In this document: one piece after another, positions 1 through 64,000 of the stretch
How the letters are laid out: every line of letters begins with the position of its first letter
Position numbering within the stretch: position 1 is the stretch's first letter
Assembly (NCBI GenBank): GCA_002269645.1
Contig: NIVC01000247.1
Location: forward strand, 559,095 to 623,094
Length of the DNA stretch: 64,000 bases
Direction: 5' to 3'
DNA from: Macrostomum lignano
Lineage: Eukaryota
Notes under the pieces: generated by a model
Database searches by the model: none
What the model was told of the DNA's origin: nothing
What the model saw: only the letters and a program-made list of their open reading frames with translations
Translations under genes and position numbers: made by a program

Positions 1-1120
1 AAAAAATAAGTACCGGTGGTCTTATTTTTTAAAGAAAATGAGGCAGCTGATAACTTGATAAGATAAAAGTTTTACACGTTTTGTTATGTCCTGAAAATTT
101 GGTTGTTGGACGAAGTGCCCTTACATTCACATCACCTAATTATCTCATCGGATCATCCTAACGAGGTATTAGAGTTCGGATGCGTTTAATTCACAAGCCT
201 AGTAACAATTGTTCGTTTCGGAATTGCAAATGTACTCAGCAACATTGAAAAGTCGCCACACTTTGCCCCAGTAAGCCAGTGTAAATTTCGACCACCGTCT
301 GTGTATCACCTGGCCAACAAATTTAACCGATTTGGCTAACCCGCGTTAAAATCTACTACGAGCCAATATAATGGTAGGTTTCATCAATCCACTGTGGCCT
401 AACCTTGACCTGAACTTCATTTTCGTTGTGACATTGTCTTCTGAAAACGGCATGAAATTGCTTGCTTGATTGACCTCTCCGAAACTTTGTTTCATTCTTT
501 GCGAGTTTTTTGTCTAGATTTCCGTAGGATGATAGATAGACAAGGTAAAAAGTTCAAACTAATTAAAACTTGTTGCGATAAGTGTGCTCAGTAAGTGCTC
601 GCCATTTTCTCATTGTCAGCTGACACTGTGTTCAGTTCTGAGACCTTATAGCAACCCAGTTCTCATGCATGTACATACGCATTATAAGCCATAAGAAAAT
701 GCTTATAAGTCACCTGGCCGAGGCTCGACGGCAACGAGAGGACCCAATGTGAGCCTGGAGCGAGGGGACAAAAGTTAAGAAATAGGCTTCAACTTGCGGA
801 CGCTGCAGCCTCTGTCGAAGGCACCCAACGTAGCTCGGCTCACACCAGCAGTACGCAGTACGCACATCGACAATCAGCCGCGATCAACCGCGTATCCGCA
901 TGTTGCTCGTTCGAGCCTACGAGTAGACGATATTTGTTTTATTGATGTGTTATTTTACGGCTGTACTTCATCACGAACCCCCTAAGTTTCATTTTTTTTA
1001 TTTCTCGAAACCAATTTTTAGCGAAGAAATGAACACCGGCTTAAAACAGCATTTCTTTTTTATTTTGTATATTTTAAGGTTTTTAACGTTCGGTTTGCGT
1101 AATTTTCAGATATGCTGGAT

Positions 1121-1492
1121 TTAATTTTTTGTTTGATCCTCTGTTTGATGTTCCGTTCCAGTTGAGAAGTCCTTTAAGTAGAGCACACAATCTCCCGGAT
1201 CAAAAAGCTCATCCAGGTGGTATCGTGCTTTTAAATACGCGTAGCAGATGCCATCAGCCGACTGGAACATTCCCAAGCAGTGCTGGTTCCTTGCGCACAG
1301 GTACACACATTCTTCAATCGGTCGCTCGCCGTAGGCTTTTAGAACTTGCTGCAGAGACGTTGACGTTTTTAGACAGAAAGATTTTCTGCTCAACTTGATC
1401 CGAGTTGTTACTCCCTCTGAGCAGCTGCCTGTTTCAGTTGGTGCCAACAGCACTGAACTCAGTAGTAGGGTTGGACATACAAGAGCAGGCAT
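1121..1492 (-). CDS. Small secreted Cys-rich protein, possible PAN/apple-like domain
   Basis: 123-aa ORF with a hydrophobic N-terminus (LVCPTLLLSSVLLA) and the Cys pattern EECVYLCARNQHCLGMFQSADGICY, reminiscent of the PAN/apple C-x3-C-x5-C-x10-C spacing. Not confirmed by a search. Confidence 0.45.
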   Translation of the reverse strand: MPALVCPTLLLSSVLLAPTETGSCSEGVTTRIKLSRKSFCLKTSTSLQQVLKAYGERPIEECVYLCARNQHCLGMFQSADGICYAYLKARYHLDELFDPGDCVLYLKDFSTGTEHQTEDQTKN

Positions 1493-1796
1493 ACTGTGTA
1501 GCTAGCTCGTATGCTTTGCAACAAAAGCATACCATCAACCGCGGCTTCCAGGAATCAGCTCGCTTAAAAATATCAACCGCGATGACTTAGATATCTAATC
1601 TGATTCGTCAGTCGTCTGCATTAGCCAATAGACAGGCTCAAAGTTATGAGGCTACAGATTTAAGTGGGAAAAAATCCAACGTGAAATCGGTGTTGTCAAC
1701 ATGATTAATTGCGGCTTTTTAACCTAGTTTATACCATAGCATTTTTCAAGCCAATAGAGCCTAGGAGCCAGCAATTTAATCCTTAGTGGGAGAATC

Positions 1797-1900
1797 AAGC
1801 TATTAAAGATTTGCTTTTCATCGTCTATGACCCGAAAGGGGGGTCTATGGAGTTGGGCGCGCTATCAAATTTGATAATTTGATAATTTGGGCGCGCTATT
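1797..1900 (+). repeat. Left arm of a diverged inverted-repeat pair (partner at 10245-10331)
   Basis: aagatttgcttttcatcgtctatgacccgaaaggggggtctatggag...aatttgataatttgggcgcg aligns by eye with the reverse complement of 10245-10331 (aagacttgtttttcattgtctatggcccaaaatgggggggggtctatggag...aatttgagaatctgggcgcg). Confidence 0.65.
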
Positions 1901-3361
1901 AATCCCTTTGATGGGTTTCGACCTTCCGGCCCCCTTGTGGGGAAGCCTTCGGGCCTCAGGTCTCAGAAATAAATCAATTAGAGTCCTGGCCCCCCACTCC
2001 TGTCAGATAGTCATCCCCATGGTAGCTTGATCGTGTGGCGAGCAGTCTAGGTCCTATAGCTAAGAGAGGGACAGCGAGAGACAAGCAGGGAGAATTTTGA
2101 AGGTAGAAATTAGTTAATCCGCAGATTATCATACTCGCTGCCACCAGCCCGTACGTCCTGGCTCACCACACCGGGACTCTCGAAATCGGGCTTCCGACTA
2201 GAGGGGGCTTAGCACTTACCAGCCAACTAGTGTCTTTTTGCTGTCAATCTCGAAGTCATAGCCGATGATAAGGGACACTGCTGGGACTAGATCGCATTGG
2301 CCATGCAGGTACAGAGGGGACTTGTGCAGGGGATTCTTGCAGTGGCGAGTCTATGGGGTAGCTACAGGTACTATTACATTGCTAAATACGAAGAATTGTA
2401 CTTTTGGCCTTCAACGCGCCAACTAGCATCTCATAGCGCTGATGATAGACTAACTCGAACTTCAGAGACCGCATGATTCATCACCCGAGCCGCTTGGCTT
2501 AACCTAGAGTGCACAAAGCACATCTCTGGAGCCGATTCTGCACTATTGGCAAATTCGCTAACTGATTTGATAGATTGATCGACTGAGAACTGCCTTGCCA
2601 TTGGTCCACTGTGACCGGCGCCTACTTAGGTTAGCTACTCATCTGGGCCATCGGCGAACAAAGAAATAAAACTGATAAAAATAACTGTCAGATTTAACCT
2701 CCTTTTAAATCACTTCACACCTCAGATTGAATTGTAGTTTCAGACTACTAGCAGTATTATTGAATGATTTCTGCCTCAGTAACAGCACTACTGGACAAAA
2801 TGAGCAAAAGTGTGCGCCTAATCCAGCTACTGAAACAGGGGACAGATAGGGAATCACCCAATCAAGCAAGTCTAGGTAGCCTCTCACCCAACCAATCAGA
2901 AACTCAACAGCCGGAGACCAGGTAATCCACAGTGACCGAATCGGCTTGATGCTTCGCAGCTGTAGACCCGGGATGATGCTGATGTCACGGTCTTCGCAGA
3001 TAGCTAGCAGGTGATGCTCTTAACTTTGATGTTCGCTGCTGATGACCGGGGGGACTCGTCCTTGATGATGATGGGGGAAGTCGCAATCCGGGGATCAAGA
3101 AATGACGGTCGCGCTCCGGGATGTCTCAAGCTAGGCTAAGGTCCCAGGCGGTCCAGGTCCGAGCGGGCCAAAAACACCGGTTTAAATAGCCGCCAACTGG
3201 ACCACAGTTTGTTATAATGGAGCACGTCGATTCTGATTGGCTGAGCCGTTTTGTTAAAATAAGCGCCGAATTTTCTGATTGGCTAAGCTTGTTGCTACCC
3301 AGAATCACGTGACCGGGAGTTCCTATCAGTTCCCACAGGGTCGTAAAAAGAGGACAGGTGC

Positions 3362-3374
3362 GGCCATAAATCAC
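3362..3374 (+). repeat. Left target-site duplication of the LINE (GGCCATAAATCAC)
   Basis: The identical 13-mer occurs at 9183-9195, immediately after the element's 3' tail. Confidence 0.8.
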
Positions 3375-3850
3375 GCCGGGGCTGTTGCCCCCAGGACCCC
3401 GGGTCCTGCACGTAATGGCGTGGTGAACTATCTGTGCAGTATGAGACTGGTATGGCCTTTATCCCAGCCAGCGATGCTCACACCTGCCTCCCCTGGCGGG
3501 CTGATAGCTCAAGAGACTCTGTCTCCTGATTTTCACCTTGCAAGGCGCACTTCGAAGGGTACTCGTCCCGTGGGTGTTAAGGCAGGCCCCCTTGGGCCCT
3601 GCCGAGCTGATTCGTTGGCGCCGGGTCCTGGTGTGACCATAAACGCACCCTCTAATGTCCCAGTGTAACTCCGTGCTGATGGACGCTTGGCCAGGGAGTA
3701 GTCTGGTCGCTAACGGTTCCCCTTGCGCTTTTGGGTCCCCCCGCAGGGTGGTATTTTGCTTTTTGGGGGCCTGCCGCTTGGTTTGGGGTTGCGGCCTTGC
3801 GGCTCTTTGCCTGTGTTCTGCAGGAAGTCCCACCTTTTTACTTCCAGCCA

Positions 3851-5370
3851 ATGGCTTCTAACCGAAGAAATCAACCGGCTGTGGATGACACAGTGCCTCC
3901 GGCCTCGGCTGGGGCCGTGGACTCCTCGGCCATACCACCTGCTACCATCGGGGACGCCTCGGCGAGACCCGTGGAGCCAACTCTGAGCGGTGCCTCCGAG
4001 AAGACACCTGCTACTCCAGCTGCTAAGAAACGCAGCACCACCTCTGGAGCTGCCCGCCGTCGACTTAACAAGGCGAGGCGGGCCAAGGAGGGCGGAAGCC
4101 AAACCGGTGCCAGGGGCCAACGGCCCGCGGCAGCGGAAGCTTCCCAGTCTGGGGCGGTGGCGGAAGAGGGCCTCGAGCCCACGGAAGCCCCTGCCCAGGA
4201 TAGGGAGGCCGATGCAGCCGGGAGGGTGGACAGCCCACCTGAAGAAAGCTCCACTGACCCCCGGGCCTCCTACGCTGATGCGGCAAAGAGGCAACCGGCG
4301 GTTGTCATCCTGGGAAAGGACGCGCGCCTGTCTCCCGATCAGCTGAAGCAGGTGAGAAGTGCCGTTGATGGCCTCCTGTGGAAGCAAACTCTGAAGGGCA
4401 CGCCTCTGAACATTCATTCGAATGCGACGAGGGACTCGTGCCTTCTCATTTGGCCCAGTGATGCTGACTCGGGTCGGCGGCTCCTTGAGCTGCTGCCCGA
4501 GCAGAGCTGGGACCTCAACCTAGCCTTCTGCAGAGAGGACGAGCGCCCCCGGACCAAGAGGCATCGAATCTGGGTCCCGGCCAGGAGCGTTGTTACCTCT
4601 GCTGACGAGCTCCGGAAAGGACTGCTAGCAGTCAACCGGGAGCTTCCCGCCGCGGGCCTAGTGGTGCATGACACCCTTAAGCGCACCGACGGCACTGGCT
4701 TCACAGCCATCCTGGGGCTGTCGGACGCCTGGATGAGGCGTTATCCACACGGCAGCTTCATCAACGTCGGCCTTTGGAAGCTGCGCATCCGCTCCTACGA
4801 GGCCGACCCTCCCCGTGGCAGTGAGCAGGGCGGGCGGGATGCGGAGGCGGCCGGGGCCGAGGCGCAAGCCTCTGCTCAGACTGCCAAAGCAAACCGCCCT
4901 GCCCGGCAGCACGGCCGCGCGGGCAAAGCTGAGCGCGCTGCTGAGGGCGGAGGCGACCGACGCCCGGCGCGCAGCACCAAGCGGCGCGGCCTGTACCAGC
5001 GTGCAGCTGAGGCAGTCCGTACCGCCAAAATCTCCCAGCTGAGGCGAGAGGTCGCCGGGACGCCTAGGCGCACCAGTTCGTCCAGGGAGGGTGGGGACGT
5101 CCCAGCTGGGCCCAACCCCTCGGGGCAGGGCCGACTGGAGACGGACCCGCCTGCCCAGGCGGCGGCTGCTCCAGGGCATTGGGCCAATCTGAGGCGGAGG
5201 ACCCCATGGATGGTGGGCAAAGGGCGGCGAACGCTGCCTACTGCCTTCCGGCCAATCGGGGGCCTTTTGCTGAAGAAGAGCCCATGGACACCGGCGACCC
5301 CGACCCGAAGCCGGTGAGCGCCGAGGAGGAGGAGGAACTCCTGGCGGCTGCAACATCCGATCTGCAATGA
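3851..5370 (+). CDS. LINE ORF1 (gag-like), one frameshift near 5180-5200
   Basis: ATG at 3851. Contains SGAARRRLNKARR and SYADAAK motifs typical of ORF1 in RNase H-bearing R1/LOA elements. The C-terminus continues in the 5179-5370 frame (EPMDTGD...EEEEELLAAATSDLQ*), and its TGA overlaps the ORF2 ATG. Confidence 0.75.
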
Positions 5371-8300
5371 TGCCAGCGACTACCTGGTGTCTGCAGATCA
5401 ACACCCAGCACTGCGTGGCGGCGTCGGTCAACCTGATGCGCACGGCAGAGCAACAGCTTCCGGGCCTGGTCTTCGTACAGGAGCCCTGGATGACTAAAGG
5501 TAAGCCAAATAATGTGCCATCTGGCTACCACTGTTTTTGCATGGCGGGCTCTCAGCCTCGCCCAAGATCTTTGGTCTTTGCTGCAAAAGCTTTTGAGGCA
5601 TGGATGAGACCTGATCTCTCGACTGGGGACATCTGTGTTGTTCAAATCAATAACCTCATTCCCAATAAACCTGTGCTGGTAGCTTCTGCCTATTTCCCGG
5701 GCGATGCCCCAGTTGTCTGCGACGCGTTAGTCAACCTTACTGACTATGCTGCGTCCCATCGGTTCGAGCTGCTCATTGCAGGGGATGTGAACGCACACCA
5801 CCTGCATTGGGGCAGCAAGAACATCAATAGCAGAGGCGAGGAGCTGCTGGCCTATGTCAGCAGCACTAACCTCAACTTCTGTAACGTGGGCAATGCACCA
5901 ACGTTCAATAATGGGCGGTGGGCCGAAGTCATCGACACCACCATCGCCTCACCCGGACTGCTTTCCGCAGTTACGGGCTGGCGAGTGTGGGACGAGGACT
6001 CGCTCTCGGACCACCGCTTTATCCGCTTTTGCATTGGGCCGACCAAGCAAAAGCCTAAGGTCACTTGGAGTCGGAACGTCAGGAACACCGATTGGGCCGC
6101 CTTTGGCTCGAAGCTGAGCCGCGGCCTTCGGGATCTTGACCCCCCAGTGACCTCTCTGACTGCCAGGTGGTGGACGATCTCGCCTCCTCCCTGGGCGGGG
6201 CGATCACCACTGCCTTTGAAGCAGCCTGCCCCCTAAAGGCCTATAAAGGCAAGAAATCTGCTCCCTGGTGGAACCCAGAGCTCGGGCCCCTTCGGCGCCG
6301 AGCCAGGACCCTCCAAAGGCGAGCGCTCAAAACCAAAGACCCATCTGACAGAGAGGCCTATACCCGTGCGATCCACGAGTTTAAGGGCCAAGTCAGAAGG
6401 GCCAAGACGGCCAGTGGCGCCAATATTGCGAAGGGCTTGAGGGCTCTCGCCCCGTAGCCCGCGTGGTTAAGGCACTCACTAATGACCGTTTTTCTAAACT
6501 CTCTGTTGTGAAGAGACCTGACGGCTCGGTCACAGAGAGTTCGGAAGAGACTCTAGAGCTCATGCTCAACAGTTTTTTCCCTAAATCTCCGACTCAGCAG
6601 GGCCCGCCCGACCACACAGTGGAGGGCAAGGCCTAGCAAAGTCTATGATCACCAAAGACCGCATTATTAGAGCGGCAAGGTCCTTTAACCCGTTCAAGGC
6701 GCCTGGGCCCGACGGCATCTACCCAGCGTTCTTGCACGAGGCGGTGAAAAACCACCGCTTCCTGGACCTGCTCTGTCGTCTCCTTCGAGCTTGTGTGGAG
6801 CTGGGCTATGTACCAGTTGCATGGAGAGAGGCCCGGGTGGTCTTTATCCCCAAGCCTGGAAAGAGCGACTACCAATCGGTGAAGGCCTTCAGGCCTATCA
6901 GCCTCACTTCTTTCTGCCTCAAGCTCCTCGAGAGACTGGTGCTTTGGCGCCTACTTTCGGTCGAGCTGAAGCGCTTCCCACTCTCGCAGAACCAGCACGC
7001 CTTCCGCGCGGGCAGGTCAACCGAGAGTGCTCTCCATGTCATTGTTGACTTCCTGGAGAGGGCCGTTCTTGGCAGCGGCTTTGCCCTCTCGCTTTTCCTG
7101 GACATTGAGGGGGCCTTCGACAACGTCATCTTCGAGGCCTTTTGCAGAGCCCTGGAATCCAGGGCCACGCACCCTCACCTTGTCCGGTGGATCATGTTCA
7201 TGATCCGAAACCGCACTGTTGTGGCCCACCTGAGCGGCAGCTCTCTTTCGGTGCCTGTCCTGAAAGGGGGCCCCCAGGGCGGCGTTCTCACCCCCGTTCT
7301 CTGGAACATGGTCATGGATGAGTTGCTTTGCAGTGATCTCCACGACCCCATTCTCAAGGTGGGCTATGCCGATGATGTGACCGCGATATGCGCGGGCCCC
7401 TCGGTTGATACCATCAGAGACCTTCTGCAGGGCTTTCTGGGACGAGCGGAGCGTTGGGCAGACCAATGTGGCCTTAGACTCTCAGAGTCGAAAACCACAG
7501 CAGTCATGTTTACCAACAAACTGCTCTGGACCATTAAGCCCCTTACCCTCTATGGAAAGAATATTTCCATGGAGAAGCAGGTCCGCTGCCTGGGCCTCAC
7601 TCTGGACCACAGGCTTAACTGGACTCCGCACATTCAAACTAAAGCCAAAAAAGCCCTGGCTGTACTGGCTCAGATCAGGCGCGCCGTGGGCACCACCTGG
7701 GGGCTCACCCCCAGGAAGCTGTGGTGGATTTACACTGCCATCATCCGCCCCTCGATCAGTTACGCCAGCCTCGTGTGGGCTAGCGGCCTGAGCGTCAAGA
7801 GCAACCTCGACGCTCTCTACAAAATCCAGGGCAGAGCCTGCCGCATGACTATGGGCGCTCCACCCTCTACTCCTTTTGAAGGCATGAATGCCTTCCTCTG
7901 TGCCCCTCCTTTGGATATTTATATCAAAGGAGAGGCGGCGAAGAGCACCCGGCGTCTTCTGGATGCTGGGGTGGCCTTCAAGAAAGTGCGGGCCTTTAAG
8001 AAGCGGTCGCTTATCCCGCACTCTGACCTCTGCCTCAAGGCTCTCGAGGAGTGTGGCGGGCTCAACATCCTCACGGACTCGATCCCAGCCACCCTTCTCC
8101 TGAGCCAAAGGTATAAGGTCACCATTCAGCCTCGACACGAGGCGAGTGACAGCTGGAGCGACTCTGAAGTCCACTGTTACACTGACGGCTCTATGAGGCA
8201 TGGTCTTTCAGGCTTCGGAGCTTGCGTCTTCTTCAAGGGAGAAGTGGTGTGGAGCTACTCCCAGCACACTGGGCTCAACTCCAGTGTTTTTCAGAGCGAG

Positions 8301-9068
8301 GTGCTTGCCATCAGCTCCTGCGCGGCAGAGCTGCGCCGAAGGCAGCTTAGCGGCCGGAAATTTATTTTTCACTCTGACAGCCAAGCAGCCCTTCGGGCCC
8401 TCTGCCGCAGCACCGCCAGCTCCAGGTCCGTCCTGGACTGCAACACCCAGCTCAACGGGCTTGCGCTAGGCAACCAGGTGGAGCTCAGATGGATCCCGGG
8501 CCACGCCGGCTTCCTCGGCAACGAGCGCGCTGACCTGCTGGCCAAGGCTGGCTCCGCCGGCGCGCTATTGGGGCCGGGCCCGGGTGCCCCCATCCCCGCC
8601 TCGGTGATCAATTCCCGCGTTAAGCGCTGGGCTGACTCCGAGCATCTCCGCAGGTGGCACGACACCCGAAATTGTAGGCAATCCCGTGCTGCCGTCCCCT
8701 GTCCCTCTCCTCTCCTGCGTAGAGCCCTCCTCAGGCTCAACCGCAGAGACCTCAGAGCAGTTAGCATGGCCCTCTCCGGGCATGGCTGCTTCTCTCGCCA
8801 CCGCTTCCTTCAGGGCCAAGTACCCGAGGAGCGGTGCCCCTTCTGCCGCTCAGGCAGTGAAAACGCCGAGCATTTTATCTGCCACTGCCCGGTTTTCACC
8901 AGGGCCAGGCTTACTCACCTCGGGCCAAACCCGGTTCTCTCCGACGTTTGCAGGCCCGAGAGCATCCCGCTGCTCGCCCGGTACCTCAGGGACACCGGAC
9001 GAGCTGATTTCTTCCCCACCGTCGGTGAGGAGGACCGCGCTGCAGGCGAGACCGACGGGTCCCCCTGA
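5367..9068 (+). pseudogene. LINE ORF2: AP endonuclease + reverse transcriptase + RNase H + C-terminal Cys/His motif, split by ~3 frameshifts
   Basis: APE: LQINTQH, VQEPW, GDVNAHH, IDTT, SDHRFI. Linker: APWWNPEL. RT: KAPGPDG, FRPISL, QHAFRAGRST, LDIEGAFD, GGPQGGVL, YADD. RNase H: YTDGS, SEVLAI, HSDSQA, WIPGHAG, GNERADLLAK. C-terminus: CPFC...EHFICHC. Frameshifts at ~6165, ~6415 and ~6600-6640. Confidence 0.95.
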
Positions 9069-9182
9069 GCGACACCACTTCAACGGAAGTCGTTGGTCGC
9101 CAGGGGCTAGCGGAATGGGCGGTCTCCTCCGCCTCCTCGCTGCATCCGCCGGACGCCCCCTGCAGCTAAGTCAAGTAAGTCA

Positions 9183-9195
9183 GGCCATAAATCAC
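9183..9195 (+). repeat. Right target-site duplication of the LINE (GGCCATAAATCAC)
   Basis: Identical to 3362-3374. Confidence 0.8.
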
Positions 9196-10244
9196 TCAAA
9201 ATCGCAACAAAATGATTTATGACTTTTCGCGCAGGATTGACAGAAATTAATGGAAAAATATACATTAGAAAGCTCTTACTAAATAGAAAGTATTGAAAAT
9301 GAAGAGAAATCGCTCATCGCTAATTCCAAAGTACTTTTAGGGGTAAAACGCATAGCTGTCAAAGCTGTCACACGCTTGAGTGAACACGAACAATAGGCTC
9401 TGACCTCATAAATCTTGATGGCCTGTCAAAATGATGAGAAAAAAGCTACCGCCCGCATCCTCTCAGACCATCTGGCGCCCGCCTCAACACTGAGTGAGGC
9501 GCAGGTGGCTGTCAGACCAGCTTTGAAAGCGATGATTTATGACCCACAAAGCTGCGCCTACGTTATTATGACTACTAGTTCGACGAGACATTATATCTAG
9601 TATAGATTCTATGACTATTCGCAGGAAAAGGATAAAAATGCCCATTGCCCACTGTTAGTAGTCTAGTAAGTTTAGAGCCCGTGTGCTAGCGCAGGGTTTG
9701 GAAAAAAGTGCGTCCTCATCACTTTCCACAGTTGTGCAAGCCTTAAGACCATAGAAAATAACAGATTTCAGTAGACAAACATAGATATGGCAGACGAAGA
9801 ATTTAGCGAGCAGAGCAGTGACCAAAGTTTAGCTACAGCCAAAGATGGAGGACAATCCACCGCCAGAGACAACTCTGCTCGAGTGGCGCGTACTCGTTCT
9901 TCATCGGATTGCGGAGGAGGTAATGGCTGAGATCACAGTAGCCAAATGCGGTGGCTGGTTTCGGCAGATGCTTCGCTTCATCCCGCGCTGCTTAAACGAG
10001 GAAGAAATTTTCTGAACATTGATCGGGTTTGATTTCAATCTGTCCAACACTGTTTTGAGAGACACGATTGCTTGTTCACGCCATATACTGTATGCCATGA
10101 TTTTTCCTTTGCCTGTTTTGATTGGTTTCTCTGAAATCAAAGTGTTAATGTGAATCGTTTTTTGGTATGCCATCAGCTATTTGCAGACGTTATTTCAGTG
10201 AAGTTATTCGTGAAGGATGTACGAGCACTGTGAAAAGGATTAAC

Positions 10245-10331
10245 TACGCGCCCAGATTCTCAAATTGTTTGCTCCATAGACCCCCCCCCATTTTGGGCCA
10301 TAGACAATGAAAAACAAGTCTTCAATCTCTT
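10245..10331 (-). repeat. Right arm of the diverged inverted-repeat pair (partner at 1797-1900)
   Basis: Its reverse complement matches 1797-1900 by eye. Confidence 0.65.
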
Positions 10332-11849
10332 AAACCACATACGCAACTATGCATTGTCCCATAGATATTTGCATTGCTTCACATAAGGCAATAACTGGGG
10401 TTGTTTAACCTGCTGACTTGGTAATAGACAGTCGTGGGTGTAAATTTATTTAACAAAGCAATGGAAAAATTAAACGCGACAACAGTTTAGAGTTTTTTTG
10501 TTCAAAACAGTAAGTTTGAATTTTCGAAGCCGGTGAACTATCACTTGGAAAAAGTAAAAGAGCAGTTCTCGAACTTGCACTCTGTGAATATAGATCCCAT
10601 GCAACTCGTGACACCGATTGATCGATTGGATTGCTGCCGGCGTAGCAACCGCAGGTTCAAGTGATTCGCCGTAGGTAGGTTCAATTGCCGATGCTGAAGT
10701 TAACGACGGACCAGCACTGCTTGCAGACTTCACGAGAGCCTGGCCGATGGACGATGAAGTTGCTTCGTTTTGCTGCCCAGAAATGCACATTATGTCACTA
10801 AGTACAAAACCAGAGTCCTTCAGGTCAGGAATTCGGGTCACTCGAATACAATGATTAGTATAGGTCTTCGACAAAAGACACACTTTGCTCAGTCTTTGCA
10901 TAGTTGAGCCGAGCCAGTTGATGCCTGGACGATTAAAGTCATGCAGTGCTGCTGTACACCTGTGCGAGCGTGCGTTCTGCGTACACAAAGAGCGAACAGA
11001 TCCTGTTGATGTTGAGGAAACCACCGACTGCTTTCATGAAGCGCAACTCCTACATACATGTATTCAATTCGGTGCTTCATACCCGCTCTCTAACAAAAAT
11101 CCATGCGCTGATCAACTCTACATATTCAAGTTGGTGTTTACCCTCTCTCGCCCCTACAGAATCAATTTGAAATCCGAGCTCGAGAATATAAAGAAATGAG
11201 AGTCTTGAGCAGGTGGGAAGACATTGGAAAACACGTGTGGGGTGTCGGAAATCGACCGTGCTGCACCCTACCGAATGATATGAATTTTCATGGAGAGTTC
11301 ACGGCTGCTGGAAACGGATCAACACACGCGGCCACGTGCAGGGCGGGGGGATCGCAGCTGTCTACAGCGGCTCTGAGGCCAAGAGCTGTGACCCACTCGT
11401 TCACAGTCGCTGTCCTTAATGGGTGACGCAAGCCTATTTACATGTAGCTGCATATTACTGGCCAACTCTAATCAAATCAAATATTTATGTTATTACGAAC
11501 TTCCTTGCGTTGAATCGAGAAACCTTGTAGGTTTTTCTGTCTGAGCTTGTACATGTAAAAAGCTTCAGTTAAACCTTTACGAACTTTTATTTTGAACCTT
11601 GGTTAGCGAAATTCAGCAGCAGATGTTTGAAGACAGAATCCATCTTAAACATTTTCTTGTGTCTGACAGTGAATTGTTCTAACATTCATTCTATGCGAGG
11701 TCGCGTCTTTTTGTACTCCGGCTTTCACGCGGAACCAGCTGAGCTGTCTGTCAAAAACAACTTTCCCGGCAGCTTTGCAAAGGTAATCATTTCGAAAATA
11801 ACTTCGTCAACAGGCTTGGGCCGGTGTTATTAGTACATTTCAAATTTAC

Positions 11850-12985
11850 GCCACCCTCAAATGAAATGGCAGCACCCTCAAATGAAATGGCGCCACCCTA
11901 AAATGAAATGACGCCACCCTCAAATGAAATGACGCCACCCTCAAATGAAATGGCGCCAACCTCAAATGAAATGGCGCCACCCAGCTTTGAATGAAATGAC
12001 GCCACCCTCAAATGAAATGGCGCCACCCAGCTTTGAATGAAATGGCGCCACCCAGCTTTGAATGAAATGGCGCCACCCTCAAATGAAATGGCGCCACCCA
12101 GCTTTGAATGAAATGACGCCACCCTCAAATGAAATGGCGCCACCCAGCTTTGAATGAAATGGCGCCACCCAGCTTTGAATGAAATGGCGCCACCCTCAAA
12201 TGAAATGGCGCCACCCAGCTTTGAATGAAATGACGCCACCCTCAAATGAAATGGCGCCACCCAGCTTTGAATGAAATGGCGCCACCCAGCTTTGAATGAA
12301 ATGGCGCCACCCTCAAATGAAATGGCGCCACCCAGCTTTGAATGAAATGACGCCACCCTCAAATGAAATGGCGCCACCCAGCTTTGAATGAAATGGCGCC
12401 ACCCAGCTTTGAATGAAATGGCGCCACCCAGCTTTGAATGAAATGGCGCCACCCAGCTTTGAATGAAATGGCGCCACCCTCAAATGAAATGGCGCCACCC
12501 AGCTTTGAATGAAATGACGCCACCCTCAAATGAAATGGCGCCACCCAGCTTTGAATGAAATGGCGCCACCCAGCTTTGAATGAAATGGCGCCACCCAGCT
12601 TTGAATGAAATGGCGCCACCCAGCTTTGAATGAAATGGCGCCACCCTCAAATGAAATGGCGCCACCCAGCTTTGAATGAAATGACGCCACCCTCAAATGA
12701 AATGGCGCCACCCAGCTTTGAATGAAATGGCGCCACCCAGCTTTGAATGAAATGGCGCCACCCTCAAATGAAATGGCGCCACCCAGCTTTGAATGAAATG
12801 ACGCCACCCTCAAATGAAATGGCGCCACCCAGCTTTGAATGAAATGGCGCCACCCAGCTTTGAATGAAATGGCGCCACCCAGCTTTGAATGAAATGACGC
12901 CACCCTCAAATGAAATGGCGCCACCCAGCTTTGAATGAAATGGCGCCACCCAGCTTTGAATGAAATGGCGCCACCCTCAAATGAA
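11850..12985. repeat. Minisatellite of mixed 21-bp and 25-bp units with core AATGAAATGGCGCCACCC
   Basis: Alternating tcaaatgaaatggcgccaccc and agctttgaatgaaatggcgccaccc units, read directly from the sequence. Confidence 0.97.
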
Positions 12986-12989
12986 AAGC

Positions 12990-15830
12990 ACCAAGGACCA
13001 CGTAAAGAACAATACGCTAGTTGCTACCATGGTGCTTACCCTGGACTCAATCAAGAGTGATGGAGATTTCACAGCTGAAACCTCCGAAGATTGCCAAGTC
13101 TGAGGACTGCTAAATATATGTTCATTAGAATTATGAAACCCAGTTTAAATGATTTTTTCAATTTATTTTCCATTCGTTTACGCCCCCGAAACTCAAATTA
13201 AATTTCCAATTCCGTCTGACTCAAGGCTATATAATAAAACGTGAACCCGCATCGCGTTGCATTCTTCACCTGTTAACTGGCTGCAGTCGCCACCTCATCC
13301 GTGGCCTCCCTCCCTGCTTGCCAGCTTTCGTCTCTTGCGCGAGTTTTATTGGCTGACTGAAATGCCAATATAAAATCGGACTTTTCACAGGTTGTTTTAT
13401 AAATTTCTGTGACACTGGGTGTTTACAGGTGTGCAAGTTTTTATTATAGATTCTAAAATAATGAATGAAACCACTTCTCTGGGTAAGTAGTTCATACATT
13501 TTATTTGTTATAAAACTGAAATAATCTTTGTTCATAAAGCTACAACAATACTTTTGGGATAAAGACGCGTTTACGTACAAGGAGTAACGCAGACTCAAAG
13601 TTTTTTGCGACACTTGATCACCTGTTCTCTTGAATTAGCAGATGCAGCCATGGTATTTTGGCATTGCATCGCAGCACTTTATTATCTTTATTTTTGAGCA
13701 ATTATGACTCAATTCTAATTACATCTCTTGCAACTGTTATTGGAAAGAATAACCGGACGTCTTACTGACTTCCCACAGAGCCGCCTTCAAGTCAGTCGTC
13801 GCTCCTTGAGGCCGCCAAAATTGCCAATCTGATATCAAATAACCTAAGGATTTACATTGCTCCATCACAGTTTGTTGTGACCACAATTGGTGCAATTTTC
13901 GTCATCTACTGCGTGTCTAAGATTCGGTCTCAACTGAAGGGCAGCCACTTCATCTTGTGCGCCATCACGGCCTCAGACTTCTCTACCATGCTCTTCTCGT
14001 GAGTCCGGTTGGAACTCTTTGTTGCAATTTCAGAATGAAAGCACTGCTAAGGTAAGGACGCTACAATCGTGGCATATTGGGTGTTTTTCGAGGTAATTGT
14101 CAACTTACGAGGATGTCTGGAAAGTTTAGACACTTTTAATTTCAGGATACTTTTAATAATTGGATTTAGACATCCAATCTTTGCCATCCGCTCTTCCCTA
14201 TCCCTCCTGAGCGAAAGTTGCGTCACTCAAAAGTCAATACTGAGCTAGAATTTACTGCGCACTCTCAAAGGTGACGACTTTTTAATTTGTTGAGTGTAGC
14301 TTTGGTGATATTTCAAAGAGGCTTATTTCTTATTTATAGTGCTGTTCTGATGCAATTGACAGCCGGAGAGTGTGTTGAGAAGGCTGCCTGCATGCCTTGA
14401 AAGCAGATGATAACGATTTAATACTCGTACAAACATCGGTGTCTTGAAAGTGGCTTCTTGTCAGAATTTCAGTGACATTCCGATGCTTTTTCAGGCTTTT
14501 AAATGAAACTACCAAAATATACGCGATTAAATTTGTTAAAAAAAAGAAATGTGTAGCTTCAAAATGACCCTAACGTTACGTTTACAGCTTCCTCCATTTC
14601 AGTTTTGGGATTAAAAGTGCCGGAACTATCCGGATAGCCGTTGTAAAAAGCTGAAAACTTCCTAGCTTAAATAGTTTGCCTATGCAGAGTGTTGCTTCAG
14701 TTGCCTATGAATCAGTGAGAGTATTTTGCATTTTACTTACTGTATTGGTAGATATTGATCGCTGTAGCAATCTATCAAATCCACAGACTGCTAATTGAGG
14801 ATTTCCTTGCTGGCGGACTTAAGAGCGTTCTGCCTTGGCTGAACATGCCGCACCATAACTACAATTGGGCCTGCAAGACCTGGTCATTCTTCTGGATCCT
14901 GAGCAACAGCTTGTCCTCGAACCTGCTTTGCCTGATGGCCGCTGACCGAGTGTACGCTCTTGTCTGGCCTCTGCAACATCGAGCGAACATGACCAAGGCC
15001 CGCTACTGCATCGCTCTCGGGGCGTTCATCTCCGTCTTCGCCATCGTGTCGGTTCACGGCATTCTGCTGTACGAATCCTACGAATATTACGGAGCTCGGT
15101 ACTGCTACGTGATCCTGACTGTCGACCCAGCTGTCGGTCTAGCTGTCCAGCTGTACACCAACCTGGTGATGAATGGTTTCGTACCTGGCATTTTCCTCGC
15201 TGTCATCAACGTGTTTCTCTGCTATCGCATCTGGCGAATAAAAAACAGCCCGGTTCGCTACGGAGTCACCGACCAGCCGAGCAAAGGTCAGGTTCGAACC
15301 AGCGTCACCCTGATCATCATGGCTGCCGTTTACCTGATCGCCTCCGTACCCAGGGCCATCATCTACTTTATCATGTTCCTACTAAACTATAATTTGATTG
15401 ATTCCGACAACTCTGCCGACATTCTGTCGCTGATATTTCCGTTGGCAAAGTGCCTGAACTATCTGTTCTACGTCAACTGCGCTCTGAGCTGGGCCGTGTA
15501 CTGCGTTCGGGTTCCGTTGTTCAAGAAGCAGCTGCCCAGATGCGGAGGCGACGGCAATGTCAGCAGCACGGGTGGCAACAGCGGTTGATGGTGCGAGTCC
15601 CCATCTCAAATGGAACTCGTTGACTGTTACAATTCGACTTTAGGTTCGCGTTTTAACAAATGAAAACGACGGCTGGGATCAATGAGCTGTCAGATATCGT
15701 AATAAACGGACAAATATTGTCAGGCATTCCAAAACTCGTTTGTGTCATCGTGTTCATATTTCTGTATTTAATCAGCATGAAAACATTTTCTGAGCATTCT
15801 TATGTTGAGATTAGCAAAGATAAACCTGCT
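12990..15830 (+). repeat. Segmental duplication copy A (homologous to ~20645-24117)
   Basis: Shared landmarks in the same order: gagatttcac...gccaagtctgaggactg, ttagaattatgaaaccc, ctcaaattaaat, ctctgggtaag, the GPCR exons and the 3' flank gcattccaaaactc...attagcaaa. Confidence 0.9.
13779..15588 (+). CDS. Rhodopsin-family (class A) GPCR, paralogue A; spliced
   Basis: TM1-2 exon at 13779-13998 (branch-like ctgac + cccacag acceptor, GTGAGT donor; LRIYIAPSQFVVTTIGAIFV...ITASDF). Main exon ~14752-15588 carries W-ACKTW, NLLCLMAADRVYALVWPL (DRY-like), an ECL2 Cys and NCALSWAVYC. The start exon and the TM2 junction are not resolved. Confidence 0.88.
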
Positions 15831-16309
15831 AAATCAAGGAACTTGAGACGGTGATAGCTGGTAGAACGGTGTAAGTGCATTTGGAGAACCCGTTTAAGAC
15901 AGCGGCACTGGAGATTTTTGCGATACCATTGTTCGTTAGAGGTTGGCCCTCGTGGGTTTTTTCTATTGATATTTTCGAGGAAATCTTACATTTGCAATGT
16001 TTTCAGATAGGTGGGAATTATAGTTGTACAGTTTATACTCGTATAAAGGTTACGAGGTGCTTATAAAAGCCTGACAGGAACGCTACAGGAAGTGTTCAGG
16101 ATCTGCAACTCAAGCTGTGTGTTTGGCATGGTTTCCGTGACATGTTGCTGTCGATATTTCATACGGCTTAAAAGCGGCTTCCACATCACTTCAGCTTTGA
16201 CTGCAAAAATAGCCTTGAGACTCGATACGAGCTGATTCAGTATTGAGTTTACGTCGTAGCCATTGACTCAAGGGCGTTGGAGGGGGCCGCAACCCCAAGA
16301 GGTCCTGTC

Positions 16310-17010
16310 TCTTGATGGGGCACCTCCGGCTCTTTGTGCGCGCCTCTGTCTCTTTTTGTGGGCCTCTGTCTCTTTATGGACGCCTCTGTCTCTTTGTGCG
16401 CGCCTCTGTCTCTTTGTGCGCGCCTCTGTCTCTTTATGGACGCCTCTGTCTCTTTGTGCGCGCCTCTGTCTCTTTGTGCGCGCCTCTGTCTCTTTGTGCG
16501 CGCCTCTGTCTCTTTGTGCGCGCCTCTGTCTCTTTGTGCGCGCCTCTGTCTCTTTATGGACGCCTCTGTCTCTTTGTGCGCGCCTCTGTCTCTTTGTGCG
16601 CGCCTCTGTCTCTTTGTGCGCGCCTCTGTCTCTTTATGGACGCCTCTGTCTCTTTGTGCGCGCCTCTGTCTCTTTGTGCGCGCCTCTGTCTCTTTGTGCG
16701 CGCCTCTGTCTCTTGATGGACGCTCCTGTCTCTTAATGGACGCCTCTGTCTCTTGGTGGGCGCCTCTGTCTCTTGGTGAGCGCCCCTGTCTTTTGGTGGG
16801 CGCCTCTGTTTCTTGGTGGGGTACCTCCGGCTCTTTGTGGGCGCCCCTGTCTCTTGGTGGGCGCCCCCTGTCTCTTGGTGGGCGCCCCTGTCTCTTGGTG
16901 GGCGCCCCTGTCTCTTGGTGGTCGCCTCTGTCTCTTGGTGGGCGCCCCTGTCTCTTGGTGGGCGCCCCTGTCTTTTGGTGGGCGCCCCTGTCTCTTGAAG
17001 GGAGCCCCTG
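16310..17010. repeat. 20-bp minisatellite grading from GCGCGCCTCTGTCTCTTTGT to GGGCGCCCCTGTCTCTTGGT
   Basis: Read directly; the unit changes along the array. Confidence 0.96.
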
Positions 17011-17076
17011 TCTTAACTTCGATAGCTGCTAGTGAATGTCAAGCTGTTATGAAATCTTTCAGCGATGCGCATCTAC

Positions 17077-17170
17077 GGGGCCCGTAGCCTAGTGGCTGGG
17101 CGCTGGGCGCCGAGCCTGGGAGCTCTCATATGCCAGCTGCCCAGGCTCGATTCCAAGTGCAGTCACATTG
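17077..17170 (+). mobile_element. tRNA-derived SINE head
   Basis: Pol III A-box-like TAGCCTAGTGG (17085) and B-box-like GGCTCGATTCC (17144), without a recognisable cloverleaf. Confidence 0.55.
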
Positions 17171-17919
17171 TTTTAAGACTAAATTGGAATCTCGGCTTGG
17201 GTCTGCTCGGGGGGGGGCAATTAACGGTCTTGAAGGCCAACCCCAAAGGCACAGTGAAGTGTACATGCCTAACGATAAATAATGTTAGATCCGCTGTGCA
17301 CTCCTGTGTGAGTGTGTGCCTGCGTACGTATCCGCGCGCTTGTGTGCCTGCTCAGGGGAGTCGGTGGAATGGGCAGTAATTCCACTCGCCGGATGTGTGA
17401 CAATGTCGCTTGAAGTCGCTTACATAGCCTCCTTGCGTCTCATAAAAAATACGGTATGAAACAATATGAGCTCAACCTCCTGGTTCGGCCTATGCTACTG
17501 TCGACAATAGGTTTCGCATTTTTTCAATTAAGAACAATACATGTAGCTCAAAGCATGTTTGCAATCAATATGACTCTTTTAAATGTATGATATGAGCATT
17601 TTTTTTCTTGCAATCCACTGCAAACCTGATGAGAATATGAGCTCTCATCCTCGCTGCATATGCCAGGCTTCATCAAGCAACTAGTCACGAGGTTGGCTAA
17701 AGTCCAATGAATTTACTGAAACCCCTTATCTGCAGTCTAAATTTGATATGGCTCTTTGCTGTAGACTTGGGCTCTTAGATATTTGACGTGCCTTCTTTCG
17801 AGTGAACTGAATTATGGCATTCGTCTGAGCAGGTTCTAAGCAAGCAGAAACAGCCTTTTCGACGTCATGATGGACGTGTCAAACCTGGCTGGTCTTAGCT
17901 TCTAGACAACTCTCGTACT

Positions 17920-19215
17920 ACCTTGCAGTAGCTTTGGCGCCCCCATTGCAGGCAGTAGCTTTGGCGCCCTCATTGCAGTAGCTTTGGCGCCATCTTGCAG
18001 TAGCTTTGGAGCCCCCATTGCAGTAGCTTTGGCGCCCCCCCATTGCAGTAGCTTTGGCGCCCCCCATTGCAGTAGCTTTGGTGCCACCTTGCAGTAGCTT
18101 TGGCGCCCCCATTGCAGTAGCTTTGGAGCCCCCATTGCAGTAGCTGTGGCGCCCCCCATTGCAGTAGCTTTGGCGCCCCCATTGCAGTAGCTTTGGCGCC
18201 CCCATTGCAGTAGCTTTGGCGCCCCCATTGCAGTAGCTTTGGCGCCCCCATTGCAGTAGCTTTGGCGCCCCCATTGCAGTAGCTTTGGTGCCACCTTGCA
18301 GTAGCTTTGGCGCCCCCCTTGCAGTAGCTTTGGCGCCCCCATTGCAGTAGCTTTGGCGCCCCCATTGCAGTAGCTTTGGCGCCCCCATTGCAGTAGCTTT
18401 GGCGCCCCCCATTGCAGTAGCTTTGGCGCCATCTTGCAGTAGCTTTGGAGCCCCCATTGCAGTAGCTTTGGCGCCCCCCCATTGCAGTAGCTTTGGCGCC
18501 CCCCCCCCCATTGCAGTAGCTTTGGCGCCCCCATTGCAGTAGCTTTGGCGCCCCCATTGCAGTAGCTTTGGCGCCCCCATTGCAGTAGCTTTGGCGCCCC
18601 CATTGCAGTAGCTTTGGCGCCCCCATTGCAGTAGCTTTGGCGCCCCCCCCCCATTGCAGTAGCTTTGGCGTCCCCATTGCAGTAGCTTTGGTGCCACCTT
18701 GCAGTAGCTTTGGCGCCCCCATTGCAGTAGCTTTGGCGCCCCCATTGCAGGCAGTAGCTTTGGCGCCCCCATTGCAGTAGCTTTGGCGCCCCCCCCATTG
18801 CAGTAGCTTTGGCGCCCCCATTGCAGTAGCATTGGCGCCATCTTGCAGTAGCTTTGGAGCCCACATTGCTGTAGCTTTGGCGCCCCCATTGCAGTAGCTT
18901 TGGCGCCCCCATTGCAGTAGCTTTGGCGCCACCTTGCAGTAGCTTTGGCGCCCCCATTGCAGTAGCTTTGGTGCCACCTTGCAGTAGCTTTGGCGCCCCC
19001 CCCGCCATTACAGTGATTTGGCTCCCCCCATTTCAGTAGCTTTGGCGCCCTCCCCATTGCAGTAGCTTTGGCGCCCCCCATTGCAGTAGCTTTGGCACCC
19101 CCTGCAGTAGCTTTGGCGCCCCTTGCAGTAGCTTTGGCGCAAGCTATTCCCCCTTTTAGATAAAATGGCGCCACCCTTAAAAGAAGTGGCGCCACCCTCA
19201 AATGAAATGGCGCCT
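17920..19215. repeat. 22-24-bp minisatellite TTTGGCGCCCCCATTGCAGTAGC, ending in a few units of the 11850-type repeat (19163-19213)
   Basis: Read directly. The terminal aaatggcgccacccttaaaagaagtggcgccaccctcaaatgaaatggcgcc matches the 11850-12985 unit. Confidence 0.96.
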
Positions 19216-21564
19216 AAAACACATGCAGCAGCCCCTTTTGAATTGTAAAATCAGAAAGTCAAAAATCTTTTACTGTTTTATTGACACTTTTTGAGTTCTG
19301 GAGCTCAAAACAATTTCCAGTTTTACTTCTAGCTAATGTTTTTGTTAGCTTCCTGTTTATTGTCTGGTTTCGGTTTGTTTAAATTGATAATACATAGTTT
19401 GTAAAGTTAAAGTACCTATTAAGTTTTGTATTGGCTCAAGTGGTTCAACGCGATGTGCAAGTGAGCGAGAATACCTGCCCGCTTGTCAGCTACCCAGGCC
19501 GAACAGAAATCCTCGGCTGACTTTGACAAAAAAAAGTTAAAGCTCAATGTCACACAATGGTGATAAAGAAAAAGGAAGCAGAACGAACCCCGTGGGATAA
19601 ACGAAAGTTATTTAGTGCACTTAATAACTATGACAGGTTCGGAAATTAAAAAAAGAAGACTAACAAAGTAGAAAAAGTGAGAAGCCTCGTGTGTGGTTGC
19701 ATAAAAACCACTCAAAAGCTTGGGTGGGGCGGCTCAAGCGCCCATCCCAGCAAGACAGAGTGAGAGAGACAAAACATAGCAAACGACACCCAGAAAGGAA
19801 GACAAAAAAGGCCCAAAAAACAACATAGACAGAGTGGATGCGAGAAGAAAGCAGTCGGTTTAGCAAAAAGTTAAACAATTGGGCGTTGGCCGCAAAGGCT
19901 CCCACAACACGCCGAGAGCTGCTCATTAGAGGCAGACAGCGCAGGACGGCGTTGCTGCGCCAGCCGCCAAGCTGTTTCACGTCATCGACCGTCGACCATC
20001 GACCGTCGACCACGATCCCGGCTGGAGCGGAAGCTGAACAGTGCCATTGGGTGTCTTGGTCGGGCAGATGACATTGCTCTACAGAGCGGATGTTCTATGG
20101 CCAGTATTGGCCGCTGAACATACTCGTACTCATGGTCCCGTTGCCTCAGATGATCGGTTTTTGACACCCGGATCCCGTTGATGCGCCACTTTAGGTCACT
20201 TGCGTTGAGAACCGGTTGGCGCATCTGAGCAGGCCAGTCCAGCAGTAGGAATGCGCTGAACTGGTAAATGCGCAATAGCTAGGACCTCTTGGACAGCAGC
20301 TCCTCTCCTCAGTAGTAGACCCTGTTGCAACTGGACGCCCAGTCTCTTTCTTCTCTCTCGCTCGTCTCTTCTCTCTCCTATTTTATCTCTTCTCTCTCCT
20401 TTCTACTCTCTTTCATCTCTCCTCTCTTTCCTCTGGCCCGCAGCCATGAGCTGGGATTCTTCGAGGTTAAAGAAGTTTGCCGACCCCAATTTCAAAGACT
20501 CCAGAGAGTAGCAGGGGTGATACCACCGTTTAGCTGGTTGTGGCTTAATCAAACCTTCGGCCATTCAAAACCGCCTGCTGCAGCTGCTGCAACCGCAAAC
20601 CTGACGAACGCTGCAGAATGTTGATTTGTACATTCGCTTGCATCAAGGACCTGCAGTGGCTATAATCTTGCAATTGGCTACCCCTAACTACATCAAAAGA
20701 GTGACAGAGATTTCACAACAAAGCCAAGTCTGAGGACTGAAAAACCTATGAGCAGTTTAGATGAGCCAAATTACTCCTGCTAATACGAGTATTTTGTTTT
20801 TTGTTAATTAGAATTATGAAACCCTGTTTAACTGGGTTTTTCAATTAGTTTTTTATCTGTTTACGCCCCCTAAACTCAAATTAAATCTAAAACTTTGTCT
20901 CACTCAAGGCTAACAAAATATGAACCCGAATTGAGTTGCATTCTTCACCTCCGTTCACCTCAGTTTCCGTTTCTTGCGCGAGTTTCATTGGCCAACCGAA
21001 ACGTCTTCACGTCTATAAAATCGGCCAGCTCAGAATGACTGGGACAAACTTTTCACAGGTTGTTTTATATTCCCGGCAAACTCGGTGTGCTGATATTTTT
21101 CATTATGGAATCTAAAACAATGAACGAAACAACATCTCTGGGTAAGTTGTTCATGCATTTTATTGTAACAAAAACTAAAGTATTCTTGATTACGAGTAAC
21201 AGTATGATACCAACCCATTTTCCGCCTGTCGAACTACCAAAGGAGGGGTTAACATTTGCAGGTTAACATTAACGGGAAAATGTAGGCACACGAAATTCAA
21301 GACCATGGGCTAACTTTTTGTTGCGCACCATCTCTAACAAGAATCAAGTCGACAGCTCTCCGGACCATCGAGATATTCGACGATTCTGCCAGAAGGTCGG
21401 ATTTTTTCCATAAGCGCCAGTGTTTCCATAGGCAACCTTCAACGGGTTGCATCAGTGACTATGACTATAGACACTCATATTGCTAGTATTTAAATATTAA
21501 AAATACATTTAAAGGCATTGCCTCTCTCTGGCTATCAATTACAATTTAAATGTAAGTAGTAATT

Positions 21565-21760
21565 CCTGTGGAGTGATGGGGGTTGTAGCCTAGGGACTCA
21601 CGACCAAAATGTCGGGGGTTCGATTTTCGATCCACTCGGGAAAATATGTGCCCTTGAGCAAGGCACTTAACTCTGTATTTCCTCAGTTCACCCAGCTGTA
21701 AAATGGGTGCAGCATTACCTGGAGTAATTGAAGGTGTGTGGCGACCCCCCCCCCCAAGTT
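21565..21760 (+). mobile_element. CORE-type (MIR-like) SINE
   Basis: A-box-like TGGAGTGATGG and B-box GGTTCGATT, then TGTGCCCTTGAGCAAGGCACTTAAC...CCTCAGTTCACCCAGCTGTAAAATGGG, which resembles the MIR/CORE-SINE core. Absent from duplication copy A. Confidence 0.75.
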
Positions 21761-22583
21761 CTTGGACTGAACAGCCGTACGCAGGCTTCAGGTGTGCCGC
21801 GCAATAGCTGCGGCTGAGCTGTCGGTTGCACATCTGCCCATGATAGCAGGTGAATTCAATTAAAAACTATTATTATTGAGTGTACGGTACAGTAAATTGT
21901 ACCTTATTATACCGGTACCTTTTAGAGTGTACCTTACAATGAATTCAATGATTTTTTGTGCTTTTTCAAAAGACAAAAGTGAATATTCAACCATCACTCG
22001 GACTCATGAAGGCCAAATCCAATTAAGGATTCAGAGAGTTTGCGTGCTTGACGAGGAGATACTTGTAATCAGGGCCGCTGTAGACCGTGTTTGCGAACGC
22101 GTGCCTGTGAACATATTCGTGTTCTCAGGAGTTCGGCAAACGTGCGTCTAGCAAACGCAACTACAAAAAGTATACTTTCAAACTATAGCACAACAGGGTT
22201 CGGTTCAAATTTGTATTGCAATTTTTCCAACTGGGCACTTCAACTATTCAACGATTTCAAGCACTTTACCGTAAATAAAGAGAGCAATCAGAAGAGACAG
22301 ACAGCAGACACTTGTAGTGTAAAAAATAGTTTTAAAGCACAACCCGTCTTGACGACGAGAAGCGTAGCGATTTGTTTGGATTTCAGTTTAACAAAAAACA
22401 CTCTGTTTGAGCAGGGAGGCAGCATTCAATCGTTTCTTTTTACTGTGTTTTGCGAGTAAACGTTCTTTCCATCCGCTTAAAAATCAAATAGAGTTTTTTT
22501 GAGAATCTATAACTCAGTTATCATTGCATCGCTTTTAACTGTTATTGGAAAGAATAACCGGATGTCTTACTGACTTCCCACAG

Positions 22584-23848
22584 AGACGCTTTCAAGTCAG
22601 TCGTCGCTCCTTCAGGCTGCCAAAGTCGCCATTCTGATATCAAAGAACCTGAGGATTTACATTGCACCACCGCTGTTTGTTGTGGCCACCATTGGTGCAA
22701 TTTTCGTCATCTACTGCGTGTCTAAGATTCGGTCTCAACTGAAGGGCAGCCACTTCATCTTGTGCGCCATCACGGCCTCAGACTTCTCTACCATGCTCTT
22801 CTCGTGAGTGCGATTGGAACTATTTGTTGCTATTTCCGGAATGAAGTTTAAATCAATGCATGCCTGAAGATCGATGGTTTTTCCTGGAGAGAGGTCTCGC
22901 AATGCAGTTTATAGTTGTAGTTACACTTTTGACAATGCTTTCACAGGGAAAAGTTTGCAAGCATCGTCCCGCTTCAGTTTTCTGTTGCAGACTTTACTTA
23001 TAAATTAACCTATATTGACTCCTGGAGCATTCTATCGAATTTCCAGATTACTAATCGAGGATTACCTGGCTGACGGACTTAAGAGCCTTATACCCAATAT
23101 AGGCGTGCCGCACCACAACTACACTTGGGCCTGCAAGACCTGGTCGTTCTTCTGGATCCTGAGCAACAGCTTGTCCTCGAACCTGCTATGCCTGATGGCC
23201 GCTGACCGAGTGTACGCTCTTGTCTGGCCTCTGCAACATCGGGCGAACATGACCAAGGCCCGCTACTGCATCGCTCTCGGGGCGTTCATCTCCGTCTTCG
23301 CCATCGTGTCGGTTCACGGTATTCTGCTGTACGAATCCTACGAATATTACGGAGCTCGGTACTGCTACGTGATTCTGACTGTCGACCCAGCTGTCGGTCT
23401 GGCTGTCCAGCTGTACACCAACCTGGTGATGAATGGTTTCGTACCTGGCATTTTTCTGGCTGTCATCAACGTGTTTCTCTGCTATCGCATCTGGCGAATC
23501 CGAACCAGCCCAGTTCGCTACGGAGTCACCGACCAGCCGAGCAAAGGTCAGGTTCGAACCAGCGTCACCCTGATCATCATGGCTGCTGTTTACCTGATCG
23601 CCTCCGTGCCCAAGGCTGTAATTTACTTTATTGTTTTCCTACTAAACTATAATTTGATTGATTCCGACAACTCTGCCGACATTCTGTCGCTCATATTTCC
23701 GTTGGCAAAGTGTCTGAACTATCTGTTCTACGTCAACTGCGCTCTGAGCTGGGCCGTGTACTGCGTTCGGGTTCCGTTGTTCAAGAAGCAGCTGCCCAGA
23801 TGCGGAGGCGACGGCAATGTCAGCAGCACGGGTGGCAACAGCGGTTGA
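22584..23848 (+). CDS. Class A GPCR, paralogue B; spliced
   Basis: Exon 22584-22803 and main exon ~23015-23848, nearly identical to paralogue A from TM3 onward. I could not find an open splice junction near 22991-23015, so this copy may be disrupted or carry an indel error. Confidence 0.82.
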
Positions 23849-24117
23849 TAGTGCGAGTCCTGATCTGAAATGGAACTCGTTAATTGTTACAGTTCGACTT
23901 GATTCTAACCACAGATACTAATAAACTCTGAAATATTTTAGTGTCTGTGATTCTAACAAATGAAAAAGACAGTCGAGATCAATGAGTTGTAAGATATCTT
24001 AATAAACGGACAATTTTTGTCAGGCATTCCAAAACTCTGTGTCCATATTTCTGTTTGTAGTCACCATGAAAATAACTCCTGAGCATTCGCATGTTGATAT
24101 TAGCAAAAGTAAACCCA

Positions 24118-25195
24118 TGTTCCGGCCGCACAGCAACCTCAGCCTGCGAGACCTGGAAGCAGCGGGAGGCCTACTGACTCTCTGAGACGGAATCCCGTCC
24201 ACTCTCTGCAATCCTCTCAAATTTAAAGCCAGCATTCCGCCAACGTCATAAGGCCAGGATAACTGGAAACCCCATGAAATCCACTGCTTCACTGACGGGT
24301 CCCCATGAAATCCACTGCTTCACTGACGGGTCCCCATGAAATCCACTGCTTCACTGACGGGTCCCCATGAAATCCACTGCTTCACTGACGGGTCTCCATG
24401 AAATCCACTGCTTCACTGACGGGTCCCAAATCAACTCCGCCTCTGGCTACGGCTACTGCATCGTGTCTTGAGGGAGATCTGTGGTGAGGGAGAATTTCTA
24501 CCAGCACACCGGCACCTGCTCCACCGTTTTCCAGAACGAAGTTCTCGCCATCAGCTCCTGCGCCATGGAGCTGTACAATCAGCGCGTCTGGGAGAAGGAA
24601 ATTACCCTCCACTCGGACAGTCAAGGGGCGATTCACGCCCTTGAGCGCACCACCACCTGCTCGCGTACAGTCCTCGACTGTATCCGGCAGCTCAACGGCT
24701 TAGGCGCCTCTAGCAAGGTGTCCCTAAGGTGGATCCTTGGGCACTCGGGCCACCCCGGCAACGAGCTGGCCGATCGCCTGGCCAAGGCTGGCTCGACCCG
24801 TTCTTTCACTGGTCCCCTGCCCGGGGCCCCCACCCCCATCGCCGTTGTCACCACTCATATCAACCAGTGGGTGGCTTCAAAGCACAGGGAGAGGTGGGCT
24901 AACGCCCCCGACTGCCGGCAATCCCACGCGGCTGTCCCCACGCGGCTGCTTGGGCTCAACCGCAGAGACATCAGGGCGGTGACCATGGCTCTCTCGGGTC
25001 ATGGCTGCTTTGCCAGGCATCGCCACTTCCAGGGAAAAATCCGCAGTGAGGAATGCCCATTCTGCCTCTCCCGTGTCGAGAATGCGGAGCGCTTTATCTG
25101 TGAATGCCCCGCCTTTACTCAGGACAGGCTCACCTACCTCGGCCCAAACCCGGACCTCTCCGACGTTTTCAGGCCTGAGAACCTCTGCCAGCTGT
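24118..25195 (+). mobile_element. 5'-truncated non-LTR retrotransposon fragment (RNase H + C-terminus), related to the 3375-9182 family
   Basis: [47 protein letters not shown] and CPFC motifs align with ORF2 of the left element. Confidence 0.92.
24270..24424 (+). repeat. Five tandem copies of a 31-bp unit inside the RNase H coding region
   Basis: ccccatgaaatccactgcttcactgacgggt x5. Confidence 0.95.
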
Positions 25196-25820
25196 AATAA
25201 AATGAATATTGCGATACAGAAAGTAGTTTGGCCCTTGACAAACCTATTAAAGTGATCGAAGGTTTCAAAACTATTGATCCCTATGTGCCTATCGCCGGTT
25301 GGTGAGTCCTACCAAACTTTCTCCAAATAGTCGCAGGTAAGGTAAATGAATAACGCGGATAAAATAATTCCAGATTGATTTCGATTGAGTAATAGCTCGA
25401 TTTTGATACTAACTGCTGATGAAAAATGGGCTTTTAAATCGTATACTTGACTCTCGATAAATTCACTCAAGATTAGATTATTCGATTCGCAATTTACCGA
25501 AATTTGGCAATCAGATTTTACGACTAACGAAGAAGCTCCTACTTCTGGCCTAATCCCGAGGTCCTACTCTCAGCACAGGAAACTCACGGCTTGACAATCC
25601 CGCAGATCCCCCGGCCAAATCCTACTAGGTCGAGAGGTCGAGAGGAGTCAAAACCAAGAGCTCCTATCTAGACCGCGCTTGCCAGCAACAAACTCAAACG
25701 AGGTCGCCGCGAGTGTTACGCTAGCAAGGCTACGAGCGTAGTGCGGTCGGGCAGGGGAAAAGATATGGGCCGGGGTTCGAATTTTGATCTCCCTGCGCGA
25801 CAACACAACACCAGCTGCCC

Positions 25821-26270
25821 GTAGTCACCAGGGGTTAGCGGAATGGGGGCGGCAACGCCTCCTCGCTGTATCAGGATGCACCATAGATCTTATATTCCCT
25901 AAATAGACCACTTTGTATGGCGGTAATAGGGAAAGTGCGACCGCTGTTTTTCGTCACTTGTGCGAAAAAGCCGTTATGGGTTGCTTATAAATTTGAGTTC
26001 AGTAGCTTAGGGACATAGACGCTATTTTTGAGAATTTATCAGAACTTCTCATGGATTGAATAAAAAGCTACTCAATCAAACTAAAAATGATTCATGCACT
26101 GCAGAGACTACTGGCGAAATTGAGTTCAGTAGTTTATTTTTTTGCTGTCGCAAGAAGCAAAATTTTTTACATTATCTTCTATGGCCACATAAGTAATTAA
26201 TGAGTGGCCCATCTTGTGTATATATGAATGATCTTTGGGTTGCACGGAGCCCCCTGCAGCTGAGTTGAAT
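25821..26270 (+). mobile_element. Split remnants of the LINE 3' UTR (25821-25872 and 26245-26264)
   Basis: caggggttagcggaatggg...gcctcctcgctg and ggagccccctgcagctgag match 9100-9170 of the full-length element. Confidence 0.65.
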
Positions 26271-26889
26271 CTAATTTCATAGTTGCTGCAGGTTATTAAT
26301 TAGTTATTCAATCATGTTAGTTAGCACGCTTAAATACTCGTAATAAGCTTTGTAAACGAAAATAACTTAGAGTTTTTTTGTGAAAATGCGTTGCAAACAT
26401 TAAATTTTCAAGTTACCACAACGCGGAATTAAGTGAAATGTTTTGAGTTGCAGCAGTCGCATCTCCGAATAATTTTCTCTCACGTTAGGAGAGCGGCACT
26501 GAAGGATTTCAATGCGATCTCAAGGCACTGACGACCAGCCTTAGCATTAGGATTAAAATATTTGACAGAGTTTCATGACATTGAGTCACAATCGCAAAAA
26601 CTCTCCAATAGGAAAACCCGAAAACGAAAGGTTTCAAATTCAAAAGTCCATTGCAGTCATTGCAATCAATGAGTCACCACATTCCCATACCCGTGCTCGT
26701 TGATGCAGCAGCAGCTCTTCGGCAGGCTCCACCCCGCTCCCGCCGACGCCGCGGGTGTCGGAGCCGCTGTGGAGGCAGGCTGTGGCCACTGCAGCAGCGT
26801 TCCTGCCGGCCTCTGCACCCGCACGCAGTTGTCGACGTGACACCGAGAGCCGATTCTCGAGATCTTCAGCGGTTCGGACAACTGACTGC

Positions 26890-27675
26890 TCAGATTGCCA
26901 CGCGAAAACGGCCGACCCAGTCGCTGATCTTTAACACCTTTGAATGCTTGGTCTCGTCCACGGTGTGCACCAGATCGCCGTCCCTGTCGGATCTCTGCTC
27001 GCGGTAGTTGACCGACAGTACCACCTGTCCCAGCACGTCGATAGCCTTGCCGTTGTACGCGATGAGCTTCCTATTGGATGCTGCAGCGGCGCCTTGGTCC
27101 CGAGCTTCCGGTAGGTCCTCTCCGATAGAATGCACACTTTCGCGCTCGAGTCGACCAGCAGGCACAGCCAGCAGCCCTGGACTTTCAGCCGGCACCTGAT
27201 GTCGGGACTGGCAGTACCGCCCACGGTGAACACCTCACGGCTGCTCTCGTCTCCGACCTTGGCCATCTTGGTGCCCTGCGACCTGCACATCCTGCTAAAA
27301 TGGCTCTGCTTGCCACAGGAATAACAGGACTTGCCTTCAGCTGGACCATCCATCTCATCCATCATGCCGCCGAACTCGCACGAGCTGGCCATCGCGTACA
27401 TCGCTGCCACTAAGTCAGCGGTTTTCTCACCCTCGCAGTCGAAACCTGTAGCGCTCCGCCACCACTTTGATCTTGCCATCAAACTGCTCCTTCAGCAGCT
27501 TCACGGTCCTCATCAAATCATAGCGGTGTCTGTTCACCATCCAAATTCTGAGGTGGCGGTGTCTGCGTCGCAGTCAAGATCCGCTGTCCTTCAGCACCCA
27601 GGCAGTGCAGAAGCGATTGGCTCGCTTTTTCGCGTCTGGTAGAGTGTCGACGTCCGATGCCAAAAGTTAATTGTC
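26890..27675 (-). mobile_element. Degenerate Ty3/gypsy LTR retrotransposon gag-protease remnant with PBS
   Basis: Zinc knuckle CYSCGKQSHFSRMC, protease-like LLVDSSAKVCILS and LIAYNGKAIDVLG in shifted frames. On the minus strand ...TGACA (putative LTR end, 27672) is followed by TGGCATCGG (PBS-like, 27654-27662). Confidence 0.8.
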
Positions 27676-28443
27676 AAACAGGCTTATTCACATCCATTTC
27701 ACGGCCCGATTTGAGGCAGGAATTGCTCTAGTGGCAAGATGTTGATCGGTGGCACCTCCGATGTTCCAGAAGCTGTCGTTGACTGGGAGATTCCGAGCAC
27801 TGTGAAATTTTGCTATTTGGCGCTTGTTTACTTTGCAGTGGCGGCCTTCCTAGTAGTCTGGGCTGGCACTCGACTTAGTGAAAACTCCCGCGCTTAAACT
27901 CACCAAGGACTACTAGACTAGACTAGATCTAGTGTTCCTAGTGGTCCTTGACACTCACATCTAAAATGAGTTTCACACGAAGACACGTGAACACACGAAG
28001 AAGTAATCTTCCATCTTATTTTTCATTTCTGGTATTTTATCAACAAAGTCGTGAAGCCTCCTGGGAGAAATTCTCGGCTCAGATAAAAACCACCATTCTG
28101 CGAATTTTTCTGATGTCTTTAAAAATATTCTTCTCTTCGTAACGTTGCCTCCTACTGCGGCTCTTGGGCATTGTTCCCAGAAAGACAGTTGCCATGTGAT
28201 TCAGAGGATGACAACAGAACGGCGCTGTGTGTCAGTTCTTCTATCAGTGTTTGCTCATTAAAAAAACGATGACTTCTATACTTTATATGCCTTGGTTTCA
28301 CAATGCTCTGCAGTTTCAAGCAGAAAAACTAGGCTAGTTGAGCCAGTATCAGACTAAAAAAGAGATCTCAAAGATTTTGGCAGGTTGAAGCCTTGTCGCT
28401 TGTTGTCGCTGATGTCGCTGTCCACACAGGTTCAGGACGTCGC

Positions 28444-29140
28444 CTAGCTAGAAAGAGAGCGCCAGCTCCAGTTCCAGCCGATATTGCAGCCAAGCGTCAG
28501 AAACTTCAACCATAGGACCAATGGGTCCGTAGGGTCCCATCGAGCCGCCAGGGCCGCCCATGCCCTTGGGTCCTGGGCCGTCGCCGCCGCCAGCCCCAGC
28601 AGGACTCTTGGAGGGCTTTGAAGACGCGGCCTGCGGCTGCTTTCGTGCTGCTGCTGCTGCTGCAACTTCGGTCCGCTGCCGCCGCCCATCATGGGTCCCA
28701 TCATGGGACCCCAGGGCCCCATGGCACCGTCTGACATCATCATAGCGCCGGGAGGGCCGCCCATGTTGGCCTCCATGCCGCGACTGCTGCTGCTCGCGAA
28801 GGTGCGCGCTGGCCAGCTCCTCCTTGGTGAGGCCTTTCTTCACGTCCGTGATGCTGACTGAGCCTCCAGCGCGCAGCAGGTGAGGCTTGTACAGCATCAC
28901 TTTGTCCACGGGGTCATAGTCATCGAACACGACGAAGCCGAAGCCGCGACTGACTCCCGTGGCGTCGACAATGGTGCCGTAGGCTGAGAAAGTCCCGCAG
29001 CTGCTGGTCGGTGACGTCCTTGCGAAGAGCGCCGACAAGCAGCTTCTTGGTGGTGATGTGCGCCTCCGGGTTGTTGGCTTCTTCGCGGGGCATCGCGCGC
29101 TTCGTCTCGACCTGGGGCGATTTGGGGGCGATTTTTTTGA
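28444..29140 (-). pseudogene. hnRNP A/B-like fragment (end of RRM1, RRM2, Gly/Met/Pro-rich tail), frameshifted and without visible introns
   Basis: VETKRAMPREE...HITTKKLLVG, SRGFGFVVFDDYDPVDKV and DVKKGL motifs match hnRNP A1-type RRMs; GGPPGAMMM...GPMMG tail. Confidence 0.8.
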
Positions 29141-29168
29141 GCGATTTCCAGTGCCAGTTCAGGCGATT

Positions 29169-30036
29169 CAGTTAACCAGCTCTGCTCAGCAGGCAGTTGA
29201 GCAGCAGATTCTGAGCCAGTTAACCAGCTCTGCTCAGCAGGCAGTTGAGCAGCAGATTCTGAGCCAGTTAACCAGCTCTGCTCAGCAGGCAGTTGAGCAG
29301 CAGATTCTGAGCCAGTTAACCAGCTCTGCTCAGCAGGCAGTTGAGCAGCAGATTCTGAGCCAGTTAACCAGCTCTGCTCAGCAGGCAGTTGAGCAGCAGA
29401 TTCTGAGCCAGTTAACCAGCTGTGCTCAGCAGGCAGTTGAGCAGCAGATTCTGAGCCAGTTAACCAGCTCTGCTCAGCAGGCAGTTAAGCAGCAGATTCT
29501 GAGCCAGTTAACCAGCTCTGCTCAGCAGGCAGTTGAGCAGCAGATTCTGAGCCAGTTAACCAGCTCTGCTCAGCAGGCAGTTGAGCAGCTGATTCTGAGC
29601 CAGTTAACCAGCTCTGCTCAGCAGGCAGTTAAGCAGCAGATTCTGAGCCAGCTAACCAGCTCTGCTCAGCAGGCAGTTGAGCAGCAGATTCTGAGCCAGT
29701 TAACCAGCTCTGCTCAGCAGGCAGTTGAGCAGCTGATTCTGAGCCAGTTAACCAGCTCTGCTCAGCAGGCAGTTGAGCAGCAGATTCTGAGCCAGTTAAC
29801 CAGCTCTGCTCAGCAGGCAGTTGAGCAGCTGATTCTGAGCCAGTTAACCAGCTCTGCTCAGCAGGCAGTTGAGCAGCAGATTCTGAGCCAGTTAACCAGC
29901 TCTGCTCAGCAGGCAGTTGAGCAGCAGATTCTGAGCCAGCTAACCAGCTCTGCTCAGCAGGCAGTTGAGCAGCTGATTCTGAGCCAGTTAACCAGCTCTG
30001 CTCAGCAGGCAGTTAAGCAGCAGATTCTGAGCCAGC
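29169..30036. repeat. 48-bp tandem repeat, ~18 copies
   Basis: cagttaaccagctctgctcagcaggcagttgagcagcagattctgagc. Confidence 0.96.
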
Positions 30037-30051
30037 TCCGGCACCCTGACA

Positions 30052-30500
30052 TCTAGAGGGTGTCAGATGGGGCTCCAATCTAGAGGGTGTCAGATGGGAC
30101 TCCAATCTAGAGGGTGTCAGATGGGACTCCAATCTAGAGGGTGTCAGATGGGGCTCCAATCTAGAGGCTGTCAGATGGGGCTCCAATCTGGAGGGTGTCA
30201 GATGGGGCTCCAATCTAGAGGGTGTCAGATGGGGCGCCAATCTAGAGGATGCCAGATGGGGCGCCAATCTAGAGGGTGTCAGATGGGACACCAATCTAGA
30301 GGGTGTCAGATGGGGCGCCAATCTAGAGGGTGCCAGATGGGACACCAATCTAGAGGGTGTCAGATGGGGCGCCAATCTAGAGGGTGCCAGATGGGACACC
30401 AATCTAGAGGGTGTCAGATGGGGCGCCAATCTAGAGGGTGCCAGATGGGGCGCCAATATAGAGGGTGTCAGATGGGGCTCAAATCTAGAGGGTGTCAGAT
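30052..30500. repeat. 27-bp minisatellite, ~16 copies
   Basis: gggg(ct/cg)ccaatctagagggtgtcagat. Confidence 0.95.
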
Positions 30501-30607
30501 AAGAACTACAAGCTAGTCGTTGGTGTCAAGTCGCACCAATCTTCCTTGTCAGAGGACTTCAATCTCAAGTTTCGATGATGCAATTGCTGACACAAAAGCC
30601 AATTTCT

Positions 30608-30937
30608 GATGGTGACTGTAGGGATGGTGACTGTAGGGATGGTGACTGTAAAGATGGTGACTGTAGGGATGGTGACTGTAGGGATGGTGACTGTAGGGAT
30701 GGTGACTGTAGGGATGGTGACTGTAGGGATGGTGACTGCAAGGATGGTGACTGTAGGGATGGTGACTGTAGGGATGGTGACTGTAGGGATGGTGACTGTA
30801 GGGATGGTGACTGTAGGGATGGTGACTGCAAGGATGGTGACTGTAGGGATGGTGACTGTAGGGATGCTGACTGTAGGGATGGTGACTGTAGGGATGGTGA
30901 CTGTAGGGATGGTGACTGTAGGGATGGTGACTGTAGA
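30608..30937. repeat. 15-bp minisatellite, ~22 copies
   Basis: gatggtgactgtagg. Confidence 0.96.
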
Positions 30938-32229
30938 GACTGTCTGATACATGCATCTGATTTGTCTCCCTGATTCATGTTGTCTAAAACTAATGATGCA
31001 GCTTCTGTCCCAATGCTTCATTGATTGAAGTTGGCGGAAGCAACTGTACTTCAATCTCTGTGGCTTCCATAAAAGAAACGTAAGTGACCAATTGGTACAG
31101 CTCCACTAACAACCAATCCATTCCATCAGATTTTTATAGCTCTACTAAAAACCAATCCATTCCACTAGAGAGCCTGAGAAGTGGGCCTTTATGATGGAGA
31201 ATCGCCTCTGGCCAATCGCACTGAATCGAACCACAGTTCATGCAATTTTTCGTTTTTTTCGAAGACGCATTTCGGCTGAGCTGCTCAGCCTCTCAACTGC
31301 AGTCTCGGGCTTCATCAGTTGTTTACCATTAAAGTGCAGCCGAGCTCTGGCAGCCTATCTCTCTTCTATCCAGCTCTCGGCCGCAGCAATGCACTGCATT
31401 TTGCAGTCCTGCTAACAATGGCTGTTAACAATAGTTATTTATGACAGAATAACGCAGTCTTGAGGCGTATAGGGAGCGGGTGGGTAGAGAGGCCAGCTCA
31501 AACTCAAGCAGCAATTATCTCTGCTCGCTCGCTATTCTCAGGCCAGCACACGGCTCTGCCAGCCTCCCTGCGGTTTAAAGGCCAGCTCTGTCCAGGCTTT
31601 GCGGTTGCCGGGGGCAACCAGCAGTGCTGTACTCAGTCTGTTTTGAGTAGTCAGCTGGGTGGGGCTGCATTCTAGCTGGACTTGTTTATTGCATCTGAGA
31701 CAGGGGTTACGGGGGGTTGGGTGGTTCGAGAGGCCAGTATGGGGTGATTACGAACTCGAAAAGTTTTCTCTTTGCCAGCTTGTATCACGCCAGACTATCG
31801 CACTGCGAGTGCTGAGCTGGGTGGGGCCGTTCCAGATGAAGGTCAGAGACTGCGAGCGCATTTTCAGTGATTTGTTTTTGCAATGTTGCCTCAGGCGCTG
31901 CTCTTCAGCTGCAGTGTCTGGAGCGGCAGGTCAAGACAAGATTTTGGCGCTGCGGTTTCTTAAACAGCAGAACGCATATAAATCAGAGATGAAGCGCATC
32001 TGCAGGCTCTTAAATAAATCAGTATTCACAGGAGCGCTGCGGGCTCTCTGGCGCAACGCTTTCGGCGGCATCGTGACGCAACCAGTGCTGACGGCGACTC
32101 CTGAGCCATGCAAGCGCGCCAATGCTGTACGCACGCACAGCACTCATGCACACGCTCACACAGGGTGTACAGCGGCTCCGACTTTCTTATCCTGTCAGGC
32201 ATGTACACTTTCTGTGCCTTGGGGGCCGG

Positions 32230-32365
32230 CCGGCTGCGAATCACACTAAAACTCATTGGGCCAAATTTTCCTGCTCACACAAGCCCGAGTGAGTGCGGCC
32301 GCGCTCGGAATCGAACCCAGGGTCACGGTGGGAGAATCCGGCGAGTTTGGCGCTGCTCTGCCCGT
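32230..32365 (-). mobile_element. Probable tRNA-derived SINE fragment
   Basis: Minus-strand B-box GGGTTCGATTCC at 32307-32318; the A-box is weak. Confidence 0.4.
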
Positions 32366-32419
32366 GTTCGCAAACCCTTTGCTCAAATTCAGTTGCAATT
32401 CAACTAATCCGACTGGGAG

Positions 32420-32915
32420 CGCCCCTGTCTCTTGCCGGGCACCCCTGTCTCTTGCCGGGTACCCCTGTCTCTTGCCGGGCACCCCTGTCTCTTGCCGGGC
32501 ACCCCTGTCTCTTGCCGGGCACCCCTGTCTCTTGCCGGGCACCCCTGTCTCTTGCCGGGCGCCCCTGTCTCTTGCCGGGCACCCCTGTCTCTTGCCGGGT
32601 ACCCCTGTCTCTTGCCGGGCAATCCTGTCTCTTGCCGGGCACCCCTGTCTCTTGCCGGGCGCCCCTGTCTCTTGCCGGGCACCCCTGTCTCTTGCCGGGC
32701 ACCCCTGTCTCTTGCCGGGCACCCCTGTCTCTTGCCGGGCGCCCCTGTCTCTTGCCGGGCACCCCTGTCTCTTGCCGGGCGCCCCTGTCTCTTGCCGGGC
32801 ATCCCTGTCTCTTGCCGGGCACCCCTGTCTCTTGTCGAGCACCCCTGTCTCTTGCCGGGCACCCCTGTCTCTTGCCGGGCATCCCTGTCTCTTGCCGGGC
32901 ACCCCTGTCTCTTGC
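32420..32915. repeat. 20-bp minisatellite GGGC(A/G)CCCCTGTCTCTTGCC, ~25 copies
   Basis: Read directly; the unit is nearly the same as the right part of the 16310-17010 array. Confidence 0.96.
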
Positions 32916-33556
32916 CACAGAGGCCGGTTGCCACCTGTTCAAAACATGAAACAGAAGGAGCGGCAGTGATGAGAGGCTTCTGCAGAAAAGCGAAAGAATT
33001 TCAATATTATTGCCGCTAAATGCACTCGCCTAATTCAACCCAGCAGACTCTCAACTGCCTGAGCTGCGCACGAGAGGAACAGGTGAAAGCATAGGAGAGT
33101 CGGGAGAGAGCCAGAGCCCTGTTGCCAGCCAGCCAATGCTCTGCAGCTGCTGCAGTTACGAAGGCCAGTGGGCAGAGTGAGAGAGAAAACTGGCCCAGTT
33201 TAGCAATGCATTTTCTGTACATTTGACCGCCTCCTCAAACCGATGCACTGCGGGACTGAGCAGCATTTTACACCGCTCAGTGGGCCATTAAATGCATTTA
33301 AAGATCTCACACTGCACTCAGGCACAATGGGTCAGCTCAGCCTCATCAAGTACACCTTGGGGTGGCCGCTGCAGCCGCAGTCTCTCCGTTGCCATGCTGG
33401 GTGCACAGAGGCAAAAGCGCTCACGCTCGGGAGAGAAGTTTCGGTTGCTGAGGCCGGGTGGTCAAGGGGTGGCCTCGCCAGAGGCTGCAAAAATGTGAGC
33501 AGCTGAGGAATGAGGCGTTAAAAATTTTCTGGCAACCCGCTGCACAAACCTTTGAA

Positions 33557-34130
33557 ACACCTGCCACTCTGACAGCAGCCGTGACTGACATCTGCCACTC
33601 TGACAGCAGCCGTGACTGACATCTTCCACTCTGACAGCAGCCGTGACTCACATCTGCCACTCTGACAGCAGCCGTGACTGACATCTTCCACTCTGACCGC
33701 AGCCGTGACTGACAATTGCCACTCTGACAGCAGCCGTGACTGACACCTGCCACTCTGACAGCAGCCGTGACTGACATCTGCCACTCTGACAGCAGCCGTG
33801 ACTGACATCTGCCACTCTGACAGCAGCCGTGACTGACATCTTCCACTCTGACAGCAGCCGTGACTGACATCTTCCACTCTGACAGCAGCCGTGACTGACA
33901 TCTGCCACTCTGACAGCAGCCGTGACTGACATCTTCCACTCTGACAGCAGCCGTGACTGACATCTGCCACTCTGACAGCAGCCGTGACTGACATCTGCCA
34001 CTCTGACAGCAGCCGTGACTCACATCTGCCACTCTGACAGCAGCCGTGACTGACATCTGCCACTCTGACAGCAGCCGTGACTGACATCTGCCACTCTGAC
34101 AGCAGCCGTGACTGACATCTGCCACTCTGA
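33557..34130. repeat. 31-bp minisatellite ending ~90 bp upstream of the ankyrin-cGLR start codon
   Basis: ctgccactctgacagcagccgtgactgacat, ~18 copies. Confidence 0.96.
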
Positions 34131-34221
34131 CATCTTGTTTCCCTCTTCCTCCCTCTTTCTCCCTTCCTCTCTCTTATTTTCTCCTACTAGACTTTTCTTA
34201 TCCATACCGCTCTCCAGAACA

Positions 34222-37200
34222 ATGGGCCAAAATCAAAGCCGACATAAGCAAGCGACCACCGAAAACATTACTGCTGCAGCACGGAAAGGTCGCTTTCAAG
34301 ACGTCAAGTTTCTCCTCTCACAAATCAATGACCAATCAAACAGGGACACCTGCTGCATCAAAGCTGCCGAAAATGCTGCAGACAATGGTCACTTTGAAAT
34401 CGTCAAGTTTCTCCTCTCACAAATCAATGACCAATCAAACAGGGACACCTGCTGCATCAAAGCTGCCGAAAAAGCTGCACTCCGTGGTCACTTTGAAATC
34501 GTCAAGTTTCTCCTCTCACAAATCAATGACCAATCAAACAGGGACACCTGCTGCATCAAAGCTGCCGAAAATGCTGCAAACAATGGTCACTTTGAAATCG
34601 TCAAGTTTCTCCTCTCACAAATCAATGACCAATCAAACAGGGACACCTGCTGCATCAAAGCTGCCGAAAATGCTGCAAACAATGGTCACTTTGAAATCGT
34701 CAAGTTTCTCCTCTCACAAATCAATGACCAATCAAACAGGGACACCTGCTGCATCAAAGCTGCCGAAAATGCTGCACTCCGTGGTCACTTTGAAATCGTC
34801 AAGTTTTTCCTGTCACAAATCAATGACCAATCAAACAGGGACACCTGCTGCATCAAAGCTGCCGAAAAGCTGCACTCCGTGGTCACTTTGAAATCGTCAA
34901 GTTTCTCCTCTCACAAATCAATGACCAATCAAACAGGGACACCTGCTGCATCAAAGCTGCCGAAAATGCTGCAAACAATGGTCACTTTGAAATCGTCAAG
35001 TTTCTCCTCTCACAAATCAATGACCAATCAAACAGGGACACCTGCTGCATCAAAGCTGCCGAAAATGCTGCAATGGTCACTTTGAAATCGTCAAGTTTCT
35101 CGTCCCACAAATCAATGACCAATCAAACAGGGACACCTGCTGCATCAAAGCTGCCGAAAATGCTGCAAACAATGGTCACTTTGAAATCGTCAAGTTTCTC
35201 CTCTCACAAATCAATGACCAATCAAACAGGGACACCTGCTGCATCAAAGCTGCCGAAAATGCTGCACTCCGTGGTCACTTTGAAATCGTCAAGTTTCTCC
35301 TCTCACAAATCAATGACCAATCAAACAGGGACACCTGCTGCATCAAAGCTGCCGAAAATGCTGCACTCCGTGGTCACTTTGAAATCGTCAAGTTTCTCCT
35401 CTCACAAATCAATGACCAATCAAACAGGGACACCTGCTGCATCAAAGCTGCCGAAAATGCTGCACTCCGTGGTCACTTTGAAATCGTCAAGTTTCTCCTC
35501 TCACAAATCAATGACCAATCAAACAGGGACACCTGCTGCATCAAAGCTGCCGAAAATGCTGCAGACAATGGTCACTTTGAAATCGTCAAGTTTCTCGTCC
35601 CACAAATCAATGACCAATCAAACAGGGACACCTGCTGCATCAAAGCTGCCGAAAAGCTGCACTCCGTGGTCACTTTGAAATCGTCAAGTTTCTCCTCTCA
35701 CAAATCAATGACCAATCAAACAGGGACACCTGCTGCATCAAAGCTGCCGAAAATGCTGCACTCCGTGGTCACTTTGAAATCGTCAAGTTTCTCCTCTCAC
35801 AAATCAATGACCAATCAAACAGGGACACCTGCTGCATCAAAGCTGCCGAAAATGCTGCAGACAATGATCACTTTGAAATCGTCAAGTTTCTCGTCCCTCA
35901 AATCAATGACCAATCAAACAGGGACACCTGCTGCATCAAAGCTGCCGAAAAAGCTGCAAAAGATGATGACTTTGAAAGCGTCAAGTTTCTCCTCTCACAA
36001 ATCAATGACCAATCAAACAGGGACACCTGCTGCATCAAAGCTGCCGAAAATGCTGCAAAGAAGGGTCACTTTGAAATCGTCAAGTTTCTCCTCTCACAAA
36101 TCAATGACCAATCAAACAGGGACACCTGCTGCATCAAAGCTGCCGAAAATGCTGCACTCCGTGGTCACTTTGAAATCGTCAAGTTTCTCCTCTCACAAAT
36201 CAATGACCAATCAAACAGGGACACCTGCTGCATCAAAGCTGCCGAAAATGCTGCACTCCGTGGTCACTTTGAAATCGTCAAGTTTCTCCTCTCACAAATC
36301 AATGACCAATCAAACAGGGACACCTGCTGCATCAAAGCTGCCGAAAATGCTGCACTCCGTGGTCACTTTGAAATCGTCAAGTTTCTCCTCTCACAAATCA
36401 ATGACCAATCAAACAGGGACACCTGCTGCATCAAAGCTGCCGAAAATGCTGCAGACAATGGTCACTTTGAAATCGTCAAGTTTCTCTCCACAAATCAATG
36501 ACCAATCAAACAGGGACACCTGCTGCATCAATGCCGCCGAAAAAGCTGCACTCCGTGGTCACTTTGAAATCGTCAAGTTTCTCCTCTCACAAATCAATGA
36601 CCAATCAAACAGGGACACCTGCTGCATCAAAGCTGCCGAAAATGCTGCACTCCGTGGTCACTTTGAAATCGTCAAGTTTCTCCTCTCACAAATCAATGAC
36701 CAATCAAACAGGGACACCTGCTGCATCAAAGCTGCCGAAAATGCTGCAGACAATGATCACTTTGAAATCGTCAAGTTTCTCGTCCCTCAAATCAATGACC
36801 AATCAAACAGGGACACCTGCTGCATCAAAGCTGCCGAAAAAGCTGCAAAAGATGATGACTTTGAAAGCGTCAAGTTTCTCCTCTCACAAATCAATGACCA
36901 ATCAAACAGGGACACCTGCTGCATCAAAGCTGCCAAAAATGCTGCAAAGAAGGGTCACTTTGAAATCGTCAAGTTTCTCCTCTCACAAATCAATGACCAA
37001 TCAAACAGGGACACCTGCTGCATCAAAGCTGCCGAAAATGCTGCACTCCGTGGTCACTTTGAAATCGTCAAGTTTCTCCTCTCACAAATCAATGACCAAT
37101 CAAACAGGGACACCTGCTGCATCAAAGCTGCCGAAAATGCTGCAGACAATGGTCACTTTGAAATCGTCAAGTTTCTCGTCCCACAAATCAATGACCAATC

Positions 37201-40200
37201 AAACAGGGACACCTGCTGCATCAAAGCTGCCGAAAAAGCTGCAAACAATGGTCACTTTGAAATCGTCAAGTTTCTCGTCCCACAAATCAATGACCAATCA
37301 AACAGGGACACCTGCTGCATCGAAGCTGCCTGCTGTCAAGTTTCTCTCGTCACAAATCAATGACCAATCAAACAGGGACACCTGCTGCATCAAAGCTGCC
37401 GAAAATGCTGCACTCCGTGGTCACTTTGAAATCGTCAAGTTTTTCCTGTCACAAATCAATGACCAATCAAACAGGGACACCTGCTGCATCAAAGCTGCCG
37501 AAAAGCTGCACTCCGTGGTCACTTTGAAATCGTCAAGTTTCTCGTCCCACAAATCAATGACCAATCAAACAGGGACACCTGCTGCATCAAAGCTGCCGAA
37601 AATGCTGCACTCCGTGGTCACTTTGAAATCGTCAAGTTTTTCCTGTCACAAATCAATGACCAATCAAACAGGGACACCTGCTGCATCAAAGCTGCCGAAA
37701 ATGCTGCACTCCGTGGTCACTTTGAAATCGTCAAGTTTCTCCTCTCACAAATCAATGACCAATCAAACAGGGACACCTGCTGCATCAAAGCTGCCGAAAA
37801 TGCTGCAGACAATGGTCACTTTGAAATCGTCAAGTTTCTCCTCTCACAAATCAATGACCAATCAAACAGGGACACCTGCTGCATCAAAGCTGCCGAAAAT
37901 GCTGCACTCCGTGGTCACTTTGAAATCGTCAAGTTTCTCCTCTCACAAATCAATGACCAATCAAACAGGGACACCTGCTGCATCAAAGCTGCCGAAAATG
38001 CTGCACTCCGTGGTCACTTTGAAATCGTCAAGTTTTCCTCTCACAAATCAATGACCAATCAAACAGGGACACCTGCTGCATCAAAGCTGCCGAAAATGCT
38101 GCACAATGGTCACTTTGAAATCGTCAAGTTTCTCCTCTCACAAATCAATGACCAATCAAACAGGGACACCTGCTGCATCAAAGCTGCCGAAAAAGCTGCA
38201 CTCCGTGGTCACTTTGAAATCGTCAAGTTTCTCCTCTCACAAATCAATGACCAATCAAACAGGGACACCTGCTGCATCAAAGCTGCCGAAAATGCTGCAA
38301 ACAATGGTCACTTTGAAATCGTCAAGTTTCTCCTCTCACAAATCAATGACCAATCAAACAGGGACACCTGCTGCATCAAAGCTGCCGAAAATGCTGCACT
38401 CCGTGGTCACTTTGAAATCGTCAAGTTTCTCCTCTCACAAATCAATGACCAATCAAACAGGGACACCTGCTGCATCAAAGCTGCCGAAGATGCTGCAATT
38501 CGTGGTCACTTTGAAATCGTCAAGTTTCTCGTCCCACAAATCAATGACCAATCAAACAGGGACACCTGCTGCATCAAAGCTGCCGAAAATGCTGCAAACA
38601 ATGGTCACTTTGAAATCGTCAAGTTTCTCCTCTCACAAATCAATGACCAATCAAACAGGGACACCTGCTGCATCAAAGCTGCCGAAAATGCTGCAAACAA
38701 TGGTCACTTTGAAATCGTCAAGTTTCTCCTCTCACAAATCAATGACCAATCAAACAGGGACACCTGCTGCATCAAAGCTGCCGAAAATGCTGCACTCCGT
38801 GGTCACTTTGAAATCGTCAAGTTTCTCCTCTCACAAATCAATGACCAATCAAACAGGGACACCTGCTGCATCAAAGCTGCCGAAAATGCTGCACTCCGTG
38901 GTCACTTTGAAATCGTCAAGTTTCTCCTCTCACAAATCAATGACCAATCAAACAGGGACACCTGCTGCATCAAAGCTGCCGAAAATGCTGCACTCCGTGG
39001 TCACTTTGAAATCGTCAAGTTTCTCGTCCCACAAATCAATGACCAATCAAACAGGGACACCTGCTGCATCAAAGCTGCCGAAAATGCTGCATGTCACTTT
39101 GAAATCGTCAAGTTTCTCCTCTCACAAATCAATGACCAATCAAACAGGGACACCTGCTGCATCAAAGCTGCCGAAAATGCTGCAAAGAAGGGTCACTTTG
39201 AAATCGTCAAGTTTCTCCTCTCACAAATCAATGACCAATCAAACAGGGACACCTGCTGCATCAAAGCTGCCGAAAATGCTGCACTCCGTGGTCACTTTGA
39301 AATCGTCAAGTTTCTCCTCTCACAAATCAATGACCAATCAAACAGGGACACCTGCTGCATCAAAGCTGCCGAAAATGCTGCAGACAATGGTCACTTTGAA
39401 ATCGTCAAGTTTCTCGTCCCACAAATCAATGACCAATCAAACAGGGACACCTGCTGCATCAAAGCCGCCGAAAAAGCTGCAAACAATGGTCACTTTGAAA
39501 TCGTCAAGTTTCTCGTCCACAAATCAATGACCAATCAAACAGGGACACCTGCTGCATCAAAGCTGCCGAAAAGCTGCAAACAATGGTCACTTTGAAATCG
39601 TCAAGTTTCTCGTCCCACAAATCAATGACCAATCAAACAGGGACACCTGCTGCATCAAAGCTGCCGAAAATGCTGCACTCCGTGGTCACTTTGAAATCGT
39701 CAAGTTTCTCCTCTCACAAATCAATGACCAATCAAACAGGGACACCTGCTGCATCAAAGCTGCCGAAAATGCTGCACTCCGTGGTCACTTTGAAATCGTC
39801 AAGTTTCTCCTCTCACAAATCAATGACCAATCAAACAGGGACACCTGCTGCATCAAAGCTGCCGAAAATGCTGCACAATGGTCACTTTGAAATCGTCAAG
39901 TTTCTCGTCCCACAAATCAATGACCAATCAAACAGGGACACCTGCTGCATCAAAGCTGCCGAAAATGCTGCACTCCGTGGTCACTTTGAAATCGTCAAGT
40001 TTCTCCTCTCACAAATCAATGACCAATCAAACAGGGACACCTGCTGCATCAAAGCTGCCGAAAATGCTGCACTCCGTGGTCACTTTGAAATCGTCAAGTT
40101 TCTCCTCTCACAAATCAATGACCAATCAAACAGGGACACCTGCTGCATCAAAGCTGCCGAAAATGCTGCAGACAATGTCACTTTGAAATCGTCAAGTTTC

Positions 40201-43200
40201 TCGTCTCAAAATCAATGACCAATCAAACAGGGACACCTGCTGCATCAAAGCTGCCGAAAAAGCTGCAAAAATGGTCACTTTGAAATCGTCAAGTTTCTCC
40301 TCTCACAAATCAATGACCAATCAAACAGGGACACCTGCTGCATCAAAGCTGCCGAAAAAGCTGCAAACAATGGTCACTTTGAAATCGTCAAGTTTCTCGT
40401 CTCACAAATCAATGACCAATCAAACAGGGACACCTGCTGCATCAAAGCTGCCGAAAATGCTGCAGACAATGGTCACTTTGAAATCGTCAAGTTTCTCCTC
40501 TCACAAATCAATGACCAATCAAACAGGGACACCTGCTGCATCAAAGCTGCCGAAAATGCTGCACTCCGTGGTCACTTTGAAATCGTCAAGTTTCTCCTCT
40601 CACAAATCAATGACCAATCAAACAGGGACACCTGCTGCATCAAAGCTGCCGAAAATGCTGCACTCCGTGGTCACTTTGAAATCGTCAAGTTTCTCCTCTC
40701 ACAAATCAATGACCAATCAAACAGGGACACCTGCTGCATCAAAGCTGCCGAAAATGCTGCACTCCGTGGTCACTTTGAAATCGTCAAGTTTCTCCTCTCA
40801 CAAATCAATGACCAATCAAACAGGGACACCTGCTGCATCAAAGCTGCCGAAAATGCTGCACAATGGTCACTTTGAAATCGTCAAGTTTCTCCTCTCACAA
40901 ATCAATGACCAATCAAACAGGGACACCTGCTGCATCAAAGCTGCCGAAAATGCTGCACTCCGTGGTCACTTTGAAATCGTCAAGTTTCTCCTCTCACAAA
41001 TCAATGACCAATCAAACAGGGACACCTGCTGCATCAAAGCTGCCGAAGATGCTGCAATTCGTGGTCACTTTGAAATCGTCAAGTTTCTCGTCCCACAAAT
41101 CAATGACCAATCAAACAGGGACACCTGCTGCATCAAAGCTGCCGAAAATGCTGCAAACAATGGTCACTTTGAAATCGTCAAGTTTCTCCTCTCACAAATC
41201 AATGACCAATCAAACAGGGACACCTGCTGCATCAAAGCTGCCGAAAATGCTGCAAACAATGGTCACTTTGAAATCGTCAAGTTTCTCCTCTCACAAATCA
41301 ATGACCAATCAAACAGGGACACCTGCTGCATCAAAGCTGCCGAAAATGCTGCACTCCGTGGTCACTTTGAAATCGTCAAGTTTCTCCTCTCACAAATCAA
41401 TGACCAATCAAACAGGGACACCTGCTGCATCAAAGCTGCCGAAAATGCTGCACTCCGTGGTCACTTTGAAATCGTCAAGTTTCTCCTCTCACAAATCAAT
41501 GACCAATCAAACAGGGACACCTGCTGCATCAAAGCTGCCGAAAATGCTGCACTCCGTGGTCACTTTGAAATCGTCAAGTTTCTCCTCTCACAAATCAATG
41601 ACCAATCAAACAGGGACACCTGCTGCATCAAAGCTGCCGAAAATGCTGCACTGTGGTCACTTTGAAATCGTCAAGTTTCTCCTCTCACAAATCAATGACC
41701 AATCAAACAGGGACACCTGCTGCATCAAAGCTGCCGAAAATGCTGCAAAGATGGTCACTTTGAAATCGTCAAGTTTCTCCTCTCACAAATCAATGACCAA
41801 TCAAACAGGGACACCTGCTGCATCAAAGCTGCCGAAAATGCTGCACTCCGTGGTCACTTTGAAATCGTCAAGTTTCTCCTCTCACAAATCAATGACCAAT
41901 CAAACAGGGACACCTGCTGCATCAAAGCTGCCGAAAATGCTGCACAATGGTCACTTTGAAATCGTCAAGTTTCTCGTCCACAAATCAATGACCAATCAAA
42001 CAGGGACACCTGCTGCATCGAAGCTGCCGAAAAAGCTGCAAACAATGGTCACTTTGAAATCGTCAAGTTTCTCGTCCCACAAATCAATGACCAATCAAAC
42101 AGGGACACCTGCTGCATCGAAGCTGCCGAAAAAGCTGCAAACAATGGTCACTTTGAAATCGTCAAGTTTCTCGTCCCACAAATCAATGACCAATCAAACA
42201 GGGACACCTGCTGCATCAAAGCTGCCGAAAATGCTGCACTCCGTGGTCACTTTGAAATCGTCAAGTTTCTCCTCTCACAAATCAATGACCAATCAAACAG
42301 GGACACCTGCTGCATCAAAGCTGCCGAAAATGCTGCACTCCGTGGTCACTTTGAAATCGTCAAGTTTCTCCTCTCACAAATCAATGACCAATCAAACAGG
42401 GACACCTGCTGCATCAAAGCTGCCGAAAATGCTGCACTGTGTCACTTTGAAATCGTCAAGTTTCTCCTCTCACAAATCAATGACCAATCAAACAGGGACA
42501 CCTGCTGCATCAAAGCTGCCGAAAATGCTGCACTGTGGTCACTTTGAAATCGTCAAGTTTCTCCTCTCACAAATCAATGACCAATCAAACAGGGACACCT
42601 GCTGCATCAAAGCTGCCGAAAATGCTGCACTCCGTGGTCACTTTGAAATCGTCAAGTTTCTCCTCTCACAAATCAATGACCAATCAAACAGGGACACCTG
42701 CTGCATCAAAGCTGCCGAAAATGCTGCACAATGGTCACTTTGAAATCGTCAAGTTTCTCGTCTCAAAATCAATGACCAATCAAACAGGGACACCTGCTGC
42801 ATCAAAGCTGCCGAAAAAGCTGCAAAAGATGATGACTTTGAAAGCGTCAAGTTTCTCCTCTCACAAATCAATGACCAATCAAACAGGGACACCTGCTGCA
42901 TCGAAGCTGCCGAAAAAGCTGCAAACAATGGTCACTTTGAAATCGTCAAGTTTCTCGTCTCACAAATCAATGACCAATCAAACAGGGACACCTGCTGCAT
43001 CAAAGCTGCCGAAAATGCTGCAGACAATGGTCACTTTGAAATCGTCAAGTTTCTCCTCTCACAAATCAATGACCAATCAAACAGGGACACCTGCTGCATC
43101 AAAGCTGCCGAAAATGCTGCACTGTGTCACTTTGAAATCGTCAAGTTTCTCCTCTCACAAATCAATGACCAATCAAACAGGGACACCTGCTGCATCAAAG

Positions 43201-46200
43201 CTGCCGAAAATGCTGCACTCCGTGGTCACTTTGAAATCGTCAAGTTTCTCCTCTCACAAATCAATGACCAATCAAACAGGGACACCTGCTGCATCAAAGC
43301 TGCCGAAAATGCTGCACTCCGTGGTCACTTTGAAATCGTCAAGTTTCTCCTCTCACAAATCAATGACCAATCAAACAGGGACACCTGCTGCATCAAAGCT
43401 GCCGAAAATGCTGCACTGTGGTCACTTTGAAATCGTCAAGTTTCTCCTCTCACAAATCAATGACCAATCAAACAGGGACACCTGCTGCATCAAAGCTGCC
43501 GAAAATGCTGCACTGTGGTCACTTTGAAATCGTCAAGTTTCTCCTCTCACAAATCAATGACCAATCAAACAGGGACACCTGCTGCATCAAAGCTGCCGAA
43601 AATGCTGCACTGTGTCACTTTGAAATCGTCAAGTTTCTCCTCTCACAAATCAATGACCAATCAAACAGGGACACCTGCTGCATCAAAGCTGCCGAAAATG
43701 CTGCACTCCGTGGTCACTTTGAAATCGTCAAGTTTCTCCTCTCACAAATCAATGACCAATCAAACAGGGACACCTGCTGCATCAAAGCTGCCGAAAAAGC
43801 TGCACTCCGTGGTCACTTTGAAATCGTCAAGTTTCTCGTCCCACAAATCAATGACCAATCAAACAGGGACACCTGCTGCATCAAAGCTGCCGAAAATGCT
43901 GCACTCCGTGGTCACTTTGAAATCGTCAAGTTTCTCGTCCCACAAATCAATGACCAATCAAACAGGGACACCTGCTGCATCAAAGCTGCCGAAAATGCTG
44001 CAGACAATGATCACTTTGAAATCGTCAAGTTTCTCGTCCCTCAAATCAATGACCAATCAAACAGGGACACCTGCTGCATCAAAGCTGCCAAAAATGCTGC
44101 AGACAATGGTCACTTTGAAGTCGTTGATTTTCTTTTTTCGTGTCTCTCAAGTCCCGATAAGAGAGCGAATCTCCGTTTCCAATGCGCAGTCGCAGCTTGC
44201 TCTCGTCTTCACGAAAATTTCGTTGCCTCCCTGAGCCTCGAGCCCGACTGGCTCTTTCAATCCAGCACCATCCTCAGCTTCATTGCAGCAATGGCCATCG
44301 AAGGCAGCAACTCTGTTCTCACCGACACCCTCTCTCGAATGCAGCCAGATCAAATCACACAGCTGCTCTGTCTCTCCATCTCTCAAAGACACGTCGCTGC
44401 TGCCGCCACACTGCTCAATCATAAGCGATTCAGCACACAGCATGTCGATCTCCCAGACGACAACACCGGAGCCACCGCTCTCATGCTCGCAGCTGATGCA
44501 GGTCATCACGAACTCATTCACAAACTCATCGATCTCGGCGCCTCACTGCACGCTCAAGACACTCACGGTCGCACTGCTCTGTCACGAGCCTGCCAAGCCG
44601 GTCACGTGCGAGCAGCCAAGACTCTCATCGACAATGGAGCCGATGCCAGCCATCGAGACAATCAGGGCCTCACGTGTGCGCATCTCGCACAGCGATTTGA
44701 GCAGCGGCAGGTGCTGCGGCTGCTAAATCCCACCGAGTCAGTTGCCATTTGTTGTCATTAGTTGCAATTCTACTTGCAATCACTTCGCTACTTTACCTCG
44801 CTTTCCTTCACGCATTCCAGAATAACACAGCACCTACAGCCAGCCGCTCACCGCCTCCATCCGTGAGTCTGACCGCTTTCATTCCCCATTTCCTTCTTTG
44901 GGTGGAGCTTGGGCCACTCAGCAAATCCGCCTCCACTCACTCCACTCTCACCTCTCCCCAGACTCTGGGACCACTCCGAGCAGGACCGCCGTCTAAGCAG
45001 GGAGCTGCATCGACTGCTCAGCGATGCGGGATTCACCGAGCAGAGAGCAAAGTGTCAGCAGAGACTGGCTGACTGGCTGCAACAAGTCGCTCGAGTCCTC
45101 ACACAGGATGGCAGGCAGATGACGGGCAGCTACGCAGAGGGCTGGGCCAACAGTCTGGTGCAAGTGAACGGCAGGACAGCTGCAGACTCGGACATTGACT
45201 GGACTGTGCTGGTTGCTGGGCAAGAGTTCCATCTGGAAGGTGGCTGTGAACAGAAGAGTTGGCGTGATTCCTGCAAAGACGCCACTCCGCTGCAGGTCAA
45301 GGAGGGCCACGCACAGGTGGCAGTCGGAGCAGGTCAGTGAGGCTGGGTTCTTCATCCCAATCCCCATGCCAATCCAAGACTCTTAAATCTGCTCAATTAT
45401 TTATTGGATACCGAGTGGCTGAATTTCTGAGTTCATAAGTTCAACATGAGTTCGAAACCTTGTTGAAATACCATGCAGCACTCATTTCGCTTGAAATACA
45501 AATTGTGGCAACTAATCACTCCGATCGCACCTATCTCATAGGTTATGAAACAATTATTATGCAATTTCAGGCACATACATTATAAGCATGCATACAGTAC
45601 GCAATACGTGAAAACCTGATCTGAATGAAAGTAAAATAATTGTCTCTTTACCTAACCATCATCAACTCCGTTGCGGTGCCCCTGCAAGCATTGCAACGAA
45701 TTATTGATTGCAGTAGTAGCACTGACACATGAGAAGAACGAACTCAACTAACACATTCAGGCAGTTTCAACCAACCCATCTTTTCCACTCGCCACAAAGC
45801 GACTCTCCGCTCACTGCGCTCTGCAGGCAGCCAACCTGCAGTGACAGCCACGGCGTGCGGTGTGCGGCCTGCACAGGACACGTGCCATGCGATCGAGTGC
45901 TGCAGCAGTTTCTGTAAGGACAGGATTGAAAAACTGGTTGGATACAGTGGTTTTGTTCACCTCGTTCGGGCGACCAGACCGAGCTCGACCAACGAGCTCA
46001 GAGTGAGCTTCAGCTTCCTAGAGAAACACATCATGAGACGGCTGAGCACAGTCCAGGGCCAGTTGTTCACACTCATCAAGTTCATCTTCAAGAGACACTT
46101 GCCGCTCACTCTGGCCACACCTGGACTCAAGACCTACCATGCAAAGACTCTACTATTCTTCATGCTGGAGAAGCATGGCACAGATCCTAAAACTGAGGCT

Positions 46201-47304
46201 TGGCAGCCCCACAATCTGATCGCTCTGCTCAAGGAGTCTCTCGACATGATGCTGAGCTTCATCGACTCAAGCAGCAGCTCGCCCGATGAGTGCATGCCGC
46301 ACTTCTTCATGCTCAACGCTCCGCTCTACTTCAAGAACGCTGGAATCGGCGGCGACTTTGACAACACGAAGGCGAGGATTCGAGACCGACTTTGTGAGCT
46401 GAGAAGCGACATCGGCGGAGTGGTCGAGCAGCTGAGGAGACTCGTGAGACCTCTGCAGTCAGAGAAGTTCTATTTTCACCCGTTCACTCTGCTGCCTCTG
46501 ACAGCGCCGCCTGCTGTCACGAAGATCAGGGAAGGAAGTGATCGCTATCCAACAATGTACTACAAGTTCGCAGACGTGTACAGTGTGGTGCACCAGTGTG
46601 TGAGCGAGCTGCAGTCGGAATCGAGAGACAGAGACACCCTGATGAGGCAGCTCAGTCTCCTGCATGAGCTGCAGTGGTGCAAGTGCGCCGCCCTGTGCAT
46701 GACCGCCATGGCGCATTTGAAGTTCGGAGAATCTGAGGAGGCTGATAGACTCGCGATGGAGCTGCAGAGACATCAGGTTGAGTCAGGGTTGAAGCCAAAT
46801 GATATTCGAAAAGAGAGCTACATTACAAAACTGCCAGAAGACTCAGACTGGGCGTGGAGGTTCTGCCTCCCCTGCGACTCTCCGCCTCGCTTCCCATTCC
46901 TTCCCGAGTTCACGCAGACTCTGTTCACAGCCAGACTGTCGCAGCCTCTCTCCTCCCACCTGTACGTAAACTTCCGCTGCCTGAGCTGGAGTCTCCAAGC
47001 TGAGCTGCTCCGCAATCGCGCACCTGCAATCGCATTCGATCATTGGATTGAACAGCTGCTTGGAGACCCGGACTTGGAGGAGCTGCTCACTCTGGCTCAC
47101 TACAGCGACTGCCGCGAGCACGTGGAGCTCAGCCTGCAGCAGATGGAGATGATCGAGAAAGAGAGACGCGTCGCCATGGAGACGCAGGACGAGGAGAAGA
47201 TCGGCTGGGTCAGGCAGAAGCTGGAGAGACTTGATGCAGCAGCTGGAGTCCTCAAAGTCGAGTCGCAAAGTGGAGGTCGGAAAATGAAGGCTGAGTCAGA
47301 CTGA
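34222..47304 (+). CDS. Ankyrin-array + Mab-21/cGAS-like nucleotidyltransferase (cGLR-like) gene; predicted exons 34222-44736, 44821-44862, 44962-45332 and 45827-47304; exon 1 has many frameshifts as assembled
   Basis: ATG at 34222 (MGQNQS). All three introns are GT-AG (donors GTCAGT, GTGAGT, GTCAGT) with compatible phases 2/2/1. NTase motifs: GSYAEG...SDIDWTVLV, QDTCHAIEC, LRVSFSFLEK, LKTYHAKTLLFFMLE, CMPHFF. Confidence 0.85.
34303..44122 (+). repeat. Coding tandem array of ~99 copies of a 99-bp (33-aa) ankyrin-type repeat
   Basis: Unit DTCCIKAAENAAxxGHFEIVKFLLSQINDQSNR; AAxxGHxEIVxxLL is the ankyrin core. Array length of ~9.8 kb divided by 99 bp gives the copy estimate. Confidence 0.95.
44440..44730 (+). 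CDS. Canonical ankyrin repeats (about 3) at the end of exon 1
   Basis: DNTGATALMLAADAGHHELIHKLIDLGA, DTHGRTALSRACQAGHVRAAKTLIDNGAD, DNQGLTCAHLA. Confidence 0.93.
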
Positions 47305-47414
47305 CTGCCTGGAGCGGTGTTCGATGCTGACCTAATTTCATGTAGCTTGGGTTAGTTTAAGAAACTGCTTATTCTGGTGCATTCTGACTTGATGGGGTTG
47401 TGCCGGTTCTGCAT

Positions 47415-47655
47415 GAAAACACCTATACATGCTGTTGGATTGTCTGTACATGCTGTTGGATTGTCTCTACATGCTGTTGGATTGTCTGTACATGCTGTTG
47501 GATTGTCTCTACATGCTGTTGGATTGTCTGTACATGCTGTTGGATTGTCTCTTCATGCTGTTGGATTGTCTCTTCATGCTGTTGGATTGTCTCTTCATGC
47601 TGTTGGATTGTCTCTTCATGCTGTTGGATTGTCTGTACATGCTGTGGGATTGTCT
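47415..47655. repeat. 21-bp minisatellite, ~11 copies
   Basis: catgctgttggattgtct(gta/cta/ctt). Confidence 0.94.
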
Positions 47656-47724
47656 CTAAGAACCTGCTCTCAGAATGAGCTCAATCAGTCAGCAAGTTGA
47701 TTTCATGTACTTTAATCATGTAGT

Positions 47725-47870
47725 CATGAACATTCAGTGACTGACAGCCTGACATCTCCCTCATGAACAGTCAGTGACTGACAGCCTGACAGCTCCCTCA
47801 TGAACATTCAGTGACTGACAGCCTGACAGCTCCCTCATGAACATTCAGTGACTGACAGCCTGACAGCTCC
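47725..47870. repeat. 37-bp tandem repeat, ~4 copies
   Basis: catgaacattcagtgactgacagcctgacagctccct. Confidence 0.9.
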
Positions 47871-48519
47871 CCAGTGTGCATCAAGTACAATTCCATTATT
47901 TTATTTATTGCTGTTTCGTATTGGCCAAAATACTTCGTAGATATATGATAAAATTCCCCAGTCTGTAATTCAGTATTTCAGCTGTCTTTGGTAAAATACG
48001 CTTGTACTGCACTTATTTAACCATGCTTGCTTGCTTTTTCCAGTCTGCAAATAAATTTGAAAATGAATTCTCCAGCTCACCCTTTGTGTTCTCTGCCCCA
48101 CAATGCTGCCTTGAAAGTGTCGCCTGATGAAGAATGACTTTTGAGTTAAAAATCAAAATTCCTGAAAAACGAGAATCCTACCGGGAATCCCGTGCAAGAC
48201 CCTAAAATTTATCATTAACGAAATCCCTGAAGACAAAAATAAAAGTACATAAAAGGCTGCAAGGCCACAATAACATCAAAGGTCAGCCGGCACCTCCTCA
48301 GCCAGCAGGCAGTCGCAGAATCGCCGGTGGTTGCCTGCAGCGCCAGCAGCGGCACCTCCTGAACTTCCGGCTGTGGGTGGCCGCTCGGCTCTGCAGCATC
48401 TGCAGTGCAGCAGCCGCCTCAGCCTGCGGTTCGAGCGACTCCGCCAGCGTCCGGGTCTCGGCGTTGCATGGAGCTGCGCCGCCCTCTGACGGTCAGGCAG
48501 GGCCTGCAGGACCGCCCGC

Positions 48520-49050
48520 ACACAGCCAAAGGCAGCCCTCACACAGCCAAATGCAGCCCTCACACAGTCAAATGCAGCCCTCACACAGCCAAATGCAGCC
48601 CTCACACAGCGTCAGGCAGCCCTCACACAGTCAAAGGCAGCCCTCACACAGCCAAATGCAGCCCTCACACAGCGACAGGCAGCCCTCACACAGCCAAAGG
48701 CAGCCCTCACACAGCGTCAGGCAGCCCTCACACAGTCAAAGGCAGCCCTCACACAGCCAAAGGCAGCCCTCACACAGCCAAAGGCAGCCCTCACACAGCG
48801 ACAGGCAGCCCTCACACAGCCAAAGGCAGCCCTCACACAGCGACAGGCAGCCCTCACACAGCCAAAGGCAGCCATCACACAGCCACAGGCAGCCCTCACA
48901 CAGCCAAAGGCAGCCCTCACACAGCCAAAGGCAGCCATCACACAGCCACAGGCAGCCCTCACACAGCCAAATGCAGCCCTCACACAGCGACAGGCAGCCA
49001 TCACACAGCCAAAGACAGCCCACACACAGCCAAACACAGCCTGACACAGC
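48520..49050. repeat. 21-bp minisatellite, ~25 copies
   Basis: cacacagccaaaggcagccct and variants. Confidence 0.95.
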
Positions 49051-49259
49051 CAAAGAAACGCAGAGGAAAGAACACTGCATAGATAATCAATCAAACAAAT
49101 GAATCTCCCAGCTCAATTTATTTAGTCTAAACCGCTTTCTAGGAAACAAAGCTTTCTAGGAAACCAAGCTTTCTAGGAAATATGCGCAAAAATATACGCT
49201 TGTACAAATCTTTTGAGACTTTTTAACTTTCAGCTTTAAATGGTTATCTCTAGATCATG

Positions 49260-49545
49260 ACTGACTCATCTGTATTAGCGCCACTGACTCATCTGCAATT
49301 GGTGCCACTGACTCATCTGCAATTGGTGCCACTGACTCATCTGTATTAGCGCCACTGACTCATCTGCAATTGGTGCCACTGACTCATCTGCAATTGGTGC
49401 CACTGACTCATCTGTATTAGCGCCACTGACTCATCTGCAATTGGTGCCACTGACTCATCTGCAATTGGTGCCACTGACTCATCTGCAATTGGTGCCACTG
49501 ACTCATCTGCAATTGGTGCCACTGACTCATCTGTATTGGCGCCAT
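49260..49545. repeat. 24-bp minisatellite, ~12 copies, each containing TGACTCA
   Basis: actgactcatctgcaattggtgcc and actgactcatctgtattagcgcc. Confidence 0.94.
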
Positions 49546-49740
49546 CTCATCCCACACGCTATCTGATCCCACACTATCTGATCTCACACCCTATCTGATC
49601 CCACACCTTATTTGATCCCACACCCTATCTGATTCCACACTATCTGATCTCACACCTTATCTGATCCCACACCCTATCTGATCCCACACTATCTGATCCC
49701 ACACCTTATCTGATCCCACACCCTATCTCATCCCACAGAT
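49545..49740. repeat. 19-20-bp minisatellite, ~10 copies
   Basis: ctatctgatcccacac(c). Confidence 0.9.
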
Positions 49741-49849
49741 AGGGTGTGAGTGTTCCTGGGAAAGTCCAGATGCTTAGATATATATTAAGCTTATCACTTT
49801 TTATAGAACAGGCCTACTAACTTTCTTAGTAGTGAAGACGTACAGAATC

Positions 49850-51630
49850 GGACAGAATTACCTTGACTTTGCTCCCAATTAGGACAGAATTACCTTGACT
49901 TTGCTCCCAATTAGGACAGAATTACCTTGACTTTGCTCCCAATTAGGACAGAATTACCTTGACTTTGCTCCCAATTAGGACAGAATTACCTTGACTTTGC
50001 TCCCAATTAGGACAGAATTACCTTGATTTTGCTTCCAACTATATAGATAGACTGTAAAAAATTAACCCGCAGTGACACGCACTAATCCAACGGAGACCAT
50101 CACTGACCTAATCCAAGTGTCGATCAGTGACCCGCTTAATGGCAAATGATCTTCACTGACCCGAACTAATCCAAGTGGCCTTCAGTAACAGGCATTAATC
50201 CAAGTGGCCTTTAGTGAACCGCACTAATCCAACAGTGACAATCACTGACCCGCACTAATCCAATTGACCATCAGTGACCCGCACTAATCCAAGTGACCAT
50301 CAGTGACCCGCACTAATCCAACAGTGACAATCACTGTCCCGCACTAATCCAAGTTACTATCAGTGACCCGCACTAATCCAAGTGGCCTTCAGTGACCGGC
50401 ACTAATCCAAGTGAACTTTAGTGAATCGCACTAATCTACGTGACTCAGTTACTGGACAAAATTACCTGAAATTTGCTCCCCACTACACAGATCTGGAGGC
50501 CGGACAGAATTACCTGAAATTTGCTCCCCACTACACAGATCTGGAGGCCGGACAGAATTACCTGAAATTTGCTCCCCACTACACAGATCTGGAGGCCGGA
50601 CAGAATTACCTGAAATTTGCTCCCCACTACACAAATCTGGAGGCCGGACAGAATTACCTGAAATTTGCTCCCCACTACACAGATCTGGAGGCCGGACAGA
50701 ATTACCTGAAATTTGCTCCCCACTACACAAATCTGGAGGCCGGACAGAATTACCTGAAATTTGCTCCCCACTACACAAATCTGGAGGCCGGACACAATTA
50801 CCTGAAATTTGCTCCCCACTACACAAATCTGGAGGCCGGACAGAATTACCTGAAATTTGCTCCCCACTACACAGATCTGGAGGCCGGACAGAATTACCTG
50901 AAATTTGCTCCCCACTACACAGATTTGGAGGCCGAACAGAATTACCTGAAATTTGCTCCCCACTACACAAATCTGGAGGCCGGACAGAATTACCTGAAAT
51001 TTGCTCATTACTACACAGATCTGGAGGCCGGACAGAATTACCTGAAATTTGCTCCCCACTACACAGATCTGGAGGCCGGACAGAATTACCTGAAATTTGC
51101 TCCCCACTACACAGATCTGGAGGCCGGACAGAATTACCTGAAATTTGCTCCCCACTACACAAATCTGGAGGCCGGACAGAATTACCTGAAATTTGCTCCC
51201 CACTACACAGATCTGGAGGCCGGACAGAATTACCTGAAATTTGCTCCCCACTACACAAATCTGGAGGCCGGACAGAATTACCTGAATTTTGCTCCCCACT
51301 ACAGTAGAAGGCATGAGGGGGCTTCTGGGACAAAATTTTTCACCTCCTCCATAATCCCATTAAATCCATCCATATTATCCCCGACAGAATCAGAAAAAAA
51401 GGGGGGGTCGCCCTTGCTCCGAAAACATCCTCCATAATCCCATTAAATCCATCCATATTATCCCTGACAGAATCAGAAAAAAAGGGGGGTCGCACTCGCT
51501 CACAAAACATCGTCCATAATCCACCTAAATCCATCCATATTATCCCTGACAGAATCATGAAAAAGTGGAGGGGTCGCACTTGTTCTGAAAACTTCGAACA
51601 TAATCCTATTAAATCCATCCATATTACCCC
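49850..51630. repeat. Putative left terminal region with four tandem arrays: 32 bp x6 (49850-50040), ~29 bp (50070-50440), 48 bp x~18 (50454-51303) and ~83 bp x4 (51350-51630)
   Basis: The 32-bp and 48-bp units share GGACAGAATTACC..TTTGCTCCC; the 83-bp unit contains GACAGAATC. Confidence 0.9.
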
Positions 51631-51836
51631 CGACAGAATCAGACAGTGGACACCTGTTATGCTCGCTGACACTGACATAATCCACTGACATCCACCCATA
51701 GCATGTTCGAAACAATCAGAAAATAATCTGCATTCTTCTCCCCACATTCAATTTGCAACGCGAAACCAGATCCCAAAGATTTTAAATTATCAGCGCAGGG
51801 TCCTCACCCTTTGAAAAAATTAAATTCTCAATAAAA

Positions 51837-52076
51837 ATGTTTCCAGTTGTCTCTCCAGGTTCTTATTATACTCAGCCTAATCCATTGTACAAATCCAAGT
51901 ACCAATGCAAACTTGAATGCAGCGAATACATGAGAAAATATTGGCCCAACGTTGATATCAATGTCCCTAATATTAATCTAGCTCTCCAAAGACACTGGTT
52001 TCATAAGTATGGAGTAACCTATGTAAAAGATTACGATAGCTACTATAACTTTGCAGAAATCATTAGGCAATTGTGA
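51837..52076 (+). CDS. Hypothetical viral protein (79 aa)
   Basis: ATG in the same AAAAATG context as the other viral ORFs; no recognisable motif. Confidence 0.5.
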   Translation: MFPVVSPGSYYTQPNPLYKSKYQCKLECSEYMRKYWPNVDINVPNINLALQRHWFHKYGVTYVKDYDSYYNFAEIIRQL

Positions 52077-52080
52077 TTTC

Positions 52081-52951
52081 TTACATTCTTTCAATGATCA
52101 ACGTCAATACAAACTCTTCCCCATTAAAATCAACGCCCATCCCATCTTCAGTCTCAAACTGTAGCACAATCTCGTGAATCTCCTTATTACTCAATACAAC
52201 TCTTTTCACTGGATTTGGTTTCTCTACCACCATCTGTCCTCCAGCAACAGAGTTGGAGATGTTGTACAAAATATTCGTTCGCTTTCCCTTAAATACCCAA
52301 TCAAGACTGAGATTGCTTCTGATTAGAATATTCAAACCCTTTACAATGTCTGCAATATTGGGTGCTAAGAACAAACCGCTTACATTTTCCCGGGCCATTT
52401 TAACGGTCCCCGATGCTTGAGTGGCGGTCCGCGCCGCGGATTCTGCCTTATAAACTTTCTTCTCGAATCCCAGTTCCCTATACCAAGTGTCATCTTTAAA
52501 CTCAACCTCCGCATCTTTGTGAACTTGCATGACCACTCTCATTACAGTGAGATCATAGGTTAGTTTGACAGGGAACAGTTTCTTCTCTGGCTTACTCGAA
52601 TCAGGTGTCTCAAAAGTCAAAATGGCCTCTCTTAGTGAAGACATTTTCTAGAAAGTTATTGTAGGTATCCACACTTTGCGTGCTCACATGGAATACCACA
52701 GGGTCTGCTGCTGCACCTTTCCATTTGTAATAAAACTTATTATTTGCTGCCATCACATTAGGAACGTTTGACCAACCGGTGAAGTCGTTAAGATAGACAT
52801 GGTAATTAGCACCTGGATCCAGGCGAATCGCCTGCTCTAATTTTTCAACAAATATCCCGTTTGAGTCATTAATTCGCCCAGTTATTGTAATAGGAATGCT
52901 CTCCTTAGAGTGAGAAACAATATTATTTAGTCTTTCAGCAATCGCTTCCAT
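52081..52951 (-). CDS. Minor capsid protein (penton, single jelly roll), one frameshift near 52630
   Basis: AIRLDPGANYHVYL...WSNVPNVMAANNKFYY and C-terminal EIHEIVLQFETEDGMGVDFNGEEFVLTL match the Polinton mCP pattern; it sits directly downstream of the MCP. Confidence 0.8.
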
Positions 52952-52971
52952 TTTTTTCACAAAAAAAATAT

Positions 52972-54258
52972 TTAAACTTTACTGGATGAATTGTTGATCA
53001 TGTTAAGCTTCACCTTCCTCTCAAATGCATAGATAATGTACAGGTCCACGGGTGTTGCGGTAGTCCTTTCAATGTTATTCACGATATTCACAGGGCTGTT
53101 ATCAGTAGGCATTTGTCTGGCAGACACATCAGCGCCAAACATCGGATATAGAGTTCCATATTGAAGAGCAGTGATAGCAATTCCATTGTTCTCTTTCACA
53201 GCCAAGTCGACCAACTCGCTGTAAAATTTGCTAATCTTGTTCTGACTGAAATCTCCATTTTGTGGCAGTGCAGGGTAAAGATTATCACTGATTTCATGCT
53301 GAATGGACCGCACGTCTCCATGCATGTAGCGTATGATGCTATTTGGGTTTCTCATATTAATAATGATATACCTTGGATTGCTGCATGATCCCTCTTTAAT
53401 GCAGATGTTTGTTCTAGTTTCGTTTCGCTCATCTCGACACATGTAGGCTGTGTATGCAACATCAATGTCCTTCTCTATTGCCTTGAGATAGTCTGCTTTT
53501 AGTGCAGTCTTTGGCTCAATGACTTCCAAATACAGCTCGATTCCGGTTAGCTTCACCTCCATCCTTGTGTGGTCCGCCCCAGTCCACAACACTCTACTGC
53601 GATCATCTCTAGTCATCTTAAAGGTGTAGCTAAAGTTACTAGTCAGTCGATTAAATGTATTACAGAATCCACTCATGAATCTCAATGGTACAAATACATC
53701 AACAGACCGATACTGTGGGTTCTTAGCAGCATCATCAGCACCTTGCAATGCATAGTTGTATCTCTTCTTCCTCTTTTTATAGCCACTGTCATTGATGTCT
53801 CCTTCTTTTTCATCTGCAATAAAACCCGCACCACTTCCCAACTGAATAAAATCAGGATTCTCGATCAAACAATGAGCGTCATAGACAATTCCAAAGTTGG
53901 CGATTCGCTCCAACTCGGTGCTCCCATTCGATACACTAAACTCCTTGAACATGTACGCCCAAAAGTTACTGATCAGAGCCACATCCGCATCATGCTTGTC
54001 AACGTTAGCACGAGCCGCATCCGCACCACCTTTTGTCTTGAATTGAAATGTCATATGGAAGCCGCTCTTAAGACTGTGCACACTAACCAGAGACGAACAT
54101 CCATTGTATGTAAATGTCAGTGTTTGACCTGGACCCAAATTAGTTTCATTCTGGTTCTCGTGACTCGGAACTCTAACTTGTGTCGCTTTGATTGTGCTAT
54201 CATCACTCAAAATAGGCTTGTTAATTTTGTAGAAAACTGGTGTCAGTGGGTCGTTCAT
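52972..54258 (-). CDS. Major capsid protein (double jelly roll)
   Basis: Uninterrupted 428-aa beta-rich ORF with VFVPLRFMSGFCNTFNRL...FKMTR, NPRYIII and YGTLYPMFGADVS, as in Polinton/adintovirus MCPs. Confidence 0.85.
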   Translation of the reverse strand: MNDPLTPVFYKINKPILSDDSTIKATQVRVPSHENQNETNLGPGQTLTFTYNGCSSLVSVHSLKSGFHMTFQFKTKGGADAARANVDKHDADVALISNFWAYMFKEFSVSNGSTELERIANFGIVYDAHCLIENPDFIQLGSGAGFIADEKEGDINDSGYKKRKKRYNYALQGADDAAKNPQYRSVDVFVPLRFMSGFCNTFNRLTSNFSYTFKMTRDDRSRVLWTGADHTRMEVKLTGIELYLEVIEPKTALKADYLKAIEKDIDVAYTAYMCRDERNETRTNICIKEGSCSNPRYIIINMRNPNSIIRYMHGDVRSIQHEISDNLYPALPQNGDFSQNKISKFYSELVDLAVKENNGIAITALQYGTLYPMFGADVSARQMPTDNSPVNIVNNIERTTATPVDLYIIYAFERKVKLNMINNSSSKV

Positions 54259-54288
54259 TTTTTAACTAAAAATAAAATAAAATAAGAA

Positions 54289-55503
54289 ATGAAGCGGAAA
54301 AGTTCATATCATATCTCTGAACTAGAAAAGCTGGCGCAAGCAGAGAAACGAGTTACCGGACTAATCAACAAAGAACAACAATCTTACAATGAATTCGTCC
54401 AAGCAGCCACCGAATTTCACAAACCTGGATACACAGAAGCGAAGAAAAACATCGACACTGTGAAGGAAACAATTGATGATATTCAAGAGAGCCAGTTGCA
54501 AAACACATTGGGTAAAATTCCATCTTCACCGGGACAACCACAGGCTCAGCAACCAGGACAACCAGTGCAGATGAAAGTGACAGATAACTTTTTTGGCCCC
54601 GTAACGGATGATGGAAAATATATATTTGGAATTAGCGCCTGGCGAAAAAATATCACCGGGGAACCGGCGGATTACAACATTGAAGTGACGAAGGAAACTA
54701 TTTCAATCAATAAAGGCGCAGAAACTAAACGAATCCCCTTCACTCAAAGTTTACTCGACTACATGACTAAAAATCAGGAAAAAATATCCGAGAAGCAATT
54801 AAAGAATTATAGAGATCTGGTTACCTTCGCTTTAGAGAGGGACATCGACATTCTCAAGAACAACGGTGTTTTGAAAGTTTTACATGAAAACAGGATTGAC
54901 TTGAACAGGTTTAGAAAATACAAATACTTTAAACAATGGTTTGGTTTGCCGGATCAAGAAGAGGTCATAAGACAACAACCACAACAACCACAGCCACAAC
55001 AGCAGCAACCACAACAGCAGCAACCAAAACAACAACTACAACAACCACAACAGCAGCAACCACAAACACAACCACAACCACAACAACCTCCACCGCCACA
55101 GCAACAAATCACACCCGAACAAGTACTAGAAGCGCTTGAAAAAGCAGGGCCAAATGAGATTTCCCAGTACAAAGATACAAACCCTGATACTTGGCGACAA
55201 TTAGAGCGGCTCTCCCCAGAACGAATGAAGCGAATCAATGACAGAGTATTCACACCTCAACAAAGACAAGCGCCACATGACAGTTCCTCCTCTGACCAAT
55301 CATTCGAATCACCTCCAAGCTCTTCCGGAAAAGGCATGCCTGAATTCTACAAGCGAGTAGCGGTTCTTCTAGGAGCGGCAAAGACCGGAATGAAAGATGA
55401 AAATAGAAAAGAATTTGTCAACATCCTGGACAAAATGATGGAAAAGAAGTATATTGACAAACGGGCGAGAGAGCTTCTGCTTTCGCGGTTCAACAAAAAA
55501 TAA
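54289..55503 (+). CDS. Polinton accessory protein with a Gln/Pro-rich linker and a conserved-looking C-terminal helix pair
   Basis: 404 aa. The C-terminal FYKRVAVLLGAAKTGMKDENRKEFVNILDKMMEKKYI resembles a motif I recall from Polinton conserved ORFs; unverified. Confidence 0.7.
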   Translation: MKRKSSYHISELEKLAQAEKRVTGLINKEQQSYNEFVQAATEFHKPGYTEAKKNIDTVKETIDDIQESQLQNTLGKIPSSPGQPQAQQPGQPVQMKVTDNFFGPVTDDGKYIFGISAWRKNITGEPADYNIEVTKETISINKGAETKRIPFTQSLLDYMTKNQEKISEKQLKNYRDLVTFALERDIDILKNNGVLKVLHENRIDLNRFRKYKYFKQWFGLPDQEEVIRQQPQQPQPQQQQPQQQQPKQQLQQPQQQQPQTQPQPQQPPPPQQQITPEQVLEALEKAGPNEISQYKDTNPDTWRQLERLSPERMKRINDRVFTPQQRQAPHDSSSSDQSFESPPSSSGKGMPEFYKRVAVLLGAAKTGMKDENRKEFVNILDKMMEKKYIDKRARELLLSRFNKK

Positions 55504-55519
55504 TTTATTTCAAGTAAAA

Positions 55520-55917
55520 ATGCCACTTATTTTTGAGAAAGACGTGGACAAATACTATGACAAAGAGGAACTTAATCTCATTAAACGCGGATCTGGACTA
55601 TTCCCTGCAGGCCACTATCCAAGAAAAGAACGCTCTGGGAATGGCCTTGCCGATTTGATCGCTCAGGGGCCAAGATTTTTAAGGTCATTGGAGAGAACAA
55701 AGAGAACATCAAGAACGTTGCCGAAGCGGGTGGCAGTGTAGCCACAGCAGCCAAAAAGATAAAGGATACTGTAACACCTAAACAAGAGATTCAACCTCCA
55801 CTGGCCCCGCTGGCTCCGCTGGCTTCGCTGGCCCCAAATCCAGACAGTGTGGACCCTGCAGTCTATGAGAAGATGAGAGCTAGCATTAAAAAAGGAAGTG
55901 GTTTCAAATTTGACTAA
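55520..55917 (+). CDS. Small core/membrane-active-like viral protein, one frameshift at the GGGG near 55666
   Basis: Adding one G gives a ~132-aa protein with KRGSG, RSGNG and KKGSG motifs and an amphipathic stretch GLADLIAQGAKIFKVIGENKENIKNVA. Confidence 0.65.
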
Positions 55918-55960
55918 AGGGTACTTTCCGAGGGTACAAGAAATGTAAAGGTACAAGACT

Positions 55961-56169
55961 AGTCCCAAAATGACACATCTAAGTCCCAAAATGACACATC
56001 TAAGTCCCAAAATGACACATCTAAGTCCCAAAATGACACATCTAAGTCCCAAAATGACACATCTAAGTCCCAAAATGACACATCTAAGTCCCAAAATGAC
56101 ACATCTAAGTCCCAAAATGACACATCTAAGTCCCAAAATGACACATCTAAGTCCCAAAATGACACATCT
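55961..56169. repeat. Perfect 21-bp intergenic tandem array, 10 copies
   Basis: agtcccaaaatgacacatcta repeated head to tail with no spacers. Confidence 0.96.
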
Positions 56170-56213
56170 TCTAAATTATTTATTATTAAAAAAAATTTTA
56201 TCATAGAAAAAAA

Positions 56214-57014
56214 ATGGACTTTTCAAGCGACTTCAATCCTCACTGGACGCGTAATCAGATTAAGTTTTCTCATCATGAGTCAATCCCGAGTCACTTCAGA
56301 TGCATTGTTGTTGGTTCATCAGGTTCAGGTAAAACATTCAGAGTCTTTAACATGCTTCTTAGACCTGGCTTTATCGACTATGACACTCTGCACATCTACT
56401 CTCCCACATTGTATCAAGATGAGTATAAAATGCTGATTTCTGGATTGCAAAACAAACTGAACAAAGAGGACATTATTCAATGTTTTAATAACCAAATGAG
56501 CCTTCCCAGTAACCCAGAAATTGTAGCTGCTGAATATGCAAAGCACCTCAAAGACAATGAAAAATGGCAGAACATTAAAGTGTTCACCTATGGAGATCCA
56601 CAGGCTGATCCAAAGACCAAACTTCTACCCCAACCAGATGAGCTAGAAAAGGGGAGAAAGCATTTGATCGTCTTTGATGATTGTATGACAGGCCCACAGA
56701 AGCAGATAGAAAACTATTTTACAAGAGGGCGACATAACAATTGTAATGTAATTTACATTGCACAGAATTGGTTCGAGCTCCCGAAAAAAACAATTCGTGG
56801 GAACTGCAATCTGATTCTCCTGTTTCCAACCATTCCACAGGACAGGTTAAAAAGATTTTACAATGAGGTCATTGCGCCTGCCTATTTCATAAATCCAACA
56901 AAAAACTCAAGCAGAAAGATTTCACAAGAGGAATTCGTTAATCTTTGCTATGACAAGTGGAATCAGCCTTACCAGTTTGTGATTATCAGCAAAGAAAAAA
57001 GAACTGTAATTTAA
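56214..57014 (+). CDS. Genome-packaging ATPase (A32/FtsK-HerA family)
   Basis: Walker A GSSGSGKT, Walker B LIVFDD, and FTRGRHNNCNVIYIAQ motif. Confidence 0.95.
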   Translation: MDFSSDFNPHWTRNQIKFSHHESIPSHFRCIVVGSSGSGKTFRVFNMLLRPGFIDYDTLHIYSPTLYQDEYKMLISGLQNKLNKEDIIQCFNNQMSLPSNPEIVAAEYAKHLKDNEKWQNIKVFTYGDPQADPKTKLLPQPDELEKGRKHLIVFDDCMTGPQKQIENYFTRGRHNNCNVIYIAQNWFELPKKTIRGNCNLILLFPTIPQDRLKRFYNEVIAPAYFINPTKNSSRKISQEEFVNLCYDKWNQPYQFVIISKEKRTVI

Positions 57015-57030
57015 AATTTGCTATTAAAAG

Positions 57031-57690
57031 ATGTCGATAAACTTTGCAGGTGAATCCATTTCTGGCAACAGCGCTCTTACATCAGCTCAGATATCCATCC
57101 TTGACAGGCGATATATCAACAGCGACGAAAAGATCCCAGAGATCAAACTGAATAAAAACAGACTGAAAGCCCTAGAGCGCTCCATGCACCAGTTGCAAAT
57201 AAACATGGAAGATCTCAGGCTTAAAGTAGCTAGGCAGAAGTTTGAAAGTGATAAGCTTTATGTGCCGTTGTTAAACGCAACTAATGAACTAAGGTCAGAA
57301 ATAACTTCGATAGTCTCGCTAATCAACGGCTTGAGATCATCAGTTAATCTTCTGGGAAATTCCACTGATAGACGGATGCGTATTCTCGAAGGAGGAGTTT
57401 TCACAAACACAGCTAAAGTAAATAATTTAGAAGAGTTCATGACTCAGTCAACATCGTTGCATGATCGAATCAAAGAAAGACTTGAAGCATTAAAGAGAAA
57501 GGATGTATCACACAGTAGCTATCTAAACGGAATGTATAGCTCTTGGGGTAAAATACTAAGGAGGCTTAATCGTCTGGAGAGAACACTCAATCTTCGTGAT
57601 ATTGCTATTGATGAAGCAGAATCTGCTGCTCGTCCGGTCATTTCTGCAGATGAAATTATCAAAAAGAAAACAGATCTTTCAACTGGGTAG
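57031..57690 (+). CDS. Hypothetical coiled-coil viral protein
   Basis: 219-aa open frame with extended heptad-like L/I periodicity. Confidence 0.65.
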   Translation: MSINFAGESISGNSALTSAQISILDRRYINSDEKIPEIKLNKNRLKALERSMHQLQINMEDLRLKVARQKFESDKLYVPLLNATNELRSEITSIVSLINGLRSSVNLLGNSTDRRMRILEGGVFTNTAKVNNLEEFMTQSTSLHDRIKERLEALKRKDVSHSSYLNGMYSSWGKILRRLNRLERTLNLRDIAIDEAESAARPVISADEIIKKKTDLSTG

Positions 57691-57727
57691 TTTTTTAATT
57701 TTTTTATTTTTTTTTCTAGGGAAAAAA

Positions 57728-58441
57728 ATGGCCCAACAAAATTCTCTATACGATCAGTCTCAATACGTTGAACCTAAAATACCGACAGCACCAAACTCAA
57801 TGGCACCGAATTCGAACACACAAAACCTGGCACCGAATCTGAATGCACCCCAATATGAGCAACAAAAACTCTACCCCGTCATTACTTGTAACTCTCAACA
57901 GTTTCGACTAGTGGAGATTCAAAAAATGCGCGATGATCTTGAAAAAAATATTTTCCACAACACAAAGAAAATTAAGCGCTATGACAACCACTGTAAATTT
58001 TTCGACTACAGCAATATGATTCTAGGATCTGTGTCTGTTCTATCTGGATCTGCTGCAGCTGTCTCAGTGTTGCCAGTCATCACAGCCCCAATCGCAATCC
58101 CGCTCGGCTCTGTGGGTGCTGCATGTGGACTTATTTCAGCAATTACTGGAGCATTAGCGCGAAACAGGCGAAAAAAACTAAAGCAGCTACAGGAGAAGCA
58201 AGTAAAAGAGAAAGGGGTACACACTTCAATCATAGGGTACATTTCAAGGGCAATCGAGGATAAGTTCATTTCAGAGGATGAGTTCAAAACCATTCAGGAT
58301 CTTTATGAACAATCAATTCGAATGAACTTGAACATGGTCGGTATTGATGACATGAGTCAGCTGAGAAATGAACTCGAGAAAGTTCTTCAACATTATGTGG
58401 AAAGAAGGACAACGAGAAGTACAACGAGGAATGCACAATGA
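57728..58441 (+). CDS. Polinton-type membrane protein with a hydrophobic hairpin
   Basis: ATG at 57728 in AAAAAAATG context. LYP...QQFRLVEI, a long hydrophobic Gly/Ala-rich segment, basic RNRRKK, and ISRAIEDKFISEDEF. Confidence 0.75.
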   Translation: MAQQNSLYDQSQYVEPKIPTAPNSMAPNSNTQNLAPNLNAPQYEQQKLYPVITCNSQQFRLVEIQKMRDDLEKNIFHNTKKIKRYDNHCKFFDYSNMILGSVSVLSGSAAAVSVLPVITAPIAIPLGSVGAACGLISAITGALARNRRKKLKQLQEKQVKEKGVHTSIIGYISRAIEDKFISEDEFKTIQDLYEQSIRMNLNMVGIDDMSQLRNELEKVLQHYVERRTTRSTTRNAQ

Positions 58442-58445
58442 ACCC

Positions 58446-58847
58446 TTATGAAACACAGGTACGAATAATTTCCTTGTAGGTCTTTCGTGTTTTGGTCATT
58501 GCATACAAAACAGTCATGCACAGCTCACCGCAAATATCACTGCTAAGACCTTGGAGAATAAAGTCTGAGCGATAAATTTTTTTATTATTTTTTCCCTTCA
58601 TATAATTTCTTAGCTCTTCTGGTACCGCCGTCCCATAGCTATCGAAGTAACAACACTTGTGCTTGCGATCGGGATCAATCACCCAGCAAACCCAATGAGA
58701 TCCTGGCTTATCGGTGGTGTCAAAGTTCACGATGCCACATTCTCCTCCCAGAGGAAAATCAGGCAGAGTGTCCCTCATAAATATTCCTCTAAAGTTTGGG
58801 ATTTCCAGTTCGTTAGCCAAATCTTCAAGAAAGTTATTTGTTGTCAT
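58446..58847 (-). CDS. Adenain-like (C5) cysteine maturation protease
   Basis: Catalytic order H (GSHWV), D (YFDSYG), Q (ILQG), C (DICGELC). Confidence 0.93.
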   Translation of the reverse strand: MTTNNFLEDLANELEIPNFRGIFMRDTLPDFPLGGECGIVNFDTTDKPGSHWVCWVIDPDRKHKCCYFDSYGTAVPEELRNYMKGKNNKKIYRSDFILQGLSSDICGELCMTVLYAMTKTRKTYKEIIRTCVS

Positions 58848-58900
58848 TTTTTATGAGGTTTATTAAACTTTCTCTTAAACCTAAACCCAACCTCCACCTC

Positions 58901-61900
58901 CTAAACCCAACCTCCTAAACCTAATCTCCAATGCCCGAACGGTAGACTGTTGATATTGTCATCAAAAATGAATCTCTTGTTATCTGCACCTGACAGTCCA
59001 ATCTTCTTTTGCTGAATTGTGTGAATAATATGGTTTTTAGATTGTAGCTTTGAGAACTCATGTGATGTCTTTTTGTTGCAATTCAAGGCGTCTCTGTATT
59101 CAGCTTCATTAAGTTCCTTCCTAACCACACGTTTCGGAATTCCCTTTGATTTTTTAATTGGGTCTGACGACTCACATTTTATAAAATAGGACTTTGCTCT
59201 CAACCCAATGAATTCAGTGATTATGTCACCAACAATCTCGTCCTTCATTTTCCCAATCACTTTCTTGTTAGTGGCGTCAAACATTTGATCGCCATTCTGT
59301 GTCCTACAAAATTCATCATACTCAGACAAGTCAAACAAATCTTTTTGCTGCAGCATGTCCTGATAAATGTCCTCTGTTTGAATGTCCATAATAAAACTGT
59401 CTGTGTCAGTGTACAAGAGTTTCATTTTATCCTTGTACTGCTGCTTCATGCCATAGAAGAACTGGTACATCAGACGTTTTGATTCGTCGAGAACAGTGAC
59501 ACCTGTATAGATCGGCTTGCGCAGCGTCACCTTGGTTTTGTAAAATATGATCACACCTAAGTAGCTATTGAAGATATGGAGTTCTTTGAACGTTGGCTTT
59601 GACATATTTGCCTGAATAACAGCAGGCTCTGATGAGGTAACAAGTTTCAGGTTTGTTCTTTTCCGCTCATTCTCAAGAGTCTTGCCATAGACAGAGTTGT
59701 TGGCCAACTTAAAGAGGTTCTTGTCAAAGTCGTTGGTTGCTTTGGTCCTAAACTGGGTGTTCTTATCAATGTAGGGTTTCATCCACGCTTCCTCTGTAAA
59801 TGTAAGAGCCCGGTGAACTTTGGTGACCCTGCAACCCAGTGAGATAAAATATTGAAGCAGTTTGTAATGGATTTTGTAACGTGTCTTGTTGTTTAGATTC
59901 TGTGTTAGTTTCTCTGTATGTTCTTTTTCTGTTCCTGACAGGTGCCAAGTTCCATTATTATCATTGGGAGTTTCGATTATTTTCGGGCACTTGATGTTCC
60001 CTGGGAAGGGTGGAAAGTCAGAGAAATAGTCGTGAAGCTCTGGTGGAATGTAAACATCAACCTCATAAATGGCAGCCAATGAAAAGTCCTGTTTGAATTC
60101 TGATGAGGGTAGCCATCGAAAATCTCTAACTGGAAGATCTTGACTCATCGCCCACCCGTAGAGATTATTAGCGTCCAAGTAAGTAATGTAGTTTGAGGGC
60201 TGCTCCTTATTGTAAGATCCAATGTAGGGGTTGTTTGCTTTTGCATACCTGTTAACACAAATTGAGATTCCCCCTCGCTTTGACGATTCGACAAAATTGT
60301 ACATGTCAATGTCTGTAAGAAGTTCAATGTACCAATCTGGATCTTGATCCCATTTCATTTTAAGCAAAGATTCCCAGCTAGTGGCAGGCAGAGACACATA
60401 ATGTGCTGGATCGAGGCCGTATGCTGTGTACCAGGTGTATCTAAAGGTTTCAAACACATCGGCCAGCAGAAACACATCTGTGAAGAGGTAAAGCAGGTGA
60501 TACTGGAAGAAGTTTTGACAATTAAAGTAATTATAGACATGCTTCGCGTGCTCATAGTCTTTGTCAGAGATTCCAGAGTCTGTTAGTTTTGAAAAGAACT
60601 TCTCCTGTGGTGGTAAACCATCTTCAAATACGTGATACCCAGTAATATTTTCATAGGGGTAGAAGCCTTTCTTTCTTAAAAGTTTAAATGATTCATCACT
60701 GTTGTTAATTTTACTTGCAAACATCTTTGTATATGTACATTGTTCATCTTTTAGATTCTTGCTTAGTTCGTCTAGACTGGCAGCTAGAAATTGATATGAA
60801 TCCTTCAGTCTTATTTTACCTTTACCTAAATTATCCTGTTTAATATCAACACACTTAAACTTCTCCTTGTTCTCTGCGATGCAATCAAGGTGTATGTCTG
60901 GAATCATGCCGATTTTTTCAACTATTAAATGCATGTCATAGTTCTTTGCGTTGTGACAAAATATCGTTAGATCATGAATGTTCGATTTTAGCTTTAGATT
61001 ACAGGTGTTATGCGCTGCACCTCTAAATTTCCCAGTAAAGTGGCAGTGGTCCCTAACGGTGGGGTTTTTAATATTAGTGCAAGTTAAATGTTTCCTGCAG
61101 ATGTGGCAATGAGTTGCTGATAGGAAATTGCTTTCATCCTCCTCAGACATCATTATTGGAACAGGTTGAAGGGTGCTAATCACTTTTTGCAACTCTAACA
61201 TTCTGGCAATAAACTGCTCCACACACTGCTCTCCAAAGAAATAATTATACTCAACAAGTCCTTTTGTATTAATAAAGGCATATGCTACTGAATTGGGGAC
61301 ATGTTTTTGAGTTTGAGTTTGTTTTTGAGTTTCCGGCACGATTGAGCATTCGAAATCAGCATATACAACAAATGGGAGCTTCTCCATCTTGTGATAGTTC
61401 TTAAATCGGAGATACTTCTCTTCAGCTGAAGGAAGAGAGCAGTTTGTTGGGTGATCCTCGCATGATAATTCATGCTCTGCTAGTTTTTCAAAGCGTTCAG
61501 GTCCACTGTAATGCTTAAGGCACAAGCGGCAGATGGCAACAGCCTCGTGATGATTATTCAACTGCTTGTGAATGAGTCTTGAAAGATCTTTAATCCAAAC
61601 ATAGTGAGCCTCCTCTAGTAAATTACCAATCACTAGAAGATCCACTTCAGTCCGCCTTTTCCCCTCAGGATCTAAAACGTCTTTGCTACATCTGACCGGT
61701 TGAACTTTCTCAGTTTTTTTCACTCCACTCAAAGACTGTGATTCTATTTTGTTATTAAACACTTCTTCTAGCTTTGGGATCTGAGAGATCGCCAAGCCTC
61801 CTTTGTCAAACCTGATTCCCTTCTTTTCGCATTCAATGAGATAGTAGTTGAAATAATTTTGATAATTTGAGGTTCTTTCGGGGTGGTGAGGGACACAAAA

Positions 61901-62759
61901 AGTGCAGAAAGAACTGCCCATAGGCACAGCAATTGTCTTTATTTTAACATTTATGCAAGCTTTTTTGCCGGCTAGCTTGTGGGAGCTCTATATAAGAGGA
62001 GGCTTTAAGTGGGTCATATTTCATGACCATGACAGTCGCTCTTTGAATCCCTCCCACGACCCATCCGGAACCTCTGGATGTAAACGCTTCAATTTTCTTA
62101 GTGACATCTTGAAGGAATGGATCCAGTGTGTCTGTAGGGGTGAATGGCTTTGCCTTTGTTGTCATGTAATACTCGAGATGCTCAGTGGGTTTCGCAGGCA
62201 TATAAAACGCAATCTTGAATGATATCTGTAGTTTAAAAGTCTTGCGTGTTTTGAGTGTGTGATCAACAACTGATTGGATGCTGTGTTTATAGTCGTAGAT
62301 ATTTGCGGTGGTACCGTTGGTGCCGTTAATTGGGATTGTGTACTCTATGTAATGTTCTGTAAACTTTAATGTGCAAAATTAATCTCTTCAGTGGCAAGCT
62401 CCGACTCTTTTAAATGGATTAATTGCTCTAATTTCTCTTGTTCCTGCTTATTTTGTGGGTACTTTGCTTTTTCACCAGTGAGAGTTTCGTATTTGTTAAC
62501 TAAGTTGCGACTCCTCTCTTGGTGTTCCTTTGCAGAATTTTTTATAGGCGCATACTGGTTTGATTCTAATTGATTGATGATTTCCAACTGTTTTTCATAG
62601 CTTCCCAGGTGACCAGGGTCGGTGTTAAACTTTTGTTTACATGCTTCTCTTAGTGAATTACTTTTGTCTTGAAATGAGACGCCTTTTAAGGTGTAGGGTA
62701 GGTAAATGAGACGAAAAATATTTGTTGACTAAATCTCTTGCTGGATTGGCTTTTGGCAT
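58901..62759 (-). CDS. polB: Protein-primed family B DNA polymerase; core uninterrupted to ~61900, N-terminal part (to the ATG at 62759) broken by several 1-bp indels
   Basis: YADFEC, CHIC...DHCHFTGKFRGAAHNTCNL, HNAKNYDMHLI, DSYQFL, YLDANNLYGWAM, KLANNSVYGK, YTDTDS. Upstream frames give GSGW...KYDPLKASSYIELP and KKACINVKN. Confidence 0.96.
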
Positions 62760-62884
62760 TTTTTTCTCTAAAATATAAAAAAAAATTTGAGGGTTACCAC
62801 CCTGATAGAAAAGTTGAACTGTTTCTACATCCTATAAGTAGCGCTAGGTTTATGAAGCTGGATAAAGTGGGGTTTTAAACCTCA

Positions 62885-63332
62885 TCACATACGCATTATT
62901 GTAAACCCAGCATTGTGCAGTGTCATGATAGCTTTGACAATGTCAGACTTGCTTACAGAATTTTCATGCTCACAATCATCACGATCGGGCAGCCCTCTCC
63001 TGCCTTAATTGTTATACCTTTGTCTCTTGCAATCTTTTGCAATTCAAGCTGGTGGGCTCTATCATTACCAGCTTTAACAGCAGTTGCTACACTCCAGCTA
63101 CACCACCTGCGGCACTTACAGCGCCTGCGCAATGATCGGGAATAAGAGCTGCTAATGGTAGGATTCCTCCTGACTTTTCATCTGTGATGCTGTGTCTTTG
63201 CTCATTACACTGAAGTATTTGCTGCGTGGGATCGATTTTTACTTTGACACCTTTAATTGATATAAGACCTGGTTTCTTTGATTCAATGATTTTATTGAGT
63301 TTATTGATGGTTCTGGTTTCAATCTTTGTCAT
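62885..63332 (-). CDS. Adenovirus pX (mu)-like core protein precursor, frameshifted
   Basis: KSGGILPLAALIP(II)AGAVSAAGGVAG(G)VATAVKA resembles the adenovirus pX signal GGILPLLIPLIAAAIGAVPGIASVAL; the reconstruction needs 2-3 indels. Confidence 0.65.
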
Positions 63333-63419
63333 TTTTTATTAATATTTTAATTAATTTCTGTGTCAGCTGGTATCACTAGGAGTTCAGCTCTAGTGAATGA
63401 CCGCGTGGGGGATTTAGGG

Positions 63420-63737
63420 TTAAAGGCTGAGATAAAAGTAATAGTCACCGGAGTCGGAGGTAAAATGTCTGTCTATTTTATGCACATCAAGGCTGAAGTA
63501 TGGATCTGTAGCTCTTCTTTTGGTGTCTTTCTCTAGCTCTCCAGGTAGATATAAAAAGCGTAGAAACTCAGAGTTTGTCAGTATGTATGGTGATTCAACT
63601 CCTGGAAGCTTAGGGTAGTTCGAGTGTGTTTGTGTTGTGCGTGTTGGTGGGGTTGTCGTGTTGTTGTCTGTTCTATGAGATGCCTTAAGTTCGACAGTGT
63701 CTTGTTTAATTGCATGGGATGGTTTCAATCCAGTCAT
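63420..63737 (-). CDS. Hypothetical viral protein, possibly the C-terminal part of a longer frameshifted ORF
   Basis: 105-aa open frame lying between the pX-like gene and the window end. Confidence 0.4.
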   Translation of the reverse strand: MTGLKPSHAIKQDTVELKASHRTDNNTTTPPTRTTQTHSNYPKLPGVESPYILTNSEFLRFLYLPGELEKDTKRRATDPYFSLDVHKIDRHFTSDSGDYYFYLSL

Positions 63738-64000
63738 GCGTGTGACTTCATTGTTCAGTTGCTCTATAACAGTGGGGAGTCTTTCTGTCCACTTGGTATA
63801 GTACTGACCACTTTTTAGTTTCAGCTCTTCAGCTGTCTGCTTAGTGAATAGCCTCTTTGGCTAGAGTTAGATTGAATCTCTCAACGTACGCTTGATCCCT
63901 GTGCAAGTTTGTTCTTTCCGTAGCGAATCTCTGTATTGTGCTTTTCCATAAGGGATTTCACTGCACCCATGAATTCCTTACCCGGGTCGGTCATAAAGAT

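Follow-up and report, generated by a model that had tools for sequence, protein, structure and literature searches.

An ankyrin-cGLR family gene of Macrostomum lignano with a frame-broken array of about 99 near-identical repeat units

Introduction

Does the flatworm Macrostomum lignano make a giant sensor in which some 99 ankyrin-type repeats are fused to a cGAS-like nucleotidyltransferase? The question is raised by a 64,000-nucleotide stretch of DNA (here, the window; GenBank assembly GCA_002269645.1, contig NIVC01000247.1, positions 559,095 to 623,094 of the forward strand). A first-pass annotation, made from the sequence alone, joined four exons of this window into a ~400-kDa receptor and considered its architecture possibly undescribed. 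Searching the literature for a Macrostomum STING or cGAS yielded no relevant reports. We analyzed the repeat array, its reading frame, the enzyme domain, and the related genes of the same organism.

Results

Layout of the locus

The gene comprises the following features (window coordinates).

34155..34221, + strand: candidate 3' acceptor, a polypyrimidine tract running to an AG 4 nt before the ATG (…CTCTCCAG/AACA ATG)
34222..34287, + strand: start codon and N-terminal peptide MGQNQSRHKQATTENITAAARK; the paralog P0004 opens with the same N-terminus (MGQNQSRHQQATTENI)
34222..44736, + strand: exon 1 of the first-pass model
34288..44124, + strand: tandem array of ~99 units of 99 bp, each a 33-residue ankyrin-like repeat (TRF, Pfam Ank_2, AF2, Foldseek)
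37330..37400, + strand: partial 70-bp unit (spacing of 169 bp), at which TRF divides the array into two parts
44125..44467, + strand: non-repeat linker (CLSSPDKRAN…) joining the array to the canonical ankyrins
44468..44725, + strand: three canonical ankyrin repeats (GATALMLAADAGHHELIHKLIDLGA…, HGRTALSRACQAGH…, QGLTCAHLAQ…; Pfam Ank, Ank_3, and Ank_4)
44737..44820, + strand: intron 1, GT…AG, with an ungapped paralog alignment at the junction NPTE/ITQH
44821..44862, + strand: exon 2, 42 nt
44863..44961, + strand: intron 2, GT…AG, with an ungapped paralog alignment
44962..45332, + strand: exon 3, nucleotidyltransferase N-lobe with GS (45125-45130) and the DID acidic pair (45191-45199)
45333..45826, + strand: intron 3, GT…AG, 494 bp, with an ungapped paralog alignment
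45827..47304, + strand: exon 4, with the third catalytic Asp (45877-45879), both Mab-21 motifs, the Mab-21_C match, the C-terminal extension, and the stop codon (47302-47304)

The tract ahead of the ATG is a candidate acceptor, judged from its sequence, for either spliced-leader trans-splicing, which affects ~39% of M. lignano transcripts (PMC5730564), or a 5'-UTR intron. The N-terminal peptide contains an MGxxxS consensus of the PROSITE N-myristoylation type and may therefore be myristoylated. The 70-bp partial unit could reflect a genuine rearrangement or else a join made during assembly. The linker includes an internal Met (MAIEGSNS, 44291-44314) that is the annotated start of another paralog, P0002. 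The three introns described earlier hold: all are bounded by GT and AG, their phases fit the frame of the post-array tail, and a paralog protein aligns without gaps across all three junctions. Likewise, Pfam matches at 44468-44725 bear out the three canonical ankyrins downstream of the array.

The array consists of atypical ankyrin-like repeats

The array itself is real in the assembled sequence. TRF reports it with scores of 5316 and 12136 at 95 to 96% matches, and 99 to 100 units were counted, in agreement with the ~99 of the first-pass annotation. The unit translates as GHFEIVKFLLSQINDQSNRDTCCIKAAENAALR. A query made of the last array units and the canonical repeats matches Pfam Ank_2 with an E value of 1.4e-48. 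In AF2 models, in-frame repeats form an ankyrin-like solenoid (pLDDT >95), in which each unit folds as a 17-residue helix and a 9-residue helix, and the top structural matches of the array model in Foldseek are DARPins, AnkB, and FEM1C. Neither the TPLH motif (unit translations) nor the beta-hairpin (AF2 model) was found in the array units; unlike these, the three downstream repeats (44468-44725) do conform to the canonical Ank profile. Thus, the array units are predicted to be ankyrin repeats in the sense of a 33-residue helix-turn-helix solenoid, although not in the canonical sense defined by TPLH and the hairpin.

Variation between the units falls on repeat positions 32 and 33. These immediately precede the GH turn, in the region through which ankyrins classically bind. 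Because 30 of the 74 intact units are identical, the array offers little recognition diversity. The ankyrin frame of the intact units contains no stop codon, and higher-order patterns of unit variants are coherent along the array.

The array frame is broken about 20 times

Of the unit-to-unit spacings, 20 are frame-changing (98, 97, 95, or 169 bp) and five more reflect in-frame deletions, while 74 units are exactly 99 bp long. Accordingly, no uninterrupted frame runs through the array in phase with both the ATG and the exons that follow, and the joined exon model fails as a coding frame: exon 1 is not open, the first stop following 287 codons after the ATG, and the joined model has 145 stops and a total of 12,406 nt (1 modulo 3). 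The frame of the ATG differs from that of the post-array tail. The longest open frame has 779 codons, and the longest open stretch within the array spans ~21 repeats. A ~400-kDa protein cannot be translated from the assembled sequence because ~20 frameshifts interrupt the array; for the same reason, the window sequence does not demonstrate a giant sensor. The ~2.5 kb of non-array coding sequence has no frame defects. An antisense gene over the array was considered and rejected, since the minus strand lacks open reading frames of at least 80 codons there.

The nucleotidyltransferase domain

The motifs reported earlier can all be read in the sequence: GS, DID, the third Asp (PAQDTCHA), RVSFSFLEK (from 46000), and GLKTYHAKT (from 46123), the last three lying in exon 4. 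They provide a complete active-site set (GSYAEGW, SDIDW, and PAQDTCHA). The assignment to the Mab-21 group was upheld for one of the two Pfam families that the first-pass annotation had named: PF20266 (Mab-21_C) matches at ~46111-46317 inside exon 4, marginally (25.4 bits against a cutoff of 24.1; E value of 1.6e-5), whereas PF03281 gave no match at an E value of 1 or less. The link to PF03281 is therefore indirect, through distant matches of the family profile that carry PF03281. Querying the PDB sequences with the enzyme part as a single sequence returned only an alanine dehydrogenase (E value of 0.035), which we regard as a chance match; thus, profile and fold searches were needed.

These searches agree with each other. 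The family profile reaches bona fide PF03281+PF20266 proteins, and against PDB sequences its only matches are MAB21L1, cGAS, and cGLR1, the alignments to MAB21L1 and cGAS covering the PF20266 region. The AF2 model of the enzyme domain (pLDDT of 78; pTM of 0.80) was compared with the PDB by Foldseek, and the best 50 of 51 matches with an E value of 0.001 or less are cGAS, MAB21L1, or Sp-cGLR1. Among the best matches (4k9b, 5eom, and 8gjy; E values of 3e-5 to 7e-4; target TM score of ~0.5), the helical Mab-21_C region and the (S/T)YH.KT motif are shared, while identity is only 13 to 19%. The window domain further differs from these structures by a longer GS-to-DxD loop and by an extra acidic C-terminal domain of ~250 residues (pI of 5.3) that has no match and is confined to the Macrostomum ankyrin-cGLR family. 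Fold search, profile search, profile comparison with the PDB, and PF20266 together support a cGAS-like/Mab-21 nucleotidyltransferase fused to ankyrins.

From fold and motifs, we infer that the domain is likely a cGLR-type signaling enzyme. In the model, DID lies directly ahead of a strand (residues 93 to 105), and the third Asp (residue 155) lies directly ahead of another (156 to 162). Across the main clade of paralogs (57 to 89% identity), GS, DID, and the third Asp are conserved; S70 is invariant among the paralogs, G69 is nearly so, and DxD and the third acidic residue are kept in most. Alternatively, the domain could lack catalysis and serve as a scaffold, a role proposed for MAB21L1 or MiD51, with the ankyrins alone acting. 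The missing PF03281 match would fit such a role, as would the loss of acidic residues in the distant paralogs P0035 (N..N) and P0036 (IK) and the low AF2 confidence in the loops that flank the catalytic residues (75 to 91 and 137 to 154). Moreover, Li et al. described 15 active cGLRs in 2023, and none of the M. lignano enzymes in their screen is one of them (PMC9980059). However, inactivity in vitro is common among cGLRs owing to unknown ligands, and the same authors called these proteins cGLRs and picked them for their screen (PMC9980059). Given that the complete site is kept here and through the main clade, we consider a scaffold role unlikely.

The Macrostomum ankyrin-cGLR family

M. lignano has more than 40 paralogs of this gene, the best of which show 87 to 88% identity, and some are fused to caspase or RING domains. 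Other family members have 20 to 30 divergent 33-residue repeats in frame, and transcript-based paralog annotations place the 33-residue repeats and the enzyme in one protein. The window array departs from known ANK-fused cGLRs in that its atypical units are nearly identical and lie in tandem. Repeat numbers vary by paralog locus, from ~4 (3.4) to ~30 and ~99 (window), and flanking minisatellites are common to these loci. When the first 287 residues were used as a homology query, generic ankyrin proteins dominated the results, which included neither Macrostomum proteins nor a gene call from the window.

The most informative relative is BOX15_Mlig016402g1 (PAA68676.1; P0004 above). When the window array is collapsed to four units, the two genes are colinear with 84% identity over 960 residues, without gaps across all three intron junctions. 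They share the N-terminus (MGQNQSRH…), the 33-residue repeat, the linker, the three canonical ankyrins, the nucleotidyltransferase, the C-terminal extension, and an upstream 31-bp minisatellite. However, BOX15_Mlig016402g1 has four in-frame repeat units instead of ~99, and its intron 3 contains a ~16-kb insertion bounded by inverted 84-bp repeats, compared with 494 bp in the window. Another paralog, P0070 (3,379 amino acids; enzyme at 2086 to 2394), was considered as a precedent for a giant protein and rejected because the 1,700 residues at its N-terminus appear to be mispredicted low-complexity sequence and show no 33-residue periodicity.

The architecture is not new. Li et al. reported ankyrin- and TPR-fused cGLRs (Fig. 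1C and Table S2 in PMC9980059; e.g., ANK/death-domain cGLRs of Stylophora pistillata), which share the cGAS-like core and the ankyrins with the window gene. Their Table S2 gives PAA68676.1 Ank_2 domains, and Table S3 lists it as enzyme 93 of the 140 screened (PMC9980059). Because a paralog with 84% identity was thereby catalogued as an ankyrin-fused cGLR, only the repeat number is unusual in the window gene. In the ANK-fused examples considered from Table S2, which gives spans and not repeat counts, the Ank_2 domains span residues ~16 to 330 (~1100 to 1320 in XP_037775312.1), far shorter than the window array. In both cases, the ankyrin module is presumed to bind a ligand or partner.

Origin of the frame breaks

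Deletions touch sites that are variable between units in 30 of 30 cases (P = 3e-12). Further information comes from the public M. lignano assembly, built from PacBio CLR reads with Canu and Pilon. It contains a sister locus twice (L001 and L003), and in both copies the same within-unit positions are hit. These copies are identical over a 5,455-bp flank, while their 2.8-kb arrays differ at 161 positions (95 mismatches and 66 gap openings), with 30 units in L001 and 28 in L003. Frameshifts shared between the two copies would favor real mutations; a check found that they are not shared. The disagreement between L001 and L003 makes arrays of this kind untrustworthy in that one assembly but does not establish an error in the window. 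For the window, we judge consensus errors of a near-identical tandem array to be more likely than real mutations as the source of most frame breaks.

If the assembly of the window is HiFi-grade, on the other hand, the frameshifts are probably real. Amplification of a coding minisatellite would then have killed the long frame, leaving a young pseudogene or only a short product of ~780 residues (three canonical ankyrins and the enzyme) that starts at the MAIEGSNS Met (44291), much as the P0002 annotation begins at its internal Met. The 20 frame-changing spacings and the disagreement of start and tail frames fit this scenario; two other paralog arrays of ~30 units are frame broken too, the 4-unit array being intact. 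Deletions of a given type turn up repeatedly, a pattern that copying of mutated units would produce, and the genome is rich in noncoding minisatellites that expand likewise. However, confinement of deletions to unit-variable sites is not expected of random mutation, L001 and L003 disagree inside the array only, the downstream 2.5 kb of coding sequence is free of defects, and so is the ankyrin frame of the intact units of stop codons. A high dN/dS ratio of 0.5 to 0.8 in exon 4 between the window copy and its paralogs could be taken as a sign of decay, but it is not decisive on pseudogenization because the window copy is not separable from the paralogs, which give 0.66 to 0.67 between themselves. 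On balance, we regard real frameshifts as possible, if somewhat unlikely. The array length might itself be an artifact of over-expansion, collapse, or misjoining of paralog reads, the true unit number being far smaller or different. The 70-bp partial unit breaks the periodicity, one otherwise identical locus yields both 30 and 28 units, and reads from the many near-identical paralogs could have been mixed. We nevertheless find this improbable, given the coherent higher-order variant patterns, the independent occurrence of ~30-unit arrays at other loci, and a window free of any contig-join mark.

Discussion

Taken together, the locus is a paralog of the Macrostomum ankyrin-cGLR family in which the 99-bp coding unit was probably amplified recently to ~99 near-identical copies, with frame breaks that are probably for the most part consensus errors. 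The family plan starts with an MG… peptide, followed by a variable number of atypical 33-residue ankyrin-like repeats, a linker, and three canonical ankyrins; these precede the cGAS/Mab-21-fold nucleotidyltransferase with its full GS/DxD/D site and, at the C-terminus, the family-specific extension. Unequal exchange or slippage may have driven the recent amplification. The ankyrin modules may bind a ligand or partner, or they may keep the enzyme inactive.

A bolder version, which we hold to be doubtful, takes all frameshifts as assembly errors and the array as fully translated. The animal would then make a cGLR of ~4,100 residues (~460 kDa), perhaps anchored to the membrane by a myristoyl group, with a ~99-unit ankyrin solenoid as its input module. 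Copy number (4, ~30, and ~99) and the surface residues 32 and 33 would be reshuffled by unequal exchange among paralogs. Fungal NLR-type proteins, presumed to be innate-immune receptors, have highly internally conserved ANK, WD40, or TPR repeats in near-identical tandem units, which vary at binding-surface positions and change in number by unequal exchange. They differ in that their signaling domain is NACHT or NB-ARC instead of a nucleotidyltransferase and in that their arrays usually have ~5 to 20 units, so that the comparison is an analogy, not homology. The giant protein would thus be an animal counterpart of these fast-diversifying repeat domains, placed on a nucleotide-signaling enzyme. 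If real, the ~99-unit ankyrin array would be by far the longest known to us.

If the long frame is real, it would constitute the largest ankyrin array on any innate-immune-type enzyme. It would also be a natural example of a variable-number tandem repeat that evolves as a receptor domain, and this in a phylum that, to our knowledge, is otherwise considered almost devoid of cGLR signaling. If it is not, the locus is a warning that near-identical coding repeats in long-read assemblies can mimic giant genes or pseudogenes and that such apparent genes or pseudogenes of repeat-rich genomes cannot be trusted at the base level. Whichever holds, the ankyrin-cGLR family of Macrostomum, with its more than 40 paralogs, merits experimental study.

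A repeat array of ankyrin-type units

In the gene, an array of 99-bp units is followed by a linker, three canonical ankyrin repeats, and the nucleotidyltransferase.

Features of the gene (window coordinates)
34288-44124, 99-bp tandem array (Tandem Repeats Finder, 95-96% matches)
44468-44725, three canonical ankyrin repeats, after the array and linker
44737-44820, intron 1, GT-AG
44863-44961, intron 2, GT-AG
45333-45826, intron 3, GT-AG
47304, end of the coding sequence

Tandem Repeats Finder splits the array at ~37330 into 30.8 and 69 copies of the consensus unit GHFEIVKFLLSQINDQSNRDTCCIKAAENAALR, and anchoring on a conserved 17-mer gives 99-100 units. The last array units, searched together with the following sequence, match Pfam Ank_2 (E 1.4e-48). 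When the first 287 codons, starting with the ATG at 34222, are modeled with AlphaFold2, every 33-residue unit folds into a 17-residue helix and a 9-residue helix, with pLDDT above 95 for residues 11-220; confidence drops below 50 right after residue 222, the site of the first frameshift. The best PDB neighbors of this model are ankyrin proteins only (DARPins, AnkB, and FEM1C). Because of the Ank_2 match, the helical model, and these neighbors, the units are ankyrin-type but atypical; they have neither the TPLH motif nor the beta-hairpin. Thus, the ~99 ankyrin-type repeats proposed in the first-pass annotation are confirmed, as are the roughly three canonical ankyrins and the three GT-AG introns downstream. 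The intron phases fit only one frame, which is that of the final few units and of the tail (the post-array part). A polypyrimidine tract with a terminal AG, 4 nt upstream of the ATG, is consistent with a candidate trans-splice acceptor.

The 74 intact units comprise 21 peptide variants, with 21 nonsynonymous versus 7 synonymous variant sites. Variation is concentrated at residues 32-33 (commonly LR, NN, DN, or KK), directly before the GH turn, and is lesser at residues 10-11 and 29. The pair of residues preceding GH is part of the target-binding surface in designed ankyrin proteins. An elaborate role in recognition is disfavored, however, as 30 of the 74 intact units do not differ from one another. 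Expanding noncoding minisatellites are also abundant in the window and the genome, and repeat amplification may therefore reflect mutational drive rather than adaptation.

Origin of the frame breaks

The array in the window is not one open reading frame. Seventy-four unit-to-unit spacings are 99 bp, 20 change the frame (98, 97, 95, or 169 bp), and five are in-frame deletions (96 or 93 bp). Read from the ATG, the first stop follows codon 287; the longest open frame has 779 codons, and at most ~21 consecutive units can be read in the ankyrin frame. The giant single protein of ~400 kDa envisaged earlier therefore does not hold for this sequence: with its 20 frame-changing spacings, the joined model contains 145 stops and has a length of 1 mod 3.

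The breaks could be mutations or errors of the consensus sequence. Each of the 30 deletions falls at, or no more than 1 nt from, a position that varies among units; such positions account for 41% of the unit (binomial P = 3e-12). Most fall in the hexamer for residues 32-33, whose two central positions are gapped in 16 and 14 units. Mis-piled reads of variant units would produce this pattern. Two paralog loci of the public M. lignano assembly Mlig_3_7, L001 (NIVC01002738.1) and L003 (NIVC01001464.1), have ~30-unit arrays whose defects are of the same type, and affect the same positions in the unit, as in the window. L001 and L003 represent either a double assembly of one locus or a very recent duplication: downstream of the array, 5455 aligned columns show no mismatches and one gap, and inside the 2.8-kb array (L001 6679-9545 versus L003 6086-8900) there are 95 mismatches and 66 gap openings (161 positions). 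This disagreement is a direct measure of base-level unreliability in such arrays. Frameshifts common to both loci were considered and rejected, as the unit-length patterns do not match. Canu assembly of PacBio CLR reads, followed by Pilon polishing with short reads, produced Mlig_3_7 (PMC5730564); by this procedure, short reads cannot be uniquely placed in such arrays. Furthermore, no frame defect occurs across ~2.5 kb of nonarray coding sequence in the window, and no stop in the ankyrin frame was found among the 74 intact units. The deletion sites, the recurrent defects in L001 and L003, and the discordance between these two arrays favor errors in the consensus over mutation, but are no proof that the array of the window is uninterrupted in the animal itself.

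The enzyme domain

The assignment of the fused enzyme to the cGAS-like receptor (cGLR)/Mab-21 type is borne out by its fold, profile searches, and active-site motifs. The Pfam check was divided: Mab-21_C (PF20266) matches marginally (25.4 bits versus a cutoff of 24.1), and PF03281 gives no match in the enzyme part. Modeling with AlphaFold2 from 15 family members gave a structure (pLDDT 78, pTM 0.80) whose best 50 PDB matches listed are all cGAS, MAB21L1, or coral Sp-cGLR1 (E 3e-5 to 7e-4, target-normalized TM ~0.5). Searched against PDB sequences, the family profile finds only MAB21L1, cGAS, and cGLR1 (E 0.003-0.06), in an alignment that passes through the …YH.KT… helix. Against 1.8 billion representative proteins it collects 671 relatives; all four distant relatives tested match PF20266 and PF03281, the latter above the gathering score in three. 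The GS, DID, and third Asp are present in the window enzyme and kept in the main clade, and are lost in a few distant paralogs. The enzyme core has a pI of 8.5; the C-terminal extension of ~250 residues has a pI of 5.3, and no structure matches it.

The protein would most likely be a cGLR-type signaling enzyme under the control of its ankyrin modules. The MGQNQS N terminus (34222-34240) fits the N-myristoylation consensus and is kept in the family proteins P0004 (BOX15_Mlig016402g1, PAA68676.1) and P0040 (MGQYLSC, including a Cys); this putative site suggests that the family is membrane anchored.

Paralogs, copy number, and mobile elements

The 629-residue exon 2-4 product matches more than 40 M. 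lignano proteins (best, 87-88% identical), mostly of 650-1100 residues and annotated with ankyrin and Mab-21_C domains. Compared with a version of the window gene containing only four repeat units, P0004 is colinear, with 84% identity over 960 residues, a common MGQNQSRH… N terminus, and gap-free alignment at all three intron junctions. Tail DNA is only 90-94% identical to the four paralog loci compared, and the window gene is therefore either a separate paralog or derived from a sister species.

More than 15 different minisatellite arrays, their periods ranging from 15 to 48 bp, surround the gene (window 30051-34175 and 47426-51643; also L001 and the paralog locus L002). Window and paralog loci share a 31-bp minisatellite upstream and 21-, 17-, and 37-bp minisatellites downstream; the 31-bp (ACATCTGCCACTCTGACAGCAGCCGTGACTG), 20-, 21-, 17-, and 37-bp minisatellites keep the same order around paralog genes and differ in copy number. 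Because of these common flanks, the loci are segmental duplicates; their main difference is how many 99-bp units they have (3.4, ~30, and ~99). Since other family members carry 8 to ~30 more-divergent 33-residue repeats in frame, the variable-length array is a genuine feature of the family.

Other M. lignano members of the family show uncommon domain combinations. P0044 comprises WSC, ankyrins, enzyme, and a C-terminal RING finger; P0025 has a cGLR-like enzyme first, then ankyrins and a caspase p20 domain (PF00656), an animal cGLR-caspase fusion that may merit separate attention.

The window also contains two mobile elements and two dispersed copies of an 890-bp direct repeat, 93% identical and each with a 277-codon open frame. 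The retrotransposon has a GC content of ~58-63%, higher than the surrounding sequence; that of the Maverick/Polinton-like element is ~40%. In L002, where such an element also occurs (11914-28549), the 82-84-bp repeat forms an inverted pair flanking a ~16-kb insertion in intron 3 of the paralog gene.

Other elements in the window
3700-9200, non-LTR (LINE-type) retrotransposon
5367-6236, its apurinic-type endonuclease ORF
6645-9068, its reverse transcriptase and RNase H ORF
14752-15640 and 23012-23900, 890-bp direct repeat
51345-51643, 82-84-bp tandem repeat preceding the virus-like element
51345-64000, Maverick/Polinton-like virus-like element, continuing past the window end
52972-54258, minus strand, its double-jelly-roll capsid-like ORF
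56214-57014, plus strand, its A32-like packaging ATPase
58901-61927, minus strand, its protein-primed DNA polymerase B

Relation to known cGLRs

Li et al. 2023 (PMC9980059) found 87% of cGLRs to be single-domain proteins and some to be fused to ankyrin or TPR repeats; most platyhelminths had no cGLRs beyond Mab21-like proteins. Their Table S2 places Ank_2 at residues 51-139 and 246-327 of PAA68676.1, and in Table S3, PAA68676.1 and four other M. lignano proteins (together numbers 89-93) are among 140 screened enzymes; these five were expressed without the ankyrin part. The 15 active enzymes described came from insects, anemones, molluscs, hydras, and corals. Because ankyrin-fused cGLRs including PAA68676.1 were reported there, the architecture and this Macrostomum family are already catalogued, contrary to the suggestion that the architecture might be undescribed. 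The earlier observation is thus partly confirmed and its interpretation partly supported. The remaining interest lies in the extreme copy number of a coding repeat, its variation between paralogs, and whether the array is translated.

What the first reader, a model, noticed from the sequence alone, without database searches (positions are those of the whole stretch)
34303..44122. Natural DARPin-like code: variation is focused on the dipeptide before GH in each repeat
Seen: the 99-bp units are almost invariant, including at synonymous sites, except AA[xx]G/D = LR, NN, DN, KK, IR or KD, a linked EN/EK/ED/KN site, and LLSQ/LVPQ/LVSQ. The first repeats read DN, LR, NN, NN, LR. Established: these xx positions correspond to ankyrin positions 13-14, two of the surface positions randomised in designed DARPins. 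Inference: the order of variants encodes ligand specificity, analogous to TALE RVDs or lamprey VLR modules, and could be reshuffled by unequal crossover.
Basis: partly seen in the sequence, partly recalled or inferred. Interest (0 to 1): 0.88.

Follow-up and report, generated by a model that had tools for sequence, protein, structure and literature searches.

The report
Hypervariable ankyrin array in flatworm gene
A flatworm (Macrostomum) gene that joins ankyrin repeats to a cGAS-like enzyme domain carries about 100 near-identical 33-residue repeats that differ mainly at two surface residues, a pattern already known from fungal immune receptors; as assembled the array is broken by 19 frameshifts, and nothing shows that repeat order is a code.

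Summary
There are 100 copies of a 99-bp unit at 34288-44124. Among the 74 clean units, 79 of 99 columns are invariant, and 58% of all pairwise differences fall in the two codons before GH (ankyrin positions 13/14). Positions 10, 24 and 25 vary less.

The array is exon 1 of a four-exon gene (34222-47304). The gene belongs to a large family seen only in Macrostomum lignano: N-terminal atypical ankyrin repeats, canonical ankyrin repeats, a cGAS/Mab-21-like nucleotidyltransferase, and in some members a caspase domain. Related loci carry 3.4 and about 29 units. In the 29-unit arrays positions 13/14 are again the most variable, with other residues.

Repeated multi-unit blocks point to growth by unequal crossing-over. 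All length changes are deletions, and they sit in or beside columns that differ between units. I read this as consensus error in the assembly, but a pseudogene is not excluded.

The closest precedent is the "highly internally conserved" ankyrin, TPR and WD repeats of fungal NLRs. No evidence supports a TALE-like positional code. I score it as a new variant of a known kind, of moderate interest.

The parts
33557..34132 (.). 31-bp minisatellite just upstream of the gene. The same array lies upstream of the related loci.
   Evidence: TRF. The same unit is found at L003 9562-9950, L004 5397-5971 and L005 4789-5363. Alignment to L003 is 96-98% identical.
34136..34190 (+). Polypyrimidine tract ending in AG, about 30 nt before the ATG. 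Possibly a cis- or trans-splice acceptor (inferred).
   Evidence: Read directly from the sequence. SL trans-splicing is reported in M. lignano (PMC8629364, title and abstract).
34222..34323 (+). Start codon and N-terminal cap: MGQNQSRHKQATTENITAAARKGRFQDVKFLLSQ. MGxxxS fits an N-myristoylation consensus (inferred).
   Evidence: It is homologous to the annotated start of P0126, MGQNQSRHQQ, whose CDS starts at L003 10001.
34288..44124 (+). Array of 100 copies of a 99-bp (33-codon) atypical ankyrin unit, consensus INDQSNRDTCCIKAAENAALRGHFEIVKFLLSQ. Codons 13/14 are hypervariable; codons 6, 10, 24 and 25 vary less.
   Evidence: Pfam Ank_2. AF2 and Foldseek.
34819..43650 (+). 25 shortened units. 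The 19 that shift the frame start at 34819, 35016, 35606, 36397, 37286 (70 bp), 37455, 37949, 38047, 39425, 39523, 39819, 40114, 40211, 40804, 41594, 41691, 42476, 43359 and 43456. The six that keep the frame start at 39035, 41888, 42380, 42672, 43065 and 43553.
   Evidence: All are deletions. 22 of 24 can be derived by dropping only columns that are polymorphic among units; random sets of 20 columns explain 7.5 on average.
38301..39025 (+). Largest exact internal duplicate, 725 bp or about 7 units, repeated at 40860-41584. It is evidence of multi-unit block duplication.
   Evidence: The repeated variant blocks are LLLDLLdkKL x2 and LINNLLL x2.
44125..44736 (+). C-terminal cap (FLFSCLSSPDKRANLRFQCAVAAC), a helical linker and 2-3 canonical ankyrin repeats. 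Exon 1 ends here, followed by the donor GTCAGT.
44821..44862 (+). Micro-exon 2 (ITQHLQPAAHRLHP), with AG and GT boundaries.
   Evidence: compared with P0126 and P0001.
44962..45332 (+). Exon 3, the start of the nucleotidyltransferase core, with GSYAEGW and DSDIDW (GS and DxD motifs).
   Evidence: tblastn against paralogues. Motif conservation is 26-28 of 29 family members.
45827..47304 (+). Exon 4: the third conserved Asp (RPAQDTC), the Mab-21_C domain and a C-terminal helical domain, ending at the stop codon.
   Evidence: Pfam PF20266, 25.5-26.1 bits against a cut-off of 24.1. 89-92% identical to M. lignano paralogues. The AF2 model of paralogue P0125 matches cGAS, MAB21L1 and MB21D2.

Best explanation
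This is the repeat-bearing first exon of a gene from a large family found only in Macrostomum lignano. The family architecture is an N-terminal MGxxxS, atypical ankyrin repeats, canonical ankyrin repeats, a cGAS/Mab-21-like nucleotidyltransferase, and in some paralogues a caspase domain.

Shown:
- In this copy one 99-bp unit lineage has been amplified to about 100 copies.
- Related loci with the same flanking minisatellites carry 3.4 and about 29 units.
- The array contains exact multi-unit duplicates.
- Differences between units are concentrated on ankyrin positions 13/14, then 10, 24/25 and 6.
- Positions 13/14 are also the most variable codons in the 29-unit arrays, and position 13 is the most variable in a sample of the family's repeats.

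Inferred, step one: the array grows and is homogenised by unequal crossing-over and gene conversion, which keeps units identical even at synonymous sites. Positions 6, 10, 13 and 14 are spaced i, i+4, i+7/8 on the long helix, so they form one polar stripe, away from the Ala/Cys packing face. They probably form a fast-evolving binding surface of a sensor or regulatory domain coupled to the nucleotidyltransferase. [quoted passage not shown]

Inferred, step two: the 25 deletions, 19 of them frame-breaking, are mostly consensus or polishing errors made where reads from different units were mixed. The true gene may therefore be open, but the assembled copy number and variant order are not reliable in detail.

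The order of variants is a by-product of block duplication, not a demonstrated code.
For: Gene and family:
- All close homologues are M. lignano proteins with Ank and Mab-21_C domains.
- An exhaustive search finds 180 clusters (98 at E<=1e-10). All ten clusters I looked up are M. lignano, and two are caspase fusions.
- The four exons have GT-AG boundaries, and about 2.5 kb of coding sequence after the array is intact.
- The paralogue model matches the cGAS fold at E 4e-6, and the GS, DxD and D motifs are conserved.

Repeat fold: Pfam Ank_2 4e-68, AF2 pLDDT 97.8, DARPin and ankyrin matches.

Focusing of variation. It replicates in L004 and L005 and in 58 family repeats.

Unequal crossing-over: a 725-bp exact duplicate, non-random variant order, and 3.4, 29 and 100 units at related loci.

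Deletions as artefacts:
- There are 25 deletions and no insertions.
- All lie in the variable patches, and 22 of 24 equal a dropped polymorphic column. Examples are CTC[C/G]TC[T/C]CACAA to CTCTCCACAA and GAAAA[T/A]GC to GAAAAGC.
- The frame-breaking ACAATGGT sits where the intact DN unit is expected in the LLLDLL motif, on five different backgrounds. It recurs in L004 and L005.
- L005 carries hybrid variants where its close counterpart L004 (97-98% identical flanks) has clean ones.
- The public M. lignano assembly is Canu on PacBio CLR reads, polished with Pilon (PMC5730564).

Precedent: PMC4986451.
Against: - As assembled there is no open frame through the array, and the ATG frame differs from the frame of the downstream exons even after summing the deletions (80 nt lost).
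- I have no reads, transcripts or peptides for this locus, and no protein in the databases contains a long array of this unit.
- The assembly this window comes from is unknown. If it was built from accurate reads, the frameshifts are real.
- The crude N:S count shows no excess of non-synonymous change (17:7, p = 0.88).
- About 100 ankyrin repeats is far more than in characterised ankyrin domains (24-29 repeats, from my own knowledge).
- Solvent exposure of positions 13/14 could not be computed, because the tool returns no coordinates.
- The closest paralogue works with only 3-4 repeats, so the expansion may be neutral or harmful.
Confidence: 0.55

Rival explanations
1. Dead coding minisatellite. 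The frameshifts are real, and this copy is a pseudogene whose ankyrin exon expanded as one more of the many minisatellites in this genome. The variation at positions 13/14 is a relic of a few founder units mixed by recombination and has no present function.
For: - There are 19 frame changes and one 29-bp deletion.
- The window holds more than 20 other minisatellite arrays. Simple and tandem repeats make up 15% of the M. lignano genome (PMC5730564).
- The closest intact paralogue has only 3-4 repeats.
- There is no excess of non-synonymous variants.
- The variable sites are partly linked, as expected for two unit lineages that recombine: LR/IR-type against other dipeptides by L24/V24, p = 0.019.
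Against: - Real decay should scatter indels and substitutions along the unit. Here 79 columns are invariant and every deletion lies in the variable patches, with no insertion.
- The same frame-breaking variant recurs on different backgrounds and in other arrays.
- The start codon, caps, splice sites and about 2.5 kb of downstream coding sequence are intact. A very recent inactivation would also leave them intact.
Confidence: 0.3
2. Each repeat's dipeptide reads one element of a ligand, so the order of variants is a specificity code like TALE RVDs or assembled VLR modules.
For: - The units are near-identical with a hypervariable di-residue at positions 13/14, formally like TALE residues 12/13.
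- The same hot positions occur in the related arrays, with other residues.
- Copy number differs among related loci.
Against: - The variants are few and unevenly used: 46 of 99 units are LR-type, and there are six main types.
- The order is built from duplicated blocks.
- Ankyrin domains bind through a surface spanning several repeats, not one repeat per ligand unit (my own knowledge).
- Positions 2, 3, 5 and 33 are invariant, and no beta-hairpin is predicted.
- The array cannot be translated as assembled.
- No nucleic-acid-binding features or partner are known, and somatic assembly has no support.
Confidence: 0.05
3. Assembly artefact in size and order. A real but much shorter array (tens of units, as in L004 and L005) was inflated or scrambled by the assembler, so the figure of 100 units and the variant order carry no biological information.
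For: - The deletions look like mixed read pile-ups.
- The contig behind L002 (gene model P0020) starts inside an array, and the models P0122 and P0129 are annotated as partial and begin inside the arrays.
- L004 and L005 have 97-98% identical flanks, yet their arrays differ by many indels.
- Arrays of this kind are hard to reconstruct (PMC12222747).
Against: - The array has structured, non-periodic content with unique junctions at both ends and several distinct block types.
- Long-read assemblers more often collapse such arrays than expand them (my own knowledge).
- This rival overlaps the best explanation rather than excluding it.
Confidence: 0.25

Closest known systems
Highly internally conserved (HIC) ANK, TPR and WD40 repeats of fungal NOD-like receptors (Podospora HET-E/HET-D/NWD; Dyrka et al. 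2014, PMC4986451; Ament-Velasquez et al. 2025, PMC12222747)
   Same: Both are tandem repeats more than 85% identical within one gene. In both, variation is confined to a few positions on the helices of the predicted binding face, repeat number varies, evolution is concerted through unequal exchange, and the repeats act as a sensor domain attached to a signalling or effector domain. Both are hard to assemble.
   Different: - This is an animal, not a fungus.
- The partner domain is a cGAS/Mab-21-like nucleotidyltransferase (with a caspase in some members), not NACHT or NB-ARC.
- The array has about 100 units, against 7 to more than 16 ANK repeats per allele in Podospora and 21 in the largest fungal case reported.
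- Positive selection was not shown here.
- Only related loci and near-identical copies could be compared, not alleles.
- The repeat lacks the beta-hairpin.
PRDM9 and other KRAB-type C2H2 zinc-finger arrays (coding minisatellites)
   Same: Both are animal coding minisatellites (84-bp against 99-bp units). In both, units are near-identical even at synonymous sites, variation is focused on ligand-contacting residues, and evolution runs by unequal crossing-over and gene conversion (my own knowledge; see also bioRxiv 10.1101/2020.12.11.422147, listed).
   Different: Zinc fingers read DNA triplets, so their order really is a code, and positive selection and allelic diversity are documented for them. 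None of this is shown here.
TALE repeats (Xanthomonas) with RVD residues 12/13
   Same: Both have 33-35-residue helical repeats that are near-identical at the DNA level, with a hypervariable di-residue at the end of the first helix.
   Different: TALEs wrap DNA, one repeat per base, in arrays of about 15-30 repeats. The fold is different and the proteins are bacterial effectors. Here there is no evidence for per-repeat recognition or for nucleic-acid binding.
Designed ankyrin repeat proteins (DARPins)
   Same: DARPins are the best structural matches to the model (Foldseek E about 3e-8, TM 0.6). Positions 13/14 are two of the six positions randomised in DARPins (2, 3, 5, 13, 14, 33; Binz et al. 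2003, from my own knowledge). The randomised positions lie in the beta-turn and helix 1 (PMC4308713).
   Different: DARPins are man-made and have 2-3 internal repeats. Here positions 2, 3, 5 and 33 never vary, the TPLH motif and the beta-hairpin are absent, and helix 1 is extended to 17-18 residues.
Animal cGAS-like receptors (cGLRs) and Mab-21 proteins
   Same: The C-terminal half has a Mab-21_C domain and, in a paralogue model, a cGAS-like nucleotidyltransferase fold with GS, DxD and D motifs.
   Different: Sequence similarity is very low: there is no PDB hit by sequence and the Pfam Mab-21 core is not detected. The N-terminal hypervariable ankyrin arrays and the caspase fusions did not turn up in my literature searches. 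Enzyme activity and product are unknown.

Membership tests
Ankyrin repeat (Pfam clan Ank) | Significant match to the ANK profile HMMs | tested here: met
   A collapsed gene model scores Ank_2 4.2e-68 (226 bits, cut-off 27.3) and Ank_4 2.8e-41.
Ankyrin repeat (Pfam clan Ank) | 33-residue helix-turn-helix units stacked into a solenoid that resembles solved ANK domains | tested here: met
   The AF2 model has pLDDT 97.8 and pTM 0.92, with two helices per 33 residues. Top Foldseek hits are DARPins, FEM1C, AnkB and ankyrin-1 at E 3e-8 to 1e-6 and TM 0.56-0.63.
Ankyrin repeat (Pfam clan Ank) | Canonical TPLH motif and a beta-hairpin or loop finger between repeats | tested here: not met
   The unit reads DTCCIKAAE where DxxGxTPLH is expected. 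The model extends helix 1 over positions 30-14 and shows no strand. This is an atypical subtype.
Highly internally conserved (HIC) sensor repeats as defined for fungal NLRs (PMC4986451) | More than 85% identity between repeats over at least 100 residues | tested here: met
   Mean pairwise nucleotide identity is 95.9% over 74 clean units. TRF gives 95-96% matches over 9.8 kb.
Highly internally conserved (HIC) sensor repeats as defined for fungal NLRs (PMC4986451) | Variation confined to a few positions on the predicted interaction surface | tested here: inconclusive
   The focusing is clear. Positions 6, 10, 13 and 14 fall on one polar stripe of helix 1 by helical periodicity. Surface exposure could not be computed, because no coordinates are returned.
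Highly internally conserved (HIC) sensor repeats as defined for fungal NLRs (PMC4986451) | Positive diversifying selection at the hypervariable codons | tested here: inconclusive
   A crude count gives 17 non-synonymous to 7 synonymous variants, against 79% expected, p = 0.88. No recombination-aware codon model could be run.
Highly internally conserved (HIC) sensor repeats as defined for fungal NLRs (PMC4986451) | Repeat-number polymorphism between alleles | not testable with these tools
   Only related loci and near-identical copies could be compared: 3.4, about 28-29 (two copies) and about 100 units. No population or read data are available.
Highly internally conserved (HIC) sensor repeats as defined for fungal NLRs (PMC4986451) | Attachment to a NOD (NACHT or NB-ARC) domain | tested here: not met
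   Pfam finds only Ank and Mab-21_C in the gene. It is therefore not an NLR, only analogous to one.
TALE-like repeat code | Near-identical tandem repeats with a hypervariable di-residue | tested here: met
TALE-like repeat code | One repeat recognises one unit of a linear ligand, so order determines specificity | not testable with these tools
   No ligand is known. The indirect evidence is against it: few variant types, unevenly used, in an order generated by block duplication.
cGAS/Mab-21 nucleotidyltransferase superfamily (cGLR-like) | Mab-21 profile match | tested here: met
   PF20266 Mab-21_C scores 25.5-26.1 bits against a cut-off of 24.1. The match is marginal, and the Mab-21 core family is not detected.
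cGAS/Mab-21 nucleotidyltransferase superfamily (cGLR-like) | cGAS-like bilobed nucleotidyltransferase fold | tested here: met
   This was tested on paralogue P0125 (88% identical to the window's Mab-21 part). AF2 gives pLDDT 78. Foldseek matches cGAS at E 3.7e-6 and TMt about 0.5, and also MAB21L1 and MB21D2.
cGAS/Mab-21 nucleotidyltransferase superfamily (cGLR-like) | Catalytic GS motif and acidic triad | tested here: inconclusive
   GS, DxD and a downstream D are conserved in 26-28 of 29 family members and are present in the window. Their assignment to the cGAS catalytic residues rests on motif order and strand position only.
cGAS/Mab-21 nucleotidyltransferase superfamily (cGLR-like) | Synthesis of a nucleotide second messenger on ligand binding | not testable with these tools
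   This needs biochemistry.
Lamprey VLR-type assembled receptors | LRR modules copied somatically from flanking cassettes into an incomplete germline gene | tested here: not met
   The repeats are ankyrin, not LRR. The germline locus holds a contiguous array with start, caps and downstream exons. No cassette arrangement is seen in the window.

The most novel reading that the evidence does not exclude
Macrostomum has evolved, independently of fungal NLRs, a germline receptor family of about 100 sequence clusters. In this reading, highly internally conserved ankyrin arrays with a hypervariable helix-1 stripe (positions 6, 10, 13, 14) act as rapidly reshuffling recognition surfaces. They are coupled to a cGAS-like nucleotidyltransferase, and in some members to a caspase. 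Unequal crossing-over creates locus- and individual-specific sensors for immunity or allorecognition. The 100-unit array would be an open, expressed extreme of this system.
Probability: 0.2. Interest if true: 0.85.

Novelty: new variant of a known kind. Interest (0 to 1): 0.58.

Why it matters
Two things would follow if the arrays are real and expressed. An animal would use the same evolutionary device as fungal NLRs and PRDM9: a coding minisatellite homogenised by unequal exchange while its contact residues diversify. Here the device would sit on an ankyrin scaffold joined to a cGAS-like signalling enzyme. That would add a new architecture to animal innate-immune receptor candidates, and a natural counterpart to DARPin libraries.

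M. lignano has transgenesis (PMC5730564), so the idea could be tested there.

There is also a practical point. These arrays are badly represented in the M. lignano assembly examined here. Gene models start after the arrays or inside them, so the family is under-annotated.

Tried and rejected
- Bacterial or phage reading: rejected. The window holds a LINE element, rhodopsin-type GPCR ORFs, GT-AG introns and a Maverick/Polinton-like element, and every close homologue is from M. lignano.
- Non-coding satellite unrelated to a gene: rejected. The array is framed by a start codon with an N-cap and by a C-cap continuous with intact downstream exons. Note that two of the three plus-strand frames of the consensus unit are open, so ORF length alone says little.
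- dN/dS-type count: it gave no signal. Too few independent events and frequent recombination make it weak either way.
- Deletions at polymorphic columns: the permissive derivation test also lets 16 of 24 units be explained by deleting invariant columns, because neighbouring free columns absorb the shift. Only the comparison with random or shifted column sets is informative.
- Sequence search of the Mab-21 part against the PDB found nothing relevant, and Pfam did not detect the nucleotidyltransferase core. The fold assignment therefore rests on an AF2 model of a paralogue.
- Protein search for long arrays of this unit: the best hit has only 8 full units. Short-read assemblies could not hold such arrays anyway.
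- Literature searches on Macrostomum with ankyrin, and on cGLR with ankyrin or flatworm, found no description of this family.
- Solvent accessibility of positions 13/14 could not be computed, because model coordinates are not returned.
- The third homologue search, the Rfam tools and the viral, plasmid and E. coli collections were not used, as they do not bear on the question.

Full report
**1. What is in the sequence**

The window is eukaryotic. It holds a LINE-type element, two rhodopsin-type GPCR ORFs, more than 20 minisatellites and a Maverick/Polinton-like element.

TRF reports a 99-bp array over 34288-44124 with 95-96% matches. A 36-nt invariant core occurs 100 times. The consensus unit translates to INDQSNRDTCCIKAAENAALRGHFEIVKFLLSQ. 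A collapsed model of the gene matches Pfam Ank_2 at 4e-68.

Among the 74 units of exactly 99 bp, 79 nucleotide columns never vary. Entropy peaks at ankyrin positions 13 (1.74 bits) and 14 (1.35). Positions 10, 24 and 25 follow at 0.70-0.81 bits, and the rest are at or below 0.41. The six nucleotides of codons 13/14 hold 58% of all pairwise differences. A 39-nt invariant run has P = 0.0003, and six adjacent variable columns P = 0.003.

**2.

Twenty-five of the 99 unit spacings are shorter than 99 bp, and none is longer. Nineteen change the reading frame. The longest stop-free stretch in exon 1 is 779 aa, and a second plus-strand frame of the unit happens to be open.

Every deletion lies inside the variable patches. 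Several are exactly what results when the columns that differ between units are dropped:
- GAAAA[T/A]GC becomes GAAAAGC.
- CTC[C/G]TC[T/C]CACAA becomes CTCTCCACAA.
- [C/T]TCCTC becomes TCCTC.

Twenty-two of the 24 short units can be derived by deleting only polymorphic columns. Random sets of 20 columns explain 7.5 on average.

The commonest frame-breaking form, ACAATGGT, sits where an intact DN unit (AGACAATGGT) is expected in the recurring LLLDLL motif. It occurs on five different backgrounds and recurs in two other arrays.

I read this as the signature of consensus or polishing errors, made where reads from different units were piled together. The public M. lignano assembly Mlig_3_7 was built with Canu from PacBio CLR reads and polished with Pilon (PMC5730564). 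Its related arrays show still more indels, and hybrid variants too. I do not know which assembly the window comes from, so real frameshifts, meaning a pseudogene, remain possible.

**3. What gene it is**

An ATG at 34222 follows a polypyrimidine tract ending in AG and opens MGQNQSRHKQ..., which then runs into the array. After the last unit come a cap (FLFSCLSSPDKRANLRFQCAVAAC), a helical linker and 2-3 canonical ankyrin repeats.

Comparison with paralogues gives four exons with GT-AG boundaries: 34222-44736, 44821-44862, 44962-45332 and 45827-47304. Exons 3 and 4 carry GSYAEGW, DSDIDW, RPAQDTC and a Mab-21_C domain.

All close homologues are Macrostomum lignano proteins with Ank and Mab-21_C domains, at up to 89% identity. 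An exhaustive profile-free search finds 180 clusters, 98 of them at E<=1e-10. All ten clusters I looked up are M. lignano, and two are annotated as caspase fusions.

An AF2 model of the Mab-21 half of paralogue P0125 (pLDDT 78) matches cGAS, MAB21L1 and MB21D2. The GS, DxD and D motifs are conserved in 26-28 of 29 members.

The gene is therefore a member of a lineage-specific family that joins ankyrin repeats to a cGAS-like nucleotidyltransferase. The organism is M. lignano or a very close relative.

**4. Structure of the repeat**

AF2 on nine clean units (38144-39034, with an alignment of family and general ANK proteins) gives pLDDT 97.8 and pTM 0.92. Each unit has a 17-18-residue helix (positions 30 to 13/14), the GH turn and a 9-residue helix (positions 17-25). 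There is no beta-hairpin. The best PDB matches are DARPins, FEM1C, AnkB and ankyrin-1, at TM about 0.6.

The TPLH and hairpin part of the usual binding surface is missing, and DARPin positions 2, 3, 5 and 33 are invariant.

By helical periodicity, the variable positions 6, 10, 13 and 14 lie on one polar stripe. C3, C4, A7, A8, A11 and A12 form the packing face.

**5. Relatives of the array**

Three Mlig_3_7 loci share the upstream 31-bp minisatellite and the gene:
- L003 (the P0126 locus) is 90-97% identical to the window in the flanks and has 3.4 units at 86% identity. A Maverick-like element is inserted in an intron there.
- L004 and L005 (P0122 and P0129) are 97-98% identical to each other. 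That is close to the 1.9-2.4% SNP divergence reported between M. lignano subgenomes (PMC10733133). They have 29.4 and 28.3 units.

In both of the latter arrays the most variable codons are again 13 and 14, followed in differing order by 10, 23, 25, 32 and 6. Their dipeptides are different: DN, VK, DH, IF, NN and NY.

In a sample of 58 repeats from across the family, position 13 ranks first in entropy. Positions 25, 10 and 14 rank 4th, 5th and 7th. Positions 26, 31, 28 and 2 are also variable there, although they are frozen in the window's array.

The focusing on 13/14 is therefore a repeatable property of these arrays and not an accident of this one.

**6. How the array evolves**

Exact internal duplicates reach 725 bp (38301-39025 = 40860-41584). 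The variant string has far fewer distinct k-grams than shuffles do (P <= 0.006 for k = 3-6), with blocks such as LLLDLLdkKL and LINNLLL repeated. The variable sites are partly linked: LR/IR-type against other dipeptides by L24/V24 gives p = 0.019.

Together with the 3.4, 29 and 100 unit counts, this points to unequal crossing-over and gene conversion. These processes amplify and homogenise units and carry a few unit lineages along.

A crude N:S count shows no excess of non-synonymous change (17:7). Diversifying selection is thus not demonstrated, although the clustering of four differences in 6 nt between otherwise identical LR and NN units is not what uniform mutation would give.

**7. Comparison with what is known**

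[quoted passage not shown] They show more than 85% internal identity, repeat-number polymorphism, concerted evolution and hypervariable positions on the concave helices (PMC4986451). They are known to be hard to assemble (PMC12222747). That study found such repeats in only 0.8% of metazoan repeat proteins.

PRDM9-type zinc-finger minisatellites and TALE repeats are further analogues, but in those the order is a true code.

Here the partner domain, the animal host, the hairpin-less repeat and the extreme copy number are different. A NOD domain is absent, so this gene is analogous to an NLR and is not one.

**8. Verdict**

The DARPin-position mapping and the unequal-crossover idea are supported. 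The "order encodes specificity" idea is not.

The 100-unit array is either an open gene obscured by assembly errors, which I favour slightly, or a recently dead, runaway coding minisatellite.

Novelty: a new variant of a known kind. Interest: moderate, and higher if spanning reads and transcripts show that the arrays are intact and expressed.

Noticed in passing
window 51288-64000 (runs off the end); L003 11862-28588: A Maverick/Polinton-like element with a double-jelly-roll capsid ORF (52972-54258, minus strand), an A32-like packaging ATPase (56214-57014) and a protein-primed DNA polymerase B (58901-61927, minus strand). A copy 95-96% identical lies between the exons of the paralogous ANK-Mab21 gene P0126, so the element was recently mobile.
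   Followed up: partly
window 3731-9222 and 24481-25197: A non-LTR (LINE-type) retrotransposon with endonuclease, reverse transcriptase and RNase H ORFs, and a second C-terminal fragment of a related element.
   Followed up: no
window 14755-15588 and 23015-23848: Two rhodopsin-family GPCR ORFs whose products are almost identical over about 250 residues. This implies a local duplication of about 8.3 kb.
   Followed up: no
window 11849-12986, 16305-16996, 17923-19140, 29169-30936, 32422-32916, 33557-34132, 47426-51643: A very high density of minisatellites (periods 15-82 bp, up to 50 copies). Several are conserved in position around the related loci (31-bp, 15-bp, 21-bp, 17-bp and 37-bp units in L001 and L003-L005).
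   Followed up: partly
P0160, P0161 (M. lignano proteins PAA59752.1, PAA93319.1): Some family members add a caspase p20 domain after the Mab-21 part. P0161 also starts with MGNQNS and has about 30 divergent atypical repeats. A sensor-NTase-protease architecture suggests a role in cell death or immunity.
   Followed up: partly
L001 8723-9848 (NIVC01001976.1); L002 1-363 (NIVC01001007.1): Another paralogue has 11 units at 87% identity with three frameshifts, each at a poly-A run, and its gene model P0006 starts only after the array. The contig behind L002 begins inside an array. Annotation of the family is systematically truncated.
   Followed up: partly
window 37286-37356: One unit carries a 29-bp internal deletion (70-bp spacing) that joins GCTGCC directly to TGCTGTCAAGTTT. 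It is the only length change larger than 6 bp.
   Followed up: no
window 54289-55503: An ORF inside the Maverick-like element has a long Gln/Pro-rich tract (QQPQQ repeats) and no informative domain match.
   Followed up: no

Follow-up and report, generated by a model that had tools for sequence, protein, structure and literature searches.

The left 14 kb of a Polinton/Maverick copy, a virus-like integrating element of an ordinary kind

We have analysed a stretch of DNA of 64,000 nucleotides, here called the window, in which positions 49,828-64,000 are the left 14 kb of one Polinton/Maverick copy, a virus-like integrating element that is real, but ordinary in kind. This part encodes a minor and a major capsid protein (MCP), a packaging ATPase, a protease, a protein-primed polymerase, an integrase and six accessory ORFs, where the original prediction had counted at least five. 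The polymerase, protease, integrase and both capsid genes lie on the same strand, and the ATPase gene lies on the opposite one. The likely left terminus is an (AGT)2 end motif at 49828..49833 (+), the position at which the element had been predicted to start. On the one hand, the AGTAGT hexamer occurs 13 times on the plus strand of the window and is weak evidence alone; on the other hand, the one at 49828 abuts subterminal repeats, and at this typical end motif the element is joined to host-like DNA. The non-coding left end (49834..51780, no strand) carries tandem repeats of 32, 29, 48 and 82 bp and is a probable terminal inverted repeat region, of which we found no second copy elsewhere in the 64-kb window. 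A repeat scan also located an internal 21-bp tandem repeat of 10 perfect copies at 55961..56169 (no strand). The window edge at 64,000 cuts the element inside the integrase gene, so that the right end with its terminal repeat, the target-site duplication and about 128 integrase residues lie outside the visible part. Accordingly, the earlier description of the element as near-intact reaches beyond the visible part.

The genes of the virion module were recognized by profiles, motifs and fold. The minor capsid (penton) gene (52081..52951, -) is broken once near 52.63 kb, as had been noted, and its two pieces match complementary halves of a profile of 15 related ORFs (positions 7-100 and 89-250 of 254). 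Its closest Pfam-bearing Atlas cluster is the Sputnik minor capsid V18/19 (score 0.90), which we treat as a lead only. The MCP gene (52972..54258, -) is open and encodes 428 aa; it matches Pfam PF21738 at E 5e-5, under the curated cut-off. Its predicted structure (pLDDT 85, pTM 0.87) confirmed a double jelly-roll fold at the level of the model, and the top matches of the fold search were virophage, MELD-virus and NCLDV capsids. The A32/FtsK-type packaging ATPase (56214..57014, +; 266 aa, open; Pfam Pox_A32 E 3e-6) has its Walker A, Walker B and arginine motifs and is 31-35% identical to the ATPases of three IMG/VR Polinton-like contigs, L001, L004 and L007. The adenain-type maturation protease (58446..58847, -; 133 aa, open; Pfam Peptidase_C5 E 0.002) has its His, Asp, Gln and Cys motifs and is 38-41% identical to the proteases of related loci; a PDB sequence search returned three matches only, all adenovirus proteases at E ~0.05-0.06. 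The MCP, ATPase and protease genes contain no internal stops.

The protein-primed DNA polymerase B gene (58901..62759, -) matches PF03175 at E 3e-16 and PF02945 at E 4e-4. Its catalytic core (58901-61690) is open, with all five of the exonuclease and polymerase motifs that were searched, and its N-terminal part has several breaks, which lie within about 61.7-62.7 kb, judging from length differences and from a frame map against a 45-protein profile. Next to it, a pX-like small basic protein gene (62950..63332, -) is broken near 63.0-63.1 kb; it matches Pfam Adeno_PX at E 0.008, under the cut-off, and its pieces did not match a 4-member family from related loci. The original prediction named no integrase. 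However, the region 63347..64000 (-) encodes residues ~129-326 of a rve-type integrase of ~330 residues, that is, the C-terminal 60%, in four frame pieces, the rest lying past the window. The search gave 428 relatives at E <=0.001, the top six all with PF00665, and the tblastn frame map placed frame changes near 63.92, 63.86 and 63.43 kb. With an integrase found at 63350-64000, we rejected an integrase-less virus, and by its gene content the element is a standard integrating Polinton. The Polinton identity and the full virion module are therefore supported, as is the earlier statement that the core genes (MCP, ATPase, protease and polymerase core) are free of in-frame nonsense codons.

The accessory ORFs are less readily named. 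A 79-aa ORF called at 51837..52076 (+) belongs to no family and had no match among 29 related loci. The 404-aa ORF at 54289..55503 (+) has a Q/P-rich middle. When 18 test and decoy pieces were compared with a family of 10 members from related loci, the C-terminal 69 aa of this ORF matched at E 4.5e-5; a pairwise test of the whole protein was not significant. We consider the ORF likely to encode a conserved Polinton accessory protein. At 55520..55917 (+), a small ORF lies in two frames that meet near 55.67 kb, where the predicted GGGG run is found at 55666-55669. Its G-x-G motifs and position suggest a possible core protein; against the similarly placed ORF of L007/L004 it gave no significant match. 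A 219-aa coiled-coil-like ORF (57031..57690, +) had only weak Pfam matches under the cut-off, and a fibre identity was not supported by a fibre-like profile (E 0.12, not significant), so that a fibre is a possible but weak assignment. The 237-aa ORF at 57728..58441 (+), which has hydrophobic segments, is common to related elements: it matches the L007 ORF at 4475-5176 by tblastn (E 7e-7) and by a two-member profile (E 2e-17), and its Atlas neighbours are unnamed clusters.

In public short-read contigs, 20 of 24 listed runs, from seven studies under one organism label, contain 0.56-0.65 of the element's words. We compared contigs of four runs from four studies over 7.8 kb of the element, a stretch that leaves the two left-hand breaks outside. 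In all four runs, 30 of 30 bins were covered by hundreds to thousands of variant contigs. The contigs form a deep family, about 98.5% identical, which differs in length from the window at the breaks. In run X1, 4041 of the 7444 placed contigs have an identity of 99% or more, and a different letter is found at 1.2-1.55% of the positions compared, in agreement with the predicted youth of the element at the level of the family. No RNA record was among the 24 listed runs, and run X9, putatively RNA, covers coding and non-coding bins equally. The right end and the target-site duplication lie outside the window, and adintovirus contamination has been reported in some assemblies (Starrett et al., PMC8502044), which leaves room for an element foreign to the host genome, either a contaminant virus or a chimeric assembly join. 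Considering the presence of the element in 20 runs of seven studies with one organism label, its depth and polymorphism in all four compared runs and its left junction with host-like DNA, this is very improbable.

The frames of the element are broken in more places than had been described. The original prediction listed four breaks, among them the broken polymerase N-terminus and pX-like gene, whereas we counted at least 14 length breaks, 12 of them listed at 61.7-63.9 kb and two on the left (~52.63 and ~55.67 kb). The 12 listed length rows (of 38) include all three integrase frame changes that homology had found independently, and in 9 of these 12 (38 in all) the window has the shorter form. 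At several breaks nearly all contig depth departs from the window length, in all four runs. Several breaks had been placed in homopolymers; this holds for 6 of 11 single-base breaks, which lie in runs of at least three equal bases (23% background), and the rest lie outside such runs. Natural small indels are likewise biased toward loss and toward base runs. The breaks are clustered about 20-fold, with 12 in 2.3 kb against two in 9.1 kb of coding DNA elsewhere (rough test, p 3e-7). In a nearby host array of 99-bp ankyrin units, 25 of 94 units depart from the period, and all 25 are too short. However, the assembly is not error-rich everywhere, because 10 of 11 short tandem arrays (~5.4 kb in total) have no off-period spacing. 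Since the contigs differ in length at the breaks, the breaks cluster and the ankyrin array loses bases alike, most breaks are probably assembly errors, and for the 61.7-64 kb cluster we regard this as likely. The earlier suggestion of sequencing errors thus gains support for the cluster; it falls short of proof for this copy, because collapsed contigs lose rare variants, and a break carried by this copy alone would give the same picture.

We therefore weighed whether the copy, of the same family, is a real, recently dead fossil, in which true mutations made the breaks and recombination between copies perhaps brought in a more decayed right part. About 1.2-1.55% of places depart from the common forms with a transition bias (67 transitions and 26 transversions in X1), and five listed substitution sites keep a small residual X1 depth of ~5-19 for letters other than the common one, which is what a rare real copy would leave. 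Also, low-depth X1 contigs are themselves interrupted by small gaps at places where the window frame is open; therefore, decayed copies do exist in the family, and most vertebrate Mavericks are degraded (PMC8097293). However, true mutations would have to account for breaks that crowd into 2.3 kb while the substitution density is flat: in three long X9 contigs there were 20/1276, 13/916 and 12/770 substituted letters, the first two contigs being gap-free. They would also have to account for the 9.1 kb of coding frames, which hold no stops against ~3.8 expected if a divergence of 1.2% had arisen neutrally in the copy (p 0.02; p 0.15 if only half the divergence arose in it), and for a host ankyrin array with the same loss-only pattern. 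Forty of the 137 substitution sites were listed, and among the 35 coding sites in these, 17 are silent, against 28% expected, and 17 change a residue; one listed polymerase-core site, if taken apart from its neighbouring sites, would give a stop codon in the commoner form. On the clustering of the breaks and the absence of stops, we rejected the dead fossil as first choice and consider it doubtful. The reading that we prefer, at a probability of roughly 70%, is that the left 14 kb come from a single integrated copy, that the Polinton/Maverick family to which it belongs is multi-copy and likely young, and that most breaks in the copy are likely assembly errors.

If this family behaves like known Polintons, its polymerase would start at the ends of a free linear copy to replicate it, with its own N-terminal terminal-protein domain as the primer. 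New insertions would be made by the integrase, each with a 6-bp duplication, and packaging of the DNA could fall to the capsid proteins, ATPase and protease. We consider the family likely to be still mobile inside the genome, and its gene content would allow it to form particles. A stronger proposal is that the family is an infectious polintovirus, which forms particles and spreads between hosts, and that the copy is a fresh provirus. The complete virion module and the open, well-folding capsid are in keeping with this, as are full-length capsid relatives at 71-78% and 43-44% identity in unrelated public assemblies, which indicate that the capsid is under selection in the lineage. However, intact Polintons have the same gene content, and their particles have not been seen directly (PMC8097293, PMC11131425). 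Further, two capsid-based scans found no related contig (none of 12 candidates in viral contigs and none of 215 in metagenome contigs), a weak objection considering that few patterns were used. We regard this proposal as unlikely. Quite unlikely, in our estimate, is the most novel case, namely a polintovirus lineage that is still active, has a capsid clade to itself with no named member, has been amplified to many near-identical copies in a much-sequenced animal and forms particles; if it were true, the host would be a ready system in which to view Polinton virions directly.

Particle formation by animal Polintons is an open question (PMC8097293, PMC11131425), and it could fairly be pursued in a multi-copy family that is young, keeps its capsid gene open and has a host with public data from at least seven studies. 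PMC8097293 gives 134 intact Polintons in 17 vertebrates, and integrase-linked polymerases are known in >900 genomes (bioRxiv 2023.08.22.554363). Because intact Polintons are already known by hundreds, this copy adds a divergent branch and not a new concept. This case also cautions against reading decay into the frame breaks of multi-copy elements when an assembly is unpolished.

In comparison with known systems, the element is most like the animal Polintons/Mavericks, Eupolintoviridae, the family formerly called Adintoviridae (PMC12451622). It has in common with them a PF03175-type polymerase, rve integrase, A32/FtsK ATPase, adenain, major and minor capsid proteins and the (AGT)2 end. Unlike them, its polymerase has no close relative among the 48 rows of our tree, with a best identity of 47% and a long branch (1.46). 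The MCP groups, at a support of 100, in an 8-row clade that otherwise consists of unnamed proteins, and past this clade near-full-length matches drop to ~31-33% identity or less; both trees (48 chosen polymerase rows, 38 capsid rows) were quick searches without bootstrap. A look-up of the clusters to which 10 capsid relatives belong brought up no informative names. Polintons are recorded across many animal phyla. Accordingly, the predicted undescribed lineage stands as a lineage distinct at the sequence level (polymerase at most 47% identical to any match, capsid close only to unnamed proteins) and not as a new kind of element. In a literature search outside Repbase and subscription journals, we found no Polinton report for the presumed host genus, which is no proof that the family is unpublished.

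The polymerase is probably of the Alpha class in the sense of Starrett et al. 2021 (PMC8502044). This is suggested by the PF03175 match and by the named matches, which come at 42-44% identity from cnidarians, a sponge, Mytilus and two snakes; the polymerase tree was built without Alpha or Beta references. In that study, Mytilus is among the Alpha maps and there is a snake clade of Alpha PolB; the accessory gene PLA2X belongs to the Mayetiola-class virion module, and GasderminX and Cupiennin genes belong to the Beta-class one. L001, L004 and L007 share with the element the polymerase (37-39%), ATPase, protease and capsid, and probably the Q-rich ORF family; L004 and L007 also share the hydrophobic 237-aa ORF, and L001 and L004 match the minor capsid by tblastn. 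They differ in gene order and strands, their capsids are merely 22-25% identical to the MCP, and they have their own PLA2-like genes. Such a gene is present in 9 ORFs of related loci, and a 9-member profile found none in 49828-64000, the remainder of the element lying beyond the window. As for the vertebrate Mavericks of Barreat and Katzourakis 2021 (PMC8097293), their two-module layout is not kept here, and the likeness lies in the six core genes, in the size class of 12.7-24.6 kb and in the (AGT)2 end of the element, which is their commonest end.

The window contains a real Polinton/Maverick element, which probably starts at 49,828 and is cut at the right edge at 64,000. It carries the capsid, ATPase, protease and polymerase genes of the original prediction, together with an integrase gene that this prediction had missed. 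The last 650 bases code for an rve-type integrase, to which 428 proteins are related at E ≤ 0.001 (best 64%), and PF00665 is present in all of the top six; accordingly, we class the element as an ordinary Polinton of the integrating kind. By tblastn, residues ~129-326 of ~330 are found in four frame pieces at the window edge. Therefore, the window stops within the integrase gene, and the right part of the element is unseen.

A gene-dense block extends from ~51.8 kb to the window edge in the six-frame listings and the sequence, with a GC content of 37-45%, below that of most of the host flank. Upstream of it, tandem repeats occupy 2 kb, and the hexamer AGTAGT is found at 49,828. This hexamer is given as the most frequent end motif among vertebrate Mavericks in the cited part of PMC8097293; since the + strand of the window has 13 copies of it, its weight at 49,828 derives from its position. 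A repeat and sequence search within the 64-kb window found no inverted partner of the left end. At the left end, the units of the 32-bp and 48-bp repeats (49850-50038; 50454-51303) have a common core of ~14 identical bases, which suggests putative repeated binding sites near the origin.

The 428-aa ORF at 52972-54258 showed a weak match to the Pfam double-jelly-roll, and the structure model of the major capsid protein (pLDDT 85, built from 25 sequences) matched virophage, MELD-virus and NCLDV capsids in a fold comparison, with E about 1e-18 to 1e-15. Open frames with the catalytic motifs preserved are present for the ATPase and the protease. A split divides the minor capsid gene into two pieces, which align to positions 7-100 and 89-250 of a profile of 254 positions made from 15 ORFs of related loci. 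No interruption is seen in the polymerase core frame between 61,690 and 58,901; it contains each of the five motifs that were looked for, and an endonuclease-VII-like segment, an annotation shared by 31 of the 120 matches listed. Several frame changes are present in the N-terminal part of the polymerase, where a terminal protein and a vOTU protease are expected according to the cited part of PMC11161782.

Among the six accessory ORFs, two have relatives in the 29 IMG/VR loci that were retrieved by means of the polymerase: the hydrophobic ORF at 57728 and the Q-rich ORF at 54289, the latter through its C-terminal part alone. The one support for the pX-like gene is a Pfam match below threshold. 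For the ORF at 57031, tests of a fibre identity gave no significance. A PLA2-like gene was not found in the visible part of the element. Three IMG/VR contigs of 15.6-17.6 kb (L001, L004, L007) contain Polinton gene sets including PLA2-like genes, and L001 also has a putative integrase-like ORF, judging from its motifs.

We consider that most of the frame breaks are errors of assembly, with a probability of about 0.7. The predicted small indels were present at ~52.63 kb in the minor capsid gene, at 55.67 kb and in the polymerase N-terminus, and there are more of them. In the contig comparison, the 12 length differences considered (12 of 38 rows) are all located between 61.7 and 63.9 kb; among them are the three frame changes of the integrase that homology had revealed independently. 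The remaining 9.1 kb of coding DNA has two breaks, giving a rough p of 3e-7, a value that combines contig-row differences with frame breaks and uses 12 of the 38 length rows. The substitution density is even (1.6%, 1.4% and 1.6%) in three long contigs of sequencing run X9, two of which, both in the polymerase core, are gap-free. The window is shorter than the contigs in nine of the 12 length rows. Of 94 units of the host's 99-bp ankyrin array, 25 deviate from the period, and each of these is short; in those units that were aligned, deletions recur at few offsets without inserted letters, and the short units are probably due to assembly error. Off-period spacing is absent from 10 of 11 short arrays, as would be expected if the breaks were real decay of this copy. 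Further points for real decay are that collapsed contigs conceal variants private to one copy, that low-depth contigs reveal genuine gaps in other copies, and that this copy has replacements specific to it. The contig comparison covered 56200-64000, a stretch that does not reach the two left-hand breaks (52.63 and 55.67 kb). On the other side, the 9.1 kb of coding DNA contains no stops, as predicted for the core genes, against ~3.8 expected under fully neutral decay. Of 40 substitution rows, which are the best supported of 137 and not a random sample, 35 were classifiable: 17 are silent, 17 replace a residue and one would be a stop if alone. After removal of nine rows in two tight clusters, 13 of 26 are silent, against an expected 28% (p 0.017). 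Assembly error is our preferred explanation for most of the breaks.

The contig alignment used four runs from four studies on 56200-64000, which is 7.8 of the element's 14.2 kb. This stretch has 56-65% of its words in 20 of 24 listed runs (seven studies, one organism label). All 30 bins were covered in each aligned run, with 267 to 7444 contigs per run, and 4041 of the 7444 contigs of run X1 showed at least 99% likeness. The contigs differ from the window at 1.2-1.55% of sites, with transitions predominating; their summed depth is not a measure of copy number. The best-matching run may be the source sample of the assembly. Because of the many variant contigs, we consider the element likely to be one copy of a young, multi-copy family, and the predicted youth likely holds at the family level. 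At ~60.1 kb in the polymerase core, a substitution that would be a stop codon if standing alone is present in the majority of contig depth in each of the four runs; should this stop be real, a working polymerase would be lacking in the form of the family that is most amplified. Over the polymerase N-terminus, one X9 contig (record 32, 61930-62729) lacks 30 letters relative to the window, indicating that the family has length variants there.

The flank is animal-like, with two GPCR ORFs, a LINE, and an ankyrin and Mab-21 gene. Its repeat style may point to a free-living flatworm as the host. On the + strand, 34081-47304 contains ~100 tandem 99-bp units coding for ankyrin repeats (Pfam Ank), followed by a Mab-21 C-terminal domain at 45733-47304. 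The segment at 44873-45340, after the array, gave no Pfam match and has what is presumably a nucleotidyltransferase-like motif. The whole resembles a cGAS-like/Mab-21 gene whose ankyrin array is very long, and it ends 2.5 kb left of the Polinton. A non-LTR retrotransposon at 3680-9068 (+) has endonuclease, reverse transcriptase and RNase H, with its frame split near 6.2-6.6 kb, and an RNase H remnant is located at 24472-25197. The near-identical rhodopsin-family GPCR ORFs (7tm_1, Srw) at 14752-15588 and 23009-23848 (+) are, judging from their sequences, a recent local duplication.

As in the known family, a free linear form would be copied from its ends by protein priming, and the integrase would insert new copies. 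The ATPase, capsids and protease would optionally package the DNA. Direct sight of Polinton particles is described as still lacking in the cited parts of PMC8097293 and PMC11131425.

More than 5000 matches at E up to 1e-30 were obtained with the polymerase, which belongs to the PF03175 type. Identity is 41-47% across the 120 matches listed, among which the named ones are from cnidarians, a sponge, Mytilus and snakes. In a quick tree of 48 chosen rows, the polymerase forms a long, unplaced branch. The capsid tree, with 38 chosen rows, places the major capsid protein in a clade of eight rows, the other seven being unnamed proteins at 71-78% and ~43%, and all matches outside the clade are near 30% or below. 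Considering the long polymerase branch and the capsid clade without a named member, the lineage looks undescribed in the collections searched, in agreement with the original prediction. Two snake polymerases (P0064, P0095) are nested with support in a clade of cnidarian and unnamed rows, possibly indicating cross-phylum transfer; the cited part of PMC8502044 mentions snake sequences as a clade of Alpha PolB. In excerpts of the respective sources, Polinton-type insertions are on record in flatworms (bioRxiv 2025.04.19.649669), integrase-linked polymerases are known from 960 and 164 genomes (bioRxiv 2023.08.22.554363), and the current family name is Eupolintoviridae (PMC12451622). From the PF03175-type polymerase and the hosts of the named matches, the element is a candidate member of the Alpha class of Starrett et al., as outlined in the cited part of PMC8502044.
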